IMG/VR virus record: IMGVR_UViG_3300013004_000026
Coordinates: 104,428 to 168,427 of that record
Length of the DNA stretch: 64,000 bases
Origin: a virus
Strand: one strand, 5' to 3'
Positions 1 to 64,000 of the stretch are shown here, piece after piece (position 1 is the stretch's first letter; every line of letters begins with the position of its first letter). The notes beneath the pieces were generated by a model. It ran no database searches. It saw nothing but the letters and a program-made list of their open reading frames with translations, and was not told the origin of the DNA. The translations under genes were made by a program, and so were the position numbers.

Positions 1-7
1 TTATTTG

Positions 8-1270
8 TCAACTCAGTGTGCCAAAACGGCTCCACGCTCCATTGCCCAAACTGATCCAGCCAGCTGGTTGCCCGGGGCCCGGAGCACTGTTGAACAGTAC
101 AGATCCTTTGGTTGCACCATGTGCAGGAGTACCTGCACTGAACCCAATTTGTTGTTGCCCTATGTACAACTCATTGATGCTCACGGTACCATCTTTGTTT
201 AGAACCAAATTGTCTTTACGGTTAGCACTGAGTACCACAGTTTGGTCCCTTGGCGTTCCCACCCATGCCACATCGCGTTCACGCTTACCAAACCCAATTT
301 CTACTTCTTGATCCCAAACACTGAGTGCATGTCCAGGTTCTAGCGTGTTTATGCCCACTCGTTTGTCGCCAACATACAGTGTTTGGCTCAACAATGCTTC
401 GCCTGTGGTTTGTAAATCGCGTACTAATCCTAATCGTGTGATATTGGTGTCTGTCACACTATAACTAAGTTTTGATCCATCGATCACAGGATTGCCATTG
501 AGTGTTAATTTGTTGAGATCAATACCATGTTCTTGTATGCGTTCAAACAAGGTGCTGCTGAAACCGTCGAACAGTTCTGTGTTTAGACTCTGTTTTGTGG
601 CAGCCACGGTGTTTTCTATAATTCGTTGAGCAAATGTGCCAGTCATCGGAACATCGCCTTTGATATGCAGGTCACCTTCAATTACTGTTTGACCTTTGAC
701 TTCAAGTCCCAGACTGATAATCTTGTTTTCAATCACTACTCCTGCATCCAACAAGGTCATCTGAACCTGTGTGCTCTTGTCCTCAATACCGTTACTGTTA
801 AAGTTTTGTATTGTGCCACCGCGTATGTTGTTACCACTTACAATTAGGGTTCTGGAGTTGATTGCATCACCAGGGATGCTGGCGTTGGGAAAAGCAAAGG
901 TAGCTAACTTTTTACTAATTTCTGTGAGCACAATTTCACGCACAGTATGATTAACATCTATTTCATTGTACAGTTTGTGTTTGACATGCTCTGTGGCCAG
1001 GCGTTTGGTTTCTGCTTCAAAGCTGTTGACCACTTGATCTGCAACAGCATCCAATCTTTCTTGAACTCTGGTGTGATCCACTTCCATGCCGGCAATTAAA
1101 CCGTCCAGCTTGGTACTGGCCAGCCAGTTCAATTTCTTTTCGTAATCAATGTTATCTAACCGCTGCGTTAATGCTGCGGTTACTAAATTGTCCACACGAG
1201 CATTCAGCCGTGTTTCAATTTGTTTAACTAGATTTTCAACTATACTGTCTACTTGATTGGTTATGTCCAT
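8..1270 (-). CDS. Hypothetical phage protein; helical N-terminus and fibre-like beta-rich C-terminus
   Basis: 420-aa ORF; C-terminal RVGINTLEPGHALSV-type motif is typical of phage fibre/structural proteins. Confidence 0.55.
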   Translation of the reverse strand: MDITNQVDSIVENLVKQIETRLNARVDNLVTAALTQRLDNIDYEKKLNWLASTKLDGLIAGMEVDHTRVQERLDAVADQVVNSFEAETKRLATEHVKHKLYNEIDVNHTVREIVLTEISKKLATFAFPNASIPGDAINSRTLIVSGNNIRGGTIQNFNSNGIEDKSTQVQMTLLDAGVVIENKIISLGLEVKGQTVIEGDLHIKGDVPMTGTFAQRIIENTVAATKQSLNTELFDGFSSTLFERIQEHGIDLNKLTLNGNPVIDGSKLSYSVTDTNITRLGLVRDLQTTGEALLSQTLYVGDKRVGINTLEPGHALSVWDQEVEIGFGKRERDVAWVGTPRDQTVVLSANRKDNLVLNKDGTVSINELYIGQQQIGFSAGTPAHGATKGSVLFNSAPGPGQPAGWISLGNGAWSRFGTLS

Positions 1271-2000
1271 TTATAAATCTCATTGATATCACATGCTCAT
1301 AATTTTTCTTGATCAGGCTCTTGTACATGATGTTCTTGTGTATTAAGAATTCACTTGCACCTGCATCAATGCTGAATTTTGCGCATTGTTTGAAAAACAT
1401 TTGTCTACAATCAAATCCTGCAAAGGCTCGTAAATTTGTACCAGTGATTTCGTACACGCTGCGTTGCCAAGCGTTTCTATCTTGTACATCGTAGTCATGA
1501 TATTCCAAATACAAACTGTCTGTTTGTTCGCTCTTGACCACGCTGGGTATACTAAATTCACGATCCTTGAAACTTTGATTTTTGTAGTCTCTTAAAGTAG
1601 TTATCACCAATTGGGAACTGAGAGCGCAAATCTTGTTTAGATTTGCCAACTGTTCTTCGTCGGTTTTTGCAAAAGTTAAAAACTCATCCATGGCTATTAC
1701 TGCATCAAATCTGTCGTGATCAGCTGACATATGATGCCACTCCATGTATTTGATGTCGCTACGATGAGCTTGCAAATAGGTCATTATAGAAGGAGTTACT
1801 TGTGTCACAGTTATCTGCTGTTTGCTGTCCATGGCCAAAATTGCAGGATTAAACCCAATAAACAACAGTTTTTTTGGAGCAGCACGATAGTGAGAAATCA
1901 CATGATCAATGATTTCTTTCTTGCGTCTGATTGTTTCATCTTGCTTACTGCTGTTGCAAAAGGCATCAAAGCCAATTGCTGAATAGTTGATAAATTGCAT
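1236..2000 (-). CDS. Hypothetical protein, possibly a degenerate class I SAM-methyltransferase fold
   Basis: ATG at 2000 (MQFINYS); LLFIGF and FDAVIAMDEFLTF resemble MTase motifs but there is no GxGxG; TAAATA upstream at 2032-2037. Confidence 0.45.
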   Translation of the reverse strand: MQFINYSAIGFDAFCNSSKQDETIRRKKEIIDHVISHYRAAPKKLLFIGFNPAILAMDSKQQITVTQVTPSIMTYLQAHRSDIKYMEWHHMSADHDRFDAVIAMDEFLTFAKTDEEQLANLNKICALSSQLVITTLRDYKNQSFKDREFSIPSVVKSEQTDSLYLEYHDYDVQDRNAWQRSVYEITGTNLRAFAGFDCRQMFFKQCAKFSIDAGASEFLIHKNIMYKSLIKKNYEHVISMRFINGHNQSSRQYS

Positions 2001-2101
2001 TGTTTTTTTTGTCCCTGACAACTTTACAGTATATTTAGTGCCACCCAAAGTTTTTGGGCTAGCCCATAAATACCTTATAACAATATCAATAAGGAGCTGT
2101 A

Positions 2102-2383
2102 ATGGGCGACATCTTCAAAATCATTGGCGATCTAGGATTTCCTATAGCAGTAGCACTAGCCGGCGGTTACTTTGTGTATCTTACAATTAAACTTTTATTG
2201 CAGGGTGTGCTAGGCAGTATTAAAGGCATGGCAGGCATTATCACAGCCTTGGACAATCGTGTAAAAACCATGAATCACGATGTTATCCGTATCGACACTA
2301 TTGTATCAAATGCACTAGGGCTTAAACCTGACACTGATCGTATTGCCAGAGCAGATGGCAAGAATGACGCAAGGAGAGACTGA
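2102..2383 (+). CDS. Small membrane protein, YvrJ/holin-like
   Basis: AAGGAG RBS; GFPIAV motif, one TM helix and a coiled coil. Confidence 0.65.
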   Translation: MGDIFKIIGDLGFPIAVALAGGYFVYLTIKLLLQGVLGSIKGMAGIITALDNRVKTMNHDVIRIDTIVSNALGLKPDTDRIARADGKNDARRD

Positions 2384-2529
2384 TGGGTAAGTATCAAAAA
2401 TGGTGGGACAGTCTGAATCCACAAATGCAGGCCTATCTAAATGCACAACCAGTTTGGCATGATCGCGACTTATATAAAGCTGTGTTTTACGGTGCAGTGA
2501 TTGGATTTTTATTGGGATTGCTATTTTGA
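2383..2529 (+). CDS. 48-aa membrane peptide (not in the ORF track)
   Basis: TGATG coupling to the upstream stop; MGKYQKWWDSL...AVFYGAVIGFLLGLLF with a C-terminal TM helix. Confidence 0.6.
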   Translation: MGKYQKWWDSLNPQMQAYLNAQPVWHDRDLYKAVFYGAVIGFLLGLLF

Positions 2530-2543
2530 TCTTTGAGGCATTC

Positions 2544-2666
2544 ATGGTATTTTATTTGTTAGAATGCATGGTATTGATCATGTGGTATCTATTGTACTGC
2601 AAAACTAAACCTGAAATTAAAAAGCGCATGTATGATCCCTGGGGATTCTGGAAAGGATATAATTGA
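2544..2666 (+). CDS. 40-aa membrane peptide (not in the ORF track)
   Basis: GAGG upstream; MVFYLLECMVLIMWYLLYC...YDPWGFWKGYN; its stop overlaps the next ATG (TGATG). Confidence 0.5.
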   Translation: MVFYLLECMVLIMWYLLYCKTKPEIKKRMYDPWGFWKGYN

Positions 2667-3067
2667 TGGATGTTGTTGAATTAATTAACAAGTATGGATT
2701 TCCCATTGTCATGGCTGTGGGCATGGGTTACATTATCAAATATGTGTGGGAGTGGAGCACCAAAGAAGTCAAGCCAGTGATTTCTGAAGCAAACACAGTG
2801 CTCATAGCCTTGATTGATCGCATACGCATGTTGGACAATGATTTGATACGGTTGAATCAAAAAGTAAATACAGTACTGCATCTGCGAGGCAAGATGATTG
2901 AAAGCGATCGCGTGATGGAAACTGTAAAGGTCGAGCGCGAGGCAGCCAAACAGTTTGACCAAGCTGTGAGATTAGACGACGGAATTCACAGCAAACCCAA
3001 GAGTAAATCTAAAACAGAAACGTCTGACTCGTCAGATGATAAAGAAGCCAGAACAGGAAATCCTTGA
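2666..3067 (+). CDS. Small membrane protein, YvrJ/holin-like; paralog of 2102-2383
   Basis: GFPIVM motif plus TM helix; ALIDRIRMLDNDLIR aligns with ALDNRVKTMNHDVIR of the paralog. Confidence 0.65.
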   Translation: MDVVELINKYGFPIVMAVGMGYIIKYVWEWSTKEVKPVISEANTVLIALIDRIRMLDNDLIRLNQKVNTVLHLRGKMIESDRVMETVKVEREAAKQFDQAVRLDDGIHSKPKSKSKTETSDSSDDKEARTGNP

Positions 3068-3071
3068 TTGC

Positions 3072-3659
3072 ATGACAATCGTGTACATACACGGTGCATC
3101 TGCCACCAGTGAAAGTTTTACTCGCATACGAGAACATCTACCCAAAAGAGACCTGTGCATAGATTATCACAGCAGCGATGGGTTTGACACCAATCTCAAA
3201 AAAATGATTGAATTGTTGGACAATGTTGAAAAAGTGTTTTTTGTTGCCCACAGCTTGGGCGGCATCTATGCTATACATCTTGCAGATAAATTCCCCAACA
3301 AAGTTTTAGGCGCAGTTACTCTTAGCACACCCTACGGAGGCAGTAGAGAAGCAGACTATGCTAGATACTTTTTGCCTTTTTCACAGCTGATGCGTGACAT
3401 AGGAACTATGAGCCGTCCAATGAGTGTTGTAAAAGATCTACGATATCCCAAGAATAAGTGGACCAATGTGGTTACCACTCAAGGTGCAAGTCCTTGGATC
3501 AAACAAGACAATGACGGTGTTGTTACCATTGAAAGCATGCGAGCAGTTACCGACATGGAACTGATAGAAGTTCCTCTAAATCATTATGAAGTGGTGATCA
3601 GCGATAAAACTATAAACATTATCAAGGATCGCCTGGCAAGAACACCCTTAGGACCGTAA
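3072..3659 (+). CDS. Alpha/beta hydrolase (esterase/lipase-like)
   Basis: YIHG oxyanion motif, AHSLGG nucleophile elbow, TPYGGS, NDGVV, C-terminal His (LNHY). Confidence 0.85.
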   Translation: MTIVYIHGASATSESFTRIREHLPKRDLCIDYHSSDGFDTNLKKMIELLDNVEKVFFVAHSLGGIYAIHLADKFPNKVLGAVTLSTPYGGSREADYARYFLPFSQLMRDIGTMSRPMSVVKDLRYPKNKWTNVVTTQGASPWIKQDNDGVVTIESMRAVTDMELIEVPLNHYEVVISDKTINIIKDRLARTPLGP

Positions 3660-3728
3660 CTTAGTTACGAGGGTGGCCGGCTGCTGGCCTCAGAAAACGA
3701 TTCGCTACCGTGGACTGTAAAGTGAGCA
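3645..3728 (+). ncRNA. Candidate structured RNA (three stems plus possible pseudoknots)
   Basis: Pairings CCCT/AGGG, CGTAAC/GTTACG, GGCCGG/CTGGCC and ACG/CGT; loop TTCGCT complementary to AGTGAG; no U-tract; strand assumed. Confidence 0.4.
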
Positions 3729-4508
3729 TTACTGTTCTAGCTCTTTCAATTCACTTATAAACTCTGCTTCTGGAATGCGTGTGCGAGTATTTTTACTGCC
3801 CAGCACCACCACAATTCTATCGCCCAAATCAGTGTCCATGAGCATGACAATGCATCCGCCACTGGTAGTTATCCAACCAGTCTTGCTTACTATCACTCGC
3901 TGAGTTCTACCAACCAAGGGATTGGTTTGAGGAAATAAAAAATACTTTTTCTTTAGTTTGATTTGTACTTTGGTCTTTTGACTGGCTTCAATCACTGCAC
4001 CATAAGTTCTGGCCGCACGAACAAGCATGACAAGTTCTCTAGCAGTACTGACATTTCTAGCATCTAGGCCTGTGGGCTCATATACCACACTGTTGACCAT
4101 GCCCAGTGTTTTCATCTTGATGTTCATTTCATCAACACAGGCTCTAAGCCCGCCGGGGTAGTGTTCGCACAAGGTCTGTGCAGCACGGTTGTCACTCTTG
4201 ACCATGGCCAGTTCAATCAAGGTGCGACGACTCAGAGTTTTTATCTTTCTGGGAATATGACTTTTAGGGGCTCGAGCCAGGGTAAGCTGTTCCTCCATGC
4301 TTTGACCTGCGTCTAACACAGTCATTACTGTGAGTAGTTTTGTGATACTGGCTATGCTGCGAACTTGATCCGTGTTATCGCTGCGGATTATGTTTCCTTG
4401 TGGATCTGACACAAGCCAGCTTTGTGCGGTAAGGTGTCCTTTTGCGACAGTTGACCCATGACCACAAATGGCGAAAAGTACCAATCCAATAATAATTTTA
4501 TTGAACAA
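3729..4508 (-). CDS. D-alanyl-D-alanine endopeptidase/carboxypeptidase (peptidase S11, PBP7-like)
   Basis: Signal peptide; SxxK (SITK), SDN and KTG motifs. Confidence 0.9.
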   Translation of the reverse strand: MFNKIIIGLVLFAICGHGSTVAKGHLTAQSWLVSDPQGNIIRSDNTDQVRSIASITKLLTVMTVLDAGQSMEEQLTLARAPKSHIPRKIKTLSRRTLIELAMVKSDNRAAQTLCEHYPGGLRACVDEMNIKMKTLGMVNSVVYEPTGLDARNVSTARELVMLVRAARTYGAVIEASQKTKVQIKLKKKYFLFPQTNPLVGRTQRVIVSKTGWITTSGGCIVMLMDTDLGDRIVVVLGSKNTRTRIPEAEFISELKELEQ

Positions 4509-4529
4509 TCAAAAATCCAATCCAAGTAA

Positions 4530-6593
4530 TTATTTAGAAGTGGCACGATATACGCCATCCCAATCCTTGGGCAGTTTGGCCCGTTTCATTTCTTCACAGC
4601 GCAGGATCCAAAGTTCATAGTAGTGATCCATTTGTCCGTCAAACTCGCCTGTGAGTTCTTGGCACAGTTTGATAGCTGCATCAAACTTTTGCTGTCTATA
4701 CAGCACAATCATTTCATCATGAGTTTCTTTGGCCATGATGTACTCGGGCATGCCACCTGCATTGGTAGTCAACGGAGTGTATATATTTAACCCAATTGCT
4801 TTGCCTTTCACCGCAATGCAATCTAGTTCCAGGCACAAGAAATCATCCTTGACCATTTGATAGGTGTCCGGGCCAATGATTATGAGCACCCCATAGCCTT
4901 TGGTTTGTCCTTCCAGTCGAGCAGCTACAGACACCGGATCGCCCAGCACATCGTATCCCATCTTACCTTCAGATCCAATATTGCCTACCAAGATCTTACC
5001 GGTGTTGACACCGGCGCCCATGCCCACTGGTGGTTTGCCGATGCTGGCCAGGTGGTTGTTAAACTGTTCTACCGCTTGGATCATTTCCATAGTAGTCTTG
5101 ACTGCACGATAGGCATGACGGTCGTCGTTAACTGGTGCACCGTGTATGTGCAAACTGGCGTCGCCGATGAACTTGATCAAACAGCCATCATTGGCAAACA
5201 CAGGTCGGCTGATCGCAGTCATGTATTCATTCATGATGGCAGTGAAGCCTTCGACATCTGCACCATACTTTTCTCCCAGTCCAGTAAAGTTGCGCATGTC
5301 TGTCATGATCACTGACAGCACTTTTTCTTCACCGCCCAACTTGATCAGCTCGGGATTCTTTTGCAGTCGTTCAACAATCACGGGACTCACATATGACCCA
5401 AATTGTTTCTTGATCTGTTGCTTCTGTAAGAACTCACTCACAAACTTAACGCCGTAAGTATGCAAAGCCACGAGCACAATACCAGCCGTGATTGCTGTCG
5501 CGTCTGCCAAGACGAGCCAGTTACTGAAAATATACTGAGTAACAGGAGCCACGGCAACGACCCCAAAAACAGTTGCACCCAAACCAACATAAGTCCACCT
5601 TGATAAAGAAATAATAATTAGTCCCAATAACAGCAATGTCAGAATCTCAGCGCCATCTGCATAGTCCGGACGCTGAATGGTAACATTGTTAAACATGGTT
5701 CCAATCACAGCAGCCTGCGCATCGTTGGGATACACCGCTCCTATGCTGGTGGGCACAGGATTTGAAATACCAGCTGCGGTAGGACCCACAAGGACTAGTG
5801 CGCCTTTAAGGTCTGCAGGCAGTTGTGTAATACTATAAGCGTGTGACTTTTGTGACCAGTCAATCCATATGCGACCAAGATTGTCCGTGGCAATTGGACC
5901 AAATTTGGGTATGCGCATTTTTTCAACGCCATACTCATTTAACTTTATTTGAAAGGTGGTGTCACCTGCTGCTACTCGCAACACTTCCATACCCAAACTT
6001 GGGTACAGAATGTCATTGACGCCAAATATCAAAGGCAGTCTTCGATTGACGCCATCTATTTCTGGCAGCGTGTGAGTACCACCTATGCCTGCCGCAGCAT
6101 TTTCTATAGCAGGAATGTTAGCAATAATACCTGGATAGTTTACAATGTTTTCGATCCACTCTGGCCCAAGCACTGCACTGCCAGGATTGCGAGGTTTGTT
6201 TTTTGTTTGATCACCTGGTACATTGGCAATGACCACAGGATATTTTTGCATTACCGCAGCTAGAGCAGCATCCCCGCCTAGCCTGTCTGTGTCCGGCATG
6301 AGCACATTCAGCACCACCAATCCTGCACCACGATTGTAAAGATCTTCTATCATGCGAGCATAGGTGTCTCGCTTGAATGGCCACTGTCCGTACTTGTCTA
6401 AAGCAGTTTCGTCAATGTTGGCCGTAACAATGTTGTTTTGTGTAGGAGCTTTGTCAGCTATTAGAGTATCAAAGTAGCGTAGTCTTATACTTTCTACAAA
6501 GACAGGATCAGCAATTCTTATACTTATAATAAGTGCCAATGTTAAAAGTGCGGTCCACGGATTTGACAGCACAGCTTTGATTTTGTTTTTCAT
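4530..6593 (-). CDS. CHASE2-domain class III adenylate/guanylate cyclase
   Basis: N-terminal TM helix, CHASE2 (YGQWPFKR, DGVNRRLPL), three TM helices, cyclase motifs TDMRNFT, KFIGDA, GVNTG and YDVLGD..AARLE. Confidence 0.92.
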   Translation of the reverse strand: MKNKIKAVLSNPWTALLTLALIISIRIADPVFVESIRLRYFDTLIADKAPTQNNIVTANIDETALDKYGQWPFKRDTYARMIEDLYNRGAGLVVLNVLMPDTDRLGGDAALAAVMQKYPVVIANVPGDQTKNKPRNPGSAVLGPEWIENIVNYPGIIANIPAIENAAAGIGGTHTLPEIDGVNRRLPLIFGVNDILYPSLGMEVLRVAAGDTTFQIKLNEYGVEKMRIPKFGPIATDNLGRIWIDWSQKSHAYSITQLPADLKGALVLVGPTAAGISNPVPTSIGAVYPNDAQAAVIGTMFNNVTIQRPDYADGAEILTLLLLGLIIISLSRWTYVGLGATVFGVVAVAPVTQYIFSNWLVLADATAITAGIVLVALHTYGVKFVSEFLQKQQIKKQFGSYVSPVIVERLQKNPELIKLGGEEKVLSVIMTDMRNFTGLGEKYGADVEGFTAIMNEYMTAISRPVFANDGCLIKFIGDASLHIHGAPVNDDRHAYRAVKTTMEMIQAVEQFNNHLASIGKPPVGMGAGVNTGKILVGNIGSEGKMGYDVLGDPVSVAARLEGQTKGYGVLIIIGPDTYQMVKDDFLCLELDCIAVKGKAIGLNIYTPLTTNAGGMPEYIMAKETHDEMIVLYRQQKFDAAIKLCQELTGEFDGQMDHYYELWILRCEEMKRAKLPKDWDGVYRATSK

Positions 6594-6646
6594 TTAATTA
6601 TTTAAGGTTCTAGGTATTTGCCTATGGACCAGCATTGTATTTACAA

Positions 6647-6949
6647 TTACACAGATTCACCTAGTAACAAAGTAGAACCATCACCAACACCCACAATGCA
6701 AGCAATGCCTTCTGTGTTCATTTGCAGCATGGTCCAGGTGCCCAGTTTTTCATTTACAAACAAAGTATACCTGGTGTGGTCCACTGGATTTTTAGCTGAC
6801 CAAATTGGTTTTTCGTTATAGTTAGACAAGGAAAAAAGCAAACTTTCAATGCTGTCGCACAGTACCGGTTTACGAGCTTCAAATGGTTGGGCATTGACAT
6901 TGGATAGTATTGACGCAAATGCTACGCATGACATAATTAATTTTTTCAT
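6647..6949 (-). CDS. Small secreted hypothetical protein (two Cys in the mature part)
   Basis: GGAGG RBS; signal peptide MKKLIMSCVAFASILSNVNA. Confidence 0.7.
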   Translation of the reverse strand: MKKLIMSCVAFASILSNVNAQPFEARKPVLCDSIESLLFSLSNYNEKPIWSAKNPVDHTRYTLFVNEKLGTWTMLQMNTEGIACIVGVGDGSTLLLGESV

Positions 6950-6978
6950 TTGTTGCCTCCGGTGGTGCAATATTTATG

Positions 6979-7003
6979 TAAAAAAGCCCTCCGAAGAGGG
7001 CTT
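6979..7003 (-). terminator. Rho-independent terminator
   Basis: AAGCCCTC-TTCG-GAGGGCTT hairpin followed by a U-tract on the - strand. Confidence 0.8.
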
Positions 7004-7030
7004 GAAACACAGCACTTGAGTATAGTTGTT

Positions 7031-9382
7031 TTAGTTAAATACCCATCTGATGCTTGCCTGTGCTGTGGAGTGTGACACACCATTTTGATACTGCTGTCCC
7101 ACAGTAATACCTCCCACAATGTTTTGTCTTGGAGCAAAGTTGATTCCTGCTCTAACAGTGCTTAGGCTAGTATCTGTGTGACTGGCTTCTAGCATGAAAT
7201 TCACAGCGTCTTTGATCACAGTGTCATAGCGCAAGCCCAGTTCACTCACTGTGCGAGTACGATTAACACTGTCATATGACATGGCTGTGATAGCATCACC
7301 AGACTCTATCAGTGCATTGCGCTTGTTCTGTTCCACACGAATACCACCAAACGGCCTAAAGCCGCGCCAGTCTGGCGTATACAATCTGTTGCTGATCCAA
7401 GCATCTGCACCTGTGGTTTTACCAGAGTTTGAATAACCTAGGTCTGGCAACAGATGATAGTTGGTAAAACTGTTCTGAGCATAACCTACATCAGTTTTGA
7501 ACAACCAATTGTTATGGTTGTACAGGCTGTAGATACCCACATGGTCTTTGGTAAGTGATCCACCTGCATCTTGCCCTGACAGTGTGCCGCGCACATGATT
7601 GTATTGTAGACCCACTACCCAGTTGCCCTTGATCTGTTTTTCGTGCCCAACACCAAGGCGACGGTTGGTTAACGAGTAGGTGTCGTTGGTGTTGGTTGTG
7701 CCACCTTCTGTAACTAGATACCACCAGCCTTTTTCCTGACTACCAGCATTACGAGTTCTGCTGGTCAATCCTTCACCATTGCTGGTATGACGACTTAACA
7801 CATCGCTGTCCAAGTTCATGTTCATACGATTGTTAGCTGCCTCCAACTGACTGTATTGATCAATTCTAGTGTAATAGTTTTGATTGCTTGAAGTTGTTAC
7901 AACTTCGTTGGTAGTAGTTACATTGGTTGTGACATCGTTACGCACAGTCACAGTTGTCACTGGAGTTCCGTCGGCGGTAGTAGTAGTACCATCACTCCAG
8001 GTTGTTACTGTTCTAGGAGTGGTAACTGTGGTCACTGTTACAGGTGTTGTTTGAGTTGTAGTAGTGGTCACAGGTGTTGTGCTTACCACTGTGGTTGTAC
8101 GCACCACTGCCAACTGTTTGTTATCAGCTGTGGCGTCACCGCGGTTATTGGCATGAGTAACTACCTCTACAGTGTTGCCACGCACAATAGTAGCACTTGT
8201 TACTGTGGTGCCTGGGGTTTCTGTTGTCACAACCTGCGAAGTACCAGGTGCGGTGCTGACCACAGTGGGGGTAGTATTCAAGCTAGATGTCGCTCCGGAT
8301 GTGCCAGGATTGGCCACTGTACCATCGCCTGTGTCTGTGCTGGTTGTTGTGCTGGCGCTGTTGTAGTAATAGCTGACTTCAGATACTTGCACACTGTTAC
8401 AATTTTCAGTTCCCAACCAACCACCACCGTAGGCCGCCATACAGTTTGTCATGTTAGGATATAAATCCAGAGCCTTGGTGCTGTCAAAGGTGATAAAGTA
8501 ATACACATACGCATTGGTATTGGTAAAAGTGATATCGCTAGATGCAGTGAAGCGACTGTCACTGAGAGTTATGGCTTGATTGTCAACAATAGTAGTCCAA
8601 GTCTTGCCATCATTGGAGCCAAACAAACTGAATTTGCTAGGATCTCTTGGAGCATAGTCGTTGGCAGTGGTTATAGTTAACTTTTCCAGCACACGACCTT
8701 GATCCAGCTTGATTGTAAAACCAGCACTGGCACGATCAAAGTTCAGGTATTTTGTGCCTGAGTTGCCATCAATCACATTGGTAGCACCTTCTCCCGACGG
8801 ACTGTTATTGCTAGTTGGAGTCACTTGTACCACATTAGCACTGGTAATTGCTGTGTATGTTGGCGTGGTGCTGCCGCTACCGGCTGTTTGCCCTGCTGCC
8901 AATGGGGTGGTGCTGGCCCAGGTGTAACTGCTTATATCACCGGCACTAACACTGGTGTCCATATTGGTAAAACTGGCACTGGCACCGTAATTGTAGCCCT
9001 CTGCTGTGGAAATTACATTTCCAAGCCATCCACTACCAAGATAAAAGATAGCTCCACTTCCCAGTGCTGTTATCTGTCCTGTAGAGTGGATTATTCTATT
9101 CAGTGTGTTGTCACTGTTGTACAATCCCATACCATGAGTGCCATCACCATTGTCAATGAATTTGAAATATTGACCAGCGGTGGCTGTGACAGTTTGGAAA
9201 TTGGAATCATACGGTGCAATAAAATTTGAAGCGTTTAAGGTAGTTCCGCTCCAGTTGTATTGCACATCAAAGATTTGATTAATACTAAACGCACCATCTG
9301 TTACTGCGGCATTGGTGTTTGAAACCATGCCCATGGCCAAGGCCATAGCGGCCACGAAGGCCATTACTTTTTTTATTATCAT
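7031..9382 (-). CDS. Autotransporter-like outer-membrane protein: F5/8 type C (discoidin) domain, Thr-rich stalk, C-terminal beta-barrel
   Basis: Signal peptide; GEGATNVIDGNSGTKYL..RDPSKFSLFGSNDGKTW discoidin motif; T/V-rich linker; amphipathic beta strands ending IRWVFN. Confidence 0.75.
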   Translation of the reverse strand: MIIKKVMAFVAAMALAMGMVSNTNAAVTDGAFSINQIFDVQYNWSGTTLNASNFIAPYDSNFQTVTATAGQYFKFIDNGDGTHGMGLYNSDNTLNRIIHSTGQITALGSGAIFYLGSGWLGNVISTAEGYNYGASASFTNMDTSVSAGDISSYTWASTTPLAAGQTAGSGSTTPTYTAITSANVVQVTPTSNNSPSGEGATNVIDGNSGTKYLNFDRASAGFTIKLDQGRVLEKLTITTANDYAPRDPSKFSLFGSNDGKTWTTIVDNQAITLSDSRFTASSDITFTNTNAYVYYFITFDSTKALDLYPNMTNCMAAYGGGWLGTENCNSVQVSEVSYYYNSASTTTSTDTGDGTVANPGTSGATSSLNTTPTVVSTAPGTSQVVTTETPGTTVTSATIVRGNTVEVVTHANNRGDATADNKQLAVVRTTTVVSTTPVTTTTTQTTPVTVTTVTTPRTVTTWSDGTTTTADGTPVTTVTVRNDVTTNVTTTNEVVTTSSNQNYYTRIDQYSQLEAANNRMNMNLDSDVLSRHTSNGEGLTSRTRNAGSQEKGWWYLVTEGGTTNTNDTYSLTNRRLGVGHEKQIKGNWVVGLQYNHVRGTLSGQDAGGSLTKDHVGIYSLYNHNNWLFKTDVGYAQNSFTNYHLLPDLGYSNSGKTTGADAWISNRLYTPDWRGFRPFGGIRVEQNKRNALIESGDAITAMSYDSVNRTRTVSELGLRYDTVIKDAVNFMLEASHTDTSLSTVRAGINFAPRQNIVGGITVGQQYQNGVSHSTAQASIRWVFN

Positions 9383-9461
9383 TTTTTTCTCCAACTTTAT
9401 TATTGTTATTGGTGTTGGTGCTAGTATTTAGGCCAAAATGGACAAACCAAAAAATACTGAG

Positions 9462-10565
9462 TTATTGCTGTGTTATAGTGAGTGAGCTGGTACTGCCTTT
9501 GTTGACATTTTGTATAATGGTCTGACCGTCTTGGTTCAAAGTAAATGTAGCATTTTTATTGGTATCAAAAGTAGCAGTGGCCGTGTGTACACCTGCTTTG
9601 TACAGTGTGACCTTGCTGGAATCTTCATTGAAATAATACAACAGTCCCAGTGACTTGTTGGCGGCATAGCCAGGCAACACTGGTATATCTAGTTCGTTGC
9701 TCAACAACGAAGCATTTTGTCTGTCTAGTTCATTCAATTCATTGTAGGCCAATAAATCTGCGTCTAAGTCATTTCTATCCAAGGCTGTTTTTTCATCTAG
9801 CGCATTGACATCTAATTTTGAAAATTTCAGTAGGTCAATATCTAATTCATTGAAATCCAACAGTCCTTTTTCTTTTCTGGCTATGCCTGCTTGCTCTGCG
9901 TCTGTTATTTCTTTTGGCTTGCTGATGATCAACATGTTGCTGATATTGGCTTGATCCAATCTTACCACCGTGGGCTCGGTAGGCGGTTGATAGGCACTGT
10001 TGACCATGGTGGCCTGATAAGGAACATCCAATAACACAACTCCTGCTAGATTTCTGACTTCTATCACACCTGTAACACAACCGCCTTTGGGATCACAACT
10101 GGGCAGCAGCATCACAAGGCTGCGCCCTAGTTCATCCACTGTCATGGAAAAATCAGTACCTCGTACGGCAATGGTAGCAGTGGGTGTTTTGATAGCTACC
10201 TGCTGGGGATTGTTTTTGGCTATCTGTCCCGAGGCATATCGTGCCGTACCCAAGGCCATGTTGATGGCCAACTTGCCTGATCCTTTCTTTGGATCATATA
10301 CAAAATCATCTATGATCATTTTTGAATGTTCAGTGAGCTTGACTGTGGTTTTGTCTTCAAAGGTAAGTTCGGCCCGAGACTTGGCTGTGGAAATGGCGTC
10401 GTTCATTTCAACACCAGTATTCACAGCCGAGGGAATACTTTTCTTGTTCCTCAGAATCTCTGTAGGACCAGTTTGTTCTGTTACTTTGCCAACTGCGGCA
10501 GCAGCTTCAATCGGACTGAGTAACAGTAACGTTGTTATTAGAACCGTTGCTGGTAATAACTGCAT
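9462..10565 (-). CDS. FecR-domain periplasmic protein
   Basis: Signal peptide; LTFEDKTTVKLTEHSKM, GTARYASG and IKTPTATIAVRGTDF FecR motifs; Leu/Asp-rich linker. Confidence 0.85.
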   Translation of the reverse strand: MQLLPATVLITTLLLLSPIEAAAAVGKVTEQTGPTEILRNKKSIPSAVNTGVEMNDAISTAKSRAELTFEDKTTVKLTEHSKMIIDDFVYDPKKGSGKLAINMALGTARYASGQIAKNNPQQVAIKTPTATIAVRGTDFSMTVDELGRSLVMLLPSCDPKGGCVTGVIEVRNLAGVVLLDVPYQATMVNSAYQPPTEPTVVRLDQANISNMLIISKPKEITDAEQAGIARKEKGLLDFNELDIDLLKFSKLDVNALDEKTALDRNDLDADLLAYNELNELDRQNASLLSNELDIPVLPGYAANKSLGLLYYFNEDSSKVTLYKAGVHTATATFDTNKNATFTLNQDGQTIIQNVNKGSTSSLTITQQ

Positions 10566-11178
10566 TTTTATTTGACACTCCACTCTGTACCAGTGTAACC
10601 GCATTTGGTGCACCGTTTGCTCCACTGCCCGATACCGTAATTTCTCCTGAATGCAACCCCACACCAGATGCAGTGTGTGTTACATTGTTGTAGTTGCCGG
10701 TTATGGCTATGGTGCTTCTTGTTGTTCCTCCGCTGAGTGTTTGTACAGTGTTGTTATTATTACCAACTATTTCAGATCTAATGGTGTTTGCATTGCAGTT
10801 GGAAGCCAATGCTGTACCGCAGCCTACAGTTTGATTATTGCCACTACCATCAGCAGATATAACCACAGTGGCTCCAGTGCCATTGGTTTCATTGTTTACC
10901 ACTACAGAAACAGTGTTACTGGCGCCTATTTGCGTGATAGTCACGCTGTTAAGATCGCCTTTGATCAGTGCAGGATCATCTGTGTTGCCTGATCCGTCAA
11001 CATTTCCATTCACAAGATTACCAGCTCCTGTTTGCGTGATTGATACTGTGGAATTATCTCCTATTTGCTCAATGTAGACATCATTGGCCCAACTGTTGGA
11101 TAGCATCAGCCCTGACGCTGATAGCATGACCAACAAACTTTTCCACAATCTACTTTTATTTTTTATTTTAGTTTTCAT
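10507..11178 (-). CDS. Curlin-repeat (CsgA/CsgB-like) secreted protein
   Basis: GGAG RBS; signal peptide; repeated N-x-V-x-I-x-Q-x-G-x-x-N units (NDVYIEQIGDN, NSVTITQIGASN, NNVTVTQ). Confidence 0.75.
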   Translation of the reverse strand: MKTKIKNKSRLWKSLLVMLSASGLMLSNSWANDVYIEQIGDNSTVSITQTGAGNLVNGNVDGSGNTDDPALIKGDLNSVTITQIGASNTVSVVVNNETNGTGATVVISADGSGNNQTVGCGTALASNCNANTIRSEIVGNNNNTVQTLSGGTTRSTIAITGNYNNVTHTASGVGLHSGEITVSGSGANGAPNAVTLVQSGVSNKNAVITSNGSNNNVTVTQSD

Positions 11179-11208
11179 TTTAGCTCCAGATGCTTGTGCA
11201 TCCATGTG

Positions 11209-11361
11209 TTACTTTCCCTTACTGCTCTGCTCCTTTGAAGGCGGTGCTCTCATCATTTTTGCTTCTTGCATGACTTTATCTCTCGCTGGGCTGCTCCGTT
11301 GCGGGGGCTGCGCTGGCATCTGACTGGGATGGCGCGACGGTTTGTGATTGAACCAACTCAT
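11209..11361 (-). CDS. 50-aa basic/Pro-rich peptide overlapping the csgG 3' end
   Basis: Strong AAGGAG RBS before ATG 11361 (MSWFNHKPSRH...). Confidence 0.5.
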   Translation of the reverse strand: MSWFNHKPSRHPSQMPAQPPQRSSPARDKVMQEAKMMRAPPSKEQSSKGK

Positions 11362-12175
11362 CTTTGTTCTCCTTAATTTGCGTTGTGCCACTGGCTGCAA
11401 GTTTTTTATATCTCCACAAGCCTTTCTTTTCGCCTGCTATGACCATGTCATGTACTGCTTGTTCTATGGCAACTCGCACAGCATAGGTAGTCGGTTCATT
11501 AAGAGCAGATCCATTTTCAAGCTCAAGGGCCTTGGTACCTGCGTCTACAAAACGCAACACACCCACATTGTGCTGAGTGCTATAGATAGTTTTGCTAACA
11601 GCATTGCTTATTAGAACTTCACCACTGTTAACACTGATCAATCTGAGACTGATAACGATTTCATCCACACGGTATTGTTGGCTTCCACCAATGCCTAAAA
11701 ATCTAGCACCGTTGCCGCCACTTCTTATGTTGCTGTCATACCCTATAATGCCACCTTCAATCAGCACTCCTGCCACAGTCATTGGTTTCAATGGCCTAGC
11801 ATCTTTTCCTTCATATACTTCTCGTTGATTGCGTATCAGCTGGCGCTCTTTGATCAGATTATCAAGCCCCACACGCTCTACCACTTTGAACCAGTTGTTG
11901 GCGTCTTGCAGTGATTTTATTAAAAACACTTCTGCGCCCTGAGTGACTGCTTTTGAAAACACAGCCAATCTGTCATTGGGTTTCATCTGCCCTGTTTTGT
12001 CCGCAAATCCATACACAGCTATGGTTATAGGTGGCCCATCCAAGTCAGGTAATTTTGTTACTAGATTTTCTTTTGGCAGTAGTGCAACAGGCTCTTCTTT
12101 GTTCAGGTCCATGTTTACATGAGCACATCCCGAGAGAGCTGTCGCAAGGATTGTGTATAGCAAGATGTGTTTCAT
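11276..12175 (-). CDS. csgG: Curli secretion channel lipoprotein CsgG
   Basis: Lipobox LSGC; IAVYGFADKTGQ, AVTQGA, WFKVVERVGLDNLIKERQLIR, GARFLGIG, NEP motifs. Confidence 0.93.
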   Translation of the reverse strand: MKHILLYTILATALSGCAHVNMDLNKEEPVALLPKENLVTKLPDLDGPPITIAVYGFADKTGQMKPNDRLAVFSKAVTQGAEVFLIKSLQDANNWFKVVERVGLDNLIKERQLIRNQREVYEGKDARPLKPMTVAGVLIEGGIIGYDSNIRSGGNGARFLGIGGSQQYRVDEIVISLRLISVNSGEVLISNAVSKTIYSTQHNVGVLRFVDAGTKALELENGSALNEPTTYAVRVAIEQAVHDMVIAGEKKGLWRYKKLAASGTTQIKENKDELVQSQTVAPSQSDASAAPATEQPSER

Positions 12176-12621
12176 TAAAATGCAAAGCTCGCTATTGGGA
12201 CAATTATTTCTGTTCTGCCACCTGTAGCTTCAATTATGGTCAAAGTTACATCGGTGCCAGTTTTAACCCAACTGATATTTGTACCTTGAAAGTCCATGCT
12301 ACCGCTGTTGCCGCCACCTTCAGCAAACATTTGATCAGCCAGCTGTTTGGATAATTGGGCGTAGATACGGGCTTCTACATTTACAAGAAATTTTGCAAGA
12401 TTTGTTTGTTTTGCGGCTGCTTCTGCTTTGGCCAATGCTGCGGCTGCTTCTGCTTTGATTTCTTTGGCTTTGTTTTCTTCCATCTGGAAGATGGAAAGTA
12501 CATGTTGGCTGTAGCCGTTGCCCGGTATAAACGCAGGGCTTTGAAATTGATGCACCAGCTCGGTTGGACGAGCAACCGCTGATACAGTGACTAGCGCCAC
12601 CACCAGCAGTAACCTTTTCAT
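12175..12621 (-). CDS. csgF: Curli assembly protein CsgF
   Basis: Signal peptide followed by ELVHQFQSPAFIPGNG; coupled to csgG; AAAGGAG RBS. Confidence 0.85.
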   Translation of the reverse strand: MKRLLLVVALVTVSAVARPTELVHQFQSPAFIPGNGYSQHVLSIFQMEENKAKEIKAEAAAALAKAEAAAKQTNLAKFLVNVEARIYAQLSKQLADQMFAEGGGNSGSMDFQGTNISWVKTGTDVTLTIIEATGGRTEIIVPIASFAF

Positions 12622-12730
12622 CTTCCCAGCTCCTTTTGATAATTCCGCAGGGCTTGTTGATGATTTTAATTGATAGAAACGCCCTTGTTATGTAAGTATT
12701 TACAACATCAAGAGCATCAATTCACTGGTG

Positions 12731-13072
12731 CTATTTTGGTAAATTGGGCAGTATAAGTTTGGTTGACCCAGTGCTGATTATACGGTGCAGGATTTCACTG
12801 TAAAAACTGTCTAATTCGCCACTAAATTTTCCAATCAAACTTTTACTTAATTCTGTGGCCCTTGCACAATCGTTATTTTTTACAGCCTGTATCAACTGCT
12901 CGTGTAGTGCTACATTAGATTCAAGTGATGCCATTTCCATTACAATTTGCTCCACTGGCAACACACAAAAGGCAGGAACAAGGCCGTCAGGATGCGGCAT
13001 ACTGTCTAGCTCTAGCAAGGTATATCTTTTGCGTAATTCGTCGGCAACTGCTTGTGTAAGAACAATATGCAT
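12731..13072 (-). CDS. Hypothetical protein
   Basis: 113-aa ORF in operon; C-terminus (LIGKFSGELDSFY) resembles the cyclase C-terminal tail (LTGEFDGQMDHYY). Confidence 0.6.
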   Translation of the reverse strand: MHIVLTQAVADELRKRYTLLELDSMPHPDGLVPAFCVLPVEQIVMEMASLESNVALHEQLIQAVKNNDCARATELSKSLIGKFSGELDSFYSEILHRIISTGSTKLILPNLPK

Positions 13073-13073
13073 G

Positions 13074-13313
13074 TTACCACCGTTGACTTTGTTCTCTAAA
13101 CGCTTCTAGTCTAGCTGCTTTATTACTTTCTGTTGCGGAACTCTGATTGCCGGTGTTTGCTAGCATGGCTGTTTGTACCACAGTTTGTTCAATGCTGTGT
13201 ACTGTGTTCTTTAGTTCTTCTACATCGTCAAGTATAAACTTGATTCTGGTATCCATGGCTTTGACAATACTAATCAGTTCGTCAACTTTGCTATCAGTTT
13301 CTTTTTCGTACAT
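13074..13313 (-). CDS. Hypothetical coiled-coil protein
   Basis: 79-aa ORF with TAATG coupling. Confidence 0.6.
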   Translation of the reverse strand: MYEKETDSKVDELISIVKAMDTRIKFILDDVEELKNTVHSIEQTVVQTAMLANTGNQSSATESNKAARLEAFREQSQRW

Positions 13314-13864
13314 TAGGCATGGGCCCTTTCTTTAGGGTTAACAACTTTTGCTTTTTTATATATTTCTTGAACACCAATAGCTTGATAATAACAATCCATA
13401 AGAGCATTGTGTGCTGCTCTGCGCGATTTATCTCTTGGGTCGCCGTGTACACCAAACAATGTACGACTGTCACGAATTTGCCAGAATTGCCATGGTGTGG
13501 GCTTGCCCAGCTGGCGATACAAGTTTTCTAAAATAACAATATCAAACGCAGGCCCTTGACACCAAATACTGTCAACTCCTACTAGAAATCTGTTCAGACT
13601 GGAGGACAATGTTTCTAGACTCACTCTGTTTGATTCGCCCATGGCTTCTTCAAAAACTTCAGATTCTTGTTTTCCCCACCAGTCAACAGTTTCTTGTTGT
13701 ACATGACGGCCCAGGCTCAGTTGTTCGTCGACATCAATGCGCAGATATAAACCTGCTTCTGCATCAACATCCTCCTCCCAGGGATTGAATTTCACAGCGC
13801 CAATGGTTAAGATCACGCTTTCTGGGCGTGTGCTCAGAGTTTCTAAATCAAGCATCACATCCAT
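13313..13864 (-). CDS. DEDDh 3'-5' exonuclease (Rv2179c/DUF5051-like)
   Basis: MLDLETL, FD, RDSRT and HNALMD motifs. Confidence 0.85.
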   Translation of the reverse strand: MDVMLDLETLSTRPESVILTIGAVKFNPWEEDVDAEAGLYLRIDVDEQLSLGRHVQQETVDWWGKQESEVFEEAMGESNRVSLETLSSSLNRFLVGVDSIWCQGPAFDIVILENLYRQLGKPTPWQFWQIRDSRTLFGVHGDPRDKSRRAAHNALMDCYYQAIGVQEIYKKAKVVNPKERAHA

Positions 13865-14193
13865 TAGCCGTCTACCTCAAGTTTGATTTGCAAGGGAAAT
13901 CCGTTGTTTCTTGCCAGCAGTGTGGTTTCTATACCTTTTTGCTCGGCCAATTCAAAAGGATACACTGCTACAACACCACTGCCTTCTTCATGGATTTGAA
14001 CAGTTTTGGCTTCGGCAGCTTCGGGTCCGTATTTGAATATATTTTTCAAGCATTCAACAATAAATTCCATGGTAGTAATTTCATCATTGACAAAAATTAC
14101 TTTGAATAGTTTTGGCTCTTGAACATTCAACTTTGGATCATGTTTCAAAGCATTTTCTTGTCTGGGCTTGATAGCAGTGTCGGTTGGCATCAT
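13864..14193 (-). CDS. clpS: Clp protease adaptor ClpS
   Basis: FKVIFVNDEITTMEFIV, IHEEGSGVV, AEQK, GFPL motifs. Confidence 0.92.
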   Translation of the reverse strand: MMPTDTAIKPRQENALKHDPKLNVQEPKLFKVIFVNDEITTMEFIVECLKNIFKYGPEAAEAKTVQIHEEGSGVVAVYPFELAEQKGIETTLLARNNGFPLQIKLEVDG

Positions 14194-14207
14194 TTTCTTT
14201 CCAAAAG

Positions 14208-14235
14208 TAAAAGGCTACGAGTTGCCTCGTAGCCT
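14208..14235 (-). terminator. Rho-independent terminator after the Hsp20 gene
   Basis: AGGCTACGAG-GCAA-CTCGTAGCCT hairpin plus T-rich tail. Confidence 0.7.
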
Positions 14236-14243
14236 ACATTATA

Positions 14244-14696
14244 TTACTTAGAGAAAGTAATTGCAACCTTCTTGGGTTTTTGTGTTTCCGGAACTTTGTG
14301 TTCCAGAGTCACAGTGAGAATGCCATTGGCCACACCAGCACCTATCACTTCCACACTTTCATTTAGTGGAAACACTCGTTCAAAGTTACGAGTGGCCAGG
14401 CCGCGATGTAGATATTGCCAGGTTTCTTCACTGTCGCGCTTGCGTTCACCCCGAATGGTCAGCACACTCTGTCCATAAGTATTTGTCACAGTTTCAATGT
14501 CTAATTCATTTTCCAAAAAGCCAGCCACTGCCATTTCGATAATGTATCTATTATCACCTGTGCGAATGATATTGTGCGGTGGGTAGTTTTCTTGTTTGCT
14601 CACTTGGAAAGAGCGTTGAATCTCTTCAAACAGTTGGTCAAAACCAACAAAACTGCGATGTAGGGTGGGTAGATCTAGAGTTACATAAGTGGTCAT
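14244..14696 (-). CDS. Small heat shock protein (Hsp20/IbpA family)
   Basis: VGFDQLF, YPPHNI, EMAVAGF, YLHRGLATRNFER, NGIL motifs; AAGGAG RBS. Confidence 0.93.
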   Translation of the reverse strand: MTTYVTLDLPTLHRSFVGFDQLFEEIQRSFQVSKQENYPPHNIIRTGDNRYIIEMAVAGFLENELDIETVTNTYGQSVLTIRGERKRDSEETWQYLHRGLATRNFERVFPLNESVEVIGAGVANGILTVTLEHKVPETQKPKKVAITFSK

Positions 14697-14754
14697 TTTA
14701 TTTTCTCCTTTAAGCAAAATATGACTTGTAAGACCCCGTAGGCATCTTACATTT

Positions 14755-14785
14755 TATTTATACTACATAAAACTGCATAAGTCAA
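14755..14785 (-). promoter_or_regulatory. Composite sigma70 and late-type promoter of the Hsp20 gene
   Basis: TTGACT-N17-TATAAA, whose -10 is part of a perfect T4-late TATAAATA. Confidence 0.65.
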
Positions 14786-14796
14786 GTATTTTGATA

Positions 14797-15033
14797 CTAA
14801 TAACTTTTTGGAGGCAAAGCATCGCTGGCTAATTTTTTGAGCCAGCGTCTACGAGCTGCACTTTTGGCTTTTTTCCTGGCCGTAGTAGGTTTTTCATAAA
14901 ATTCACGCTCGCGCAGTTCTTGCAGTAACCCGCTTTCGGTAACTTTCTTTTTGAATTTGCGCAGTGCTTTTTCCACTTGGTCGTTGACCACTTCTACTCG
15001 TAAACCAGACAATTGGTTAGACTTAAATCTCAT
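14797..15033 (-). CDS. rpsU: Ribosomal protein bS21
   Basis: EKALRKFKKKV..GLLQELREREFYEKPT..RK signature; AGGAG RBS. Confidence 0.92.
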   Translation of the reverse strand: MRFKSNQLSGLRVEVVNDQVEKALRKFKKKVTESGLLQELREREFYEKPTTARKKAKSAARRRWLKKLASDALPPKSY

Positions 15034-15040
15034 AATTCTC

Positions 15041-16231
15041 CTATTGAGCAACAGTATTAATTATCATCGATTCATCAATGATTAAATCTTTAATGCCTTC
15101 TTTTTTCAGCTGAGTCATATTGAACAGCAAAGGCATCATGGTTGTTTCTAAAACAGCTTTGAGTCCTCGAGCACCTATACCCATGGCATGAGCCTGTTGA
15201 GCAATAGCAAGTACTGCACTGTCATCAAACTGTAATTCAATTCCGTCTGTTTGAAAAAAGAACTGCATCTGTGCCAGTAGACTATTTTTTGGTTCTAATA
15301 ACACTCGCATTAGATCTTCTAAATTCAAACTATGCAATGGTACCGTGACTGGAAACCTTCCAACAAATTCTGGAATCATGCCATAGCGCATGAAATCTTC
15401 AGCTGTGGCGCTGTCTGTGTGATTGGTTGTTTGCAAGTTAGTAAACCCAATGCTGCTGCCGCGTAATCGTTTGGCAATAATACCATCAAGCCCGTCAAAG
15501 GCTCCGCCGGCCACAAACAATATATTACTTGTATCAATTTCAACTGTTTCCAAAGCTGGATGCTTTTTATTTCCATTCATTGCAACACGACATTTTGTTC
15601 CTTCAACCATTTTAAGCAATGCCTGTTGTACACCTTCGCCCGACACATCTCTATGAAGACTAGCACTTTCACTCTTACGGCCAATTTTATCAATTTCATC
15701 AATAAACACAATGCCCTGCTCGCAGCGTTCTACATCATTGTCTGCTTCAGATAGCAAACGGCCAACCAAGGTTTCCACATCCTCGCCAACATAGCCGGCT
15801 TGTGTGAGGCTGGTAGCATCTGCAATTACAAATGGCACATTCAAATATCGTGCAATTGTTTTGGCCAACAGAGTTTTGCCAGACCCAGTAGGACCATAAA
15901 ATAACAGGTTACTTTTTTCAATTTCAATTTTAGGTTTGAAAAACACTCGTTTGTAGTGATTGACCACAGTAACGCACATGGCTATTTTGGCGGCGTCCTG
16001 CCCCACAATGTAGGTATCTAGAAATCGTTTGATTTTTACAGGATCAAGAGCTCGGCTGATTTTTTTATCAGACTTGATATTTTCAATGCGTTCTTTGTCA
16101 AGAATGTTGGCACACAGTTCAATGCATTCATTGCAAATTGCAGCTTCATTGGCCACAATCAGTTTGTCAACTTCACTGCGAGCCTTGCCGCAAAAATCGC
16201 AGCTCATGTGCTGCACTTGATTTTCAGCCAT
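15041..16231 (-). CDS. clpX: ATP-dependent Clp protease ATPase ClpX
   Basis: C4 zinc-binding domain, GPTGSGKT, AGYVGEDVE, IDEIDK, RDVSGEGVQQALLK, IGF loop, GARGL. Confidence 0.95.
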   Translation of the reverse strand: MAENQVQHMSCDFCGKARSEVDKLIVANEAAICNECIELCANILDKERIENIKSDKKISRALDPVKIKRFLDTYIVGQDAAKIAMCVTVVNHYKRVFFKPKIEIEKSNLLFYGPTGSGKTLLAKTIARYLNVPFVIADATSLTQAGYVGEDVETLVGRLLSEADNDVERCEQGIVFIDEIDKIGRKSESASLHRDVSGEGVQQALLKMVEGTKCRVAMNGNKKHPALETVEIDTSNILFVAGGAFDGLDGIIAKRLRGSSIGFTNLQTTNHTDSATAEDFMRYGMIPEFVGRFPVTVPLHSLNLEDLMRVLLEPKNSLLAQMQFFFQTDGIELQFDDSAVLAIAQQAHAMGIGARGLKAVLETTMMPLLFNMTQLKKEGIKDLIIDESMIINTVAQ

Positions 16232-16586
16232 AATTTTTGATAAAGAAGTCCATGGGTGACTCTATCTTTTGCTTGTTTGCCAAGAAAGACTTGTTTCCGT
16301 AGTAGTACACATTTGGTGCTTTGAGCAACTGTTTCTTTATGTGATCCACTGCGCTGTTTGCTGTGTTTAGAATAATTGTGTCAACACTGTTAATGGCCTG
16401 TACTAGCCAGATTTCATCCAACATGATGTCACTGTAGATGTAAACATTGAGATTCAAGGGTGCAGTTTTGCACCACAGAGCAAGGGTATCAATGTCATTC
16501 CAGTCTGCATCAATGATAAGCACTGACGGAAAGTCATCATCAACAAAGTCTGGTGGAGTTACAAAATTACTATAATGTTGTGTCAT
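16224..16586 (-). CDS. Hypothetical protein
   Basis: ORF overlapping both neighbours in the operon. Confidence 0.6.
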   Translation of the reverse strand: MTQHYSNFVTPPDFVDDDFPSVLIIDADWNDIDTLALWCKTAPLNLNVYIYSDIMLDEIWLVQAINSVDTIILNTANSAVDHIKKQLLKAPNVYYYGNKSFLANKQKIESPMDFFIKNYG

Positions 16587-18510
16587 TGCGTTTGAGATGT
16601 TGTTCAATTTCATCTTTTTCAGTTTGACTTAGATCATCCACATCAGTTTCACCTTTGCGAATGCTGTCAATCAAATGTTCGATATACGCTTGGTTGTAGG
16701 CCAATCTGTCATTGCCAGTTTTATCAATTTCAATCCACTTGCTGTTGTTCCATTTGAACAGTCTGCTTGGCAAATAATCTACTCGTAGAAAAATGTCACC
16801 TTTTTGCGGACTGGCAGGAAATTCAATTCCAAAATCTGCGTTCTCGTTGTGATCTGTGACTGGTGCTGTGTACTTGCTAAAATAGCGTTGTTCGTAACCT
16901 AGTTTTGGATCATAGTTTGTTTCTTCGCCTGCTATGATTTGTTCTGGAGCAGGTGGCTCTGGGTCGGGCATTTGAACAACTATTTCTTCAGCCACTTCTT
17001 CCACCAGTACTGGAGGAGGCAGAGGAATCTGTGTCAATGCTGCATTTAATTTTTCGTTGCGTTCTTGTGCCAGTGCCACTGCTGCCTGCAAATCAGATTG
17101 CAAACTTTCAATGTATTGTTTTAACTGTGCCACTTCGGTGTCACTGTTGGTAAGCTGTATGCGCAGTTTGGCCGCTGTGTTATTGGCAGTGATTAGATCT
17201 TGTGCAAGTTGTGTTTTATCAGCAGTCAAGTCTTGATTGGTTGCTGTGGTAGCGTTTATGGCAATCTGCAGGTCGCTCTTGACCTGTTCGGCCTGTGCCA
17301 ATTGAGCTTCAAGTTCTGCTCGGCGCTGTTCAGTTTCAGTGACTCTGGCCTCTACTTGCAAAAACTCTTGAGCAAGATTATCTAAAAATTCCTGTTGCTC
17401 GCGCACTTTGACTGCCAACTGTTCTTCAGATTCTGACACTGTTTTGGCTTGTTCTACCATGGCATCGACATCTATTGCAGAATCAATCTCAGCCAGTTTT
17501 TCATTGGCTTCTTGAGTCAGGCGTTCAGCTTCTTCTGCGTCCAGGGCCTTGGCAATCATCCGGCCGCGCCAGAAAAAGCGTTCAACTTCTTCAAGTTCTT
17601 TCTTCTCGCGTTCTTCCTCTGAAAGAGGATGTTCTTGTTCGGTTATTTCTGCTGGCTCTGGTGCCTGTACAGGACTTTTTTCTTTTGGTTCAAACACCGT
17701 GCGTTCAATTGGGCCTGGCCGGTCTTCTTCATCATGTATCCAACCGCCGCGACCTTGCCTAGCCCATTCCAGTTGTTTGTTGCCTGCGAGAATGAGTGTG
17801 AGAGCCAACGGATCAAACACAATAACAATCAAGATGATCACCCAGCGCACTGCGGCTTCCAGCATGTTCTGGCTGGCAGCATCTCCGTAGATCAGGGCCG
17901 CAATGTATTTGATAGGCCCAACTTCTGCCTCCACTTTTCGGAATTCAGCTCGCAGTGGCGCGGCCTCTTGGCTAAGGGCAGTAATAGTTTTCTGTTCGGC
18001 CTGGATCTCAGACTGAAGTCTGACTCGTTCTTTCTGCTGTGAGCGACGGATTTGCACAGCCTTATCGGCACCTTTTTCATCACTGCTTCGGCCCATGACC
18101 TGGTCCACAGCTTCATCCATCTGTTTAAGAGCTTTACGATTGGCCTCAATATTGTCTTTGGAGATTTGAATTTTTTCATCATATATGGCAACCCGAGCCA
18201 TGGCGTCACCTGACACTAGACTTTGGTCACCGTGTGCTTTGGAGAGGAATCCAAAGATGCCCATGCTTGTGAGTAGCATGAGGAATATGATAGCAGGAAT
18301 GAGATACAGCTTGAATGCCATGCCGACCCGCTGCCAGTTGTTGTGCAACCAAACAGTTGCTACAATTTTACCTGCTTCTAGTGCACCGCCCATGATCATG
18401 ACGGGAACAACTGCGGCTGCAAAAATGGCTGTGAGACCTACCACTGAATAGTAGGCAGCAATGGCTGAGATTAGTACAGCCACTATGAGAATTAGGTATC
18501 CAAAGATCAT
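16570..18510 (-). CDS. Multi-TM membrane protein with long coiled coil (DUF4407-like)
   Basis: Three N-terminal TM helices, a further TM helix (IVIVFDPLA), long heptads, C-terminal FP..P.KGD.FLRVDYLP domain. Confidence 0.7.
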   Translation of the reverse strand: MIFGYLILIVAVLISAIAAYYSVVGLTAIFAAAVVPVMIMGGALEAGKIVATVWLHNNWQRVGMAFKLYLIPAIIFLMLLTSMGIFGFLSKAHGDQSLVSGDAMARVAIYDEKIQISKDNIEANRKALKQMDEAVDQVMGRSSDEKGADKAVQIRRSQQKERVRLQSEIQAEQKTITALSQEAAPLRAEFRKVEAEVGPIKYIAALIYGDAASQNMLEAAVRWVIILIVIVFDPLALTLILAGNKQLEWARQGRGGWIHDEEDRPGPIERTVFEPKEKSPVQAPEPAEITEQEHPLSEEEREKKELEEVERFFWRGRMIAKALDAEEAERLTQEANEKLAEIDSAIDVDAMVEQAKTVSESEEQLAVKVREQQEFLDNLAQEFLQVEARVTETEQRRAELEAQLAQAEQVKSDLQIAINATTATNQDLTADKTQLAQDLITANNTAAKLRIQLTNSDTEVAQLKQYIESLQSDLQAAVALAQERNEKLNAALTQIPLPPPVLVEEVAEEIVVQMPDPEPPAPEQIIAGEETNYDPKLGYEQRYFSKYTAPVTDHNENADFGIEFPASPQKGDIFLRVDYLPSRLFKWNNSKWIEIDKTGNDRLAYNQAYIEHLIDSIRKGETDVDDLSQTEKDEIEQHLKRNDTTL

Positions 18511-18581
18511 ATGATATTTACCAAGGGTTTGGCACTATATTACACGATTTATCAGGCTAGTGCAACTCAAACGGTAAATTA

Positions 18582-20045
18582 TCAAAACTCAATGGTGCGT
18601 ATTTTTGTTGTGATTTGCCAATCAATGGTACTGGTGACTGCTGCGCCCGTGGGTGCTTCTAGTCGTAGCACCAGATCCTGGCTGCCGGCTGTGACATTAG
18701 CTTGAAGAAAAACCTTGCTGGCATTCACGGCGCCGGCTGGCCAATTGGTCGCATCTGAATTGTACGCAGTTTCCTGCAACACCTGATCCAACACAGTCCA
18801 ATTGCCGGTGCTTGATGCATAGCTGATGGTGGCAATCCATCTCTTGCGTAGGCGTTTGACCACTGGTGGATTTACCGCAGGATCTGTTACATAGACTCCT
18901 TGCACATGAAATTCCACATCTGATTGCTGATTGTTGGTGTAGGCCAGTGGAAAACCTCCCAGGGCTGAGTGATACGCAGTGAGACTGATGTTGGCTCTGT
19001 CACCGCCTGCAAAGCCGGCGTAAGTTTGAGTAAATTTATGGGCCACAACCACTTCCCTGAAGGAGTCTAACTCTCCACCATATTCAGTCCACTGGGAAGT
19101 GATTGCTGGGCTGATTGTGTAGGTTCCGGTACTGCTGTCATTCATCACAGGGTCAAAAGATCGTCCAAGGCCTGTGGAAGAAATCCTTCCGGCCACGGAC
19201 TGGTTATACCCGACGGTGGCTCCAAATGTACCTTGCGAATTGCTTCTAAGATTCAAAACCAGGGTGGTACTGCCGGATCTTGCTGTGTAATGAGTCATTT
19301 CAGTCTGCCCCACAACACCTGATCCAATTACCGAAATTCTTGCACGAGTACCTGCTGATCCGCCGCTGGCATCTTCTCCTGCAAAGTCTATGTTGCCATA
19401 AATCTCGCCACTGGTCACTGTGGTGTCAGGCGAACGCACGAATTGTATGGTAGTTGTGTCCGTGCCAGTCATGATCAAATTGCCACTGGCATTGATGTTG
19501 CCTACAGAAATATTGCCTTCGCCTACAAAAACATTACTGGCTATCACACCTCCATTGGCCAAGATATTGCCAGTGATATAATCAATATTTGATTGTATGG
19601 CTTGCACATTGCTGTAGGTGGCACTGATGTTGGCATTGGCTGCACTGACATTGTTTTGTAAACTTATGATGTTGGCATTGGCCAAAGAGATGCTGATATT
19701 AGCGGCAGCTATGTTACTTTGTAAACTTGCAATGTTTAGGTTAGCTGCGGTTGTATTGGCATTGATGCTGGTGATAGTGGGATCAACAGGTAAGTAAGCA
19801 GCCACAACAACATTGCCATAACTGCCCGCCACAATAATAGCAGATGTTAAGCCTGCGTCTACATAGGTTTTCATGCTGCTGTTTGCTGAAACAATGGCTG
19901 CATTGGCTGCATTGACATTGCCGATCATGTCGGTGGCAAAAGTGGCCAGGTTAAGTGCAGAGTTTCCAATGGCCAGTTGTCCATACACCGTGGTACTACC
20001 TATTACTCTCAAATTGCCTGCTACGCTGTAATCTTGTTGTGCCAT
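18582..20045 (-). CDS. Putative tail fibre/virion protein
   Basis: AANANI-type heptad repeats, GN-rich strands and a beta-rich C-terminus. Confidence 0.6.
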   Translation of the reverse strand: MAQQDYSVAGNLRVIGSTTVYGQLAIGNSALNLATFATDMIGNVNAANAAIVSANSSMKTYVDAGLTSAIIVAGSYGNVVVAAYLPVDPTITSINANTTAANLNIASLQSNIAAANISISLANANIISLQNNVSAANANISATYSNVQAIQSNIDYITGNILANGGVIASNVFVGEGNISVGNINASGNLIMTGTDTTTIQFVRSPDTTVTSGEIYGNIDFAGEDASGGSAGTRARISVIGSGVVGQTEMTHYTARSGSTTLVLNLRSNSQGTFGATVGYNQSVAGRISSTGLGRSFDPVMNDSSTGTYTISPAITSQWTEYGGELDSFREVVVAHKFTQTYAGFAGGDRANISLTAYHSALGGFPLAYTNNQQSDVEFHVQGVYVTDPAVNPPVVKRLRKRWIATISYASSTGNWTVLDQVLQETAYNSDATNWPAGAVNASKVFLQANVTAGSQDLVLRLEAPTGAAVTSTIDWQITTKIRTIEF

Positions 20046-20163
20046 TTTTGCAATCTGATTAGTTCACTGTCACAGCAACATAACATCCTGCTGCCAAGGC
20101 TGTGAAACAAGTGTAGTCGAGGTGGAATGCAATATTCATAATGTTGTCCTGTTTGGGTATTTA

Positions 20164-20820
20164 CTAAATTTTTTCGCCAATAAAAATGTGACTTTGTCTT
20201 TGTGATACCCAAGTATTGCTGTTAGTTGATCCGTAACCTGTGTTGATTGCTGAGCGTATACCCGCATCCAGTCCCGATGCATCATATACTACCAACACCG
20301 CAATGCGGTCACTGGCCACTGCACCCAACGCACTTGCTAGTGCGGCGCGGGCTCCTGGTGCTCCACCTGTATCCCATGTATCATACTGGGTAGGACCAGA
20401 AACGACATCACCGTATGAATCTAGCACTACCAAAGTATGTCCACGCAGGGCTGTATTTGCCACTGTAATATCGTTGACCACAATTCTGGCATTTTGATAA
20501 CTGGGAACATCGTAGGTTGATGACTCGGCATAGATCTTGTTACCACTCACATACTGTGTGGTTGATATTGCTACATTTGTGCCAAATGCTTCGTAGAATG
20601 TAAATGTGGATACTGTTTCAATCCACGGGCGTCCAACTACAAGTCCGCCTGCATTGGGATTGTTAATTATGGCATTGCTGTTAAACTGTGTGGGTAACAA
20701 TGTCAAATCATAAGTTGCTCTAGGGTCGCCTACAGCGGCTCTGTTGGCAGCGGCCAGATCCAATTTGGCCTTTTGCCTAAGCTCTTTTGTTGCCAGTGTC
20801 GATATGCCGTTTGCAGCCAT
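20164..20820 (-). CDS. Putative virion protein with C-terminal ILEI/PANDER (GG-lectin)-like domain
   Basis: RGHTLVVLD..G.V...YDTW...LASAL...IAVLVVYDA pattern; TAAATA upstream. Confidence 0.55.
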   Translation of the reverse strand: MAANGISTLATKELRQKAKLDLAAANRAAVGDPRATYDLTLLPTQFNSNAIINNPNAGGLVVGRPWIETVSTFTFYEAFGTNVAISTTQYVSGNKIYAESSTYDVPSYQNARIVVNDITVANTALRGHTLVVLDSYGDVVSGPTQYDTWDTGGAPGARAALASALGAVASDRIAVLVVYDASGLDAGIRSAINTGYGSTNSNTWVSQRQSHIFIGEKI

Positions 20821-20852
20821 TATTTTATTCCCTGATAAGAGTATTTATGGTG

Positions 20853-20881
20853 TTGACTGTTTGAACTGTTTATGTTATATT
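20853..20881 (+). promoter_or_regulatory. Sigma70-type promoter (leaderless transcript)
   Basis: TTGACT-N17-TATATT, with ATG 5 nt downstream. Confidence 0.6.
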
Positions 20882-20886
20882 CAGGC

Positions 20887-21456
20887 ATGAACATCCAAAC
20901 TTTGCCCACTCTGCTGGAATCAGCTGAAATCACCTGCCCAAGTTCGGGCAATCAACGAGCCTACGCTGATCTAATAGAAGAAAGTGCTTGTGCCATTGCG
21001 CAGAATCAATTTGCCGAACAGTATCGCAAGTCGCGTTCGGTCAAAAGCACCGAGGATTTTGCCTTGATTGAAAACGGGCGCACCATCTACATTGATGTAA
21101 AAACTCGTCAGCTGGGCACGGATCTAAACATGCCCAACATGATCAGTGTGGACAAGTTAAACAAACTGTTGGATGATGTTGACACAGAATTGTACTACTG
21201 GATGATTGACTATGAAGTGCGTGAGGATGGCTCTGCACAGGTCACGCATACCGAAATGCGAGCTGTATGGGACTTGCCCTGGTCGGCCCTGGCTATTCAA
21301 AACCTTGGGCTAGGGCAGTTGCAAATTGCCAATTGGTCTGCAATGAATCAACCCGGCTTGCCCAGGGCCGCATGGCATGCACAACTCAAACAGGAAATGC
21401 GGGCATTTTACACCCGTCAAGCTCAAAAGTTCCTGGATTTGGCCAGCAAAATCTAG
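20887..21456 (+). CDS. PD-(D/E)xK endonuclease, type II restriction enzyme-like
   Basis: E (DLIEE)...ED...IDVK catalytic pattern. Confidence 0.6.
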   Translation: MNIQTLPTLLESAEITCPSSGNQRAYADLIEESACAIAQNQFAEQYRKSRSVKSTEDFALIENGRTIYIDVKTRQLGTDLNMPNMISVDKLNKLLDDVDTELYYWMIDYEVREDGSAQVTHTEMRAVWDLPWSALAIQNLGLGQLQIANWSAMNQPGLPRAAWHAQLKQEMRAFYTRQAQKFLDLASKI

Positions 21457-21561
21457 CACAAAAACTGTTGCAAAAAAGTAACACTTTTGTACTACTTTTA
21501 GCCCTGCAAAATCAACAGGTTAGTGGGCACTAACTTAGCATTTTTGCAACAATTCAAACGG

Positions 21562-21590
21562 TTGACCGTTTTGGCCCGTTTTGCTATAAT
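21562..21590 (+). promoter_or_regulatory. Sigma70 early promoter with extended -10 (leaderless transcript)
   Basis: TTGACC-N17-TATAAT with TG extension; ATG 6 nt downstream. Confidence 0.8.
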
Positions 21591-21596
21591 AATGAC

Positions 21597-21923
21597 ATGA
21601 ACTTACAAAAGCCCACTCGCAAAAGACGCCAGGACACCAACCATGCTGTTTACTGTATTACCAATACAGTGACAGGTGCTCAGTACATTGGCATCACAGT
21701 ATGCGGTGGCAATGTACGCAAGGCACTCAAAGTGCGCATCCAAAAACATGTTCGCCGCGCTGTTACAGAAAACAAAGATTGGGAATTGTGCAAGAGCATC
21801 CGTGAATACGGTACACTTGCACACACCTATGGACTTGTTGAAATTGTGCGTGGCCGCAAGCCAGCTCATGCTCGTGAGCGCGAACTGATCCGTACTTACA
21901 ACCCTCAACTCAACTCACACTAA
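21597..21923 (+). CDS. GIY-YIG nuclease domain protein
   Basis: AVYCITNTVTGAQYIGIT, R..KH, ERELI..P.LN. Confidence 0.8.
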   Translation: MNLQKPTRKRRQDTNHAVYCITNTVTGAQYIGITVCGGNVRKALKVRIQKHVRRAVTENKDWELCKSIREYGTLAHTYGLVEIVRGRKPAHARERELIRTYNPQLNSH

Positions 21924-21932
21924 GGAGGCAAT

Positions 21933-22166
21933 ATGATCACAATTGATCCACGAGCCATAGCAGAAAAGTTTATCCGCCACGGTGGTGCGTTTGATCGTGG
22001 CAGTGCAGACAGCTACTACCATCGTCCGGCCCGTCCGCATTACTTTGCAGGTGATACCTATGCAAGTGATCCTATCACTGCCGAGCCCGGCTCGCCTGAA
22101 TACGAAGCCTACATGGCAGGCTATGAGTACAACGAAGCACACGGTGACAAAAAAGACTGGGGTTAA
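21933..22166 (+). CDS. Hypothetical early protein
   Basis: AAGGAGG RBS; 77 aa. Confidence 0.7.
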   Translation: MITIDPRAIAEKFIRHGGAFDRGSADSYYHRPARPHYFAGDTYASDPITAEPGSPEYEAYMAGYEYNEAHGDKKDWG

Positions 22167-22167
22167 C

Positions 22168-22368
22168 ATGTCCTACACTGTTTTCAAACACAATCAAGAA
22201 TACGGCCCCCGCAAGGGGCTGGAAGGTCCGTTTCATTTTGCCAATGGACGAGTGTTGTACTACGATGTCCGAGCAGGCGAGTACTGGGATCCCCGCACCG
22301 ACTTTTATGTTGAGCGCGAGGAAGTGGACATGCTACACTGCATGACTGTTGAACTACTAAGGGCTTGA
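22168..22368 (+). CDS. Hypothetical early protein
   Basis: ATG 22168 directly after the upstream stop; LEGPF..GRVLYYD..GEYWDP. Confidence 0.65.
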   Translation: MSYTVFKHNQEYGPRKGLEGPFHFANGRVLYYDVRAGEYWDPRTDFYVEREEVDMLHCMTVELLRA

Positions 22369-22369
22369 T

Positions 22370-22585
22370 ATGAACATTGAGATTCAAGGACTCACACCCA
22401 AACAAATGGCGCTGGCAGACATCATGTGGGCTATCAGTAGCCGCGAAGGCGTGGAGAGCTTTATTAGCACACTGCCCCGATCGGATCAGCGTGACTGCCG
22501 TACCATAATTGAACTCATGCAATTGGCGTTCGCAGATGAGATCACGGATACCACAGAAGCACAAGAACTGCTATCACAGTTTTAA
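22370..22585 (+). CDS. Hypothetical early protein
   Basis: 71-aa ORF in operon. Confidence 0.65.
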   Translation: MNIEIQGLTPKQMALADIMWAISSREGVESFISTLPRSDQRDCRTIIELMQLAFADEITDTTEAQELLSQF

Positions 22586-22604
22586 CTGCACAACACAAAA
22601 CAAC

Positions 22605-22628
22605 AAGCCCGCTTCGGCGGGCTTTTTT
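22605..22628 (+). terminator. Rho-independent terminator between convergent genes
   Basis: AAGCCCGC-TTCG-GCGGGCTT plus T-tract. Confidence 0.88.
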
Positions 22629-22632
22629 GTGA

Positions 22633-22872
22633 CTAGTGTATGGTGCCGTCTGTATCAAAGTCCAGCATGTTGATGTCTTTGATTCCTAATACCTTGAGAA
22701 TCTTCTTTACCACTGGTGGGGGATTGAGATTGAATTCGTTGGGCGTGAACATGTGTTTGAGTTCGCCGTCGGGCCCAATAATAAACCCGTAGTCGTTTTC
22801 GTCAGCAAGGTCTTCCAGTGCCTCAAGTTCTTCTACTTCTACTTCTTGGTCTTTTTGAATTTTGTTGGTCAT
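22633..22872 (-). CDS. Small acidic hypothetical protein
   Basis: 79-aa ORF with GGAGG RBS. Confidence 0.65.
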   Translation of the reverse strand: MTNKIQKDQEVEVEELEALEDLADENDYGFIIGPDGELKHMFTPNEFNLNPPPVVKKILKVLGIKDINMLDFDTDGTIH

Positions 22873-23494
22873 GGTAGTCAGCCTCCAGCCGACACAAGTA
22901 TTTACTAATCTGCTGCCTTAATTTTAACACAACAGATTGATCTGTGTCAAAAGCACTAGAGTACACACGCCACATCACTATGTTTTCAAGCTCAGGAGAA
23001 TCAATGCTAAAGGTGCCATGCATGGCACTTAGTTCAGCAGCAATACTAAATCCATATGCTTCTATTTCTTCCCTAGTGCCTAGATATTCTTGCTCTTCTT
23101 TTTTGTGCGAACAATGTTCATGACTCGCATATTCACGAATAGCACGATATTTTCTGCGCTTGGCCTGTTCTCGATGAACAAACTCATGACCCACACACTC
23201 AGCAACATCAAAACAAAGCCTACGCCACTGAGTCTGATCCAACACCAAGTGCTGTTGGTCTGGGTGATACAGTAGGTTCACCTCCACGCAAAGACCACGA
23301 GCTTGATCCTCATCTGGGTCGTAATTGCCACTCACGCACACTTGTCCTGTTTCCACAAAACCGTGTCGTTGTGTGGTAACTTTTACCAATGGATTTTTTA
23401 TCGACTGTCTAAAAACTGCTGTGAGTTGGCCAGGTGTGATTGACCCTTGATGTCTGGGTACTCTAGCTAGAGCATACATCAAGGGTACAAACAT
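22823..23494 (-). CDS. Putative zinc metallopeptidase-like protein
   Basis: HEFVH (HExxH) and downstream EIEAY. Confidence 0.5.
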   Translation of the reverse strand: MFVPLMYALARVPRHQGSITPGQLTAVFRQSIKNPLVKVTTQRHGFVETGQVCVSGNYDPDEDQARGLCVEVNLLYHPDQQHLVLDQTQWRRLCFDVAECVGHEFVHREQAKRRKYRAIREYASHEHCSHKKEEQEYLGTREEIEAYGFSIAAELSAMHGTFSIDSPELENIVMWRVYSSAFDTDQSVVLKLRQQISKYLCRLEADYHDQQNSKRPRSRSRRT

Positions 23495-23495
23495 A

Positions 23496-23837
23496 TTATT
23501 TGAAGATCATTAACGCCATGAGCACTGCTTGAATTGCAAACCCTAAACCAATGGTAATAATGTTCAGGCCATCTTTGAGAATGGTGGCTCTAGCAAACAG
23601 CAACAGCAAACCACCCCACATGAACAACACCATGTCCACGGGTGGCATGCGATCGCTCAGGCCTGCGGCTGTGGCAATCAAGGTGGGAATAGTTGCTAGG
23701 TGGATCAGTATGGCTGCAAACCAACCCAGTGTGTCTGCGCTTAATCGAGCAAAGTTTTCGCTGAACCAGCGTTGGATCCAGCTACGGAATCCGTCGTAGT
23801 CAATGTGACCTTGTTCATCTTTGATTTTGAAGTTCAT
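23496..23837 (-). CDS. Small membrane protein (three TM helices)
   Basis: GAGG RBS before MNFKIKD; hydrophobic helices. Confidence 0.65.
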   Translation of the reverse strand: MNFKIKDEQGHIDYDGFRSWIQRWFSENFARLSADTLGWFAAILIHLATIPTLIATAAGLSDRMPPVDMVLFMWGGLLLLFARATILKDGLNIITIGLGFAIQAVLMALMIFK

Positions 23838-23853
23838 TTTTGTCCTCGGTTGA

Positions 23854-24441
23854 TTATCTTGCTTTGTTATCTGAATAAAAGATGTGACGTCCAATGGTGG
23901 CTATCTTTTCTTTACCCCATCTTGGACTCACATAGTCTGCATGATAGTACACAGCATCCTTGAGTCCGTCCAAACGGAATCCTTCCAACAGTACCTTTTT
24001 GGCCACTGCCATGCTTTCCTGATACGCGGCAGGATTCACTGGTTTGCGAACTCCTGCGTTTTCACAGTACCAGCTGAACTGACAAATTACTTTGTCATAG
24101 ATCACACTTTTCTGGAAAATTACTCCGCAAACATCATCTGGCCATTTACCAGACTCCATGCGGTTGAGCGTGACCTGAGCCACTGCTACTTTACCTTCGA
24201 AGGGCTCATACCCTGCTTCGTAGTAAATGTTTTGTGCCAAGCATTTGAGTTCACGTTCGCGATCAGCAACTGTTACAAAAGTTGTTGGGTTGCTTGCAAT
24301 CTGAGCTCGCAGATAATCCATCTTGGCCACGGTGACTTTGGAAGCTACCATAAATGCAAGCACAAGGCCTGTCACTATAAATGCAAAACGGATCAATGCT
24401 CCTGTAAACACTCGAGGTGTTCCTTGGGCGAGATTTTTCAT
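23854..24441 (-). CDS. SleB-like cell wall hydrolase (Hydrolase_2)
   Basis: CLAQNIYYEA, GKVAVAQVTLNR, CQFSW, YYHADYV.P.W, IGRHIFY; N-terminal TM helix. Confidence 0.9.
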   Translation of the reverse strand: MKNLAQGTPRVFTGALIRFAFIVTGLVLAFMVASKVTVAKMDYLRAQIASNPTTFVTVADRERELKCLAQNIYYEAGYEPFEGKVAVAQVTLNRMESGKWPDDVCGVIFQKSVIYDKVICQFSWYCENAGVRKPVNPAAYQESMAVAKKVLLEGFRLDGLKDAVYYHADYVSPRWGKEKIATIGRHIFYSDNKAR

Positions 24442-24508
24442 ATATTTCTCCTTTCAATTCACGGATTGATAAATCCGTAGTTCTATTTACGGACTCAATT
24501 GTAGACTA

Positions 24509-24537
24509 ATAATACACTATAAATCGGAAAGTGTCAA
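24509..24537 (-). promoter_or_regulatory. Sigma70-type promoter of the SleB-like gene, with TAAATA at 24484-24489
   Basis: TTGACA-N17-TATTAT. Confidence 0.55.
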
Positions 24538-24609
24538 GGCTAACTACAAAGATCGAAAATAAACTACGCTGTTAACACCGTTCTAATGGGTTTTTATACC
24601 ATTAACGGC

Positions 24610-26709
24610 TTATACAACTGTGCGTCTTGAGCGACTTGCTTCATAGTATCCGGCCTGCAATTCAAAAAAGTGGCGCTGATATCCATAGTATGCATTGATA
24701 AAAATTAGATCCCTCGTTTGTTCTTCCGTGAGTCTATTGTTTACTGCATAGTTAGTGATTATGGTTTGTTGCTCAGTAGTGAGCCCAAAACCAAATTTTG
24801 CGCGGCGTTTTGCCGCTTCGTCTTCAATGTCAACCTTGGGCATTTTAATTCCCAAAGTTTGAAGTGTTTGAGTGTTTCTTGCTTCTGCTTGCATGGCCAA
24901 AATAGCTTGCCCTCCTCGAGTGTTTGGATTGGCCATAGTAGCAATAAGATTGTTAAATCCTGTGGCATCTGCCACAGCTTCAATGATATTGGTCACTAGT
25001 GATATCACAGCCTTTACACCGTTAGTGAAACTCCAAAAGCCTTCTTTGTTATCCTTTAAGGCCGTGAGCAATCCTGTGTTCATTCCAGCAGCGGCCGAAG
25101 ATCCGCCGTCTGCTCCATTTGTTGCCGCAGTGCCAGCAATGGCTGTACCAATTGCCGTCGCAACTTGAGCAATGGTTTGAATAATAGAATAAACTGCGTA
25201 GCCCATGGCCACTGCGTTGGTAATTTCACTTACCAATTGCAGAGCACTTTCTAAAATGCCTTCTTCTGCATCTGCGCTGGCCTGTTGCACCACAGGGTCT
25301 GGTGAATTTTTCACTGCTTCCAGTGCAGCAATTAAATTTGCTTCCGCAATGGCGTTCAATGGGTCACCTGGATCATCATGCAGTTCGTAAAACTCCAATG
25401 CTACCAATAGAGCTTGCCCTTCAGCGGTGCTTTCGAGTCTGTCATTGGCTTCGCTAATTTTCTGATAAGCTTCGGTATGTGCAGCACCGCCGGCCGTGCC
25501 AATCAAATCAGTAAGAGTGGCTTCGCCAAACAATCCACTGCCAGAGCTTAGATATGGTTTAAGAGCTGCCATATCACTTTCAAAGCTGGGGTTGTTGATT
25601 AATCCAATATCAGGTAAATCCAGTTGATCTAGAGTTTCAGCAATCAACTCCCAGGTCACGCGATTGGTGATTCCAAGGCTGGCAATTTGTCGACCAAAGT
25701 TTTCTAAATCACCGTAGGGTATGTTATCTAGTGCGCTCTGTGTCATCAATACATCTGGCCTACACAGATCAGCTGCGGTTTGACAGTTGCCAGGCTGCGC
25801 CAGTATTACACCCGTGCGTTCAATAATTACTTTTAACTCGTTGCCGGTAATGAGCTTGAGTGCTTCTTTTATGGCCACTGGACTGCTGTTGAACACTTCC
25901 TCATCGTTGTCAATGAATATGAACTCTTTTAACAAAGCTTCTCGCAAGCCTACATCTTCTGCAATACCCTGTTCACGCAAACTGTATATCAGTCCGCTTG
26001 GAGTTCCAATCCATTCTGGCAAATTTGGATCCCAGAGTGTGCCAAGATTTCTCATGGCTGCGGTAACTGTGCGCAACCCTGCGCGAATTTGTGCACCGCT
26101 GATGGAAATGCCAGATGCTGTGAGTCGTCTGCCCGCAATAGTATTGCCAGCAGCTGGGCCAAGTTGTGCAGTTACTCCGCCTGTGATCAAATCTGTAAAT
26201 GTTTGGCAAGCTGTGAGCAATTGACTCACACTGCGCAGTGCACCAAACACCTCGGCTATGCCGCTACTGGTAAAACTGGCCTGTTCATAACTTCGTGCTC
26301 TCAGAGCTTGCTCAAGAAATCGTATGGGACTTTGCACCAAATCATTGGCTCTCTGTACTGCACTGCCCACAATGTCACTGGGATTTATGCCGGCTGCTTG
26401 AGCTGCTGACGAAATCACACCTAGCCCCACTGTGAGAGCAAACCCGCCTGCATTGTTTTTAATAGCGTTGGTTAGAACAACACTGGTGCTGGCTGCATTA
26501 ACTATAGCTGTGAGTTTGCCACACACTCTGGTTACACTTTGCAAACCACTGGCAACTGAACTGAAATCAGTTGGAGGGATAATTGCCAGTGGGTCAGTCA
26601 ACAAAGCCAATAAACCCGTTGGCATCATGGGTGTGATATCGGGTCTATCTTTTCCTTCGGGATAAGGGGCCTTGCCCCGCGGTTGTTTACCAAAAGCTAA
26701 AAAACTCAT
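24610..26709 (-). CDS. Hypothetical Ala/Gly-rich late protein, probably virion-associated
   Basis: 699-aa ORF; TAAGTA upstream; AGGA RBS. Confidence 0.55.
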   Translation of the reverse strand: MSFLAFGKQPRGKAPYPEGKDRPDITPMMPTGLLALLTDPLAIIPPTDFSSVASGLQSVTRVCGKLTAIVNAASTSVVLTNAIKNNAGGFALTVGLGVISSAAQAAGINPSDIVGSAVQRANDLVQSPIRFLEQALRARSYEQASFTSSGIAEVFGALRSVSQLLTACQTFTDLITGGVTAQLGPAAGNTIAGRRLTASGISISGAQIRAGLRTVTAAMRNLGTLWDPNLPEWIGTPSGLIYSLREQGIAEDVGLREALLKEFIFIDNDEEVFNSSPVAIKEALKLITGNELKVIIERTGVILAQPGNCQTAADLCRPDVLMTQSALDNIPYGDLENFGRQIASLGITNRVTWELIAETLDQLDLPDIGLINNPSFESDMAALKPYLSSGSGLFGEATLTDLIGTAGGAAHTEAYQKISEANDRLESTAEGQALLVALEFYELHDDPGDPLNAIAEANLIAALEAVKNSPDPVVQQASADAEEGILESALQLVSEITNAVAMGYAVYSIIQTIAQVATAIGTAIAGTAATNGADGGSSAAAGMNTGLLTALKDNKEGFWSFTNGVKAVISLVTNIIEAVADATGFNNLIATMANPNTRGGQAILAMQAEARNTQTLQTLGIKMPKVDIEDEAAKRRAKFGFGLTTEQQTIITNYAVNNRLTEEQTRDLIFINAYYGYQRHFFELQAGYYEASRSRRTVV

Positions 26710-26756
26710 TGCTGTGTCCTATGTAACTATACTTATCTGCCTGAACTCAGGTCAGA

Positions 26757-27077
26757 TTAAAGCCCGGTTACAATGCTGCCAGCAGTAACAGTTTTGATAC
26801 CTGTGGTAACCTCTATGTAATGGTCGCGTATTTCTTTGGCTGTGCTGGAGTGCAGTAGCACATGGCTTTTACTAACAGTTACTTTGAAATCCGGCTGTGA
26901 AGTAAACAGGCTTGAAATTAGCATGATACCTTTTTGACTAGGAACCACAGTGCATGGGCGTTCTAGTCTATATTCTGCGCTGCCATCTTCAATTACTTTG
27001 GCCACAATTTCGTCGCCATTGATTAATTTCAACGAAGCAATATCACCTTCACTGTACTTGTTGTTTTCGATTAACAT
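26757..27077 (-). CDS. Conserved phage protein, Sm-like fold
   Basis: LKLINGDEIVAKV...Y.LERP pattern seen in T4-like phage proteins. Confidence 0.55.
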   Translation of the reverse strand: MLIENNKYSEGDIASLKLINGDEIVAKVIEDGSAEYRLERPCTVVPSQKGIMLISSLFTSQPDFKVTVSKSHVLLHSSTAKEIRDHYIEVTTGIKTVTAGSIVTGL

Positions 27078-27079
27078 TT

Positions 27080-27325
27080 TTATCCTTTGAGAGCTGCAAA
27101 CCAAGAGTCGTCTTGACGACTCAATCCTTGATAACCACCTTCAATCAAGAGTTTACCGTCTTGATATATTTGTGGCACTGTTCTGTGTCCTTCGCCAACA
27201 ATAAACTGTTTGGCTGTGTCATCTTCGTCTATTTTTACTTCTTGATAATCAAGTCCTTTTAACTTTAGCAAGTTTTTGGCCTGCACACAAAAAGGACAAT
27301 TGTTTTTTGAATACACTGTGATCAT
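27080..27325 (-). CDS. grx: Glutaredoxin
   Basis: CPFC, TVPQI and GG motifs; adjacent to nrdB. Confidence 0.92.
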   Translation of the reverse strand: MITVYSKNNCPFCVQAKNLLKLKGLDYQEVKIDEDDTAKQFIVGEGHRTVPQIYQDGKLLIEGGYQGLSRQDDSWFAALKG

Positions 27326-27326
27326 T

Positions 27327-28451
27327 TTATAAGCTGAATCCTTTGAATGTATCGTTAGTGACATCTTGTTTTGTGCCACCAATCACATAAGTAGTTATCT
27401 CTGTTTCCTGGGGGGCAACTTGAACTTCTGCTCCAGCAATCCATTTTTGTGTCCACGGCAGTGGATTACTGCCAGTCTTGATATGGCACTTGAGACCCAC
27501 GCTGTTCATGCGCTTGCAGGTCAGCCAATCAATATAATCGCAGAGTAGTTGCTCATTGAGACCAATCATGCTGCCATCTTTGAACAAATACTTTGCCCAG
27601 TCTTTTTCTTGAGCAGCGGCTTGCAAAAACATGTCTTCGCATTCCTGCAAAGTTTCTTCCTTGATCTTGGCAAAGTCATGATCATCCTGCGGTAGTATTT
27701 TCAACAGAGTTTGTGTTGCACCCAGATGCACATTCTCATCGCGACAGATGAGTTTGATAATCTTGGCATTGCCTTCCATCTTCTTGAGTTCTGCAAATGC
27801 CCAGGAGCAGGCAAAACTCACATAAAATCTTATGCCTTCTAAGGCGTTTACAGAATTTATTGCCAACCATAACTTTTTCTTAAGATCATAAAGATCAATC
27901 TTGATTTCTTTACCGTTCACAGTATGAGTACCGGCTCCCAGTAGGTTGTAGTAGCTGCCGTACTCTATCACATCATCATAGTATTTGCTGATGTCTTTGG
28001 CACAATCCATGATAGGTTGTATTTCCATGAGCTCATCAAAAATAATACTTGGGTCGCTGTAGACATTTCGTATGATGTGAGTATAACTGCGACTATGTAC
28101 TGTTTCGTTAAAGGTCCAAGTGGCAATCCAAGTTTCTAATTCTGGTAAGCTGCACAACGGTCCAAATGCTGCACTGGGCGCACGACCTTGCACACTGTCT
28201 AGCAGAATCTGTCGTTTGAGATTGCTGGTAAAAATATGTTGTTCAAATGGAGTTAGTTCTTTGAAATCCTTGCTGTCATGTCCCACATCAATTTCTTCAG
28301 GGCGCCAAAAAAAGCCAAGTTGTTTATCTGTTAGTTTATCAAATTGTCTATACTTGAGAGTATCAAATCGTTGGATGGTAACACCACCGTTGGGATCTAA
28401 AAAAGCCAAACTGTCCACATGGGACTTCTTATTAATATTAAAAATTGACAC
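27327..28451 (-). CDS. nrdB: Ribonucleotide reductase class Ia beta subunit
   Basis: FFWRPEE, LDSVQGR, ETVHSRSY, LEGIRFYVSFA, DENVH, VAPQETEI. Confidence 0.97.
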   Translation of the reverse strand: MSIFNINKKSHVDSLAFLDPNGGVTIQRFDTLKYRQFDKLTDKQLGFFWRPEEIDVGHDSKDFKELTPFEQHIFTSNLKRQILLDSVQGRAPSAAFGPLCSLPELETWIATWTFNETVHSRSYTHIIRNVYSDPSIIFDELMEIQPIMDCAKDISKYYDDVIEYGSYYNLLGAGTHTVNGKEIKIDLYDLKKKLWLAINSVNALEGIRFYVSFACSWAFAELKKMEGNAKIIKLICRDENVHLGATQTLLKILPQDDHDFAKIKEETLQECEDMFLQAAAQEKDWAKYLFKDGSMIGLNEQLLCDYIDWLTCKRMNSVGLKCHIKTGSNPLPWTQKWIAGAEVQVAPQETEITTYVIGGTKQDVTNDTFKGFSL

Positions 28452-28461
28452 GGTGTTTTCC

Positions 28462-30762
28462 TTAAATTACACAGCTTTCGCAGTCTTCTTGTTCAATGGG
28501 AGCTAGTTGTTCTTCTTTTGCTGAAAGTTTATCTACATCAATTTCGCCTTGGCCATCGTAGGTATTAAAATAGTATAGTTGTTTACCGCCGTACTTGTAA
28601 AACTGTACCACATGGCGCAGCATGTCGCTCATGGGAATTTTTTCATCATCGTAGAATTGTGGATTGTAACTGGTGTTGACACTGATGCCTTGATCAATGT
28701 ATTTTTGTAACACTGCGCAAATGTTCATGTAACCTTCGGGGCTACGCTGATTCCACAGCAGTTCGTACTTGTTTTTTAATCTACGGTACTCTGGCACCAC
28801 TTGTTTGAGAACGCCATCTTTGCTTTGTTTCACGCTAACATAACTGCGTGGCGGCTCAATGCCATTTGTGGCATTGCTGATTTGTGCGCTGGTTTCGGCT
28901 GGCATCAATGCCATTAGTGTGGCATTACGAATACCAGTGGCAAGAATCTGCTCTCGCAGACTCTGCCACGGCATGCGCTCTTGGTGTGCTACCAGTTCAT
29001 CTACTTCTTTCTTGCGTGTGTCAATTGGCAACACACCGTCAGCATATTTTAGATCTTGCCAACGAGTGCATGGACCTTGTTCGGCTGCTAGATCAGCTGA
29101 TGCCTTGATTAAATAATAACTCCATGCTTCTGCATATTCATCCACCAGAGGTAGTGCCTGGGGGTTTGAATAGCTGGAGTCATTCTTGGCCAGCCAATAG
29201 GCAAAGTTAATAATACCAATGCCTAGCGGACGAAATTCTTGGGTTGCCAGTTCTGCTGCTAGTACAGGATACTGCTGATAACTTAACAATGCATCTAAAC
29301 CACGAACTGCTAACCGACACATCTTTTCGAAGTCATGTGGGCTTTTTACATTGCCCCAATTGATCGCTGATAGAGTACATAAAGCGATCCTACCATCTTC
29401 ATCGTTGACATCGTTCAACGGTACAGTTGGCAAATCGATTTCACAACAAAGGTTACTCATCTTGATAGGAGCACGGTCTGGCTTGAATGGACTATGCGTG
29501 TTAGCATGATCCACATTTTGTAGATACACACGACCAGTGTCCTTGCGTTCCTGCATGAATTTACTAAACAACTCCGCTGCTTTGATTTTTTTCTTTCTAA
29601 TCTTAGTATTGCGTTCAGCGGTTTCGTACAGTTCTTTGAAATGATCAGCATCCGTAAAAAATGCATCGTACATCTCTGGAACATCTTTTGGCGAAAACAA
29701 TGTGATGTCTCCGCCTTGCAACAATCGCTCATACATCACACGATTGAACTGCACTCCGTAATCCATATGGCGCACACGATTGTCTTCGGTGCCTTTGTTG
29801 TTTTTCAGCACCAGCATGTCTTCAATTTCTAAATGCCATATGGGATAATACAAGGTGGCTGCGCCATTGCGCACGCCGCCCTGACTGCAACTGCGAGTGG
29901 CTGCCTGGAACAATTTGAAGAAAGGAATCACACCAGTGTGATATGCATCTCCATTACGAATAGGGCTTCCCAGCGCACGAATACGACCTGCACCAATTCC
30001 AATGCCGGCTTTTTGGCTCACATACTTTACCACGGCGCTGGTTGTGGCATTGATGCTGTCTAGGCTATCGCCTGACTCAATGAGCACACAACTGGAAAAC
30101 TGTTTCTGCGGGGTGCGTACACCTGCCATCACAGGCGTAGGCAAACTGATGTCATGATTGGAAATAGCATCGTAATAATCTCTAACCCAGCGCAGTCGTG
30201 TTTCTCGAGAATATGTTTGAAACAGTGTGGCAGCAATCAGCAGATATGCCACCTGCGGTGTTTCAAAAATTTCCTTGGTCACACGATTCTGTACTAGATA
30301 TTTGCCACGCCATTGTTCCATGGCAGCATAGGTAAAGTTTTCATCGCGCTTGTGATCCATGTAGCTGTTCAAAGTGTTCCACTCGTCTGCGGAATAAGCG
30401 GCGAGAAGACCTTTATCATAAAATCCCGCCTCCACATTTTTCTTCACCAAATCCAGCAGGGGCCATGGTTCATAGTCTCCGTAGACTTGTTTACGCAAAT
30501 GGTACACTATCAGCCTGCCAGCCACATATTGATAGTTTGGTGTGTCTTCAGTGATAAGATCAGCTGCTGCTTTGATAAGCGTTTCTTGAATCTCTGATGT
30601 TTTAATTCCGTTGAAAAACTGAATATGACTCTTAATTTCTACTTCACTGGCACTAACACCTGTTATGCCTTCTGTGGCCCAGAAAACCACCTGGTGTAGT
30701 TTTTCTAGATCCAATGGCATCTTGGCGCCGTTTCTTTTTGTAACTTGTATTTGTTGACTCAT
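28462..30762 (-). CDS. nrdA: Ribonucleotide reductase class Ia alpha subunit
   Basis: ATP cone (VTKRNG), SSCVL, SNLCCEI, YY and C-terminal CESC. Confidence 0.97.
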   Translation of the reverse strand: MSQQIQVTKRNGAKMPLDLEKLHQVVFWATEGITGVSASEVEIKSHIQFFNGIKTSEIQETLIKAAADLITEDTPNYQYVAGRLIVYHLRKQVYGDYEPWPLLDLVKKNVEAGFYDKGLLAAYSADEWNTLNSYMDHKRDENFTYAAMEQWRGKYLVQNRVTKEIFETPQVAYLLIAATLFQTYSRETRLRWVRDYYDAISNHDISLPTPVMAGVRTPQKQFSSCVLIESGDSLDSINATTSAVVKYVSQKAGIGIGAGRIRALGSPIRNGDAYHTGVIPFFKLFQAATRSCSQGGVRNGAATLYYPIWHLEIEDMLVLKNNKGTEDNRVRHMDYGVQFNRVMYERLLQGGDITLFSPKDVPEMYDAFFTDADHFKELYETAERNTKIRKKKIKAAELFSKFMQERKDTGRVYLQNVDHANTHSPFKPDRAPIKMSNLCCEIDLPTVPLNDVNDEDGRIALCTLSAINWGNVKSPHDFEKMCRLAVRGLDALLSYQQYPVLAAELATQEFRPLGIGIINFAYWLAKNDSSYSNPQALPLVDEYAEAWSYYLIKASADLAAEQGPCTRWQDLKYADGVLPIDTRKKEVDELVAHQERMPWQSLREQILATGIRNATLMALMPAETSAQISNATNGIEPPRSYVSVKQSKDGVLKQVVPEYRRLKNKYELLWNQRSPEGYMNICAVLQKYIDQGISVNTSYNPQFYDDEKIPMSDMLRHVVQFYKYGGKQLYYFNTYDGQGEIDVDKLSAKEEQLAPIEQEDCESCVI

Positions 30763-30776
30763 TGATTCCTCTGACT

Positions 30777-31223
30777 TCAATAACGATCCAGCCCTAAATC
30801 AGCACTGGAATATTTGATAATTTGTACTAAGCTCTCTGGTATTGATTTTTTATTTACAACCTCGCTGGATTCTAAATTAAGAACATATTTCCCATTGTTA
30901 ATCCAAACTAAATTAAACTGGTGAAGTGTTCCGTGCTGACGATACACACGCACTTCTAAATCACAATTTTTATGATCACTTAGATGTAGAGTGTACACTA
31001 TTGCTAGAGCTTTTGCAAGATCGCAGTAGTAATTCTCGGCAATTAAAGTCCACGGATCTGGCCAAGTATCTGGCCTGTCGTACTCAAGGTAAAAAGGAGT
31101 AAAGGGTGCTCTACTCCAGAATCTGGCCACATGTTCCAGCGCAGATTCAATGGACATTGAATCTATTTCTTTACGAAATCTTTTCCAATAGTCCAACCGT
31201 TCAGCTGGAGATAGTTTCCACAT
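30777..31223 (-). CDS. Hypothetical protein, possibly transglutaminase-like fold
   Basis: PW.L...YCDLAKAL...H..LV....YVLN pattern. Confidence 0.45.
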   Translation of the reverse strand: MWKLSPAERLDYWKRFRKEIDSMSIESALEHVARFWSRAPFTPFYLEYDRPDTWPDPWTLIAENYYCDLAKALAIVYTLHLSDHKNCDLEVRVYRQHGTLHQFNLVWINNGKYVLNLESSEVVNKKSIPESLVQIIKYSSADLGLDRY

Positions 31224-31237
31224 GAACTTACTTATGT

Positions 31238-32854
31238 TTAGACAAACTTGGTTATTGAATATGTCAAGGTGCCAGAGCCGCTGCCGTCACTGGTGTATGC
31301 CAAGTTTGCCTGCGTGGCACTGATACTCATGACCTTGAAAGTTACTCCAGTAGGGCCCGGATACGAAAAATTACCCGCATCAGGATACTCAACATATTCG
31401 TCCATGTATTGCACATTGGTTCCTGCATGCACAATGTCAATTTTGCCATGTCTATATGCACTGGCGCTGGGTCTCTGCAACCAATAGTGTACTGTGGCAG
31501 CACCATTGGTTCCGTCAAATACAATACCTGTGTTTGCATTAGTTTGACTTGCACTAATGGTCAGCACTCGTCCAGGTGCTTGATTGACCTTGCCGAGACT
31601 TATACCGGTGTTGGCATCAAAACTCATGCTCACACTAGCTGCTGGTGTGCTTACCCGTGGTTGTACTGCATGATCTTTTTCGTCGCGAACAAAAACATCG
31701 CCTATGCTGTGATTGCCACTGCCACCAAATGTCACCACTGGGTATGCGGCAGATCCTATGCCTGCATAGGCTGTGCCAACATCATCATAAAAGTTCATGC
31801 TGCTGATTACAGAAGTGTAAATGTTTGTATTAGCTGCTTGAACATTAATGGCTGATCTAGCAATGTCGTCAAAGGTACTGTTTATTACTTTGATATTTTT
31901 TGTTTCAACCACCGTGGCTGTGGTGTCAATTACCACTGCCTGACTTAACTGTTTGAAACCGCAGCCAATGAATCTAATGTCTGTTCCATTAAGCACTGCA
32001 CCTTGAGTGCAGTTGTTGAAATCACATTCAACAAAACTTACATTTCGTATAAAGCCAGAATTGCTCAATGGTCTTGCATAAACAGCATTCTGTAATGCAA
32101 CATTGGCACTGTTGGGGCTGCTTTGACTGCCTTTGAACACCACTCGTATAAATTCAACTCGCTCAGTGGTATCTAGTCTTACAATATCTTGATTGACAAG
32201 ATGTTCAAGAGTCATGTTTTCAATGTAAATATCTCGGGCCACTGTTGCACTACCAGTGCCGTAGTTTGCATCAATTTTGTTTTCGCTGTCTTTAAGTTGA
32301 ACCAATGGATAAAGATTTGAACTCTGTCTAATTATGGTTCTTCCTTTGCCCTCGCCTTGCAAGATAGCAAAGCTGGGCAATTTTAGGCTGGCGGTAATTA
32401 GATACACACCAGCCGGGAAATGAATAATTCTACGCAGTCTTGGTGTAGTCAGTGAGAAGTTACCAAAATACACTTCGTCAATGGCTCGTTGTATAGCTGC
32501 GGTATCATTGGTGTTACCGTCGCCCACAACACCGAAGTCGCGTACATTTACATAATCATCAACTTTTTGCTGTAGCGTACGAGTGATCGGTTGATCTGTG
32601 GTAGGACCAGTTCGACTGGTGTAACCAGACTGACTGCCTCTAAATGTATAGGCATCACTGATGTTCAACAGATCTGAATACTGTGTGAGAATTTCTGTCA
32701 CACCAGTCTCTGGTGCACCTTCAGCAATGGTTCCATTGCCAATGTACAGCTGGCGTGTGTCAACAGCCCATCCTAACTCTGCGCTGGCCAGCTGTGGTAA
32801 ATCCTGTTGCAGCCCTTTACGGTGCTGAATTCTTGATATCTGAATAACGGCCAT
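31238..32854 (-). CDS. Tail fibre/spike protein with pectate-lyase-3 beta-helix
   Basis: N-terminal IQHRKG..L.SAELGWA.D..LYIG attachment module; VNVRDFGVVGDG.TNDT.AIQRAI, FPAGVY. Confidence 0.8.
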   Translation of the reverse strand: MAVIQISRIQHRKGLQQDLPQLASAELGWAVDTRQLYIGNGTIAEGAPETGVTEILTQYSDLLNISDAYTFRGSQSGYTSRTGPTTDQPITRTLQQKVDDYVNVRDFGVVGDGNTNDTAAIQRAIDEVYFGNFSLTTPRLRRIIHFPAGVYLITASLKLPSFAILQGEGKGRTIIRQSSNLYPLVQLKDSENKIDANYGTGSATVARDIYIENMTLEHLVNQDIVRLDTTERVEFIRVVFKGSQSSPNSANVALQNAVYARPLSNSGFIRNVSFVECDFNNCTQGAVLNGTDIRFIGCGFKQLSQAVVIDTTATVVETKNIKVINSTFDDIARSAINVQAANTNIYTSVISSMNFYDDVGTAYAGIGSAAYPVVTFGGSGNHSIGDVFVRDEKDHAVQPRVSTPAASVSMSFDANTGISLGKVNQAPGRVLTISASQTNANTGIVFDGTNGAATVHYWLQRPSASAYRHGKIDIVHAGTNVQYMDEYVEYPDAGNFSYPGPTGVTFKVMSISATQANLAYTSDGSGSGTLTYSITKFV

Positions 32855-32880
32855 TTGCTAAAAACCCCTGTATGGAGTAT

Positions 32881-33591
32881 TTAGCTCATCAGGTAGTATA
32901 GCTCAACTCGCTTGAGCCACTCTTCCTTCCAGTGTGCAAATTCAGTGCTTTCGATGGTAAATTCCTGGTATTCTGGGGTACTGTAGGTGCCATCTTCTAG
33001 CAGTTTTGGCTGTGCGCACATCAATATCACGCCATCCTGTATGTTGGTACCGTGTGTTTCATTGTGTGCTTCTGCATAGGCTGCAAGCTGTAAAAAATAA
33101 TCTCCAACCCATTCGCGTTTTTTAGGCCGGTTGGTCTGCTTGAAATCCATAATTGCAGGACGACCCTTCCACACACCCACACAGTCTGTGGTACCCGCAT
33201 ATAACCCACTATAATAAACAGGCACTTCTGACCCCCAGAATTCATCCACATGACACAGGCCTTTGAGGATAACTTCTGCTGCCATGAACCAACTGGGGTG
33301 TGCATAAGGATTGGTAGGCAAGGGTTTCATGTCATCCTGCAGGATAAATGATTCCAAATAAGCATGCATACGAGTACCGCGATTGGCTGCTTCTGTGGTA
33401 ATGGCTTGAGCACGTTCCACCCCCACACGGTTACGCCATTCCTGAAGTTTCTGCTTGGCTTCCTCTGGCTTGGTGCGATCTAGAATAGTAGTAACACTGG
33501 GTACTTTGCTGCCATCAGGCAAGCAATAGTGTCTCTTGCCATCCACAGTTGTTCTGTTGATTGGCGTGTAGTCATATCGTTGAATTATCAT
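32881..33591 (-). CDS. PD-(D/E)xK exonuclease (phage exonuclease/Cas4-like superfamily)
   Basis: PSVTTIL, RGT.MH, E..YAGTTDC, IMDFK, QL.AY. Confidence 0.85.
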   Translation of the reverse strand: MIIQRYDYTPINRTTVDGKRHYCLPDGSKVPSVTTILDRTKPEEAKQKLQEWRNRVGVERAQAITTEAANRGTRMHAYLESFILQDDMKPLPTNPYAHPSWFMAAEVILKGLCHVDEFWGSEVPVYYSGLYAGTTDCVGVWKGRPAIMDFKQTNRPKKREWVGDYFLQLAAYAEAHNETHGTNIQDGVILMCAQPKLLEDGTYSTPEYQEFTIESTEFAHWKEEWLKRVELYYLMS

Positions 33592-33918
33592 TTATATTCG
33601 AAAACTTTCCCCGCATCCGCATTCGCCTTTGGAATTTGGATTGCGAAACTCGAACCCTTCATTGAGTCCTTGTCTTACATAGTCTACTTCTAGTCCACTG
33701 ATGTACACATGGTCTTGACCATTTACCCATACCGTGGCACCATTGCTTTCATACTGGAACCAGTCACGAGTAACAGGCGCAGTGTCCATGTATTCTAACA
33801 CATAAGCCAGGCCCGAGCAACCAGTGGTTTTTACACCAATGCGTATGCCCACTCCATGTCCTCGGCGTTCAATATGTGCAATAACTTTTTTAGCAGCTTG
33901 TTCAGTCAGTGTTATCAT
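33592..33918 (-). CDS. iscA: Fe-S cluster assembly A-type carrier IscA
   Basis: GCSGLAY and CGCGESF. Confidence 0.95.
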   Translation of the reverse strand: MITLTEQAAKKVIAHIERRGHGVGIRIGVKTTGCSGLAYVLEYMDTAPVTRDWFQYESNGATVWVNGQDHVYISGLEVDYVRQGLNEGFEFRNPNSKGECGCGESFRI

Positions 33919-34376
33919 GTGTGCCAGATCTCATCAAAACCTTCTTGTTCAGTGGGTTCTTCCCAGTCGCCCAGCATTTTTTCCAGCACTGAGTCAGGAA
34001 TCTCTTTACCTGGTCTGCTGTCAAGGCGGCGTCGTAATTCCATTGGCTCCGGGGTAGGAAAAACTACAGCCACCATCTTGTAGTCAGGCAGCATGCGAAA
34101 CTTTCTAGCACGGCTGGCTGTGGTAGTAGAAGTTTGATCCCAGATGATATCTTTTTCTTGTTCTCTAGCATCAATCACCTGAGCAGCCATGATGTTCACA
34201 GCCTTGGGCATGTACTCGTCAAATATTTCAGTATAAGTTTTTCCCTGGCGGTCAGCTTCAATTTGCACCCAAACATCTGTTGACGCATAGGTACAATCTT
34301 TTGCCCAGTCTTGATTAGACACCCAGGTGCTTTTGCCCGAGCCAGGTACGCCTACTAGGATATATGCTGTTGGCAT
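33915..34376 (-). CDS. P-loop kinase (AAA_33/polynucleotide-kinase-like)
   Basis: GVPGSGKST, IIWDQTS, R..SR. Confidence 0.8.
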   Translation of the reverse strand: MPTAYILVGVPGSGKSTWVSNQDWAKDCTYASTDVWVQIEADRQGKTYTEIFDEYMPKAVNIMAAQVIDAREQEKDIIWDQTSTTTASRARKFRMLPDYKMVAVVFPTPEPMELRRRLDSRPGKEIPDSVLEKMLGDWEEPTEQEGFDEIWHT

Positions 34377-34747
34377 CAATGTTTGCTCTTGTAGTCAATT
34401 ATGGCTGCTTGAATCGCGTCTTCAGCAAGAATTGAGCAATGTATTTTAACTGGGGGGAGTGCAAGATGTTCGGCGATCTCAGAATTCTTAATAGATCCTG
34501 CTTCTGCCAGCGTCTTACCTTTGACCCACTCCGTAACGAGTGATGAACTTGCAATGGCTGAGCCGCAGCCATAAGTCTTGAATTTTGCGTCCGTGATAAT
34601 GCCATCTTGCACCTTGATTTGTAGTTTCATTACATCACCACATGCAGGTGCTCCCACCATGCCTGTGCCTACTGTGTCGTCAATTTCTAATTTTCCTACG
34701 TTACGGGGGTTTTCGTAGTGATCTATAACTTTGTCTGAATATGCCAT
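34376..34747 (-). CDS. iscU: Fe-S cluster scaffold IscU
   Basis: MAYSDKVIDHYENPRNVG, ACGD, GCGSAIASSS, LPPVKIHC. Confidence 0.96.
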   Translation of the reverse strand: MAYSDKVIDHYENPRNVGKLEIDDTVGTGMVGAPACGDVMKLQIKVQDGIITDAKFKTYGCGSAIASSSLVTEWVKGKTLAEAGSIKNSEIAEHLALPPVKIHCSILAEDAIQAAIIDYKSKH

Positions 34748-34748
34748 T

Positions 34749-35210
34749 TTATTGTGTGTTAGATGTATCGTAGGTCTTGGCAAAGATATCTGCTTTGACA
34801 GCACCATAATCACCAGGTCCATGTTTGACAATGTAGTCATTGCCTGTGGTGTAGTTTAGATTGCCCCAGCTGGTATGTAGTACACCGTCATGGTCAGCAA
34901 GTTTTGCTACCTTGAGTATTTTCTTAGGTGTGCATTCACCGTCACCGAGATCGTCTTTGTATTCACGGAACTTTTCTGGTGTGATAGGATACTGTTCGCC
35001 TTTGGGGCCTGTCATGATATAATGACCCGTATCGTAGCTAACAGGACCTTCTAGTGTTTCCACTGTGCCAGGGGCTTGTGCTATTTGGTATTTTTCAACA
35101 GCAGGCTTTTTGAATGTTTCAAATGATCCTTTTTCAAACCAAGCATCATTGATTGCTGTTTCGGCTTCAACTATCATATTACTGTACTTTCGAAAAAATA
35201 TTGAGTCCAT
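34749..35210 (-). CDS. PGDYG-domain protein (internally duplicated)
   Basis: Two repeats: TLEG..YIMTGPKGEQYP and TSWG..YIVKHGPGDYG. Confidence 0.65.
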   Translation of the reverse strand: MDSIFFRKYSNMIVEAETAINDAWFEKGSFETFKKPAVEKYQIAQAPGTVETLEGPVSYDTGHYIMTGPKGEQYPITPEKFREYKDDLGDGECTPKKILKVAKLADHDGVLHTSWGNLNYTTGNDYIVKHGPGDYGAVKADIFAKTYDTSNTQ

Positions 35211-35228
35211 GTAAAAAACCCTACTGTT

Positions 35229-35257
35229 ATTGTAAGGTATTTATTTGGCTATGTCAA
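35229..35257 (-). promoter_or_regulatory. Composite promoter (sigma70 with TAAATA in the spacer)
   Basis: TTGACA-N17-TACAAT; TAAATA at 35238-35243. Confidence 0.6.
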
Positions 35258-35262
35258 GGATT

Positions 35263-35643
35263 TTAACTTCTATTAGAAGCAGCTCGTTTGGCCATTGCGT
35301 CAACAACTTTGGTAGGATCTTTGGCGTTGCCACTGTTCCCGGTGTCTTGCTCGCTCTCTGGGCTGGTACCGGGCTCATCTCCAAAGGGCTTGAAGCTGAT
35401 GTTTTTTTCGTCTAGATTGGTAATGAGATTTTTGAATGCTGGCTTGCTCATCATGTTTTGCAGCAATTGGTAATTTAACACACGGCTGCCTGCCATGTTG
35501 TTTACCATGTTAATAAACCCCGCGGTGCTGTGCGGGGTTGTTAACTTTTTGTTATGGTCTCGGTTACGCAAAAACTCCAGCGTGGTCAATATCTGCGCAG
35601 TGAGTTGATCCGAGTCCTCACTCAAGAACTCGTGTATGCGCAT
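35263..35643 (-). CDS. Hypothetical late protein (internal-head-like N-terminus)
   Basis: Starts MRIHEFLSE. Confidence 0.6.
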   Translation of the reverse strand: MRIHEFLSEDSDQLTAQILTTLEFLRNRDHNKKLTTPHSTAGFINMVNNMAGSRVLNYQLLQNMMSKPAFKNLITNLDEKNISFKPFGDEPGTSPESEQDTGNSGNAKDPTKVVDAMAKRAASNRS

Positions 35644-35645
35644 GA

Positions 35646-36338
35646 TTATCTCTTGCCGCGACCAAGTGTTTCGCCGCCGCCGGCAGCAGCATCGGTTGCA
35701 GCAAATTCATCTGGTGCTTCAATATCGCTGGCCATGTCTGGTGCAGGAGGAGCTTCCATGCCAGGCATACCTGGAGTTCCCATGTCACCACCTGGCATGC
35801 CCATTGGGGCAGCTACCTGTTCACCAGCCAGTGTTCTAGCAGCACCGTCAGATGCTTCGCGAGCACCTTGCAGTGCTGTTACCAACTCTTGCAGGATAGG
35901 AGTCACTGTGCCTTTGAAAGCATCAGCTTGTGGTTGACCAATTTGGTCACGAATGGTGTCCAGCAGTGCAGGTAACTGTTCGTTTTGCATTTTGCTGATG
36001 TCTTCTAGCATGTCCTGGAAGCTGTCTACGATGTCCTTGGCAGCCAGAATTGCACCGCTTTTGGCAATTTCGCTTTCTGTGAGTGGACGATTTTCGTCAA
36101 TCCAACGATTGAGTCCTTCGCGCACCATGAGCATTTCCATGTACTTTGGATTCTTTTCTGCTGTGTGAACGCCAAAATTATACTTTAGACGGTTTAGGTT
36201 TTCTGTCAAACTGACGCTGAGCTCTCGAGCTTTGCGTAAATTCAGCTTGCTGTAATCAATGCGAAAACCAAAGCGATTTTCGTTGATTCTGTTAATCTTA
36301 AGAGATGAAGGTTTAGTTGCGAGTTCTTGCAGTTTCAT
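35646..36338 (-). CDS. Hypothetical late protein, possibly prohead core/scaffold-like
   Basis: Starts MKLQEL; LTE motifs; acidic Pro-rich tail; TAAATA upstream. Confidence 0.55.
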   Translation of the reverse strand: MKLQELATKPSSLKINRINENRFGFRIDYSKLNLRKARELSVSLTENLNRLKYNFGVHTAEKNPKYMEMLMVREGLNRWIDENRPLTESEIAKSGAILAAKDIVDSFQDMLEDISKMQNEQLPALLDTIRDQIGQPQADAFKGTVTPILQELVTALQGAREASDGAARTLAGEQVAAPMGMPGGDMGTPGMPGMEAPPAPDMASDIEAPDEFAATDAAAGGGETLGRGKR

Positions 36339-36834
36339 GGTTTTTAGTTTCCCATACTTTAGAGTATTTAGCACTGTAGATTGTTTTTTGCATATTAGTT
36401 TTTAGATTTTCCAACCTTGGACGACTAATACTTAGCCTAGCTAAAAATAGGTCTTGTTTGAAAGCGTCATGACTACGCACTGCCTGTGCTAGTCCGTGTG
36501 TGTAATCTGTTACTTCTTGCAACATTTTTGTGAGAGCTACATCCATATGCACAAATTCTTGCGCTTTATGATACATGTTGCGGCTTTCGTACAAGCAAAA
36601 CAACACAGCAGCAGGGGCTACAGAAAATGTGTGCAGCGTGATACCGTACTGATTTTTTACAATCCAGACACCGTGCTGTTTCTTGAGTACAAATTTACCA
36701 ACACGATACAGATGTTTACCAACATCTACACATACGAATTCACGGCTGTCTACTAGAGCTTGTAGTTCTTTTTGGGTCCAACGGTCCAACATTCTTGCGG
36801 CTACTTCTGTTATTACTTCAGCAGTTGCAGTCAT
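36313..36834 (-). CDS. Hypothetical protein
   Basis: ORF from ATG 36834. Confidence 0.55.
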   Translation of the reverse strand: MTATAEVITEVAARMLDRWTQKELQALVDSREFVCVDVGKHLYRVGKFVLKKQHGVWIVKNQYGITLHTFSVAPAAVLFCLYESRNMYHKAQEFVHMDVALTKMLQEVTDYTHGLAQAVRSHDAFKQDLFLARLSISRPRLENLKTNMQKTIYSAKYSKVWETKNHETARTRN

Positions 36835-36844
36835 AGTGACTTGT

Positions 36845-37072
36845 TTAGACAAACGTTGATTGTTCTGGGATTTTTTTGTAATAGGTAACTTGCCCATTTT
36901 GATTTTTCCTGTACAGCACATCCTTGACCACTAGGTTATTGGCCAGCACAATCTCGCGTTCGTTGAGATCCTGCCTGGACACGCTGCTGTTATCGTAGAA
37001 TTTAGAAAGGAGGTCAGCTTCCTCATTTGTTACGGGCATGGACACGCCCTGTACGACCTCAATAATTTTCAT
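36845..37072 (-). CDS. Hypothetical protein
   Basis: 75 aa; ATGA overlap with the upstream gene. Confidence 0.6.
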   Translation of the reverse strand: MKIIEVVQGVSMPVTNEEADLLSKFYDNSSVSRQDLNEREIVLANNLVVKDVLYRKNQNGQVTYYKKIPEQSTFV

Positions 37073-37326
37073 TTGTTTATAAAATGCACTAGCACGGTTA
37101 TAAGCCCAGTTATTAAAACACTGATCACAGCGGTGCCAATGGCTATCAATTGTTTGCTCTGGCGATCACCTGCGCCAGCCAAGGTTTGCTTGATATCAAT
37201 GATATGAGTTTCAAGCTGTTCGACCTTTCTTTCCACGGTCTCTAGTTTGGTTTCCAACTTTTCATACCTTTCCGCACACAGCTCGACGTGGGCTTCAAGG
37301 TTGGTTTTTTCAATATTTGTCGACAC
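37069..37326 (-). CDS. Coiled-coil protein with C-terminal TM helix (holin/XhlA-like architecture)
   Basis: GTG start with GGAG RBS; heptads followed by a hydrophobic helix. Confidence 0.6.
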   Translation of the reverse strand: MSTNIEKTNLEAHVELCAERYEKLETKLETVERKVEQLETHIIDIKQTLAGAGDRQSKQLIAIGTAVISVLITGLITVLVHFINK

Positions 37327-37411
37327 CGACTTGCTCCGTATGGTTAACGATGCTGTTGTTGAGCCTTGATATGAGCCTTAATAAATTGCCTGTAATTGCC
37401 AAAACATCAGG

Positions 37412-37849
37412 TTATGTATTTACACCAAATGACGCAGTCTTAAAATATATGTTTTTAATGGCGCCGTGAGTGTAAAACACAGGCAACATGAAACGAGCAG
37501 TTTCGCTGAGATAGGTAATCACTGGAACTTGATCAAAATCTAAGTGCAGTAGATGTGCAGGATCAACAGCATCACCGAACACACCTGCGTGATCCACGGT
37601 GAAAGCAAAGCTCCATACACGGTGTGTGCCAGAGTAAAACTCTCCAAATTCATATGCGTTTAATTCTACTTCGTCAACTCGCCAACTGGTTTCCAGAGGC
37701 TGAGTGCGGATACCTATGCACTGTAACACTGTTTCCCAGTTGCGCTGTTGATTGCGCGGCAGATCATGTTCAACTTCCGTGTGTACCACTCCTGTTGGAG
37801 TGATATCAACAAGAGTATAACCAATGAATGTTTTGTCGGGCGAGTACAT
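37412..37849 (-). CDS. Hypothetical late protein
   Basis: 145 aa; TAAATA 8 nt upstream. Confidence 0.6.
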   Translation of the reverse strand: MYSPDKTFIGYTLVDITPTGVVHTEVEHDLPRNQQRNWETVLQCIGIRTQPLETSWRVDEVELNAYEFGEFYSGTHRVWSFAFTVDHAGVFGDAVDPAHLLHLDFDQVPVITYLSETARFMLPVFYTHGAIKNIYFKTASFGVNT

Positions 37850-37868
37850 GATGCAAATATTTAGTCAC

Positions 37869-37893
37869 AAAAAAAGCACCTTGCGGTGCTTTT
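37869..37893 (-). terminator. Rho-independent terminator
   Basis: AAAGCACC-GCAA-GGTGCTTT plus T-tract on the - strand. Confidence 0.85.
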
Positions 37894-37912
37894 CTTGTCA
37901 CGGTGAATGTGA

Positions 37913-38356
37913 TTATGGACGACGATAAGCAAAGTGTGTGTCAACAACTTCTGCGTTGGTTGCTGTAACTGCGCCTACGCTACCAATGTTACCAAGGGTA
38001 CGAATAACAGTTTGCAATGCCGCATTGCTGGTCCAACCTGAACGCTCTACTAGAACTGTCATGCTAGCACCTAAAGCGCCGGCTGCTGTGCCAGTATTAG
38101 CTGGGTTCACTTGATATGCAAGAACAGAAGCATTGCTTGAAATTGTTTTCAACAATGTATCAACTGCGCCTGGTACGCCTGAACCGTTTGGTCCACCTAG
38201 CTCTGCTGCCAAGTTACCTACGATTTCAATATTGTAAACATTCAAAGGACCAGCAACACCTGTGCTGATAATTTTACTGTTTGCATTTCTTGTGGTGTCT
38301 CCACCAACGTTTTGCACGTTTTGTGCATCACCATTTACTCTATTAAATACAGCCAT
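37913..38356 (-). CDS. Probable abundant virion structural protein
   Basis: Own TAAATA, AGGAG RBS and terminator; Ala/Gly/Asn/Val-rich. Confidence 0.6.
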   Translation of the reverse strand: MAVFNRVNGDAQNVQNVGGDTTRNANSKIISTGVAGPLNVYNIEIVGNLAAELGGPNGSGVPGAVDTLLKTISSNASVLAYQVNPANTGTAAGALGASMTVLVERSGWTSNAALQTVIRTLGNIGSVGAVTATNAEVVDTHFAYRRP

Positions 38357-38414
38357 TTTATTTCTCCTAATTTTAATGAGCGCAGTGCGCTACATGCAAA
38401 TATTTATGATCTTG

Positions 38415-38981
38415 TTATAAATCTAGTTCGTTTGGTAACAGATCCACAATGTCCAATAACAGCGCATGACGCTGTAATTCTCTGCGTAGATTACTCGCTG
38501 CCATACGCTTTTCAAAACGATTGCTACGAGTCCAGTCCATTACCACTCTTCGTATGCCGGTAAGTGTGGAATCACTTATGCTCAAAGCATATTCTAGATT
38601 TAGAAAAAACTGCCGATCCAGGCTGGGTGCAGAAATGCCCATGCGCAGTCTTTGCATATAACTATGTATCTGTAGCGACGGGGCATGCACATCAAAGTTT
38701 ACCTCTATACGCTCTGCATAGTCATTTTGATTGCTCAACACAGTTACCAAATTTGCCACATCTGTGGCTCCATTGCGCATCTTGTCAAAGTCATTGAACT
38801 GTAAGGTTCTGTAAGCATACATTTGACTGCGTTGGTCATTAAACTGCCTTATGAACTCCAAGGACAACATGGCCACATACAGCACTCGGCCCAGTTCGTG
38901 GGCTTTTTGTCCACGCAAGCCTGCTAGTCCGCGAAACATGCGGCTTTCTTTTAGTTCGTCTAAGAATTCAAAACTAGACAT
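38415..38981 (-). CDS. Hypothetical late protein
   Basis: Starts MSSFEFLDELKES; overlaps the upstream gene. Confidence 0.6.
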   Translation of the reverse strand: MSSFEFLDELKESRMFRGLAGLRGQKAHELGRVLYVAMLSLEFIRQFNDQRSQMYAYRTLQFNDFDKMRNGATDVANLVTVLSNQNDYAERIEVNFDVHAPSLQIHSYMQRLRMGISAPSLDRQFFLNLEYALSISDSTLTGIRRVVMDWTRSNRFEKRMAASNLRRELQRHALLLDIVDLLPNELDL

Positions 38982-40119
38982 TTTTTGCAAAGTTAGCTCT
39001 ACTGAAACCCAGTCGATCAATCAACTTGAACTTGTCAGCACCACCGCCTACCACATAGCCCTCGTGCCCTATATCGTCGCCAGTGTATGCTTGTACATCG
39101 CCACTGGCTTGTTGTGCATCAATTTGTTTTTTAACTGACAACTTGAGGTTGTACAAGGCTACCCATATGGCAAACATGCCTGCTAGGCCTTGTGCTCCTT
39201 CTTTGTAGAGATATCCAGGTTGCTCTTCTGTGCCAAGCAATTTGGTACTGGCTGCTCCGCTGAGATTTTGGCCAAGGTATGCGTAGAATCCTTCCAGCAT
39301 GTTATCAAAGTTGCCTGCGGAGATCTTGCTGGTAATATACTTGCTGGCCAGTCCAATGATACCTTTGGCTTTGAGTCCTGCAAGACTGCTCATGAAGTTG
39401 GTCACAGCATCTGAGTATTGATCAATGATTTTTTGCACAGGTGCTGTGTCAGCTGCGGCTATTTTGACCTTGGGCACAGGCATTTCACCTGTGACAAACC
39501 AAATTGGATTACCGTCAGCTGGTAATCCGCCTAGCCCTTGCAACGGCTGGTCAGCTTCACCCACGCCAGGTATAAAACTGTGTACAGCAATACCTGCGAT
39601 GCTGCTTTTGATTTTCTGTCCCACTGGACTATCTGCTTTCACACGATATGTGACTGTGTTGGGACGAAAAACATACATACCCTGTTGTGGTTGTAGCCGA
39701 CCTGCATACAGCAAATCTCCAAAGTAAAAGCCACGGAAATTGCCTGGTATGATAGATTCCAGTGCTGGCCACAGGGTGTCAATCTTGGCATGCAGGTCTC
39801 CGCGGTCAGCACCGCGATTCATGTCATATTGTTTGAATGCTTCTGGACTGGTAACACGGCCGCTGCCGTCCTTTTTTTCAAACATGTGCTTGTCTGTGAC
39901 CATGAGCTCGCCGTCCACATTGCGTCCAAACACCAGGGCTGGAAATCCGTCCCACTTGATAGTGGTAAGTTCTTTGCCTGTGCTCATACTAGACAGAGCA
40001 TTCATACTGCGGCTGGCACCTTCTATGCCATCAGTCCACACAGCATCTTCAGGATGTACAATGCCTTCCTTGATAAACACCGGTTCTGACGGTTTGTTAA
40101 ATATTTCTGTAATCTTCAT
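38974..40119 (-). CDS. Covalent nucleotidyltransferase/ligase-like protein (KxDG; DUF6267-like)
   Basis: TIKWDG (motif I), FYFGDLLY (III), HEGYVV (IV), FKLIDR (V). Confidence 0.6.
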   Translation of the reverse strand: MKITEIFNKPSEPVFIKEGIVHPEDAVWTDGIEGASRSMNALSSMSTGKELTTIKWDGFPALVFGRNVDGELMVTDKHMFEKKDGSGRVTSPEAFKQYDMNRGADRGDLHAKIDTLWPALESIIPGNFRGFYFGDLLYAGRLQPQQGMYVFRPNTVTYRVKADSPVGQKIKSSIAGIAVHSFIPGVGEADQPLQGLGGLPADGNPIWFVTGEMPVPKVKIAAADTAPVQKIIDQYSDAVTNFMSSLAGLKAKGIIGLASKYITSKISAGNFDNMLEGFYAYLGQNLSGAASTKLLGTEEQPGYLYKEGAQGLAGMFAIWVALYNLKLSVKKQIDAQQASGDVQAYTGDDIGHEGYVVGGGADKFKLIDRLGFSRANFAKNV

Positions 40120-41243
40120 TTGAAGTAGCCTTGAACTGTTTCCAGTCCTTGTAAAATTTTTTGTTTGTCGCTTTCAGCACGAGCAATAGCAGCAGGTGTT
40201 TGAGCTTTGTCACGCTTTTTGCCCTGCACATCAACCATGGCTTTGTCTTGATAACGCTGCCAAAACTTATTTAAGAAATCATCAGCACCGGAAAAGTTCT
40301 TTAGATCTCCTTGCCCAAACATGTTGTTGGCCTCGGCACTGGCTGCAAATGCCTTGACACCGCGCACGAGAGTTTCTATGTTGACTTTTTCAATATTGAC
40401 ACCGCCATAGGTTTTCAATGCTGGCACAATTTTTGGTTTATCAATGCCCTGTTGCTTTGCTAGATAGCGAAAAGTATCTAGTATAAATGATGTAGGTTCA
40501 GTGGTTACTGTGACTGTTTCAGTGTCTTTTTGCTTGCTAAACGGCACACGCTCGCCGTCAATTACTTTTAGTTGCACGCCTGCATGTTGAATACTCATGT
40601 CCAACAGCTCGCCCAACACACTCCACATGTTGCCAGTAAGCAGTCCTTTCACACCGTGTTGTGGTGTTACTCTAGTGGCGCCCCAGGTGCTTAACTTTGG
40701 TTCGTGCCACATGAAATCAACTTGTACAAAAGCATCCTTGCCAATGGCTATAATAGGGTGTCCTGGTTTACTTTCTGTGGACAACACATACGCAGGATTG
40801 GTTTCTTTTACAAACTCGTCGGCCAAGCGATTCCAAAAGCTAGTAAACTGTCCATAAGTTAATCCTTCCACCGGAGGCGCAATCATCTGTAGATCCACAT
40901 CACCGTAGACTTTTTCTGGATCATTTTTGGCATCTTGAGCATGGTAAGCACTGCTACCAGTGGGGCGACCCATCTGCACAGGTCCTTGACCTTGTGGTTG
41001 CAACCAGGTGTTGAAATCTGTTACAAACTGTTGAACCACTGCCAACGAGGATTTTACCACATTGGGTGTTATCACAGTGCCTTGAGTAGCTGTGGTATCC
41101 CACCCACCTTCTTGCACACTTTCTCCACCGTCGCCACCATCGCTGCTGTCGCCGTATGAGCCAAAGCCAGGAAACCAATAACCACTGTAGGCAAATTTAG
41201 ATTTCTTGTGGCGTTTTTCGCTTACAAAGTCTTTAGATTTCAT
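40116..41243 (-). CDS. Pol-beta superfamily nucleotidyltransferase-like protein
   Basis: PTGSS...YGDVDL and third acid in VQVDF. Confidence 0.6.
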   Translation of the reverse strand: MKSKDFVSEKRHKKSKFAYSGYWFPGFGSYGDSSDGGDGGESVQEGGWDTTATQGTVITPNVVKSSLAVVQQFVTDFNTWLQPQGQGPVQMGRPTGSSAYHAQDAKNDPEKVYGDVDLQMIAPPVEGLTYGQFTSFWNRLADEFVKETNPAYVLSTESKPGHPIIAIGKDAFVQVDFMWHEPKLSTWGATRVTPQHGVKGLLTGNMWSVLGELLDMSIQHAGVQLKVIDGERVPFSKQKDTETVTVTTEPTSFILDTFRYLAKQQGIDKPKIVPALKTYGGVNIEKVNIETLVRGVKAFAASAEANNMFGQGDLKNFSGADDFLNKFWQRYQDKAMVDVQGKKRDKAQTPAAIARAESDKQKILQGLETVQGYFK

Positions 41244-42013
41244 TATCTCACCAGCAGAGTTTGCATGGCGCGAAACCAACTGGGAGATCCTTCTTCTAGT
41301 TTTTTAGGCAGCATGATGAGACCTTTAACCTCGTCTTCACGAGCTTGTGCCAATTTCTCATCTTGCATGGGATCATTTTCCAGTGCTCGCAGAATACTTT
41401 TCACACTGTTGAGATCATCGCCAGTGGCTCGAGGATTGAGTAGAATCTTGGCCACGCTGTCTCTGTCTCTTGCTACCACAGTGTTATCGTCACGACGAAG
41501 TAGTTTAGCACCAAAGGCATCAAATTTCAAACCCAGTGCTTTGCCAATGCTGTTCATTAGAATAAAGATACTTTGTCCTTTGAATTCAGGATCATTGTAA
41601 CTGCCTCGAGGCCCATGCTGGTGATAAGGTGCAACTAAGGCAGCATCATTGATAACCATCACATCAACTTGAGCCATAGCGTCCTTGTAGGGCACGCCTA
41701 TGTGTACATTGTTGCCCTTGGTCACACTGTCAAAACCTTTGGCACGGAAAAAGTTTTCCAGTGCTTTTTTACCTGCTTTCACAGGTTCTTTTTCGTCTTG
41801 AGTTTGAAACAGTGCAACAACATCTTCTGCTTCAATCATGACATCAATGTCGCCTGATTCTACTTTGTAGCCTGCACTGCCAATGTCTATTTGCATGCGT
41901 TTCACTAACGCAGGCGGCAATGCTGATCGTACTTCGTCAACCACTTTTGCAACATCTCTTTTGGCTACAGGAATGCTGTTGGGAATGGCGTTTCCGCCTT
42001 CGTGTAATTTCAT
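41243..42013 (-). CDS. Pol-beta superfamily nucleotidyltransferase-like protein
   Basis: IGSAG...SGDIDV and third acid in AQVDVM. Confidence 0.7.
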   Translation of the reverse strand: MKLHEGGNAIPNSIPVAKRDVAKVVDEVRSALPPALVKRMQIDIGSAGYKVESGDIDVMIEAEDVVALFQTQDEKEPVKAGKKALENFFRAKGFDSVTKGNNVHIGVPYKDAMAQVDVMVINDAALVAPYHQHGPRGSYNDPEFKGQSIFILMNSIGKALGLKFDAFGAKLLRRDDNTVVARDRDSVAKILLNPRATGDDLNSVKSILRALENDPMQDEKLAQAREDEVKGLIMLPKKLEEGSPSWFRAMQTLLVR

Positions 42014-44832
42014 AGCTTTACTGCATCCAAAACAAAGTTTTCAAACTCTCGGGCCAACTTGGTGTCAGCTGATTCACGAATGTATTTGCCTCCATACGCC
42101 CGAGTTTGCTCGTTGGCCTGTGCCACACGCTGATCAGCCTGTGTAGAGGCTCCAGGATTGTTGGATACCAATTCGCTTGGCCCTAGCTGTTTTTTTGGTA
42201 CAGTATCTTGTGCGCCGCCTTTGCCTTTTGATCTTTTGCCTTTGGTGCGCTTGATGATTTCAGCTGGCTTTTCAGTGGTCTGGCCGGCAGAGGTGCCTCT
42301 AAATTGCTTTAGTTTTTCACGATAGACCGGTGGCGCAGCGCGAGACAACACACTCATTGCTGTGTCAATAATGGTTATAAGGTCATCGGCATACGCCATG
42401 CTAGTCATACGAGCCAACTGTGGTAGGATCATATTGGTTGCACTAGCAATTTGACCATCACCTTGTGAACCACCTGTTGTAGTGCCACCCGGTGTACTGC
42501 CTTGCATTCCGCCTGAGGTTGTAGTGGTTGTTGTGCTACCACCTGCGCCTGCACCACCTGCTCCAGTGTCAGTACTACTCACGCCTGCAGACATGTCTGG
42601 TGCACCATTGGCAAAGAATCTCACATTGCCCCGATCATCGCGATTGTATGGATCAATGGCGTCTGCTCCACCAGCTGCTCCACCAGCTGCTGCACCTGCT
42701 GCACCAGCTGCTGTTGCAGGAGCATCTAACTTAGGTGCTGGAAAATTAAGTTGTGTAAACAGTTGCTTGATAATCTCTGGTGGTACTTTTCTACCAACCA
42801 AGAACTTTGCCACTTCGTCGCTGTCTGTTGGTGAGTCTGCATCCTGCCAATGGCGTAATAAGCCATTTAGAGTTACCTTGGTAGTAGCTTCGCGCCATGA
42901 GTCTCCGGCCCAGTTGCCAAAACGCTTTAGGCCGCTTTCGATACCACGCATGAGCTTGCCGCCAAGTGGACCTTTGCCCTTGGTCTTGAACTTGCCTTCG
43001 GGATCAGCTGCCAAGTAAGGCATGGTGTTGCCTGCTGGAGCAGTTCCGGTGGCCAGCCCGCCTACATTGCCGCCTGTGAGTCCTGCCAATGGTCCAGCTG
43101 TGTTTGAAACATTGGTTGCGGATGTTCTGGCATTCTTTGCCATGGCTGCAGGATCATTGGCATTAGCAGGACGGCTGCGCACTGTACCGCCTTGTTGATC
43201 CTTTTGTAGATCAGCTGATGTTCTTTCTCCTCTACCAGCCGCAAAAGAATCTACAGTACCTGGATCAGGTATGCCAGGTTCTGGCGTAGAGGCAGCGATG
43301 TCTGCTGCCGCGGCTGGGTTTGATTGTGCAAACTGTTGTGCTGTCATTTTTCCTTTAACAGGCGCAGGAGCAGCTCTACCAGCTTTTTCAGCAGCAGCTT
43401 TGGCGGCAGCATTTTGTGTAGCAGCCTGCGCGGCGCCAGCACGACCTGCGGCTTGCCCCATGGCATGACTGCGCTCACGGCCAATGTTGTAACGGCGTGC
43501 TTCGTCCATGGCAAATTCATGCAATCGTTCTAGATTTGCAAACACTGTGCGAATGCCTGCTTCGTTCAATTGAACACTGCGTTTGTTGTCACGACCTAAA
43601 CTTTCATTTAGTGCCCATTTACGAACTGTAGCCTGACGATCAACCAACATGCCAACAGGTGCAGTGATAATATCAAAGCCTTCTAGTATGTTACGACCTT
43701 TTTTGATCTTGACAGATTCTGTACGCACCATTCTGTTAGCAAAAGGGTCCTGTGCAGACGGCGTTGGAGTTTGAGCAGACGGAGCTGATGAGGCTGCTGT
43801 CTTGGCCTTGGCTGCGGCTGCATCAGCTGCTATTCTTTTAGCGGCCATGCCTTGGTCTGACCCCAACTGTCCTGCATCCATTTTGTTCTGGATGTTTTGA
43901 GCTGTCATGGCATTGTCGCCACTGTAAGGCCCTTTGTAGGCCGCAGCATCAATGTTCTTTGGCAATACAATTTGATCGCCGGGACTGAGAATATTAGGAT
44001 TACCGCTAGGCCCAAACTTGCCAGGATTGAGCTTGGCCATAACATCTGGATCAACTTTGTACTTGGCACTAATGTCGCTGAGTGTGTCACCCTGTTTCAC
44101 TGTGATAGTTTGTGTTTCGCCGCCAGGTGGTACCACATTGTCTGGACCAGGTGGTACAACATTGTCAGGACCAGGTGGATTGGGCTTGAATGGGTTGTTA
44201 ATATCGGGAATGTCAGTGTTGGCAATAACGTCGCCTGCTGCTGTTGCGGCCTTGACACCAAGAGCTGCGCCCACTGGCCGTGTGGCACGACCTGCTGCTG
44301 TGCTGAACTGTTCACCTTGCATCAAGCCATCAATCATTTTGATTGCACCCAGGGCCAGCACAGGTGCTGCGCCGCTGGTAAGTAGACCAGTCAGCACCCC
44401 AGCTACACCCCAGAAAAACTTGCTGGTGGTAGGATAACGCTGAGCAGTTTGTTTGTATGTGTCAAGAGCTCGCAGTACCCTGGAGCCTTCTGGGCTCTTG
44501 CCCATGCCCATGCTGGCTGCTTTTTTGAGTTCATCAAACTTGGCATCAACACCTTGAACAACTGTGGTATCTTGCAGGGCTTTTCCCAGGCCTTTGATCT
44601 TGGCTCCTAGAGCTCCTGCTAGGTCGCCGGCCTTGCCCAGTATGTTACGATTTTTGTTACCGGCTGTCATTGCCTCTTCTGCACCCTTGAATAAATCGTG
44701 GATTTCGCTGCGATTGAGGGCCTTGCCTTCTGTGAGTTTATTAAGCTCACGCACCAATGCTACTGCTTCTTGGTATAGTGGGTGAGTCTGTATATCTAAA
44801 TCGTTATTGTTTGTTAGGTGTTGAAGTTTCAC
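42010..44832 (-). CDS. 940-aa LysM-domain protein with a hydrophobic segment and low-complexity linkers
   Basis: ITVKQGDTLSDISAKY..LNP..NPNILSPGDQIVLP LysM; FFWGVAGVLTGLL hydrophobic segment. Confidence 0.75.
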   Translation of the reverse strand: MKLQHLTNNNDLDIQTHPLYQEAVALVRELNKLTEGKALNRSEIHDLFKGAEEAMTAGNKNRNILGKAGDLAGALGAKIKGLGKALQDTTVVQGVDAKFDELKKAASMGMGKSPEGSRVLRALDTYKQTAQRYPTTSKFFWGVAGVLTGLLTSGAAPVLALGAIKMIDGLMQGEQFSTAAGRATRPVGAALGVKAATAAGDVIANTDIPDINNPFKPNPPGPDNVVPPGPDNVVPPGGETQTITVKQGDTLSDISAKYKVDPDVMAKLNPGKFGPSGNPNILSPGDQIVLPKNIDAAAYKGPYSGDNAMTAQNIQNKMDAGQLGSDQGMAAKRIAADAAAAKAKTAASSAPSAQTPTPSAQDPFANRMVRTESVKIKKGRNILEGFDIITAPVGMLVDRQATVRKWALNESLGRDNKRSVQLNEAGIRTVFANLERLHEFAMDEARRYNIGRERSHAMGQAAGRAGAAQAATQNAAAKAAAEKAGRAAPAPVKGKMTAQQFAQSNPAAAADIAASTPEPGIPDPGTVDSFAAGRGERTSADLQKDQQGGTVRSRPANANDPAAMAKNARTSATNVSNTAGPLAGLTGGNVGGLATGTAPAGNTMPYLAADPEGKFKTKGKGPLGGKLMRGIESGLKRFGNWAGDSWREATTKVTLNGLLRHWQDADSPTDSDEVAKFLVGRKVPPEIIKQLFTQLNFPAPKLDAPATAAGAAGAAAGGAAGGADAIDPYNRDDRGNVRFFANGAPDMSAGVSSTDTGAGGAGAGGSTTTTTTSGGMQGSTPGGTTTGGSQGDGQIASATNMILPQLARMTSMAYADDLITIIDTAMSVLSRAAPPVYREKLKQFRGTSAGQTTEKPAEIIKRTKGKRSKGKGGAQDTVPKKQLGPSELVSNNPGASTQADQRVAQANEQTRAYGGKYIRESADTKLAREFENFVLDAVKL
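44122..44177. repeat. 24-bp coding tandem repeat (PPGPDNVV x2) next to LysM
   Basis: ccaggtggtaccacattgtctgga / ccaggtggtacaacattgtcagga / ccaggtgg. Confidence 0.8.
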
Positions 44833-45070
44833 TGCGCATTCTCCGTATTCCCCTAATGAACTTGTTAGGGTCCTGCGCTCGAATGCTGTTCAACAGCCTG
44901 CGTTCTAGCTCAGAAGCCACTTCCTCATTATAGGATTCTCTAATGGTATTAATAAGGTTAATGGCGCCTTGTATAACATGGTCAGCACGACTTTCCAGCA
45001 CATTTTCTTTGTCCTTTTCGACAAAGTAGCTGTCTAGTTCTTCCAGTATACTACGGGTTTTTTTAAGCAC
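44804..45070 (-). CDS. Hypothetical late protein
   Basis: GTG start, GGAG RBS, TAAATA upstream. Confidence 0.65.
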   Translation of the reverse strand: MLKKTRSILEELDSYFVEKDKENVLESRADHVIQGAINLINTIRESYNEEVASELERRLLNSIRAQDPNKFIRGIRRMRSETSTPNKQ

Positions 45071-45121
45071 CCCAAGACTCCATTTCTCTATTATTTATTG
45101 CAAGTGCGTTTAGAGTTTGGC

Positions 45122-46519
45122 TTATCTTGCCTGGGCTTTGATGCCAGCCAGCATGCTTTTTAACTTGTTTGAACCCAGTTCCGCTTGTGCTGAAGCAGTC
45201 GATTCAGCAGTGTCAGGCTCCACAGTGCTTTTGGTTTTGATTTGATTCATGATATTCAGTGCCTGTGGACGATGTGAATCCCCTTGTTGATCTTCGGGCA
45301 AGTCTGTGATACGCAAACTTTCCATATTGTATTCTAGATCAACCTTTTGGCCAACCCCACTGCTGCTACGAGTTTTCATTAACTGTATTTGATAGCGTCC
45401 GCGCTCTTTCATGGCTCTTGAAGTAAAGATACCAAACACATTATCTGCTGTGTTAATCTTACTGATACCACCAGAGATATGACTGTGGTCAAATTCAATT
45501 TCTTCCACAGCACTGCGATTCAACTGACTTGCAGTGATCAACAGTATGTTGAACTCTTTGGCCAAATTGCGTAGTTCTTCACTCACATACTTGTCTTTTA
45601 CAAACAGATCGTTTGGTGATACCTTGGCACTCACTGGCATGAGCAAGTCCAGATAGTCTACCATTATGTAGTCTGTTTTCATTCCGGTTTGCACTTGCAA
45701 TTCTTTTAGATATGCACGAATGTCATTGATGTTGCTTTGTGCTGGCATGTATTTGATGCGCATTGCTCCGGCCTTTTTACCTACCAGCTTGATCTTCATT
45801 TCTACTGTGTCAATATCTTTGAAGATTTCACGAGTGCTCACATTGGCCAACATGCTATCTATGCGCATGGCACACAGGCCTTCACTGAGTTCTAGTGTTA
45901 GATACACACCATTGAGTCCTGCTAGTGACCAGTTACACGCAATGTTTTGCATGAACAAGGATTTACCTGATCCAGACCCGCCTGCAAAGATGTTGAGTTC
46001 GCCTCGGTTCATGCCGCCAAACAGTTTCTTGTCCATGGCAGGCCAGCCAGTACTGATTTGTCCGTTGCCTTCTCTGATGGCCATTAGTCGTCCACGAGGA
46101 TCAGCAAAATAGTCAGTGCCCATGTCTTTGGTCAAACTAATCTGCACAGCATCTTTGATCAGTTTTTCCACAGGATTGAACTCGCCTTTTTCAATCAAAT
46201 CTGCTGCTTTGAGGATGGCTCGTTCAAGTTCTTTTTGTTTGGTAAAACTTTCAAACTCTTCCATAAACCAATCAAAATGCCCGTCGCCTAGATCTGGAAT
46301 GCTTCGTAGTTCAACCCCAGTGACTGCTCGCACCTGTTCTAATGTGGGTAGAGTTTTGTGTTTGTCTGAGTGTTCTTTGACAAACTTGGCCACACTTCTG
46401 AGACTGCGGTCAAAGTTTTCATCATTGTAGATGTTTTGCACACGCACAAAACTCTGTGCGTCATGCAGCATCATTTCAAGAAAGAGTTTTTGTATTTCTG
46501 TATTATATTCTTTAATCAT
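45122..46519 (-). CDS. dnaB: Replicative DnaB-family helicase (gp41-like)
   Basis: GGSGSGKS, TLELSE, VDYLDL, TASQLNR, KTR. Confidence 0.92.
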   Translation of the reverse strand: MIKEYNTEIQKLFLEMMLHDAQSFVRVQNIYNDENFDRSLRSVAKFVKEHSDKHKTLPTLEQVRAVTGVELRSIPDLGDGHFDWFMEEFESFTKQKELERAILKAADLIEKGEFNPVEKLIKDAVQISLTKDMGTDYFADPRGRLMAIREGNGQISTGWPAMDKKLFGGMNRGELNIFAGGSGSGKSLFMQNIACNWSLAGLNGVYLTLELSEGLCAMRIDSMLANVSTREIFKDIDTVEMKIKLVGKKAGAMRIKYMPAQSNINDIRAYLKELQVQTGMKTDYIMVDYLDLLMPVSAKVSPNDLFVKDKYVSEELRNLAKEFNILLITASQLNRSAVEEIEFDHSHISGGISKINTADNVFGIFTSRAMKERGRYQIQLMKTRSSSGVGQKVDLEYNMESLRITDLPEDQQGDSHRPQALNIMNQIKTKSTVEPDTAESTASAQAELGSNKLKSMLAGIKAQAR

Positions 46520-47382
46520 AATTGCCTACAAGTATAACTGCAAACTGGCTGCGGATCAAATTGCATTTGCTCATCATACTGTCCCAACTGAGTCAACACT
46601 TGACTCAGCGTAGTGTTACTTATATTGTATGCTGCTGAGTCAGTGTGGAACTTGCTGCGATAATAGAATCTATGATCAGCTGCATAACAACATGGTGCGT
46701 ATTGTCCACTTGCACTGATATAGTGTTGATTGCCCACAGAACACTTTGGTTGTATCAATCCTGCACCTCTATGCCATATTAAAGTTTGTGACTGCGGACG
46801 CAGAGGATCTGTTTCTGCAAAACGATTGCTGGGATCTAGTTTTACATCGTGCATGCCTAGATCTTTGGCCATTTGTTGTATGGCAGGAATTTCGTGTTCA
46901 TTGAAACTAAAAGGCACCACTTTCCACACAGCTCTAGCGTCAGAATTTGCAACTGACTGTATGCCTTGTGCAATGGTGCTCCAATCACTGTTCACACGAT
47001 ATTTTACACTACTGTCTGGCAAACCGTCGATACTAAATTCCACAATGTCAGCTGGTGTCAGCATGCCCACCCAGGACTCCCACCAGGCACGATCTCTGTA
47101 GCTGCCATTGGTAGTGAGTACAATACGGCCTTGATTACTTTTTATAAACATTATCAAGTCACGCAGGTGTTCGTAGTAGATAGGATCTCCTGTGTTGCCG
47201 CAGATGCCCCAGGTAAGATTGGCAATGTCCACATCCAAGAAACTTTTCAGTGCTGATAGATCAAGATCTTGATTGTGCCAGTTCTTTCTACCAAACTGCT
47301 GAATAAATTGAGTGCGTTCACAGGCAGAGCATGCTAACACACATCTGTTGGTGGGTTCTAAATGAAAGCCGGAGATTTTCAT
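46516..47382 (-). CDS. Radical SAM protein with SPASM/twitch-like C-terminus
   Basis: CVLACSAC (CxxxCxxC), GDP, TTNG, FSIDG, PCC, C...C. Confidence 0.85.
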   Translation of the reverse strand: MKISGFHLEPTNRCVLACSACERTQFIQQFGRKNWHNQDLDLSALKSFLDVDIANLTWGICGNTGDPIYYEHLRDLIMFIKSNQGRIVLTTNGSYRDRAWWESWVGMLTPADIVEFSIDGLPDSSVKYRVNSDWSTIAQGIQSVANSDARAVWKVVPFSFNEHEIPAIQQMAKDLGMHDVKLDPSNRFAETDPLRPQSQTLIWHRGAGLIQPKCSVGNQHYISASGQYAPCCYAADHRFYYRSKFHTDSAAYNISNTTLSQVLTQLGQYDEQMQFDPQPVCSYTCRQL

Positions 47383-48470
47383 TGCTTGCTCTTTAGTTTA
47401 ATTTTCACAGGATTTTTTTCTACTGCGTCAATGATACTTTTGAGCACAAACAATTTGCCATACTTTTTAACTGCATCAGCCACATCCTTGCACTCGGGGT
47501 CTTCCCGCCAGATAGGAAAACTCACTGCCCAGCCATATTCTATTGCACGGTTTACCAAAGCTTCTCCTGGCCACACTTCTTTACCACGCTTGTCCACATG
47601 ACGATCAAAGTCAGGAACCACAATGATATCTCTGCCAAGATCTTCAATGATTTCTGCCTGTGTTTCGCTGATGTCATTGCTCAATGTAGCCACGCCGTCC
47701 ACTGCCATGGCATCAAAGGGACCTTCAACCACCAACACAAACTTGGCATTGGGTTGTTGCATGTTGGTATTGAAAACATAATTAGATTCGTAATTGCTGT
47801 GGTATTTTGGTTTCACATCAGGTGTCACTGCTCTAGCTGTGTAACCAATCAGTTGATCACGCCAGAAGAATGGTACAATCACACGCCGGTGTAGATTATA
47901 GCTGGTGTCCGCAGTGAGATAAAAGTCATACTTGTTTTGAATTCTTCGTTCATGCAAATACTCAGCTGCTTCTATCAACTGTTCGCCAGCAAGATTCAGT
48001 ATCTGCGATTCTTGAACAAGTCCGTTTTTATCATAGTCAACCTTGAGTCTAATCATAGTACATAGCTGTGCTATGCTTACACTTTCTTCAGGCAACGCAC
48101 GAGGTTTGAAAGTGATGTCCACTGGTGGTGGCGCTGCATGGTCATCTGCAGGCATACTTTCTTTGAGTCGCAGAGCTTCCATGACCAGTCGTTGCACAGT
48201 GTTATCATCTGCGCCTAGCCATTTGAGTAGTTTACGGAATTTGAATCCCAGTGGACGCCCTGGATAGAACCCTGTTTTGAATCCGCAGTTGAAGCAATGG
48301 TAACTCACACTTCCGTCGGCGTTGGGCAGCATTCCACCTCGTCCTCTGGTGTCAGCTGATTCGCCGTTGTGTGAGCAACACACAGCATTAAAACTAATCC
48401 AGCGAGAACTGTTCTTGCGCTTGGGCGGCAACAAGGACAATATTTCCTGCTGAACTAGATTATTATTCAT
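47379..48470 (-). CDS. DNA primase (gp61-like)
   Basis: Zinc finger CCSH..HCFNCG; TOPRIM VVEGPFDA, VPDFD and KDVAD. Confidence 0.88.
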   Translation of the reverse strand: MNNNLVQQEILSLLPPKRKNSSRWISFNAVCCSHNGESADTRGRGGMLPNADGSVSYHCFNCGFKTGFYPGRPLGFKFRKLLKWLGADDNTVQRLVMEALRLKESMPADDHAAPPPVDITFKPRALPEESVSIAQLCTMIRLKVDYDKNGLVQESQILNLAGEQLIEAAEYLHERRIQNKYDFYLTADTSYNLHRRVIVPFFWRDQLIGYTARAVTPDVKPKYHSNYESNYVFNTNMQQPNAKFVLVVEGPFDAMAVDGVATLSNDISETQAEIIEDLGRDIIVVPDFDRHVDKRGKEVWPGEALVNRAIEYGWAVSFPIWREDPECKDVADAVKKYGKLFVLKSIIDAVEKNPVKIKLKSKQ

Positions 48471-48476
48471 CATGCA

Positions 48477-48505
48477 ATTGTAACATCAGTGTAAAGAAAA
48501 ATCAA
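48477..48505 (-). promoter_or_regulatory. Sigma70-type promoter of primase (leaderless transcript)
   Basis: TTGATT-N17-TACAAT, with ATG 6 nt downstream. Confidence 0.6.
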
Positions 48506-48554
48506 ACTCGTTTTTTTGGCGCTAAATAACTTGAGCCAAAAATTGGATTAAACA

Positions 48555-48929
48555 GTGGACGACCAGTTAAAAGAATTTATCAAAAAATATCCTTTTATAA
48601 GCTATGTGGTGTATGGTGGCAATGAATACATTGGCATTATACAAAATGTGGATGATATTCTAACCACCGTGTATGATTTTGGTAGCCTGCGCACAGAACA
48701 AGAAAAAGCATTGTTTCTTAATCTAGGCGACCAATGGTGGTGGGAAAGCAATCGTACCATTCCTATCAATGTGTTTCTGAGGCAGGACTGGGTACCTTTT
48801 AGATACTCACTGAAAACCATGAACAGCCGTGATGTGGTAATCAAATTTGGCCCTTATATAAGTCTCAAAGAGATAGCCGCCAAGAAAACCAAACGCCGTT
48901 CAATTGTGTTGGTTCGCAAAACTGATTAG
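48555..48929 (+). CDS. Hypothetical late protein, on the opposite strand to its neighbours
   Basis: GTG start; TAAATA at 48523-48528; WWWESNR..PIN.FL motif. Confidence 0.65.
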   Translation: MDDQLKEFIKKYPFISYVVYGGNEYIGIIQNVDDILTTVYDFGSLRTEQEKALFLNLGDQWWWESNRTIPINVFLRQDWVPFRYSLKTMNSRDVVIKFGPYISLKEIAAKKTKRRSIVLVRKTD

Positions 48930-49490
48930 ATTCATATTCACCACAACCAAGTGCGCATAGGCAACTGCGTGACTTTTCTTGAAATAGTATGCACCGTCGT
49001 CGGGTCGTGTCCAAACATGTTTGGCAACTTCGCTCCAGGCCATGCCGGTTAGATTTCTTTTGGCAGGTCTAATCACACTCAAAAACATAGCCAACCTAGG
49101 AATAGTATCCACAGGTTCTGGCATACGCTTCAACAAGTCCCAGTGATTGTTCACATGAATAAGTTGTTCAAAAAACGCCTTATCAGTGTTAAAACGCTGC
49201 CAGTTGGGGGTAGAATTCATTAATTCTACCAGGTGTGCTTCGTCTTGCACCTGACGGTACAAGTTTACATTGATAAAATCAAGTTTGAGATATCCACGAT
49301 CTTCAGCCTGTTCATAATCTAGACTGGCCAGTCCTGTGAACGGATCTGCAGGAATCATGGTAGGATGCACACCTGTGTTGTGTGCAGACAGTGCATCGTT
49401 GCGACGCAAGCTGGCAGGTGTGTGTTTGATCAATTGCAGTATTTGTTCGCGGTCTGCAAAGTCAATGTCAATATCTGATTGGAACTTCAT
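48900..49490 (-). CDS. Minimal DNA polymerase III alpha (DnaE)-like protein
   Basis: SDIDIDF, HNTGV, KLDFI, IRPA and FKKSHAVAY, in DnaE order. Confidence 0.75.
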   Translation of the reverse strand: MKFQSDIDIDFADREQILQLIKHTPASLRRNDALSAHNTGVHPTMIPADPFTGLASLDYEQAEDRGYLKLDFINVNLYRQVQDEAHLVELMNSTPNWQRFNTDKAFFEQLIHVNNHWDLLKRMPEPVDTIPRLAMFLSVIRPAKRNLTGMAWSEVAKHVWTRPDDGAYYFKKSHAVAYAHLVVVNMNLISFANQHN

Positions 49491-50188
49491 AGCCCTGCCT
49501 CCCCAAGTACATGTTTACACCACTCTGCGTCTGCCATGTAGTCTTGTAGCTTGCGATTCCAATAATCAGGATCAATCCAAGGCAGAACAACAGCCAAAAG
49601 ACTTTGGTCAAGACTGCCAAGAAAATCAACGCCACTAGCGCAATTAAACAATAGCCAAGGACTAATCCTACCGGTAGTAACATGGTGACAAACACGACTA
49701 GCATTAGCATAGCGAAAGTAATCACAAAACCCGTTTTTAAGATCTGGATGAGTGTCTGCATAGTTTTGCATTTCTTTTAGGCCGCGCTCAAGTGCGTCTT
49801 GCACATTCTCTTTGCGCAGATACTGCATGAGCCATTCTTCATAGAAACTGTCCTTGCACCAATGATCCAATTTCTTGTTTTGCTTCAACAACCATTCCAG
49901 ATAGTCTATGGAATTTATTGCACGAACACCAACCAGATGCCGGCCAAATTTAACAAATGCACCATAGTATGGACTGGTTACAAAATCCTCATAACTTTTT
50001 AGTCGAGCACTGCCCTGTGTGACTTCATAAAAGCGCAGATAAGAACGAAGTCCCAGTTGCACTCCTGCTTCTTTTTCCTGCTGCCAGCGTCTTTTTTGCT
50101 CGCAGAGATGTGCTGCAAGTGTAGACTCCTTGCGGAATTCTGTGTTGCAATACCGACATTTATAACTCTGCTTTGATTCGTTTGTCAT
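49487..50188 (-). CDS. Zinc-finger hypothetical protein
   Basis: YKCRYC..F.KE.TL..HLC; coupled to the mini-DnaE gene. Confidence 0.6.
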   Translation of the reverse strand: MTNESKQSYKCRYCNTEFRKESTLAAHLCEQKRRWQQEKEAGVQLGLRSYLRFYEVTQGSARLKSYEDFVTSPYYGAFVKFGRHLVGVRAINSIDYLEWLLKQNKKLDHWCKDSFYEEWLMQYLRKENVQDALERGLKEMQNYADTHPDLKNGFCDYFRYANASRVCHHVTTGRISPWLLFNCASGVDFLGSLDQSLLAVVLPWIDPDYWNRKLQDYMADAEWCKHVLGEAGL

Positions 50189-50627
50189 CCCAACCCAACT
50201 CCCGGGCTTTTTTGATAAGGTCTTGTTTGTTGTTGAGCTTGGCCATGAGTTCAATTTCATCTCTCTTGAGGTGTGGATACAATGCAGCAAGAAACTTCAG
50301 ATGTTTGTTTTCATAACCTGAATTCTTTTTCTTGTTTGCAATCCACTGATGTTTGAATGTACCAATGCCTGGGCTCACTGCTGTGGCGCACAGCCATTGT
50401 AACTTAGGGTGTTTGGCTATGTCAAAAAAATTCTTGTTGAGATTTTGATTACAGCTCATCACATAGTAGGCTTGAATATTGCCAGCGGCCTGCACCTGAC
50501 TGCTCCAACGCAGCATGAGATATGTGCTGAATTTTTTGCGTTCTTCGTCAGTGAGCTCGTCATAGAACAGAGTGTTCTTACGATCCAACTGTGCCATTTC
50601 GTTATTGATATTCAGTTTGTCGCTCAT
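50160..50627 (-). CDS. Possible clamp-loader small subunit (gp62-like)
   Basis: F..YLMLRW.S, K.QW, W..KKK and final helical pattern resemble T4-like gp62. Confidence 0.45.
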   Translation of the reverse strand: MSDKLNINNEMAQLDRKNTLFYDELTDEERKKFSTYLMLRWSSQVQAAGNIQAYYVMSCNQNLNKNFFDIAKHPKLQWLCATAVSPGIGTFKHQWIANKKKNSGYENKHLKFLAALYPHLKRDEIELMAKLNNKQDLIKKARELGWDDKRIKAEL

Positions 50628-50839
50628 GTTTTACTCAACCTATACACTATTTTAACACGATCAAGTGCATCTTGCAAGGCAGGATTATACGGTGCACGAA
50701 ACATTGCGTCAATTATCTCTGGGAGATCATATAAACTTTCGGCATGTACCATTTCTCTAAGATCTGGATTCTTGATCCATACTTCGTGTTCATCCTCACC
50801 GTGATGAATATTGATTGTGGTAAAATCTTTGATGATCAT
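50624..50839 (-). CDS. Hypothetical protein
   Basis: 71 aa; coupled to neighbours. Confidence 0.6.
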   Translation of the reverse strand: MIIKDFTTINIHHGEDEHEVWIKNPDLREMVHAESLYDLPEIIDAMFRAPYNPALQDALDRVKIVYRLSKT

Positions 50840-51183
50840 CAGTGATTCCGTTTGCCATCAAACACACAATTAAATATCAAATGCATTTCCCCGTCATTGA
50901 TTACTCGATGAAATGCACCGTCTGGGATAAGAACAATATCACCTGACTTTACATCAAAAGGTTCGTCTGTTTCGTTGCCCACAATCATTTTACCATAGCC
51001 CTGCACAAACAAGTATACTTCCTCTTGACCCGCATGTCTATGACCTCTGGTGCTTTGTCCCCGGTAAAGTTTTGTCGAACTTAGCACCAGATTGTTCAAT
51101 GTTTTGTTGTCTTTGAGCAAGTAGGTTTCGTTGTCTTTGACAACTTCGCCGCCCACATCATGAATGTTATATCTCAAGTTCAT
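50839..51183 (-). CDS. Cupin-domain protein
   Basis: GHRH..QEEVY.F..G.G and GD..LIPDG.FHRV.N. Confidence 0.88.
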   Translation of the reverse strand: MNLRYNIHDVGGEVVKDNETYLLKDNKTLNNLVLSSTKLYRGQSTRGHRHAGQEEVYLFVQGYGKMIVGNETDEPFDVKSGDIVLIPDGAFHRVINDGEMHLIFNCVFDGKRNH

Positions 51184-51719
51184 AGCAGTTCCTTGGCTTT
51201 GTCATCTATGTAGTATTGGCATCTTTGTTCAAGATCAAAATTTGTAATGACAGCATGGTGCAAAGGTAATCTTGGCATTTGATCTCTAGGTCTGGCACTA
51301 GAGTGATTATGGAAAAATCCATGTCCAAAATAAACCTTGGGCTGCGGCAGGCGTTGGGCCACTGAGTGTAATAACACATGATGCACATGTTTGTATTCGC
51401 CAATGGCATTATGAGTCAGTACTAGATCAAATTGCACTCCTGTGTCGATCAATTTACTCAACACTGCAACTTCATCATTTTGATTGCTCAACGGCACCTT
51501 GTCCTGAAAGCCCAAAAAACATGTGGTGATATTTTGCTGACGCCAGTAACTGGCAATCTCTTGTGCCCTGTCACTGTTTTCGTCGTAGGTAAGATACACA
51601 ATGGTCCAATCCAGTTGTTTTTGTTCTAGCAAAAATGCCTGAGCAAATATCACACAATCGTCAGGATGCGCCACAAGGCACAATCCTTTTTTACTTTTAC
51701 CTTTGATCCAATTAAACAT
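51180..51719 (-). CDS. PIG-L/LmbE family deacetylase
   Basis: VAHPDD and THN..GEY.H.HH. Confidence 0.75.
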   Translation of the reverse strand: MFNWIKGKSKKGLCLVAHPDDCVIFAQAFLLEQKQLDWTIVYLTYDENSDRAQEIASYWRQQNITTCFLGFQDKVPLSNQNDEVAVLSKLIDTGVQFDLVLTHNAIGEYKHVHHVLLHSVAQRLPQPKVYFGHGFFHNHSSARPRDQMPRLPLHHAVITNFDLEQRCQYYIDDKAKELL

Positions 51720-52219
51720 TACCAAACCTTTCCGTAATCAACTACCTCACACTGTCTGCTGATATCTTTAACAAAGTATGCGCACACAGGATTGTCTCCT
51801 GCTGTGAGTGGTACTGCAAGCAACTGCCCGGGCCTGAGCTTGGGGAAATACCACTTGGTGTCATGATATATATCTACAATTTCAATTGGAAAAAACTCTG
51901 GCTTAAAACTTTTTAGTGGATTGAATGTAAACACGCTGAAGCCACGATCATTAATACTGGTCAATGGCACAACTTCTAGGTCACCGAAGTCATGTTCACC
52001 AATAAGCACTTGCCAATCCACTGGCATTTTGATTGTGTGTGGCCCAATACGCAGCACCAGAGCAGGGCTGTTGAAACTTTCTAAAAATATCAATGGTATG
52101 TAAAAGTAATCAGGGTCCTTAGGATTGCTGTTATCAAATACACAAAATCTCAAATCCTCTACTTCGTCTGGAATTTCGTCCATCTCAAACGCTTGATTAT
52201 CCAGCGTTAAAATTCTCAT
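51719..52219 (-). CDS. Hypothetical beta-rich protein
   Basis: 166-aa ORF with GAGG RBS. Confidence 0.65.
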   Translation of the reverse strand: MRILTLDNQAFEMDEIPDEVEDLRFCVFDNSNPKDPDYFYIPLIFLESFNSPALVLRIGPHTIKMPVDWQVLIGEHDFGDLEVVPLTSINDRGFSVFTFNPLKSFKPEFFPIEIVDIYHDTKWYFPKLRPGQLLAVPLTAGDNPVCAYFVKDISRQCEVVDYGKVW

Positions 52220-52221
52220 AA

Positions 52222-52995
52222 TTATTTTCCTCTTCTTAAATCTTTATTGCAGGATACCTTGATCAAGAATCCTTCTCTAGGACTGTGCAACCTATACTGC
52301 TTCAATAACAAATTGTTTTTTTCAAGCCAAGCGCTCATCAATGCATATTCTGTAAACATGGCCTTGTGATTGATTTGCAACATCAGGAGCTGTGGAAACA
52401 GAGCGCCGCATTGTTGCTTTAGATATGTTATCATGTTTTGCACTGAGTGTGTATGACAAGGACACACACTGGCTTCTCTAGTTCTTAGAGCAACTGTGTG
52501 TTCTGTAAAACGCAGTCCCATGAAATCATATGCATGTTCATATTGACTACGATGATGCGAATTTGGGCCAAACCAAGCGTCTTGTGGATCATGTATAGGC
52601 AATGCTTGTAGCATACTCTGTCCTTGAGTATCAACAAAATCATTGTATGCAAGATTACCAAAATAAAAATCCTTGCTGTCATTGATCACATACCATTCTG
52701 TTCTGATCAATTCAGCAGCAATAATCTTGAGTTGTTGTTGGCTTTGCCAATCATATGCACTCTGTTCTGGCCATATGCTGTTGCTCCACAGGTGTCGTAT
52801 GGGTAGCATTGAAAATTGTTGCACTACAGATTCAAACTCAGGCAGATATCTGTAATGATCGTTGAATATCAACAGCACTTCTTCTAAATCATCTCTATTG
52901 CAGTGAGTCACCAGACTGCGAAGATAACGAGATAACAACAACAGGTCTTTGCTGCAAGTAACCACCACAAAGGTTAACTTGTTGGCTATTGCCAT
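52222..52995 (-). CDS. Glycosyltransferase-like protein (GT-A, DUF6492-like)
   Basis: VVTC.KD, W.SQQQLK, YVINDSKD, FTEY. Confidence 0.6.
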   Translation of the reverse strand: MAIANKLTFVVVTCSKDLLLLSRYLRSLVTHCNRDDLEEVLLIFNDHYRYLPEFESVVQQFSMLPIRHLWSNSIWPEQSAYDWQSQQQLKIIAAELIRTEWYVINDSKDFYFGNLAYNDFVDTQGQSMLQALPIHDPQDAWFGPNSHHRSQYEHAYDFMGLRFTEHTVALRTREASVCPCHTHSVQNMITYLKQQCGALFPQLLMLQINHKAMFTEYALMSAWLEKNNLLLKQYRLHSPREGFLIKVSCNKDLRRGK

Positions 52996-54440
52996 TCGGA
53001 CTTCTCCACAGCAAATGGATAGTTGGCTTCTCTATAGAACGCCTTGCGTTTGGTAAGGTGCCGTTTGGCAAATTTACAGGTACTGGTCAAATCCCAGATT
53101 TGTACAAAGTCTTTGTCTTCTGCTTTCCTAATACCTCTTCCAATAGATTGTATAACCCTAACAAAGCTCTTTCCGGGTTCCACAAGAACCAAATTAAATA
53201 TCCTAGGAATATTAATGCCCACAGCGGCCACACCATAAGTCGCCACAATAACCTTGCCGTGTGCGGTAGCCACCTCATTGTACTCATCTTGACGATCTGT
53301 AGCTTTCGTTGCCCCCGATATGAATACTGCATCTTTGATCCTCTCAGTTAATGCTTGACCAGCTGCCACACGATCAACCAGGATGAGAGTGTTGCCGCTT
53401 TCGCGAATACCTTGTACCAGTTGAGCCATGTAGTCTAATCTACCAGCTGTCTCCAATAGGTATTTAAGTTCGCTTTGATAATTGTTGTACTCAACATGAT
53501 CTGCAAGCTGAACAATGTTCACATGACATTGTGCTAGATGACCAGCTTCTTGCAGTGTTGCTGCTTTCAAACTGCCTACTACCTCACCAATGGCACACTT
53601 GATTGACATGAACTCATATTCTTCTTTGGGTATAGTTCCTGTAAGTCCCCAACGAATTGGAATGTGACTCATTACACCTGTCAGCAGAGTTTTCAGTGCA
53701 TCTGCTTTGGCCATGTGTACTTCATCCACAATAACACACACCACATCTTCCAGGAACTCGCCGATGGTAATGTCAGCTTCTTGGTTCTTGGTATTCTTGA
53801 GCAACACATTTAGGCTCTGCCAGGTACAAATAGTGTGCTGACGACCAAACTCTTTTCTATCTCCGTAGAACACACCTACATCTAACTGCATGTTGATATA
53901 ATCAAGCTCTGTTTGTGTGACCAGACTCTTGTTGGGCACTATGACTATGGAGCGACCGTACTGACTCACTGCGTCACTGAGCGCGGCTGTGATCACTGTT
54001 TTGCCTGCACCAGTGGCCACTTCTTGTACACTTTGTGGATTCTCAAAAAAGCGATTGATAATTTCAGCCTGATAGTCTCTGAGACGCATGGGTTGGCCTA
54101 CCATGGGGTGTCCCTTGGGCCAGGCAATATGACTGTAGCTGTCTTCAGTTATCTGCTTGAATTCAAAGTTGGTTTTATACTCTCTAGTATCATTGACTTC
54201 GATGTTGTAGCCTTGCTGACCCAGATAAGACAATATCTCTGGCAATAGATTGATGTAGGTGCTGCCGCCCAATTGGAAAAAACCCACCTTGCCATCCCAC
54301 CGCCCTAGTCGCACTGCCGGCAGATATCTAGCCCCAGGAATTTCGTACTTGTACTTGTTGGCAAGCTCTCGCCTGTCTGAAAGTTCTAGTCCTTCGATCT
54401 TGACATTGACTTCGTCACGGATAATTAGTTTAGCAAACAT
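52986..54440 (-). CDS. uvsW: SF2 DNA helicase, UvsW-like
   Basis: LRDYQ, ATGAGKT, DEVH, GLTGT, QSIGRGIR. Confidence 0.88.
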   Translation of the reverse strand: MFAKLIIRDEVNVKIEGLELSDRRELANKYKYEIPGARYLPAVRLGRWDGKVGFFQLGGSTYINLLPEILSYLGQQGYNIEVNDTREYKTNFEFKQITEDSYSHIAWPKGHPMVGQPMRLRDYQAEIINRFFENPQSVQEVATGAGKTVITAALSDAVSQYGRSIVIVPNKSLVTQTELDYINMQLDVGVFYGDRKEFGRQHTICTWQSLNVLLKNTKNQEADITIGEFLEDVVCVIVDEVHMAKADALKTLLTGVMSHIPIRWGLTGTIPKEEYEFMSIKCAIGEVVGSLKAATLQEAGHLAQCHVNIVQLADHVEYNNYQSELKYLLETAGRLDYMAQLVQGIRESGNTLILVDRVAAGQALTERIKDAVFISGATKATDRQDEYNEVATAHGKVIVATYGVAAVGINIPRIFNLVLVEPGKSFVRVIQSIGRGIRKAEDKDFVQIWDLTSTCKFAKRHLTKRKAFYREANYPFAVEKSEWQ

Positions 54441-54446
54441 GTTGTA

Positions 54447-54476
54447 ATTTTAACACAAAAGCAACAGGCAAATCAA
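54447..54476 (-). promoter_or_regulatory. Sigma70-type promoter of uvsW (leaderless transcript)
   Basis: TTGATT-N18-TAAAAT, with ATG 6 nt downstream. Confidence 0.5.
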
Positions 54477-55180
54477 CCTGTTGCGCAGAGTTTTTCATAA
54501 CTTTTCTCAATCAAATCTTTCATTTGTTTGTCATGACTTTGATATATTGTGATGTGCAGTCTAGTGTAAGGAGTAGGGTTAACCACAGCATGCCTGCAGC
54601 CAACATTGATCATAAACGCTTTACCGTTTTCAAATGGCACGATTCCTGCACCTTCAACTGCAAACTCACAGCCCTGTGGATGATCAATGGCAATGTTAAT
54701 ATTGTCTAGTCCATGACAATCATCTTTGTGCAACCCTATCACTCCATTGGGCTCTAACCCCAACAGTCTAATCTTGTGAAACTGAGCATGCGGCCATTGT
54801 TCCTGTAGATATTTTACTGTGTTGGGCATGAGAGTCAGGGCCTGCGCTGTCCAATCATTGACACCCTGCACAGGACCATGATAGTCGCCTGGATCTTCTG
54901 CTCCACGACTGTAGATGCCAAGGTTGGTCCAGCCATGACTGTCATGGCTGGTAATAGGCTGTGCCAGCATGTGAGGCATGGCAGCACGAGCTTCTTGCTG
55001 AATCATGTGCCAGGGTATTTCAATATCCAGTGGCAAGTAAGGCAACCCACTCTGCCAACATATCCAATCACTGTTGGCTTGATCCACGCGGGGCACCTGT
55101 AGAGAATCTGTTCTTACACTGCGCAGGAACGCCTGTGTTATTCCCGGCTGATGAGCAAACTCACTTACTTCTTTTCGCAT
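54473..55180 (-). CDS. 2OG-Fe(II) oxygenase (Asp/Asn beta-hydroxylase-like)
   Basis: L.PNG.IGLHKD (HxD), HAVVN, RLH. Confidence 0.8.
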   Translation of the reverse strand: MRKEVSEFAHQPGITQAFLRSVRTDSLQVPRVDQANSDWICWQSGLPYLPLDIEIPWHMIQQEARAAMPHMLAQPITSHDSHGWTNLGIYSRGAEDPGDYHGPVQGVNDWTAQALTLMPNTVKYLQEQWPHAQFHKIRLLGLEPNGVIGLHKDDCHGLDNINIAIDHPQGCEFAVEGAGIVPFENGKAFMINVGCRHAVVNPTPYTRLHITIYQSHDKQMKDLIEKSYEKLCATG

Positions 55181-56313
55181 TATTTGCCTAACTTGTGATT
55201 TAGGTACACAATTTTTTCGCTGTTCTGTTGCATCATTTGTTTTTCAATTCCCGGCAACATGCCCGAGTAACTGATCAATAAAGGTATGGTGTCATTGGTG
55301 TTGATAGGCTTATGGGTAAACAGCACCGGTGTGGTTATTTCTTTGATACTGTCTAGTTTTTTATTCAACAACAAAGTCACTTGATCCTGTCCCAGCTCTT
55401 GTGTTACCAACGCATGTTCGTTAGACAAACTAGGTGCATAGATTATCATGGGCAATCTATTTACCAGCTGAGCATAGCGTAGCAGGCGACTCAACTGATT
55501 TTGTGCGCCAGCTAATTCGTATTCTCTACGCAACATGAACACCACTAGATCAGGCCCTAGAGCACTGTCAAGTTCTGTAACCAAATCTTCATGCACAGTA
55601 TAGCCTAGCACACTTGAAAGATCAACCAGCTGATGCAGGTGTTCATCATCCAAACTCCATCCTTGTGCGTGAATGTAGTCTAACATACCAGGTGAAGCAT
55701 TTGTTAGTTCCAGCCCCGACTCAGTCCTGCACAGTTGTATCTTGTACGGCTGTTGTTCTACTGCAATAATCTCTTCCAGGTACTGTTCAATTGGTTGGTC
55801 AATTTCAAAATTGTGCCCTTTGGCCCAGCTTACTGTGAAATTAATATTGTACTCGCTTACTGCAATGACCCAGACCTTGTTTTCTTTGTCAAAGTGTGCT
55901 GACCCTTGTCGTGCTTTCAACAGCTCGCGCAGTTGAGTGATCATATTGCTGTCGTATGGAAAACGAAGATAGATCTTGGAACCGTCGGACCAAATGCGTT
56001 TGCTACGATCAAGATAGCGCAAGGGCCTGCGATATTTTGGATCAGTACAAGGCGTCACATCAATGCCCTTGCTGGCCAGTTGACGCTGATACTTGAGAAT
56101 GATTTTCACAGCCAATTGGGCTTGCTTGTCCGTCATAGCAGTGCCAGCGAGTGTGCTGGATGTCAAGTCATCCAAGAAGCTGGTATCGTATCTGGCAAGA
56201 CTCACAATAGGACTGAATGCACCAAACAAGTAACCAGAACTTATTTTGCCTGCCAAGTCTCGCTTGCCGGCCAGTACCTCAAGATAGTCTTCAACAAAAT
56301 CATAGGTCTTCAT
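55180..56313 (-). CDS. Hypothetical protein with HARP-like segment
   Basis: LRFPYD..MI..LR.......FDKENKVW pattern. Confidence 0.55.
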   Translation of the reverse strand: MKTYDFVEDYLEVLAGKRDLAGKISSGYLFGAFSPIVSLARYDTSFLDDLTSSTLAGTAMTDKQAQLAVKIILKYQRQLASKGIDVTPCTDPKYRRPLRYLDRSKRIWSDGSKIYLRFPYDSNMITQLRELLKARQGSAHFDKENKVWVIAVSEYNINFTVSWAKGHNFEIDQPIEQYLEEIIAVEQQPYKIQLCRTESGLELTNASPGMLDYIHAQGWSLDDEHLHQLVDLSSVLGYTVHEDLVTELDSALGPDLVVFMLRREYELAGAQNQLSRLLRYAQLVNRLPMIIYAPSLSNEHALVTQELGQDQVTLLLNKKLDSIKEITTPVLFTHKPINTNDTIPLLISYSGMLPGIEKQMMQQNSEKIVYLNHKLGK

Positions 56314-56319
56314 GGTTGC

Positions 56320-56348
56320 AGTTTAACAGAGGCAGCATCAGAAGTCAA
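56320..56348 (-). promoter_or_regulatory. Sigma70-type promoter (leaderless transcript)
   Basis: TTGACT-N17-TAAACT, with ATG 6 nt downstream. Confidence 0.65.
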
Positions 56349-56376
56349 AAAAAAGCCCTACCATTTCTGGTAGGGC
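56347..56376 (-). terminator. Rho-independent terminator
   Basis: GCCCTACCA-GAAA-TGGTAGGGC plus T8. Confidence 0.85.
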
Positions 56377-56443
56377 ATAAGGTAGATTGCGGAAAGGAGC
56401 TAACAAACCACAACCATCAAGCGAGACATTGCCCGCCTAATTC

Positions 56444-57490
56444 TTAAGCCATCTTCATGCAAGTGGTTTGAGCCATTGCCTTCCAACGCATGGGGAAGCT
56501 CTTGTACAATTGAGCAACCTTGATTGCCATGCGCAAGCTCAACTCACGCAAGGACTTCTTGTTAGAATCCATAAACTCAATGATCTCATCTGAGCCAGCT
56601 TCGCTGATGTCCATGTCAGCAAACAACTCGCCAGTCTTGGCAATTTGCTTGATGCGCAGGATCTTGTCGCGTTCGGTGTCCAGAGTCAAGTCCAAGTAGT
56701 GGCAGCGTGATTGCAGTGCATCCAAGTGATCGCGCAGTTTTTGCGACTTCATCTTGTCAAACTTGAGGTTGGTAATAAAGATAACCGTACCGTTGAAGTT
56801 GAAACTGTCTGGAATGCCTTCTTCCTTGAGAATACGGCTCTCACTCAACCATGAAATCTTGCGCTTCTTGCCAGAGTCCAAAGCACCTTTCAGCAAGTTC
56901 AAGCTCACATCATCCAACAGGATTGAGTCGCAGTCGTCAAACACAACCACGCAATTTTCGTCCGAGTACTTGTACAGAGTTTGGTACAAGCCAATGGGCG
57001 AAGCAGAACCTTTTACAATCTCGGCACGGAGTCGATTGGAGCCCAACATCTGCATCATCTGCACTTTTTCAATCTCACGCTCAACACCATATGACTTACC
57101 AACACCAGGAGGGCCGCTGACAATCATGGCACGGATTTCGCCGCCCACGCAAGCCTTGGTCATGTCTGTAAGAATCTCAAAACGCTCAGCGATCTCACCC
57201 ATGCGCTCTTCGTCGGTTTTGCTGTCATTGATAGCGTCTTGCACATCTGCATCCACAGCCATCACAGCACCGTCAAACTCGTCGGCACCAACAAACTCGT
57301 AGTCGCTCATGCCTTCAACTTTGACACGGATTTCTTCTGGGAAGCCAGGAAACTTGCCACCGTTTTTTACAGTAACATAACCACCTTTGGCAGTTTGTTT
57401 GAATTGTTCTACCAGCTGGAACACTTTACCCGACACATCGTGAGCACGATAAGCGCCAGACTTAACACGAACGAAAGCAGATTTAGACAT
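56444..57490 (-). CDS. Early AAA+/P-loop ATPase
   Basis: GPPGVGKS, VVFDDCD, IFITN, ALQSR; strong RBS. Confidence 0.85.
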   Translation of the reverse strand: MSKSAFVRVKSGAYRAHDVSGKVFQLVEQFKQTAKGGYVTVKNGGKFPGFPEEIRVKVEGMSDYEFVGADEFDGAVMAVDADVQDAINDSKTDEERMGEIAERFEILTDMTKACVGGEIRAMIVSGPPGVGKSYGVEREIEKVQMMQMLGSNRLRAEIVKGSASPIGLYQTLYKYSDENCVVVFDDCDSILLDDVSLNLLKGALDSGKKRKISWLSESRILKEEGIPDSFNFNGTVIFITNLKFDKMKSQKLRDHLDALQSRCHYLDLTLDTERDKILRIKQIAKTGELFADMDISEAGSDEIIEFMDSNKKSLRELSLRMAIKVAQLYKSFPMRWKAMAQTTCMKMA

Positions 57491-57521
57491 ACAAGCTCCT
57501 TTTTTGTTTAACTATGACTCT

Positions 57522-57550
57522 AGTATAGCAAAATGGGTATTATTGGTCAA
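57522..57550 (-). promoter_or_regulatory. Sigma70 early promoter with extended -10
   Basis: TTGACC-N17-TATACT with TG extension. Confidence 0.8.
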
Positions 57551-57722
57551 CCGGCGCAAACATGCGGGCACCTTCTGCCATAAACACACTATAGGCTTCC
57601 ATTGTTTTTTCACAGTAAAGCATCTTGCCGTGCTTTTGAATGTCTTGCAAAACTTCTAACAGTCCGATACCCATGAACTCTTGTTCTTTGTTGAGTTGGG
57701 CAATAGCTGTGCTAATTTGCAT
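57540..57722 (-). CDS. Small early protein
   Basis: 60 aa; AAGGAG RBS; own promoter. Confidence 0.7.
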   Translation of the reverse strand: MQISTAIAQLNKEQEFMGIGLLEVLQDIQKHGKMLYCEKTMEAYSVFMAEGARMFAPVDQ

Positions 57723-57752
57723 TTGGGGCTCCTTTTGTTTAACTTAGCCTAT

Positions 57753-57781
57753 AGTATAGCAAATGGGCCCATTTGAGTCAA
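57753..57781 (-). promoter_or_regulatory. Sigma70 early promoter with palindromic spacer
   Basis: TTGACT-N17-TATACT; spacer contains the perfect palindrome CAAATGGGCCCATTTG. Confidence 0.8.
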
Positions 57782-57834
57782 CCGGGCTAAAACCCGCACA
57801 AACACTAGGGTTTTTGTTGCAAAAAATGTAATAC

Positions 57835-58317
57835 TTAGGGCTTACTCTGCTGTTCTGTAGCACTAAGTTTACACAATAGCAAGAAGTGCTCGTATGCTTG
57901 TTTCACGCTTTCGTTGGTCAAGAGCTTTTGTGCTTCTTTGACCAAGGCCTGGCTACCTGCTTCTGCAGCCTCACGACAGCTGCCGCAGGTCATCATGTTG
58001 CGGTTGGGATCATCGGGATCCATAGTAGCTAGAAACTGATCAAAGGCTGCTCGTTGTTCCAGCGTGATGCTTCTGGTAGCTGGCCGCAGTTCTGATGCCC
58101 TATGGATAGATTGTGAAATTTCATCCTCGCAATAGAGTGATGCTGCCAGTAATGGCACGATGTCTGGATCTACAGCATACCGGCGGCTGGTCATGCCGGG
58201 CCGTTTCACCGTCATGGTTGTGCCGTTGGGAATGTAATCAATCATTTCTTGATCGTACTCGCCAATTTCCACATATCGGCGGCCAACTTTTTTGTAAATT
58301 CCGGTAGGTTTTTTCAT
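57835..58317 (-). CDS. Hypothetical protein
   Basis: 160-aa ORF overlapping the upstream stop. Confidence 0.6.
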   Translation of the reverse strand: MKKPTGIYKKVGRRYVEIGEYDQEMIDYIPNGTTMTVKRPGMTSRRYAVDPDIVPLLAASLYCEDEISQSIHRASELRPATRSITLEQRAAFDQFLATMDPDDPNRNMMTCGSCREAAEAGSQALVKEAQKLLTNESVKQAYEHFLLLCKLSATEQQSKP

Positions 58318-59174
58318 CTAAACTGCTCCAACAAATTTTTTAATCCAAACAACTTTGTGCGATCCATGCTCTGTGCCACATGCACAAATCGAGTGGGTCG
58401 CAGATACAAGGTTTTACAAATTTCATTATAACGCTGATTGTACAAATTCCACAAGTGATCCGGAGGCACACGATGTATGTGATGAAGTCCAATGTGCATG
58501 AGACTGGCCGGAATCATTTTGAACTGATTGAATATGGTTATGCTGTCCTGCGGATTTTGTTGTCGGCTCCATCGTATGCCAATTCTATTCCACCACAGGT
58601 CCATGCCTTTGCTTAGACTCATGGCCACAGATTGTATGGCAGGATGATTGTAGTCAAACACAATGTCTCTTGCGGCTGTTAACCAAGCAGAATCCACATG
58701 CACTGGTATGTTTTTTTGCACACATTCGTCTAGAATCTCCTGCATGCGTGGGTGTATGTCATAGTGTCCTGCAAAAGGCATGCTGATCAACAAGGGCCGG
58801 TCAGGCTCAAGATTGCCAGGTTGACTGGGCACCAGCCCTGGGTCAAGCCGCCAGTAGTAGGTGTAGTCATGTGCCAACACTTGTATGCCACGGGTCGTGT
58901 GCTGTTGCAAAAGATTGTCAATAAAATGGTTTACCCCCATGCAGGCTTCAAATACAGGAAACGCATCCAGTCCAGTGATTTGGTTCAATGAGCTGGATCT
59001 AAACCAAGCAGGTGCATCACGCAACCAGGTGCGATGTACTTCAATTGGATCAAGGTCTTGAATGCTGTACTGCCTGCGCACTTCGCAGAGCCAGGCCGAG
59101 CTGGCATTTACCGGAGAGCTCTGTGTGCGTTCAGCAAACAGATCTATCAGCTGGTTAGATGTGATACTGCCCAT
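58314..59174 (-). CDS. PLP-dependent aminotransferase-like protein (fold type I)
   Basis: PVHVDSAW, SLSKG (Schiff-base Lys), RIG. Confidence 0.65.
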   Translation of the reverse strand: MGSITSNQLIDLFAERTQSSPVNASSAWLCEVRRQYSIQDLDPIEVHRTWLRDAPAWFRSSSLNQITGLDAFPVFEACMGVNHFIDNLLQQHTTRGIQVLAHDYTYYWRLDPGLVPSQPGNLEPDRPLLISMPFAGHYDIHPRMQEILDECVQKNIPVHVDSAWLTAARDIVFDYNHPAIQSVAMSLSKGMDLWWNRIGIRWSRQQNPQDSITIFNQFKMIPASLMHIGLHHIHRVPPDHLWNLYNQRYNEICKTLYLRPTRFVHVAQSMDRTKLFGLKNLLEQFR

Positions 59175-59533
59175 AGTGTGATAGCTAGATAGGTAAGACT
59201 ATGGGCCAGTTGATCTGCACCCAACCAGACCCAGAACTCATGATCTTGTATGGTCAGCCCGCGCCAGCGATTGATGTTCATTTTGAGCCAGTCAATATGA
59301 TAGTGGAACAGTCCGTCTGCCAGTGCAGCAAACACTGCAATAAAAGGATTGGTCATCCAACAGAGCACTGCCCAGGTCCCCACAATGTGCATGAGTGTGT
59401 GATGTACGCCACCCTCGGCACCGTAGATACCTTTTTGTTGTACCATGTAATCAAATTGTAGTACAAAATCTGCTATGAAATGCTTGGCAAACAGTAGTGC
59501 AAGTATGGCAATAGTTAATTGAGCTTCTGTCAT
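59147..59533 (-). CDS. DUF3307-family membrane protein
   Basis: KHFIADF.LQ, H..ID..K, GADQLAH. Confidence 0.8.
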   Translation of the reverse strand: MTEAQLTIAILALLFAKHFIADFVLQFDYMVQQKGIYGAEGGVHHTLMHIVGTWAVLCWMTNPFIAVFAALADGLFHYHIDWLKMNINRWRGLTIQDHEFWVWLGADQLAHSLTYLAITLWAVSHLTS

Positions 59534-59546
59534 GTTGATATTTAAC

Positions 59547-59750
59547 CTACCTAATCTGAAGCAGATTCATTTTACGCACAAGTTGAGCTTCAACTTGTCG
59601 CCAGAATCTATAGGCCCAGGTGTTGGGGTACACTTTGTCTATCACATGGCGCACACTGTCAAGTTTACGCCCAATGGTCTCAATTTCATCACCCACAATC
59701 ACTGCTCCCCTAGTGAATTGAAATCTTGAAATGTTGCGAGGTCGGTACAT
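59547..59750 (-). CDS. Small basic hypothetical protein
   Basis: ORF in the early operon. Confidence 0.5.
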   Translation of the reverse strand: MYRPRNISRFQFTRGAVIVGDEIETIGRKLDSVRHVIDKVYPNTWAYRFWRQVEAQLVRKMNLLQIR

Positions 59751-59752
59751 GG

Positions 59753-59929
59753 TCAACTGTTAATGGTAGCATAGGGATCATAATTTTCTGGCTGTGGAAA
59801 GGCAGCATCCCATTCAGCTGGGTCAATGTTTTCTATGTCTTGCCAATCGTAATCCTTGTCTACTAGCACGCCATCGTCATCGTAAAAAGGATCTTCTATC
59901 AAACGACCATATCCGGGTTCGCTCATCAT
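59753..59929 (-). CDS. 58-aa highly acidic protein (not in the ORF track)
   Basis: AGGAG RBS; MMSEPGYGRLIEDPFYDDDGVLVDKDYDWQDIENIDPAEWDAAFPQPENYDPYATINS. Confidence 0.7.
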   Translation of the reverse strand: MMSEPGYGRLIEDPFYDDDGVLVDKDYDWQDIENIDPAEWDAAFPQPENYDPYATINS

Positions 59930-59935
59930 GCTCTC

Positions 59936-60262
59936 CTATAGTTTGGGAATATTGTAGTTCACACCCTGTGGGCTTGGACGCTTGCGAATGCCCAGCTTGC
60001 TCCAATCTTGTTCTAGCATGGCTAGATTCTTTTTGTCCTTTACCGTTGCACCTTCAATTTTGAGCGTGATAAAAGTTTTGTTGTATTTGGGTTCAAAAAA
60101 TCTACCTGCATACACCAATTCCAACACCTGGCGCATGCGTTCAGCTTGCACCTGTTGTGCAGAGCTGTAGTGTGTTTTGTTTGCACTAGAGCGCATGCGG
60201 GCATCACGGGCTGCCCACCATTTGTTAGACGCTTCTTCTGTGTTGATGAATTTTTCCTGCAT
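59936..60262 (-). CDS. Hypothetical early protein
   Basis: AGGAG RBS; own sigma70 promoter. Confidence 0.7.
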   Translation of the reverse strand: MQEKFINTEEASNKWWAARDARMRSSANKTHYSSAQQVQAERMRQVLELVYAGRFFEPKYNKTFITLKIEGATVKDKKNLAMLEQDWSKLGIRKRPSPQGVNYNIPKL

Positions 60263-60293
60263 AGCAAGCTCCTATTTTTTGTAGAGTTTATGC

Positions 60294-60322
60294 AGTATAA
60301 GAAAAAGCCCAATTGTTGTCAA
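60294..60322 (-). promoter_or_regulatory. Sigma70 early promoter
   Basis: TTGACA-N17-TATACT. Confidence 0.8.
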
Positions 60323-60347
60323 CCAAGCATTTGTTGCAATTTTGCTA

Positions 60348-61190
60348 TTACACTGTTTCTAGCATTTCTAGCAACTTGTGCCCATTTTTCAAATAGGGCA
60401 AATGATTATGAATCATCACACCCACTTGATTTTTGTGCTCTGGCTGATTGGCTTTGAGTTTTTGGATAGCCATCTGCAACAGATCTATGTGCTGTCTTTG
60501 CCATAGTGCATTGATAACATGATTCCATTTGTGTTCGTTCCAGTTGTTCCAGTCTAATCTTTCGCAATAGAATTCTGCTGTTTCTCTGCGTCCAAAGCCA
60601 AATATGTTCCAGATACCATGAATACCCATACTATCATGATATTGACCTAGTTCATAGCTGAATCGCTGAGCCAATGGCGTTGGGGCAAATTTCATGCCAT
60701 AACGACTTTCCAACAAGGGCCTGTGATCTTGCCCTAGACACTTGTCTTCGTTGATAAAACTGTATTTGGCCAACAGTTTGATTTCTGGATCCTGGCAGGC
60801 CTGTAGGAACGCAGCACTGCGCAAACTGAGTCCGCCGTTGCCAATGTTTTGACCTTCTGGTTCGTTGGGCCACGGAGCTCCAATATAGTCGTACTCTAAG
60901 AACTCTGGTAGCCAGCGATTGCTTTGATGTACCATGCTGTCATATTGGATATACAAAGCATGTCCTTGTGTAACATGCTGAGCTACTCCTTTGAGCATGA
61001 GTTCATTGTATTGTCTAAAATTTCGCACTGGCTCATGCGCAATAAATTTACTGCCAGGATAGAAATCCTGATCACTGATAACTATAACTTCTTTTACCGA
61101 GGGCAATAGTCTAAGTGTTGTGTCAAGAGCTCGCTTGGTAAGTTCATAATTAATGAACTCAATGGCCACTACGCTGATATCTAAAGTCAT
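60348..61190 (-). CDS. DUF5672-family (glycosyltransferase-like) protein
   Basis: QYDS, YDYIGAPW, GNGGLSLRS, NED. Confidence 0.8.
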   Translation of the reverse strand: MTLDISVVAIEFINYELTKRALDTTLRLLPSVKEVIVISDQDFYPGSKFIAHEPVRNFRQYNELMLKGVAQHVTQGHALYIQYDSMVHQSNRWLPEFLEYDYIGAPWPNEPEGQNIGNGGLSLRSAAFLQACQDPEIKLLAKYSFINEDKCLGQDHRPLLESRYGMKFAPTPLAQRFSYELGQYHDSMGIHGIWNIFGFGRRETAEFYCERLDWNNWNEHKWNHVINALWQRQHIDLLQMAIQKLKANQPEHKNQVGVMIHNHLPYLKNGHKLLEMLETV

Positions 61191-62050
61191 TTGAAAATTT
61201 GTAACACTTTATCTTTGTTAGGAAATTCTTCTTGAGACATCCATTCAATCATTTCTTCGCACACACTGCTTTGTTTGATCTTGTCTGCTTGAGTTTCCAA
61301 TAGATCTAGATACCCAACTCCTGCCATACAAACCACAGTGTGATGTGCTCTGTGAACTTCGTTCCAGGTATTTTCTGGTGCTCGTTGGATAAAATATTCA
61401 ACGGTGTCTCTGGGCATGAACTGAACTATATTCCAAAATCCATGATGTGCCATGGCATCAAATCCATCTGGAGCAAGTTCAATAGAAAATTTATTAGCCA
61501 CTGGTGCAGGTGCAAAAACCATGCCCTGACTTTCTAACCAAGGCCTATGCACAATAGCAATATAGTTGTCTTCTTGAACACCATGCTCACTGGTTGGATC
61601 TAATTGTATATGTGGTGCTTGCAGTGCTTGTAGTAGTCTACGACTGCGCAAACTAAATCCGCCGTTGCCAACATTCTCACCGTGAGGACGCCACGGCCAA
61701 ACTGCACCAATGTAGTCATTTAACAAAAACCAATCATGCCATCCATCACTTTTGTGAACCATGGCGTCCCATTGCTGAAATATCACATACTCAGTTTCAA
61801 CATGTTCTAACATGCCTTTGAGCAGGAGATTGCAATAGTTCAGCATATTGCCATGCGGAATTTTTACATGCTTGGAACCTGGTAGAAAATCTTTGTCACT
61901 GAATACCAGTGCATGCTTAAAAGGCACTCGACTCAGCGTTTCTTCCATGGCTCTTTTGGCCAAGTCATGATACATAGTTTCTATGGTCACAAGGGTAACA
62001 TCATTCAAGGTACCACCTGATGGCCCAGATTTTGCATTGCTGATTGTCAT
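61187..62050 (-). CDS. DUF5672-family protein, tandem paralog
   Basis: QWDA, DYIGAVW, GNGGFSLRS, QED, FS.E. Confidence 0.8.
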   Translation of the reverse strand: MTISNAKSGPSGGTLNDVTLVTIETMYHDLAKRAMEETLSRVPFKHALVFSDKDFLPGSKHVKIPHGNMLNYCNLLLKGMLEHVETEYVIFQQWDAMVHKSDGWHDWFLLNDYIGAVWPWRPHGENVGNGGFSLRSRRLLQALQAPHIQLDPTSEHGVQEDNYIAIVHRPWLESQGMVFAPAPVANKFSIELAPDGFDAMAHHGFWNIVQFMPRDTVEYFIQRAPENTWNEVHRAHHTVVCMAGVGYLDLLETQADKIKQSSVCEEMIEWMSQEEFPNKDKVLQIFK

Positions 62051-63282
62051 TGTATTTCTACTTTAGGAAAGTATTTGAGAAACTTGTCATTTGGATTCAT
62101 TCGACGGCCAAGAATCTTCTTTTGAATGTCGTCAAAGTAATTCCAGGCCAGCGGAATAAACAGTATCTTGTCGCCGGGCTGATATTGATCCAAATGATCA
62201 ATACTGACCACAGGTATGCTCATACCAGGCGAGTACTTGCCCTGCTTGAGCTCATTGTCGTCAATGATAAAATCCAGTTTGATCTTGCTAAAATTTAGCA
62301 GAGTGTTGCCTTTGGCAGCAGCACCATACCCGCCGAGGATATAGCCCTTGCGTCTGTACAACTCAACAAATGTCTTTAGTTCATCAACCAAGCGTAGTGT
62401 ATTAGCAGCCCAATGAGCGTAGGTATCGTCTGTGTACAACCCAATGGTATTTTCCATTGCAATAATGTTTTTCACACGCTCAGGACGAGGACGCTTGCTC
62501 AACACAAACACATAGCTGATGCCGTGGATGGGAGTTTTGATAGCGTCCACAAGATACAAACCGGATCGTTCGGCCAGAGCCTTCATGCTCTTGACATTGA
62601 AGAAACTGATGTGTTCGTGATAGATTGTGTCAAATTCGTCATTTGGAACCATGTCAGCTTGACTGGTACTAACAAACATCAGGCTATTGCTATGCATAAC
62701 ATCTCGAACATTTTCCAGATAATTTACTAGATCAGGAATGTGTGCAAATGCATTTTGACTGGTTATGATATCTATTTTACCATTGGCAGCATGTACAACT
62801 TCTGTGGCAGTATCTTTGTTCCAGAAATCACACACCACACGATGCCCGCTGCGTTGACTGACAGGAAACAAATTTTTAGCAGGGTCAACTCCGTAGGTTC
62901 TAAGGCCTTCGTCGATGAAAAAATTCAATTGACTGCCATCGTTACAGCCAATATCCAACACAGTTTCTGGATTATGACCGGCGTGTGAGCGATACAATTC
63001 CATGGCAAATTTAGCATACCAGTGCATGTAATGTAGATATGTTTTGCTGGTTCCACTCACATACAAATAATGCTCGTAGATCAGTTTAGGGTTCACTGCA
63101 TGTGTGAGCTGTAGGTGATGGCAGTCTCGACACATGTTCACAGCCAGCGGAAAATACGGCTCACTGTCGCCGGGCTCTTCCTTGAACGCATTGGCCAATG
63201 GCTGATCGTTTAAGTCCAGCATGAGCACTAGATTGTGTCCACCGCAGGCCAAACAAGAGTTTAATTGAGTAATATCATTCAT
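62047..63282 (-). CDS. NDP-sugar C-methyltransferase family protein
   Basis: CLACG..C..C zinc site, DIGCNDG, FDTIYHEH, GYGAAAKG. Confidence 0.88.
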   Translation of the reverse strand: MNDITQLNSCLACGGHNLVLMLDLNDQPLANAFKEEPGDSEPYFPLAVNMCRDCHHLQLTHAVNPKLIYEHYLYVSGTSKTYLHYMHWYAKFAMELYRSHAGHNPETVLDIGCNDGSQLNFFIDEGLRTYGVDPAKNLFPVSQRSGHRVVCDFWNKDTATEVVHAANGKIDIITSQNAFAHIPDLVNYLENVRDVMHSNSLMFVSTSQADMVPNDEFDTIYHEHISFFNVKSMKALAERSGLYLVDAIKTPIHGISYVFVLSKRPRPERVKNIIAMENTIGLYTDDTYAHWAANTLRLVDELKTFVELYRRKGYILGGYGAAAKGNTLLNFSKIKLDFIIDDNELKQGKYSPGMSIPVVSIDHLDQYQPGDKILFIPLAWNYFDDIQKKILGRRMNPNDKFLKYFPKVEIQ

Positions 63283-64000
63283 TGTCTAAGATCTTTTCTA
63301 GTGCGTTAAAGATTTTTTGATTGTCAAAACTTTTACTACAGGCCCACTTAACTGCATTTTCGCAAACAAGTTCTCGCACCGGAGGTGTCTGTCTTGCATA
63401 ACAACCTAAACATTCCACATCGCTGGTCACAACAGTAATATCTTTACCAAACTCACCGCTGCGTGTGGGCAGTATTTGCTCTGGCAACAGATGGCTGATC
63501 AATGCCACCATTGGTGTGCTAGTGGTGCCAGCAATATGAAAAGGTCCACTGTCTGGTCCGACAAACGCACGAGCTTTGGAAATTAAATATTGAATTTCTC
63601 CAATACTTAATTGTTCAACCAGATCAATATAACGATCTGGTTGTGGTGGCACACGAAAATCGTATTTGGCCCCAACTGCCACAACTTTCATGGTAGGATA
63701 TTTTTCATGCAAGCGAGTGAACATTGAGCTCCAGATTTCCAAATCAATGTTTTTGTTTTCCCAAGCCCAACGACGCATGTGTACCACAATGTAATCACTG
63801 TTGATTTCTTCAATCACTTGATCCACATTGGATTTTTCTTCATCTGTGGGAAATATCTCCGGAGAATGGTCAACTGCCAGGCCTTCTTGGCCAAATGCTC
63901 TGTACAAGTAACTGTCCACATAGTGACTGGTCACTTGTTCTTCATAGGCATCATTGAGATTGACATACAAGTCCCAAGGATCTGCTTTTTGCATGTCGTC
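63275..64000 (-). CDS. Glycosyltransferase family 9 (heptosyltransferase-like); start probably beyond the window edge
   Basis: FVGPDSGPFHIA GT9 motif; the frame is open to the window end. Confidence 0.8.
   Translation of the reverse strand, partial: DDMQKADPWDLYVNLNDAYEEQVTSHYVDSYLYRAFGQEGLAVDHSPEIFPTDEEKSNVDQVIEEINSDYIVVHMRRWAWENKNIDLEIWSSMFTRLHEKYPTMKVVAVGAKYDFRVPPQPDRYIDLVEQLSIGEIQYLISKARAFVGPDSGPFHIAGTTSTPMVALISHLLPEQILPTRSGEFGKDITVVTSDVECLGCYARQTPPVRELVCENAVKWACSKSFDNQKIFNALEKILDNE

Follow-up and report, generated by a model that had tools for sequence, protein, structure and literature searches.

A candidate envelope module of CsgF, CsgG, curlin-repeat, FecR-domain and CHASE2 cyclase genes in a freshwater jumbo phage

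Introduction

The gene set CsgF-CsgG-curlin-FecR-(second curlin)-adenylate cyclase has been published for marine pelagiphages (PMC9599517) and is also annotated in the phages Melnitz and HTVC008M. The first-pass annotation of the locus described here had assumed that phages were known to carry csgF and csgG alone; a 2022 paper had already described the whole set with FecR and the cyclase (PMC9599517). Its other precedent, the NsrA-CyaK pair, is real (PMC7529298, PMC13001267): in Sinorhizobium meliloti, signaling by the CHASE2 cyclase CyaK needs the outer-membrane protein NsrA (PMC7529298), and the FecR-domain protein SMc02177 is dispensable for signal perception (PMC5498481).

The core gene set, published for marine SAR11 pelagiphages, is thus not new. 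New here are its presence in another phage group, the freshwater jumbo phages; a type Va autotransporter with an F5/8C lectin domain in place of the second curlin; a DD-endopeptidase as an optional add-on and a bacterial counterpart in one Henriciella MAG; a small membrane protein (2663-3067) as the constant companion of the module; the placement of FecR beside a CHASE2 cyclase as a recurrent alphaproteobacterial pairing; and a conserved TAAATA element at the head of the csgF operon.

Results

Carrier phage and gene content

The analyzed stretch of 64,000 nucleotides (the window) covers positions 104,428 to 168,427 of the 168 kb IMG/VR virus record IMGVR_UViG_3300013004_000026, whose phage RNR, helicase and tail genes bear out the phage origin of the module. 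The source, from lake water, belongs with the freshwater jumbo phages of PA5oct/Atu_ph07/XacN1 type; a T4-like Kyanoviridae identity was rejected.

Eight co-oriented minus-strand ORFs occupy positions 3729-12621 (Table 1). The domains named for them from the letters alone (CsgF, CsgG, curlin, FecR, lectin, CHASE2 cyclase and PBP7-like peptidase) are all matched in Pfam, every score exceeding the curated cut-off. N-terminal signal peptides can be read directly from the translations of CsgF, the curlin, the FecR-domain protein, the 787-aa and 107-aa proteins and the peptidase. Relatives were found on at least 450 IMG/VR contigs.

Table 1. Features of the module, listed from the head of the csgF unit downward
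Feature	Position	Strand	Span in ORF list	Properties
TAAATA(C) promoter-like element	12697..12702	-		head of the csgF-csgG-curlin-fecR unit
CsgF	12175..12621	-	12175-12621	148 aa; signal peptide; PF10614, 60.5 bits; phrog_35372
CsgG	11276..12175	-	11276-12175	PF03783, 182.5 bits; lipobox LSGC
Curlin-repeat protein	10507..11205	-	10507-11205	PF07012 (Curlin_rpt), 34.4 bits; signal peptide
Periplasmic FecR-domain protein	9462..10565	-	9462-10664	367 aa; PF04773, 45.3 bits
TAAATAC element	9424..9430	-		ahead of the autotransporter gene
Type Va autotransporter (lectin-bearing outer-membrane protein)	7031..9394	-	7031-9394	787 aa; PF00754 (F5/8 type C), 34.6 bits
Intrinsic terminator	6984..7003	-		directly 3' of the autotransporter gene; 8-bp stem with 5 GC pairs, then a T run
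Small secreted protein	6647..6949	-	6647-6970	100 aa; signal peptide; two invariant Cys; TAAATA ahead at 6971-6976
TAAATAC element	6637-6643			ahead of the cyclase gene
CHASE2 sensor and class III adenylate cyclase	4530..6593	-	4530-6593	687 aa; PF05226, 128.8 bits; PF00211 (Guanylate_cyc), 62.4 bits
PBP7/PbpG-like DD-endopeptidase	3729..4508	-	3729-4508	259 aa; signal peptide; PF00768 (Peptidase_S11), 129.4 bits
Small single-pass membrane protein	2663..3067	+		134 aa; phrog_18771; outside the eight-ORF block

Export apparatus and the variable slot

CsgF is 40-41% identical to Melnitz gp99 and HTVC008M gp014. CsgG matches the E. coli CsgG structures (E 2e-46), scores 172 bits against NF011731, which is under the equivalog cut-off, and retains only the Phe (Phe56) of the E. 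coli constriction Tyr-Asn-Phe. The curlin-repeat protein, with a probable start at ATG 11181, has about seven imperfect Q-x-G-x-x-N units, and the Q/G/N columns are invariant in its alignment (A7). CsgE, CsgC/H and CsgD were looked for alongside the phage csg genes and none was found, in agreement with the absence of csgE and csgD claimed earlier. The first part of the module is a curli-type type VIII secretion apparatus, in which the CsgG lipoprotein channel with CsgF may export the curlin-repeat subunit onto the cell surface.

The slot between fecR and the cyclase gene is variable and is filled here by an autotransporter, which is composed of a signal peptide, a passenger with an F5/8 type C (discoidin) lectin-like domain, a Thr-rich linker and a C-terminal beta-barrel; homologous barrels lie in the same slot of six other loci. 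The label "lectin beta-barrel" given earlier is right, because an autotransporter beta-domain (PF03797, E 6e-14) covers the C-terminal 269 of the 787 residues. Slot proteins carry Curlin_rpt (12), PA14 (4), F5/8C (3) and Autotransporter (2) Pfam domains; in the relatives, curlin repeats are joined to a PA14 or F5/8C domain, for example in HTVC008M gp018 (PA14 and curlin repeats). The slot would provide a surface-displayed lectin-like head, here an F5/8C domain on its own autotransporter barrel. The small secreted protein, which most likely starts at 6949 (107 aa in the ORF list), had no match in Pfam, PHROG or NCBIfam and belongs to a 13-member family (A6); a fold search with its model (pLDDT 82) gave no informative match.

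These genes could also form an adhesion device, with infected cells building curli-like fibers and lectin adhesins that clump or coat cells for "sibling capture", particle attachment or the exclusion of competing phages, while FecR and the cyclase merely tune expression or act independently on host metabolism. This is the hypothesis of the published work (PMC7029224, PMC9599517), and it agrees with the complete export set (CsgG and CsgF plus a curlin subunit that bears a signal peptide), with the lectin-like domains on curlin repeats or autotransporter barrels, and with the kinship of CsgG and HfaB, an anchor protein of the holdfast (NF037935, E 8e-11). However, Melnitz cultures showed no clumping (PMC9004378), no cAMP-reading transcription factor is encoded near the module, and adhesion leaves unexplained why FecR and a monophyletic CHASE2 cyclase stay with csg across three phage lineages. 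We consider it possible but rather doubtful.

FecR-domain protein, cyclase and their conservation

The FecR-domain protein most likely starts at 10565, and the resulting 367-aa version is identical to a database protein. It consists of a signal peptide, a FecR/PupR-like domain with two invariant Cys (alignment A3), an acidic Leu/Asp-rich linker and a small C-terminal beta domain; its predicted model (pLDDT 60) was matched by Foldseek to the PupR cell-surface-signaling domain 6OVK (E 1e-3). The cyclase is an inner-membrane protein with transmembrane segments flanking CHASE2 on either side, and it matches phrog_35576 (E 2e-191). Its catalytic residues D432, K474, D478, D548 and R559 are kept; among them are both metal Asp, the Arg and the Lys/Asp pair for ATP. 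In the subtype of this window the transition-state Asn is replaced by Ser, so the enzyme may not be fully active. In a quick tree, the CsgFG-linked cyclases of jumbo phages, T4-like phages and Henriciella all group together, to the exclusion of the other bacterial CHASE2 cyclases (SH-aLRT 100).

The expected co-conservation of the genes is found: of the 53 related viral loci whose sequence extends 8 kb or more upstream of the cyclase gene, 44 encode CsgF, CsgG and FecR beside it. Two contigs apparently lacking these three genes do carry CsgG, 12-16 kb off. The order of the core genes is preserved in jumbo and T4-like phages, in the podoviruses that PMC9599517 describes, and in one bacterium. 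Between fecR and the cyclase gene there is often a hypervariable island with unrelated cargo, the distance varying from 60 bp to about 20 kb, and the two genes are mutually inverted in four loci, so they are not one obligate operon. Co-location without joint function, as unrelated cargo of a hypervariable island in large aquatic phages, would agree with the content of this interval (glycosyltransferases, a nuclease, RimK and a porin) and with an autotransporter gene that has its own promoter-like motif and terminator, but the ordered co-conservation of the core and the monophyly of the csg-linked cyclases argue against it. We regard this explanation as highly improbable; synteny brings it close to refuted.

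The sole chromosomal bacterial counterpart is a Henriciella MAG, in which CsgF, CsgG, a curlin-like protein, FecR and a CHASE2 cyclase are encoded amid housekeeping genes. CsgG-cyclase adjacency was found neither in 33 other CsgG-bearing genomes of the Henriciella order nor at the five closest full-length bacterial cyclase homologs. This counterpart is a single case and may itself be phage-derived.

At bacterial loci of related CHASE2 cyclases, fecR lies within 2 kb of the cyclase gene in 17 of 53 cases, and the neighbors encode a secretin, TPR proteins, an OEP protein, a BBP2 barrel, a cAMP phosphodiesterase-GAF-HD protein and a cNMP-binding EAL protein. Many Alphaproteobacteria keep the FecR-CHASE2 cyclase pair beside outer-membrane proteins and cAMP effectors.

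Peptidase and small membrane protein

The peptidase has the SxxK, SxN and KTG motifs, matches the murein DD-endopeptidase 6MUQ (E 5e-33) and scores 157 bits against NF008668 (cut-off 294). It lies directly downstream of the cyclase gene in 22 of 80 loci and is an accessory, optional gene, a helper that may loosen peptidoglycan for the envelope-spanning parts.

The 134-aa membrane protein has a 75-aa core with conservation of up to 97%. Of 50,697 phage records searched, only Melnitz and HTVC008M have it, and in all 45 IMG/VR loci with 8 kb of flank on both sides of its gene the cyclase or CsgG is encoded within 10 kb. This protein would be an obligatory member of the module.

A lysis-timing role, also raised in the first-pass annotation, is speculation, the sole hint being the weak holin-like signal of the 134-aa protein (phrog_4898, E 1e-4 over 22 residues; Holin_BhlA, 0.82 in Atlas). 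As put forward for Melnitz (PMC9004378), CsgG/CsgF would be a gated outer-membrane pore (pinholin- or secretin-like) that, with the help of the 134-aa protein and the peptidase, times envelope failure. The holin-like architecture of the former and the adjacency of the latter fit this proposal; yet the holin signals are under any reliable threshold, most loci have no peptidase, the block shows no endolysin or spanin, and the curlin subunit, FecR, the lectin proteins and the cyclase get no role. We consider such a pore unlikely.

Promoter-like motifs

The TAAATA motifs previously marked at 12697, 9425, 6971 and 6599 are all present on the minus strand. In the window the hexamer is not enriched (37 versus 31 expected), and there is a single copy of the T4 late octamer TATAAATA (1.7 expected), whereas TAAATAC is enriched (15 versus 7.0 expected; none of 100 shuffles reaches 15). 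In 38 of 51 related loci TAAATA falls no more than 150 nt ahead of csgF (background 7.9%), which makes it a probable promoter element, tentatively of the late type as labeled earlier. It is not conserved ahead of the internal genes csgG, curlin and fecR (3/54, 4/53 and 5/57, respectively).

Discussion

We read the block as a freshwater jumbo-phage copy of a mobile envelope module with two co-inherited parts, in which FecR relays the outer-membrane state to the CHASE2 cyclase, and hold this reading with even confidence. Beside the export apparatus, the second part consists of the periplasmic FecR-domain protein and the inner-membrane class III cyclase with ATP-type specificity residues. The FecR-like protein may inform CHASE2 about the condition of the outer-membrane apparatus, which could be its assembly, its load or the binding of a ligand, and this signal would set cAMP synthesis in the infected cell. 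Judged from the sequences, a surface-sensing circuit is plausible; to call it complete, as was done initially, is an overstatement, since the 168 kb record, about 47% complete, yielded no output protein that binds cNMP. The FecR-sensor reading is also weighed down by the S. meliloti data, as SMc02177 is not needed there for perception (PMC5498481).

The closest known system is the pelagiphage T8SS/curli region (PMC9599517, PMC7029224, PMC9004378; Melnitz gp98-104, HTVC008M gp012-019), which has the same genes in the same order: CsgF, CsgG, a curlin-repeat protein, FecR, a variable second gene and the CHASE2 cyclase, as well as the small gene, which is upstream in pelagiphages and on the opposite strand beyond the cyclase here. 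The module proteins are 29-49% identical to those of Melnitz and HTVC008M, and csgE and csgD are absent from both modules. The pelagiphage carriers are marine T4-like phages or podoviruses, whereas the carrier here is a freshwater PA5oct/Atu_ph07/XacN1-type jumbo phage; the second curlin is replaced by the F5/8C autotransporter, the 100-aa secreted protein and the S11 DD-endopeptidase are extra, and no kinase domain was detected in the gene at the position of the "histidine kinase" of PMC9599517.

With bacterial curli (E. coli CsgBAC/CsgDEFG and alphaproteobacterial csg operons) the phage set shares CsgG and CsgF homologs and a secreted Q/N/G-repeat subunit, but it is without CsgE, CsgC/H and CsgD and has only Phe56 of the CsgG constriction; phage csg genes are linked to FecR and the cyclase, a link found among bacteria in the one Henriciella MAG only. 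The S. meliloti NsrA-CyaK/CyaD system likewise combines an outer-membrane beta-barrel protein with an inner-membrane CHASE2 class III cyclase making cAMP (PMC7529298, PMC13001267). The outer-membrane partner is NsrA there and CsgG/F with the autotransporter in the phage. The phage module carries FecR; in the rhizobial pathway a FecR-domain protein has no established role (PMC5498481). FecR/PupR regulators share the periplasmic FecR-domain fold (the 6OVK match), but in the phage protein the signal peptide is cleavable and the cytoplasmic anti-sigma part is missing. In the Burkholderia FecR-CHASE2 histidine-kinase operon (PMC5192318), a FecR-domain gene adjoins a CHASE2 sensor gene, as in the phage; the output is a cyclase in the phage and a kinase or sigma factor in the Burkholderia and FecR/PupR systems.

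Gene content of the block and the phage that carries it

The 168 kb IMG/VR record, whose final 64 kb make up the window, is approximately 47% complete according to CheckV. ORF calling placed eight co-oriented ORFs, all on the minus strand, in the curli block (see the table). The domain names given to them in the first-pass annotation agree with Pfam, every match scoring above the curated cut-off, and the identities of these parts are established; the 107-aa ORF of the block had no Pfam match. Reading the translations directly, we found signal peptides in six products of the block, a lipobox in CsgG and membrane segments flanking CHASE2.

The genes near the block include those for a ribonucleotide reductase, a DnaB-like helicase, a second helicase and a tail-spike-like protein. 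The window helicase is 50-55% identical to its counterparts in Pseudomonas phage PA5oct, Agrobacterium phage Atu_ph07 and Xanthomonas jumbo phages, and another gene of the record also indicates the XacN1/SCTP-2/RsoM2USA group. As both genes point to relatives of the PA5oct/Atu_ph07/XacN1 type, the carrier is a jumbo phage and not a T4-like member of Kyanoviridae. Lake-water metagenomes of 17 studies contain DNA nearly identical to the window stretch; none of the sequencing runs listed for it was an RNA dataset. The comparison of the block with cultured phages by megablast gave no match, and the tRNA gene search of the window found none.

Upstream of the module lie three consecutive genes encoding an Rv2179c-like 3'-5' exoribonuclease, a ClpS adaptor and an Hsp20 small heat-shock protein; this trio is kept in many related loci.

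Coordinates of the features discussed, as positions in the window
Feature	Position	Strand	Remark
Small membrane protein gene	2663-3067	+	134 aa
Alpha/beta hydrolase gene	3036-3659	+	between the small membrane gene and the peptidase gene
Curli block	3729-12621	-	eight ORFs
Slot gene (autotransporter)	7031-9394	-	787 aa, between fecR and the cyclase gene
End of csgF and start of csgG	12175	-	
Exoribonuclease, ClpS and Hsp20 genes	13313-14717	-	consecutive
TAAATAC motifs ahead of minus-strand genes	20157, 20841, 32877, 35237, 36364		examples

Conservation of the module in phages

A cyclase scan of IMG/VR identified at least 450 contigs, the best 80 of 450 were retrieved, and their neighbourhoods were judged by TBLASTN with phage queries and by simple ORF calling. 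Among the 53 loci whose sequence extends 8 kb or more upstream of the cyclase, 44 have CsgF, CsgG and FecR together, which confirms the co-conservation of these genes and demonstrates joint inheritance. The curlin gene was also found by TBLASTN in 41 of these 44 loci; in 40 loci the genes are co-oriented upstream of the cyclase, and in four they are inverted. Two contigs seemingly devoid of the genes have CsgG 12-16 kb upstream on the same contig, and a third has it 21 kb from the small membrane gene.

Besides minor partial matches, the only cultured phages matched by the CsgG and by the cyclase queries were Melnitz (on OM43) and HTVC008M (on SAR11). In both, the annotation runs from CsgF through CsgG, a curlin-repeat protein, a FecR-domain protein and a second protein to the cyclase; the existence of these two cultured carriers makes the module testable.

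A further gene, located on the plus strand outside the block, encodes a small single-pass membrane protein, in which an N-terminal transmembrane helix leads into a long helix; the 75-residue core of this protein is up to 97% identical between loci. The gene accompanies the cyclase in 66 of the 80 loci, and its counterparts in the cultured phages, Melnitz gp98 and HTVC008M gp012, are situated right upstream of csgF. Among 50,697 phage records, the protein was found in Melnitz and HTVC008M only, and in all 45 loci with 8 kb on each side of the small membrane gene either the cyclase or CsgG lies within 10 kb. The small membrane protein is thus an overlooked constant member of the module, seen only with the csg/FecR/cyclase genes. 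As a query it matched 592 IMG/VR contigs; with at least 450 contigs carrying the cyclase and approximately 590 carrying this protein, the module is common.

Neither Pfam nor NCBIfam detected a kinase domain in the window protein, Melnitz gp98 or HTVC008M gp012. Holin signals were weak: phrog_4898 matched with E 1e-4 over 22 residues, Pfam YvrJ had E 0.63, and the Atlas scores for Holin_BhlA (0.82) and YvrJ (0.84) were both below the 0.9 guide value. The alpha/beta hydrolase gene next to the small membrane gene was considered as well; it was seen in just two related loci and is probably not a module member.

Curli apparatus

CsgG scored 182.5 bits against PF03783 (cut-off 20.8); its residues 9-259 align with 3X2R/6L7A (E 2e-46), so that the phage protein matches E. 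coli CsgG along its whole length. Its N-terminus closes with LSGC, read directly as a lipoprotein signal with the lipobox Cys. In the alignment of the constriction (KPNDRLAVFS versus KPYP-ASNFS), Phe alone of the E. coli motif is retained; this motif, Tyr51-Asn55-Phe56 in E. coli numbering, is a feature of the E. coli protein and not of the whole family. CsgF has a signal peptide and scored 60.5 bits against PF10614 (cut-off 25.8); csgF ends where csgG starts. The curlin protein, also with a signal peptide, matched PF07012 in two stretches (34.4 bits, cut-off 20.7), and its Q/G/N columns are invariant across an alignment of 14 curlin homologues (A7). The curlin subunit would be exported through CsgG/F.

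FecR-domain protein and CHASE2 cyclase

In the FecR protein (PF04773, 45.3 bits), the signal peptide precedes a conserved FecR domain, two cysteines of which are invariant; an acidic linker then leads to a small beta domain at the C-terminus. The FecR domain comes straight after the signal peptide, with neither a cytoplasmic anti-sigma domain nor a membrane anchor, and the product is therefore referred to as a FecR-domain protein and not as a FecR regulator. Its model (mean pLDDT 60) was matched by Foldseek to the C-terminal domain of PupR (6OVK, E 1e-3, probability 1.0), the matched part being the periplasmic cell-surface-signalling domain of an anti-sigma regulator. Domains of the PupR type bind outer-membrane proteins in Fec-like systems. 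The FecR-like protein may connect the outer-membrane apparatus with CHASE2.

The last 70 aa of the model, a small beta domain in a low-confidence model, resemble the "cell surface anchoring domain" 5IX9 (TM 0.79), which we regard only as a lead. The conserved terminal pattern N-x-T-x-T-x-x-Q-x-G ... N-x-G-G ... I-x-I-x-Q of the FecR proteins had raised the idea of a C-terminal curlin repeat. It was rejected: Pfam Curlin_rpt gave no match on ten C-termini, and hhalign of the C-terminal alignment (A8) against the curlin-repeat alignment (A7) yielded a probability of 6.6% over 12 columns.

The cyclase scored 128.8 bits against PF05226, with CHASE2 lying between transmembrane segments, and 62.4 bits against PF00211. 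Aligned with the guanylate cyclase Cya2 (2W01), where Glu and Gly occupy the specificity positions, it retains both metal-binding Asp residues, the Lys/Asp pair specifying ATP and the transition-state Arg (D432, D478, K474, D548 and R559 in alignment A1). The transition-state Asn is replaced by Ser (VSVAARLE in the window versus VNLTYRIE in Cya2), and for that reason the cyclase activity is predicted only. Residues ~400-600 of the same alignment fall into two catalytic-domain subtypes among otherwise close relatives, one with Asp at the specificity position and Ser at the Asn position (the window, Melnitz), and the other with Thr at the Asp position and Asn (HTVC008M and others); this pattern suggests recombination inside the cyclase gene. 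The output of the module would be cAMP; the 168 kb record, which represents about half of the genome, yielded no cNMP_binding domain.

Variable members of the module

The last 269 aa of the 787-aa slot protein matched PF03797 (52.8 bits versus a cut-off of 26, E 6e-14), a match missed when the whole Thr-rich protein was scanned, and its passenger matched PF00754 (F5/8 type C). The signal peptide, the PF00754 passenger and the C-terminal PF03797 domain together identify it as a type Va autotransporter whose passenger is lectin-like. A TAAATAC motif of its own and a strong terminator accompany this gene, as expected of an inserted cassette.

The gap between fecR and the cyclase gene is a hypervariable island ranging from 60 bp to ~20 kb. 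According to Pfam, the slot occupants in 62 representatives are most often curlin-repeat proteins (12), followed by proteins with PA14 (four) or F5/8C (three) and autotransporters (two); HTVC008M gp018 combines PA14 with curlin repeats. One relative has the F5/8C domain in common with the window slot protein and lacks the common barrel, and six others have the barrel in common. The island also holds genes of glycosyltransferases, a non-specific endonuclease, RimK-like ATP-grasp enzymes, a phosphate porin and a giant RCC1-repeat protein (loci L004-L083). The recurring theme of the slot is a lectin-like head, putatively displayed at the surface and anchored via curlin repeats or an autotransporter barrel.

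For the 100-aa secreted protein, Foldseek gave no match at E 1e-3 or better, the best VIA-align hits were propeller blades (Z 6.6), and Atlas placed it with virus-only clusters (0.88). No CsgC/E/H-like match was among those listed, which leaves room for such a relation.

The peptidase (PF00768, 129.4 bits) has SITK, SDN and KTG in its translation, corresponding to SxxK, SxN and KTG. The solved structures nearest to it are PBP7/PbpG-type murein DD-endopeptidases (6MUQ, E 5e-33); its NF008668 score of 157.5 bits is below the NCBIfam equivalog cut-off of 294, so it is PBP7-like and not an equivalog. An S11 peptidase gene follows the cyclase gene in 22 of the 80 loci and is therefore accessory. 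The constant members are the small membrane protein, CsgF, CsgG, curlin, FecR and the cyclase, and the variable ones are the lectin-bearing slot protein and the DD-endopeptidase.

Transcription signals

The TAAATA motifs of the block had been read as late-type signals. A T4-type late promoter is not supported, as the T4 late octamer TATAAATA occurs once in 64 kb versus 1.7 copies expected and is not enriched; the TAAATA(C) core itself is conserved. TAAATAC is enriched in the window (15 copies versus seven expected), 11 copies being on the coding strand and mostly right before genes, and it is likely a promoter core of this phage. In the relatives, TAAATA occurs in the 150 nt preceding csgF in 38 of 51 cases and in those preceding the cyclase gene in 23 of 80, but only at the background level before csgG, curlin and fecR, making csgF-csgG-curlin-fecR one predicted transcription unit; the slot and cyclase genes have predicted promoters of their own. 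A scan for sigma-70 promoters was at the chance level (18 versus 19.3 expected), and Melnitz gp33, a late-transcription coactivator, had no match in the 168 kb record, which is uninformative.

Bacterial counterparts and the cyclase tree

Scanning 185,579 species genomes with the cyclase profile, we found two kinds of loci. The first are short contigs in MAGs of unrelated taxa (Chitinophagaceae, Legionellales, Pirellulales, Rhodobacteraceae and Bacteroidetes; L084-L088, L112) bearing the complete module as well as the small membrane gene; they are probably phage DNA binned into bacterial MAGs. The second are genuine alphaproteobacterial loci with ~28-36% identity. Among them, a Henriciella MAG carries, on a contig of 397 kb, consecutive genes of CsgF, CsgG, a 504-aa curlin-like repeat protein, FecR and the cyclase amid housekeeping genes (L089, 6020-12043). 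This operon is the sole bacterial counterpart found: the cyclase is absent from the vicinity of CsgG in 33 other CsgG-bearing genomes of the same order, and CsgG is absent beside the five closest full-length cyclase homologs from 401 sampled alphaproteobacterial genomes.

A quick maximum-likelihood tree unites all csg-linked cyclases in a single clade (support 100), apart from other bacterial CHASE2 cyclases, showing that the linkage of csg genes with the cyclase arose once. The Henriciella cyclase branches inside the phage clade as a sister to the jumbo-phage group (support 84). The module has moved among at least three phage lineages and one bacterium.

Related cyclases are present in 93 of the 401 sampled alphaproteobacterial genomes, and the FecR-CHASE2 pairing is recurrent in bacteria, with a FecR match within 2 kb of the CHASE2 cyclase in 17 of 53 bacterial loci. 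The neighbours of such pairs include a secretin, TPR proteins, a TolC-like OEP protein and a beta-barrel porin, as well as the cAMP-related class II phosphodiesterase-GAF-HD protein and cNMP-binding EAL protein. In four loci (L126, L130, L153, L157) the pair adjoins a GspD-type secretin, a cAMP phosphodiesterase-GAF-HD protein or a cNMP-binding EAL protein; these loci look like small cAMP signalling islands, of which no description was found in the literature examined. These results single out FecR-CHASE2 as an under-studied alphaproteobacterial signalling pair.

Possible role and comparison with known systems

Coupled secretion and signalling is the best single account of the module and the one we favour. 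The main rival is adhesion, the published explanation, which is compatible with it. We know of no characterised bacterial curli system that couples the secretion/amyloid apparatus to second-messenger synthesis. A further explanation, which we consider rather unlikely, is that the module is a portable trans-envelope sensor. Here, the FecR-like protein gating the CHASE2 cyclase would read a curli-type pore and fibre whose lectin heads (PA14 or F5/8C) are exchangeable and sit on curlin repeats or an autotransporter, surface contact or glycan binding would lead to cAMP in an infected cell, and the small membrane protein would provide a link to envelope failure or lysis timing. If true, jumbo, T4-like and podovirus aquatic phages would have in common a phage-encoded means of sensing their surroundings.

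The "curli operon" was treated without FecR or the cyclase in PMC7029224 and PMC9004378, and our literature search on curli and jumbo phages yielded nothing relevant. The earlier supposition that csgF and csgG alone are known in phages does not hold: according to PMC9599517, pelagiphage podoviruses and myoviruses carry HK, CsgF, CsgG, CsgA/B, FecR, a second CsgA/B and an adenylate cyclase, with a proposed alphaproteobacterial origin and transfer between virus families. Since that paper already contains the full set, the core observation is a rediscovery. The window agrees with its definition of the module, having CsgF, CsgG, a curlin repeat, FecR and an adenylate cyclase clustered in a phage genome. 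The gene preceding csgF is a "histidine kinase" in PMC9599517; its presumed counterpart in the window, equated by position only, is the small membrane protein, in which no kinase domain was detected. What is new here is the jumbo-phage carrier lineage and several components, extending the known range of the module from marine pelagiphages to freshwater jumbo phages.

Follow-up and report, generated by a model that had tools for sequence, protein, structure and literature searches.

A cluster of two predicted Pol-beta-type nucleotidyltransferases and a predicted ligase-like protein in an uncultured giant phage, possibly a head-delivered kit for nucleic-acid ends

Locus and gene order

Three overlapping genes, here termed A, B and C, lie on the minus strand of an uncultured giant phage, as read directly from the sequence of the window, a stretch of 64,000 nucleotides from the IMG/VR virus record IMGVR_UViG_3300013004_000026. 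They are located directly 3' of genes for a primase, a radical-SAM protein and a DnaB-like helicase, with identical synteny in L002. The features of the putative operon are:

45092-45097, minus strand: TAAATA motif, about 25 nt 5' of the first gene, candidate core of a T4-type late promoter
44804-45070, minus strand: 88-aa open reading frame, first gene of the putative operon, overlapping the start of the 940-aa gene
42010-44832, minus strand: 940-aa low-complexity LysM protein (Pfam LysM 3e-8, residues 243-291)
41243-42013, minus strand: gene A, 256 aa, predicted Pol-beta-superfamily nucleotidyltransferase (NTase) and paralogue of B; catalytic candidates S46, D55, D57 and D117
40116-41243, minus strand: gene B, 375 aa counted from ATG, predicted Pol X-like nucleotidyltransferase with palm, thumb-like subdomain and C-terminal helical domain
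38974-40119, minus strand: gene C, 381 aa, DUF6267 nucleotidyltransferase domain of the ligase/capping superfamily (Pfam DUF6267 4.2e-33)
38415-38981, minus strand: 188-aa gene with leader MSSFEFLDE, coupled to C via ATGTCTAG

The coupling of A, B and C announced in a preliminary description is borne out on the minus strand: the stop of the LysM gene and the start of A share ATGA, A and B share TAATG, and B and C share ATGA, while the stop of C and the start of the 188-aa gene share the junction given above. Because TAATG overlaps the A stop, the ATG at 41243 is taken as the true start of B, hence its 375 aa; a TTG at 41279 gives merely the longest mechanical open reading frame and is disfavored by this coupling. 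The LysM protein shows weak PHROG matches to a transglycosylase and an endolysin, and in L002 the place before A is taken by a syntenic 831-aa gene.

The window contains 26 copies of TAAATA on its minus (coding) strand and 11 on the plus strand, the minus-strand copies lying mostly 10-40 nt ahead of start codons; downstream of the copy at 45092 the next one is at 38406, beyond the 188-aa gene. Since the full T4 late consensus TATAAATA was found just once in the whole window, the late-promoter reading, and with it the assignment of the trio to the late genes, is a lead only.

Motifs of A, B and C and predicted folds of B and C

The motifs G45-S46, G54-D55-x-D57 and Q115-V116-D117 of A are invariant in 43 homologues, as are G96-S97, Y113-G114-D115-x-D117 and D176 of B in 76 homologues (22-62% identity); the QVD motif is invariant in both families, and S97, D115, D117 and D176 are the catalytic candidates of B. 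A and B had been described as two divergent paralogs with GS, GDxD and QVD motifs. Their pairwise BLAST comparison is not significant (E 0.066); their families are aligned by hhalign with 96% probability (E 4.5e-9, 185 columns) and the B-family HMM picks up A at 1.3e-7, so that by these profile comparisons they are divergent paralogues. No sequence match was found for either protein in Pfam, PHROGs or PDB, and none of the 76 members of the B family matches Pfam DNA_pol_B_palm or thumb, PF10127 or any other Pfam NTase model. Metagenomic sequences hold 546 homologues of A, and nothing was found among 50,697 GenBank phage records. In a T4-like contig an A homologue is located two genes beyond gp23.

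The AlphaFold model of B (pLDDT 89, pTM 0.84) was compared with solved structures by VIA-align, in which a Z below 8 can reflect a common arrangement. The best matches were Pol beta (4rpx_A; Z 10.3, 178 residues aligned, rmsd 3.7), TdT (Z 10.0) and African swine fever virus (ASFV) Pol X (5hr9_A; Z 9.8, 169 aligned of a 176-residue chain, rmsd 3.4). Family X polymerases align over about 170-197 residues, thumb included, whereas other NTases cover the palm only (about 100 residues, Z up to 8.7), the margin being modest (Z about 10 versus 8.7). Pol lambda and Pol beta also head the Foldseek results (E 6e-4). These best structural matches point to a family X polymerase-like fold whose palm is extended by a thumb-like subdomain, in agreement with the earlier assignment of B to the Pol-beta superfamily.

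ASFV Pol X (174 aa) is a minimal family X polymerase that, together with the ASFV DNA ligase, performs viral base-excision repair. B spans nearly all of it, palm and thumb, has the same GS, DxD and D catalytic set, likewise lacks the 8-kDa or fingers domain with helix-hairpin-helix motifs, and is also paired in a virus with a ligase-superfamily enzyme. It differs in showing no sequence-level similarity (Pfam, PDB), in its extra C-terminal helical domain (about 290-375) and in its cleavable-looking leader; moreover, the trio has two paralogous NTases and ASFV one, and the ASFV partner, a DNA ligase, has an OB domain (6imk_A, Z 5.3 against C), whereas C is OB-less and RNA-ligase-like.

In C, the KxDG residues K55, D57 and G58 of motif I (K55-W-D-G) are invariant in the family, as are G134-D135, F151, P153, N154, E353-G354-x-V356 and K365, and residues 222-337 form a helical insert (about 115 residues). 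Beyond motif V only about 15 residues remain and therefore C has no OB domain, as the preliminary description had it. The 24 best VIA-align matches of the predicted model (pLDDT 89) are all RNA or DNA ligases, the highest Z, 7.7, falling below 8 in the range where a match can be a common arrangement: NgrRnl (5cot_A; Z 7.7, 191 aligned), Trl1 (6.8), LigIV (6.5), REL1 (6.4) and T4 Rnl2 (6.1-6.4). Capping enzymes score below ligases throughout (Z 4.5-4.7), and the weak Foldseek matches (E 0.05 or worse) are mostly ligases too. By sequence, C does not significantly match any ligase of solved structure, and DUF6267 is not mentioned in the literature searched. The model thus identifies C as a previously unrecognised RNA-ligase-like member of the KxDG ligase superfamily.

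Its best fold matches are OB-less, ATP-dependent RNA ligases (Naegleria Rnl5/NgrRnl, T4 Rnl2, the Trl1 ligase domain and REL1; Z 6.1-7.7, 177-203 aligned), with which C shares the KxDG lysine, the EG of motif IV and the KxK of motif V, without motif VI. C departs from them in its insert, placed between motifs IIIa and IV, in an invariant HPED ahead of motif I, in a motif III Asp (GDLLY) where Glu is usual in ligases, and in lacking Rnl1-, Rnl2- or Rnl5-type C- or N-terminal accessory domains.

Fusions, partners and leaders

Several proteins join these domains in a single chain:

P0318 (944 aa): C (19-382), B (386-718) and A (718-936)
P0324: C, B and an additional Pol-beta-like tail
P0275: A and B
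P0341: an RNA_ligase-like domain, a HIGH NTase and B; the distant C-like domain matches Pfam RNA_ligase weakly (5.7e-4, under the cut-off)

Fusion orders in other phages include C-B-A, A-B, A-C and C-HIGH-NTase. Of 80 C-bearing IMG/VR loci, 24 have A and/or B directly upstream of C or fused to it, including 7 in which A and C share one open frame. This co-occurrence, for which the preliminary description had proposed a check, speaks for one kit, and the best reading is that A, B and C work as one module in a giant phage related to T4. The B domain also occurs in large 'polyvalent' proteins with amidoligase, gamma-glutamyl cyclotransferase and chitinase domains.

A fourth recurrent partner, initially overlooked, is a HIGH-motif (NadM/cytidylyltransferase-like) nucleotidyltransferase with the signature GRxNPPxxGH ... 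SGSxxR, which is fused to C or follows it in relatives and in T4-like cyanophages (fused or directly downstream in 31/80 IMG/VR C loci). No intact HIGH motif adjoins C in the window, where the 188-aa gene occupies this place; orthologs of that gene lie behind C in L006 (38% identity, 1e-41) and in L002. It resembles the C-terminal half of the HIGH domain weakly by hmmsearch (0.003; L006 ortholog 6e-6) and by hhalign at 91% (E 1.2e-6, at just 9% identity), and may be a HIGH-domain remnant without the HxGH motif.

Each protein of the trio begins with a short leader:

41999-42013, minus strand: leader of A, MKLHE, its L-H-E abutting the invariant G6-G7; candidate prohead-protease site
41109-41243, minus strand: leader of B, residues 1-45, with the start MKSKDFVSE, a Gly/Ser/Asp-rich linker and V-Q-E before G46-G47-W
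40066-40119, minus strand: leader of C, MKITEIFNKPSEPVFIKE, its I-K-E abutting the core G-I-V-H-P-E-D

The putative mature ends proposed earlier, with E directly before GG, hold in both paralogues (MKLHE/GGNAI in A, SVQE/GGWDT in B), the G-G being nearly invariant and, in B, opening the well-predicted part of the model. In the A family, E precedes GG in 111/111 members, with L, I or V three positions before it in 110/111 and a variable middle residue. Among 50%-identity representatives of the B family, E is found in 90/108 and I, L or V in 91/108, again around a variable residue, and 24 more proteins begin M/GG; most B homologues have a 9-residue leader only (e.g., MRAKEFIRE/GGW) or start M/GGW. 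The C family consensus is MKIxE...LxE/GIxHPED, with E before the core in 60/114 and a 2-residue insert after E in many others; cyanophage C homologues have no leader and begin with the HPED core. Overall, 83-100% of the members of a family have (L/I/V)-x-E ahead of the conserved core, and domain junctions of the fusions keep such sites (e.g., ...IVE/GGW and ...LNE/GGN in P0318). Residues 1-47 of B and 1-18 of C have a pLDDT below 50.

Such leaders, e.g., MRAKEFIRE, are similar to the T4 capsid-targeting sequence MKTYQEFIAE (PMC8442874), and T4 Alt is cut at I-T-E, with the loss of six residues (PMC5694885). Leaders of this kind occur in 6 of the 71 genes of the window, all inside the block 35263-42013, one of which matches a PHROG 'virion structural protein' family. 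Peptidase_S77, the T4 gp21 family, is present in 3/4 related viral records, one of them a complete 372-kb genome; neither this protease nor gp23 was found in the window's own record, which is 47% complete. Like T4 IPI-III and Alt, the trio shows short leaders ending in (L/I)-x-E, gene clustering and a gp21-family protease in relatives; in contrast to them, its mature proteins lack sequence homology to these T4 proteins and its packaging is deduced from sequence. Because leaders with (L/I/V)-x-E stand directly before the cores, we infer prohead loading, gp21-type trimming and delivery with the DNA. The proposal of virion packaging has thereby gained sequence support, although (L/I/V)-x-E might have a structural role within the domains and mark no cleavage site.

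Proposed function and rival readings

The best reading, to which we give about an even chance, is that of a kit, brought in with the phage head, for extending and sealing the ends of nucleic acids, RNA and DNA being about equally likely as substrate. A similar succession is known for RlaP (PF10127), a Pol-beta NTase that adds 1-2 NMP onto damaged RNA 3' ends and whose gene, in jumbo and other phages, is coupled with that of an RNA ligase of the ATP-grasp type (Burroughs and Aravind; PMC7824862; Carruthers et al., 2025 preprint; bioRxiv 10.64898/2025.12.29.696909). NMP addition before ligation is the mechanism proposed here for the trio, although A and B do not match the RlaP family, the ligase is DUF6267 and not Rnl1 or Rnl2, and capsid-targeting-like leaders and mutual fusions are not reported for RlaP. 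Bacterial LigD, which acts in NHEJ, combines ligase, polymerase and phosphoesterase within one protein. It would resemble the trio in its fused or adjacent ligase and template-optional nucleotide-adding domains of variable order; its polymerase has an archaeo-eukaryotic primase fold and its ligase an OB domain, whereas the trio has a Pol-beta fold and no Ku partner was seen.

A rather unlikely alternative is that the trio remains unpackaged in the cytoplasm and fills gaps and seals nicks for the replisome (in lagging-strand or base-excision-type repair), like ASFV Pol X and its ligase, with leaders that are structural or irrelevant. C lies just 3' of the replicative helicase and primase both here and in cyanophages, where DUF6267 follows gp43, UvsX, gp41 and MazG, a position that also fits cytoplasmic replication or repair; the leaderless cyanophage homologues and the family X DNA polymerases as best folds of B agree with it. 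It is opposed by (L/I/V)-x-E sites kept family-wide around a variable residue, fusion junctions included, by the clustering of leader-bearing genes, by the late-type TAAATA and the LysM protein in the operon, by the A homologue near gp23 and by the missing DNA-ligase OB domain of C. Somewhat less probable still is small-molecule or cap chemistry (NAD-linked, or RNA 5' capping/adenylylation), with C as a capping-type or NAD-using enzyme, the HIGH NMNAT-like partner giving the donor and the Pol-beta enzymes perhaps making signaling or decoy oligonucleotides. The frequent HIGH NTase beside C, in viral loci and cyanophages, favors this chemistry, as do the capping enzymes, which share the superfamily of C and appear among its fold matches, and the CD-NTases and OAS that match the palm of B (Z about 7-7.8). 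Nevertheless, ligases outrank capping enzymes for C, CD-NTases cover about 105 residues of B against the longer family X alignments with thumb, and C has no intact HIGH motif beside it in the window.

Protein modification is an activity of some Pol-beta NTases, and injected effectors that nucleotidylylate host proteins (AMPylation/UMPylation), in a strategy like that of T4 Alt, would account for the leaders and candidate cleavage sites; we regard this as improbable. The B domain does occur in 'polyvalent' proteins, for which a role as injected effectors has been proposed (PMC5512222; PMC7824862). However, the top 50 fold matches of B include no GlnE, DrrA-type or other protein-modifying NTase, and the pairing with a ligase-fold enzyme is left unexplained. 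As the family X match of B extends over palm and thumb and that of CD-NTases (Z about 7) over the palm only, the decoy-signal and protein-AMPylation options raised in the preliminary description become less likely.

No end-healing kinase or phosphatase was seen beside the trio. RNA repair after metal-independent RNases requires such an enzyme. The fill-and-seal scheme also leaves the recurrent HIGH partner unaccounted for. Nucleic-acid enzymes are, to our knowledge, not known as injected head cargo in T4. Under the reading of a head-delivered kit, A, B and C would be loaded into the prohead through their capsid-targeting-like leaders, trimmed by a gp21-type protease to Gly-Gly (A, B) and Gly-Ile (C) N-termini and delivered together with the phage DNA. 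A and/or B would then extend 3'-OH ends by one or a few nucleotides, or close short gaps. C would seal the resulting nick through a covalent Lys55-NMP intermediate, and the three together would heal and seal nucleic acid that has been broken.

Genes A, B and C and their genomic setting

Genes A, B and C of the window constitute a real, conserved and undescribed enzyme module. The source record is 168 kb long, of which bases 104428-168427 form the window, and its completeness was estimated by CheckV as 47%, so that a genome of about 350 kb, and hence a jumbo phage, is probable. The trio has homologues on viral contigs of 245-372 kb. Nearly every gene in the window lies on the minus strand. A primase, a radical-SAM protein and a DnaB-like helicase are encoded upstream of the trio, and small genes of no known function, a PD-(D/E)XK exonuclease, a tail-spike-like protein and a ribonucleotide reductase are found downstream. 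The trio belongs to a chain of five genes linked by overlapping stop and start codons, as read directly from the sequence:

42010-44832, minus strand: 940-aa LysM protein, first in the chain
41243-42013, minus strand: gene A, second
40116-41243, minus strand: gene B, third
38974-40119, minus strand: gene C, fourth
38415-38981, minus strand: 188-aa gene, fifth, coupled to C

Gene B starts at the ATG whose A is shared with the TAA stop of gene A; the 387-aa form with a TTG start that appears in a mechanical ORF list was rejected as too long. The 940-aa protein contains a single LysM domain (residues 243-291), set among long low-complexity stretches rich in Ala, Gly, Pro and Thr, as well as a PPGPDNVV tandem repeat, and may be an ejected peptidoglycan-binding protein; in L002, a related 359-kb contig, a syntenic 831-aa gene precedes A. 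The radical-SAM gene (46516-47382, minus strand) is located between the primase and the DnaB-like helicase, and L002 also carries a radical-SAM gene near the trio module (11606-12658).

The hexamer TAAATA occurs window-wide in 26 copies on the coding (minus) strand vs 11 on the other, and the minus-strand copies (at 45097, 38406, 37863, 36370, 35243, 32883, 24489, 22904, 20847, 20163, 14760, 9430, 6976, 6604 and others) mostly lie 10-40 nt 5' of start codons; one of them precedes the operon. TAAATA may be the core of a late promoter; the T4 consensus, TATAAATA, is longer and in its exact form is present as a single copy in the window, not above chance. A scan of 37800-45300 for sigma-70 promoters and terminators gave nothing above shuffled sequences.

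Two Pol-beta nucleotidyltransferases and a ligase-like protein

The hG[GS], DxD and third-carboxylate signatures of the Pol-beta superfamily are present in both A (G45-S46, D55-x-D57 and D117, all invariant) and B (G96-S97, D115-x-D117 and D176, invariant in 76 sequences). No similarity between A and B was detected by BLAST; their homology was established by profile methods, since hhalign aligned the two families over 185 columns (96% probability, E 4.5e-9), matching the EGG, GS, GDID, QVD and KG motifs, and the HMM of the B family recognized A at 1.3e-7.

Both families are abundant, unannotated and so far recorded from metagenomic phages alone. Family A comprises at least 546 clusters at 90% identity and family B 195 representatives at 50% identity (E up to 1e-3), all of them metagenomic, and no cultured reference was located for either. 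No match to A or B was obtained in Pfam at E up to 1 or in PHROGs, and NCBIfam gave none for A, B or C. The 76 members of the B family matched no Pfam nucleotidyltransferase (NTase) model, DNA_pol_B_palm and DNA_pol_B_thumb included, and the RlaP model (PF10127) was matched by neither A, B nor these 76 members in hmmscan. Searches of A and B by tblastn against 50,697 GenBank phage records returned nothing at 1e-3, blastn with the 3-kb trio region found nothing, and searching the PDB by sequence and by profile for A, B and C gave chance-level matches at best. A language-model look-up placed A near NTP_transf_2 and DNA_pol_B_palm clusters of viral proteins, which serves as a lead only.

The structure of B was predicted from a 76-sequence alignment with high confidence (pLDDT 89, pTM 0.84), disorder being confined to the first 47 residues. 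A single helix (60-84), preceded by the disordered leader, is the only element ahead of the palm; the model has neither the helix-hairpin-helix fingers nor the 8-kDa lyase domain of family X, two elements that are also missing from African swine fever virus (ASFV) Pol X. Foldseek ranked Pol lambda and Pol beta first, with weak scores (E 6e-4, TM 0.31-0.45). In an exhaustive VIA-align search all 50 matches listed (Z 5.7-10.3) had the Pol-beta NTase fold or were structurally close to it, and the top nine were all family X polymerases (Z 8.8-10.3), aligned for 167-197 residues over B residues 39-301, which correspond to the palm and a thumb-like part. Only the palm of B, about 100 residues, was covered by GLD-2, TUTases, OAS, CD-NTases and alarmone synthetases (Z 5.7-8.7).

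VIA-align matches to the predicted structures of B and C

Matches to B
Pol beta: Z 10.3
Leishmania Pol beta: Z 10.1
TdT: Z 10.0
ASFV Pol X: Z 9.8, 169 residues aligned to the 176-residue chain, 3.4 A
Thermus Pol X: Z 9.7
Pol lambda: Z 9.4
Pol mu: Z 8.8

Matches to C
Naegleria nick-sealing RNA ligase: Z 7.7, 191 residues aligned
Trl1: Z 6.8
Prochlorococcus DNA ligase: Z 6.6
LigIV: Z 6.5
REL1: Z 6.4
T4 Rnl2: Z 6.1-6.4

Since family X polymerases come out on top over the palm and thumb-like part and the other enzymes match the palm only, B is read from its model as a minimal Pol X-like nucleotidyltransferase, and A, whose fold was assigned through profile homology to the modelled B, is read likewise. 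Membership of family X proper is unproven, because no sequence match was obtained and the margin over other NTases is modest (Z up to 10.3 vs 8.7).

Protein C matches Pfam DUF6267 (PF19782) with 115.7 bits, well beyond the cut-off of 27, from position 6 to 374 of the 376-position model, and so belongs to this family over its full length. DUF6267 occurs in 289 GenBank phage records, the majority of them T4-like cyanophages, and a literature search found no paper on it. Motif I of C, K55-W-D57-G58, has K, D and G invariant in 37 sequences (43-87% identity), and KxDG is kept in the cyanophage homologues (IKWDGAPA). Candidate motifs III (G134-D135, with Asp where Glu is expected), IIIa (F151-x-P-N154), IV (E353-G354-Y-V356) and V (K363-x-K365), assigned by pattern and order, follow in the ligase order and are conserved; a helical insert of about 115 residues precedes motif IV and an invariant HPED motif lies ahead of motif I. 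Neither a C-terminal OB domain nor motif VI was found: C ends about 15 residues past motif V and its model (pLDDT 89) has no beta-barrel domain, a feature shared with RNA ligases that likewise lack the OB domain. Foldseek returned weak matches, mostly ligases; in the exhaustive VIA-align search the first 24 matches were all polynucleotide ligases, with capping enzymes at ranks 28-46, and the Z scores are middling (7.7 down to 4.3, 142-203 residues aligned) in a uniform list, which agrees with an adenylyltransferase (ATP-grasp-like) fold. The ordered motif residues together with these fold matches make C, as modelled, a ligase-superfamily nucleotidyltransferase. In cyanophage P-SSM4 the DUF6267 homologue PSSM4_154 (L004:4980-5906) has just 308 aa and matches the family HMM at positions 12-122 and 310-373 and not in the middle; the motif III/IIIa region is thus divergent or shortened in some cyanophage members.

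The preliminary description had seen in this stretch three overlapping genes for two divergent Pol-beta paralogues and a KxDG ligase-like protein without an obvious OB domain. That observation is confirmed as a whole: the overlaps hold, every motif named is present and family-invariant in A, B and C, the A-B homology is demonstrated, and the models agree with the NTase fold throughout (B) and with an OB-less ligase (C). The fold assignments for the trio, made on predicted structures of B and C, are regarded as very likely.

Linkage of the trio and its putative packaging leaders

The three families are bound together by several independent gene fusions, detected with HMMs of A, B and C among the fetched homologous proteins:

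P0318: fusion of C, B and A
P0324: fusion of C, B and a further Pol-beta-like tail
P0275: fusion of A and B
P0341: RNA-ligase-like domain, HIGH NTase and B, according to Pfam matches

The expectation that the genes co-occur across phages was borne out as well: among 80 IMG/VR loci retrieved with C, a sample conditioned on that gene, A and/or B lie immediately 5' of C on the same strand in 24, in the orders A-B-C, B-A-C and A-C, and in seven of these 24 A and C form one open frame. A functional link between A, B and C is accordingly regarded as very likely. In L002 A and C are separated by a 215-aa gene, and in L003, a T4-like contig, A is followed by a 411-aa gene; both were ruled out as B by BLAST and HMM. 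B is therefore not always present, an unrelated gene standing in its place in these two contigs. Prediction of a complex between C and B (residues 44-375) scored 0.00 twice, which is evidence neither way.

The B domain also occurs inside multidomain proteins of 600-1700 aa (P0252, P0263, P0244, P0259, P0317 and P0276), accompanied by Amidoligase_2, gamma-glutamyl cyclotransferase (GGACT/AIG2), DUF5661, GH19 chitinase, DUF6934 or a second Pol-beta palm, an architecture typical of 'polyvalent' phage proteins. In L003 the A homologue (8373-9122) has gp23 with DUF7936 on one side and three glycosyltransferases in a block on the other; beyond this block come first an unannotated 287-aa gene and next a PolyA_pol (CCA-adding-type) NTase.

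In 31 of the 80 loci a HIGH-motif (NadM/cytidylyltransferase-like) nucleotidyltransferase, or HIGH NTase (GRxNPPxxGH ... SGSxxR), is fused to the C-terminus of C or encoded by the next gene, and in cyanophages P-SSM4 (L004:5893-7044) and P-RSM6 (L005:6207-7304) DUF6267 is followed by a gene annotated 'cytidyltransferase'. A conserved pairing of a ligase-like with an NMNAT-like enzyme is suggested by these cases. The window contains no intact HIGH domain, and none was found in its own record, which is 47% complete and in which the controls were silent too. The position of the HIGH NTase of relatives is occupied here by the 188-aa gene, which has clear orthologues after C in the IMG/VR locus L006 and in L002. 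Its product shows a weak profile link to the HIGH domain in the C-terminal half only (hhalign 91%, 9% identity), without HxGH, and may have arisen from that domain by degeneration.

The leaders of A, B and C resemble a capsid-targeting sequence and end in hydrophobic-x-E. A begins MKLHE/, where the slash marks the candidate cleavage point; B begins MKSKDFVSE and its leader ends VQE/; C begins MKITEIF and its leader ends FIKE/. They are comparable with the T4 capsid-targeting sequence MKTYQEFIAE, which is cut off by the prohead protease (PMC8442874), and with the six-residue leader of T4 Alt, removed at I-T-E (PMC5694885). The mature ends at E/GG that had been proposed for A and B turned out to be a family-wide feature. 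In family A, Glu precedes GG in 111/111 members and Leu, Ile or Val stands three before it in 110/111; among B-family representatives with an N-terminal extension the corresponding figures are 90/108 and 91/108 (Ile, Leu or Val), the middle residue varying freely. Typical stand-alone B proteins start MRAKEFIRE/GGW, MKINEVLLE/GGW or MRIYELISE/GGW, the domain junctions of the fusions carry the same (L/I/V)-x-E/GG sites, and C homologues read M-K-I-x-E-...-L-x-E/G-I-x-H-P-E-D. That EGG merely marks the start of the fold was considered and rejected: 24 further B-family proteins begin Met-Gly-Gly, which makes the Glu dispensable, and the hydrophobic residue at -3 is kept whenever an extension exists. 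The E/GG pattern thus fits a putative cleavage site better than a fold start, a fit rather than a proof.

Leaders of this kind occur in six of the 71 window genes, all within 35263-42013 on the minus strand: a 126-aa protein (MRIHEFLSE), a 230-aa protein (MKLQELATK) that matches PHROG 14154, 'virion structural protein', the 188-aa protein (MSSFEFLDE), C, B and A. Peptidase_S77 (gp21 family) is encoded in three of four related records with the module, including a complete 372-kb genome, and also on the T4-like contig, where the A homologue comes two genes after gp23. Neither Peptidase_S77 nor Gp23 was found in the window's own 168-kb record, at 47% completeness and with controls equally silent. 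The cyanophage C homologues have no leader and the neighbouring cytidylyltransferases have one. Judged from these sequence features, packaging of A, B and C in the head is somewhat probable, and the capsid appears a plausible, unproven delivery route for the module.

A putative heal-and-seal function

The best-supported reading is that of a heal-and-seal module: extension or filling of 3'-OH ends would fall to A and/or B, and sealing, through a Lys55-NMP intermediate, to C. That the trio acts on polynucleotide ends is slightly favoured, and the reading as a whole, head packaging included, is given about an even chance. As to the substrate, an OB-less, Rnl-like ligase leans towards RNA or 3'-ribo ends; DNA is suggested by the Pol X-like fold and by the replication genes close by. 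The heal-and-seal reading does not account for the HIGH partner.

Two precedents exist. ASFV Pol X and the ASFV ligase together carry out viral base-excision repair. RlaP Pol-beta NTases, which are found paired with RNA ligases, prepare damaged RNA for ligation by adding 1-2 NMP (PMC7824862; bioRxiv 10.64898/2025.12.29.696909). The RNA-ligase neighbourhood of RlaP (PF10127) is shared by A and B, coupled or fused to the ligase-like C, and the analogy is functional only. The module is a variant of these known NTase-plus-ligase repair pairings, drawn from unannotated families.

With this analysis a fold and a testable chemistry are proposed for Pfam DUF6267, and two abundant Pol-beta NTase families are defined. 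The minimal Pol X-like enzymes, which at about 250-330 residues carry no DNA-binding accessory domains, may be of practical use as enzymes, as may the OB-less ligase. If the leaders are capsid-targeting signals, these phages would deliver nucleic-acid repair or tailing enzymes with their DNA; such enzymes would be a new type of ejected cargo and might help to counter nucleases. A bolder and tentative proposal is that giant T4-related phages might package in the head, and inject with the DNA, a complete polynucleotide fill-and-seal machine, in which a pair of minimal Pol X-like transferases and an OB-less ligase would be joined in many lineages by a HIGH-motif NTase; some of the phages would produce it as a polyprotein cut by the prohead protease at (L/I/V)-x-E/GG. 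If true, this would be the first virion-delivered nucleic-acid repair kit, acting before any phage gene expression, with nicks or ends of the incoming genome, or host-cleaved tRNA, as possible targets.
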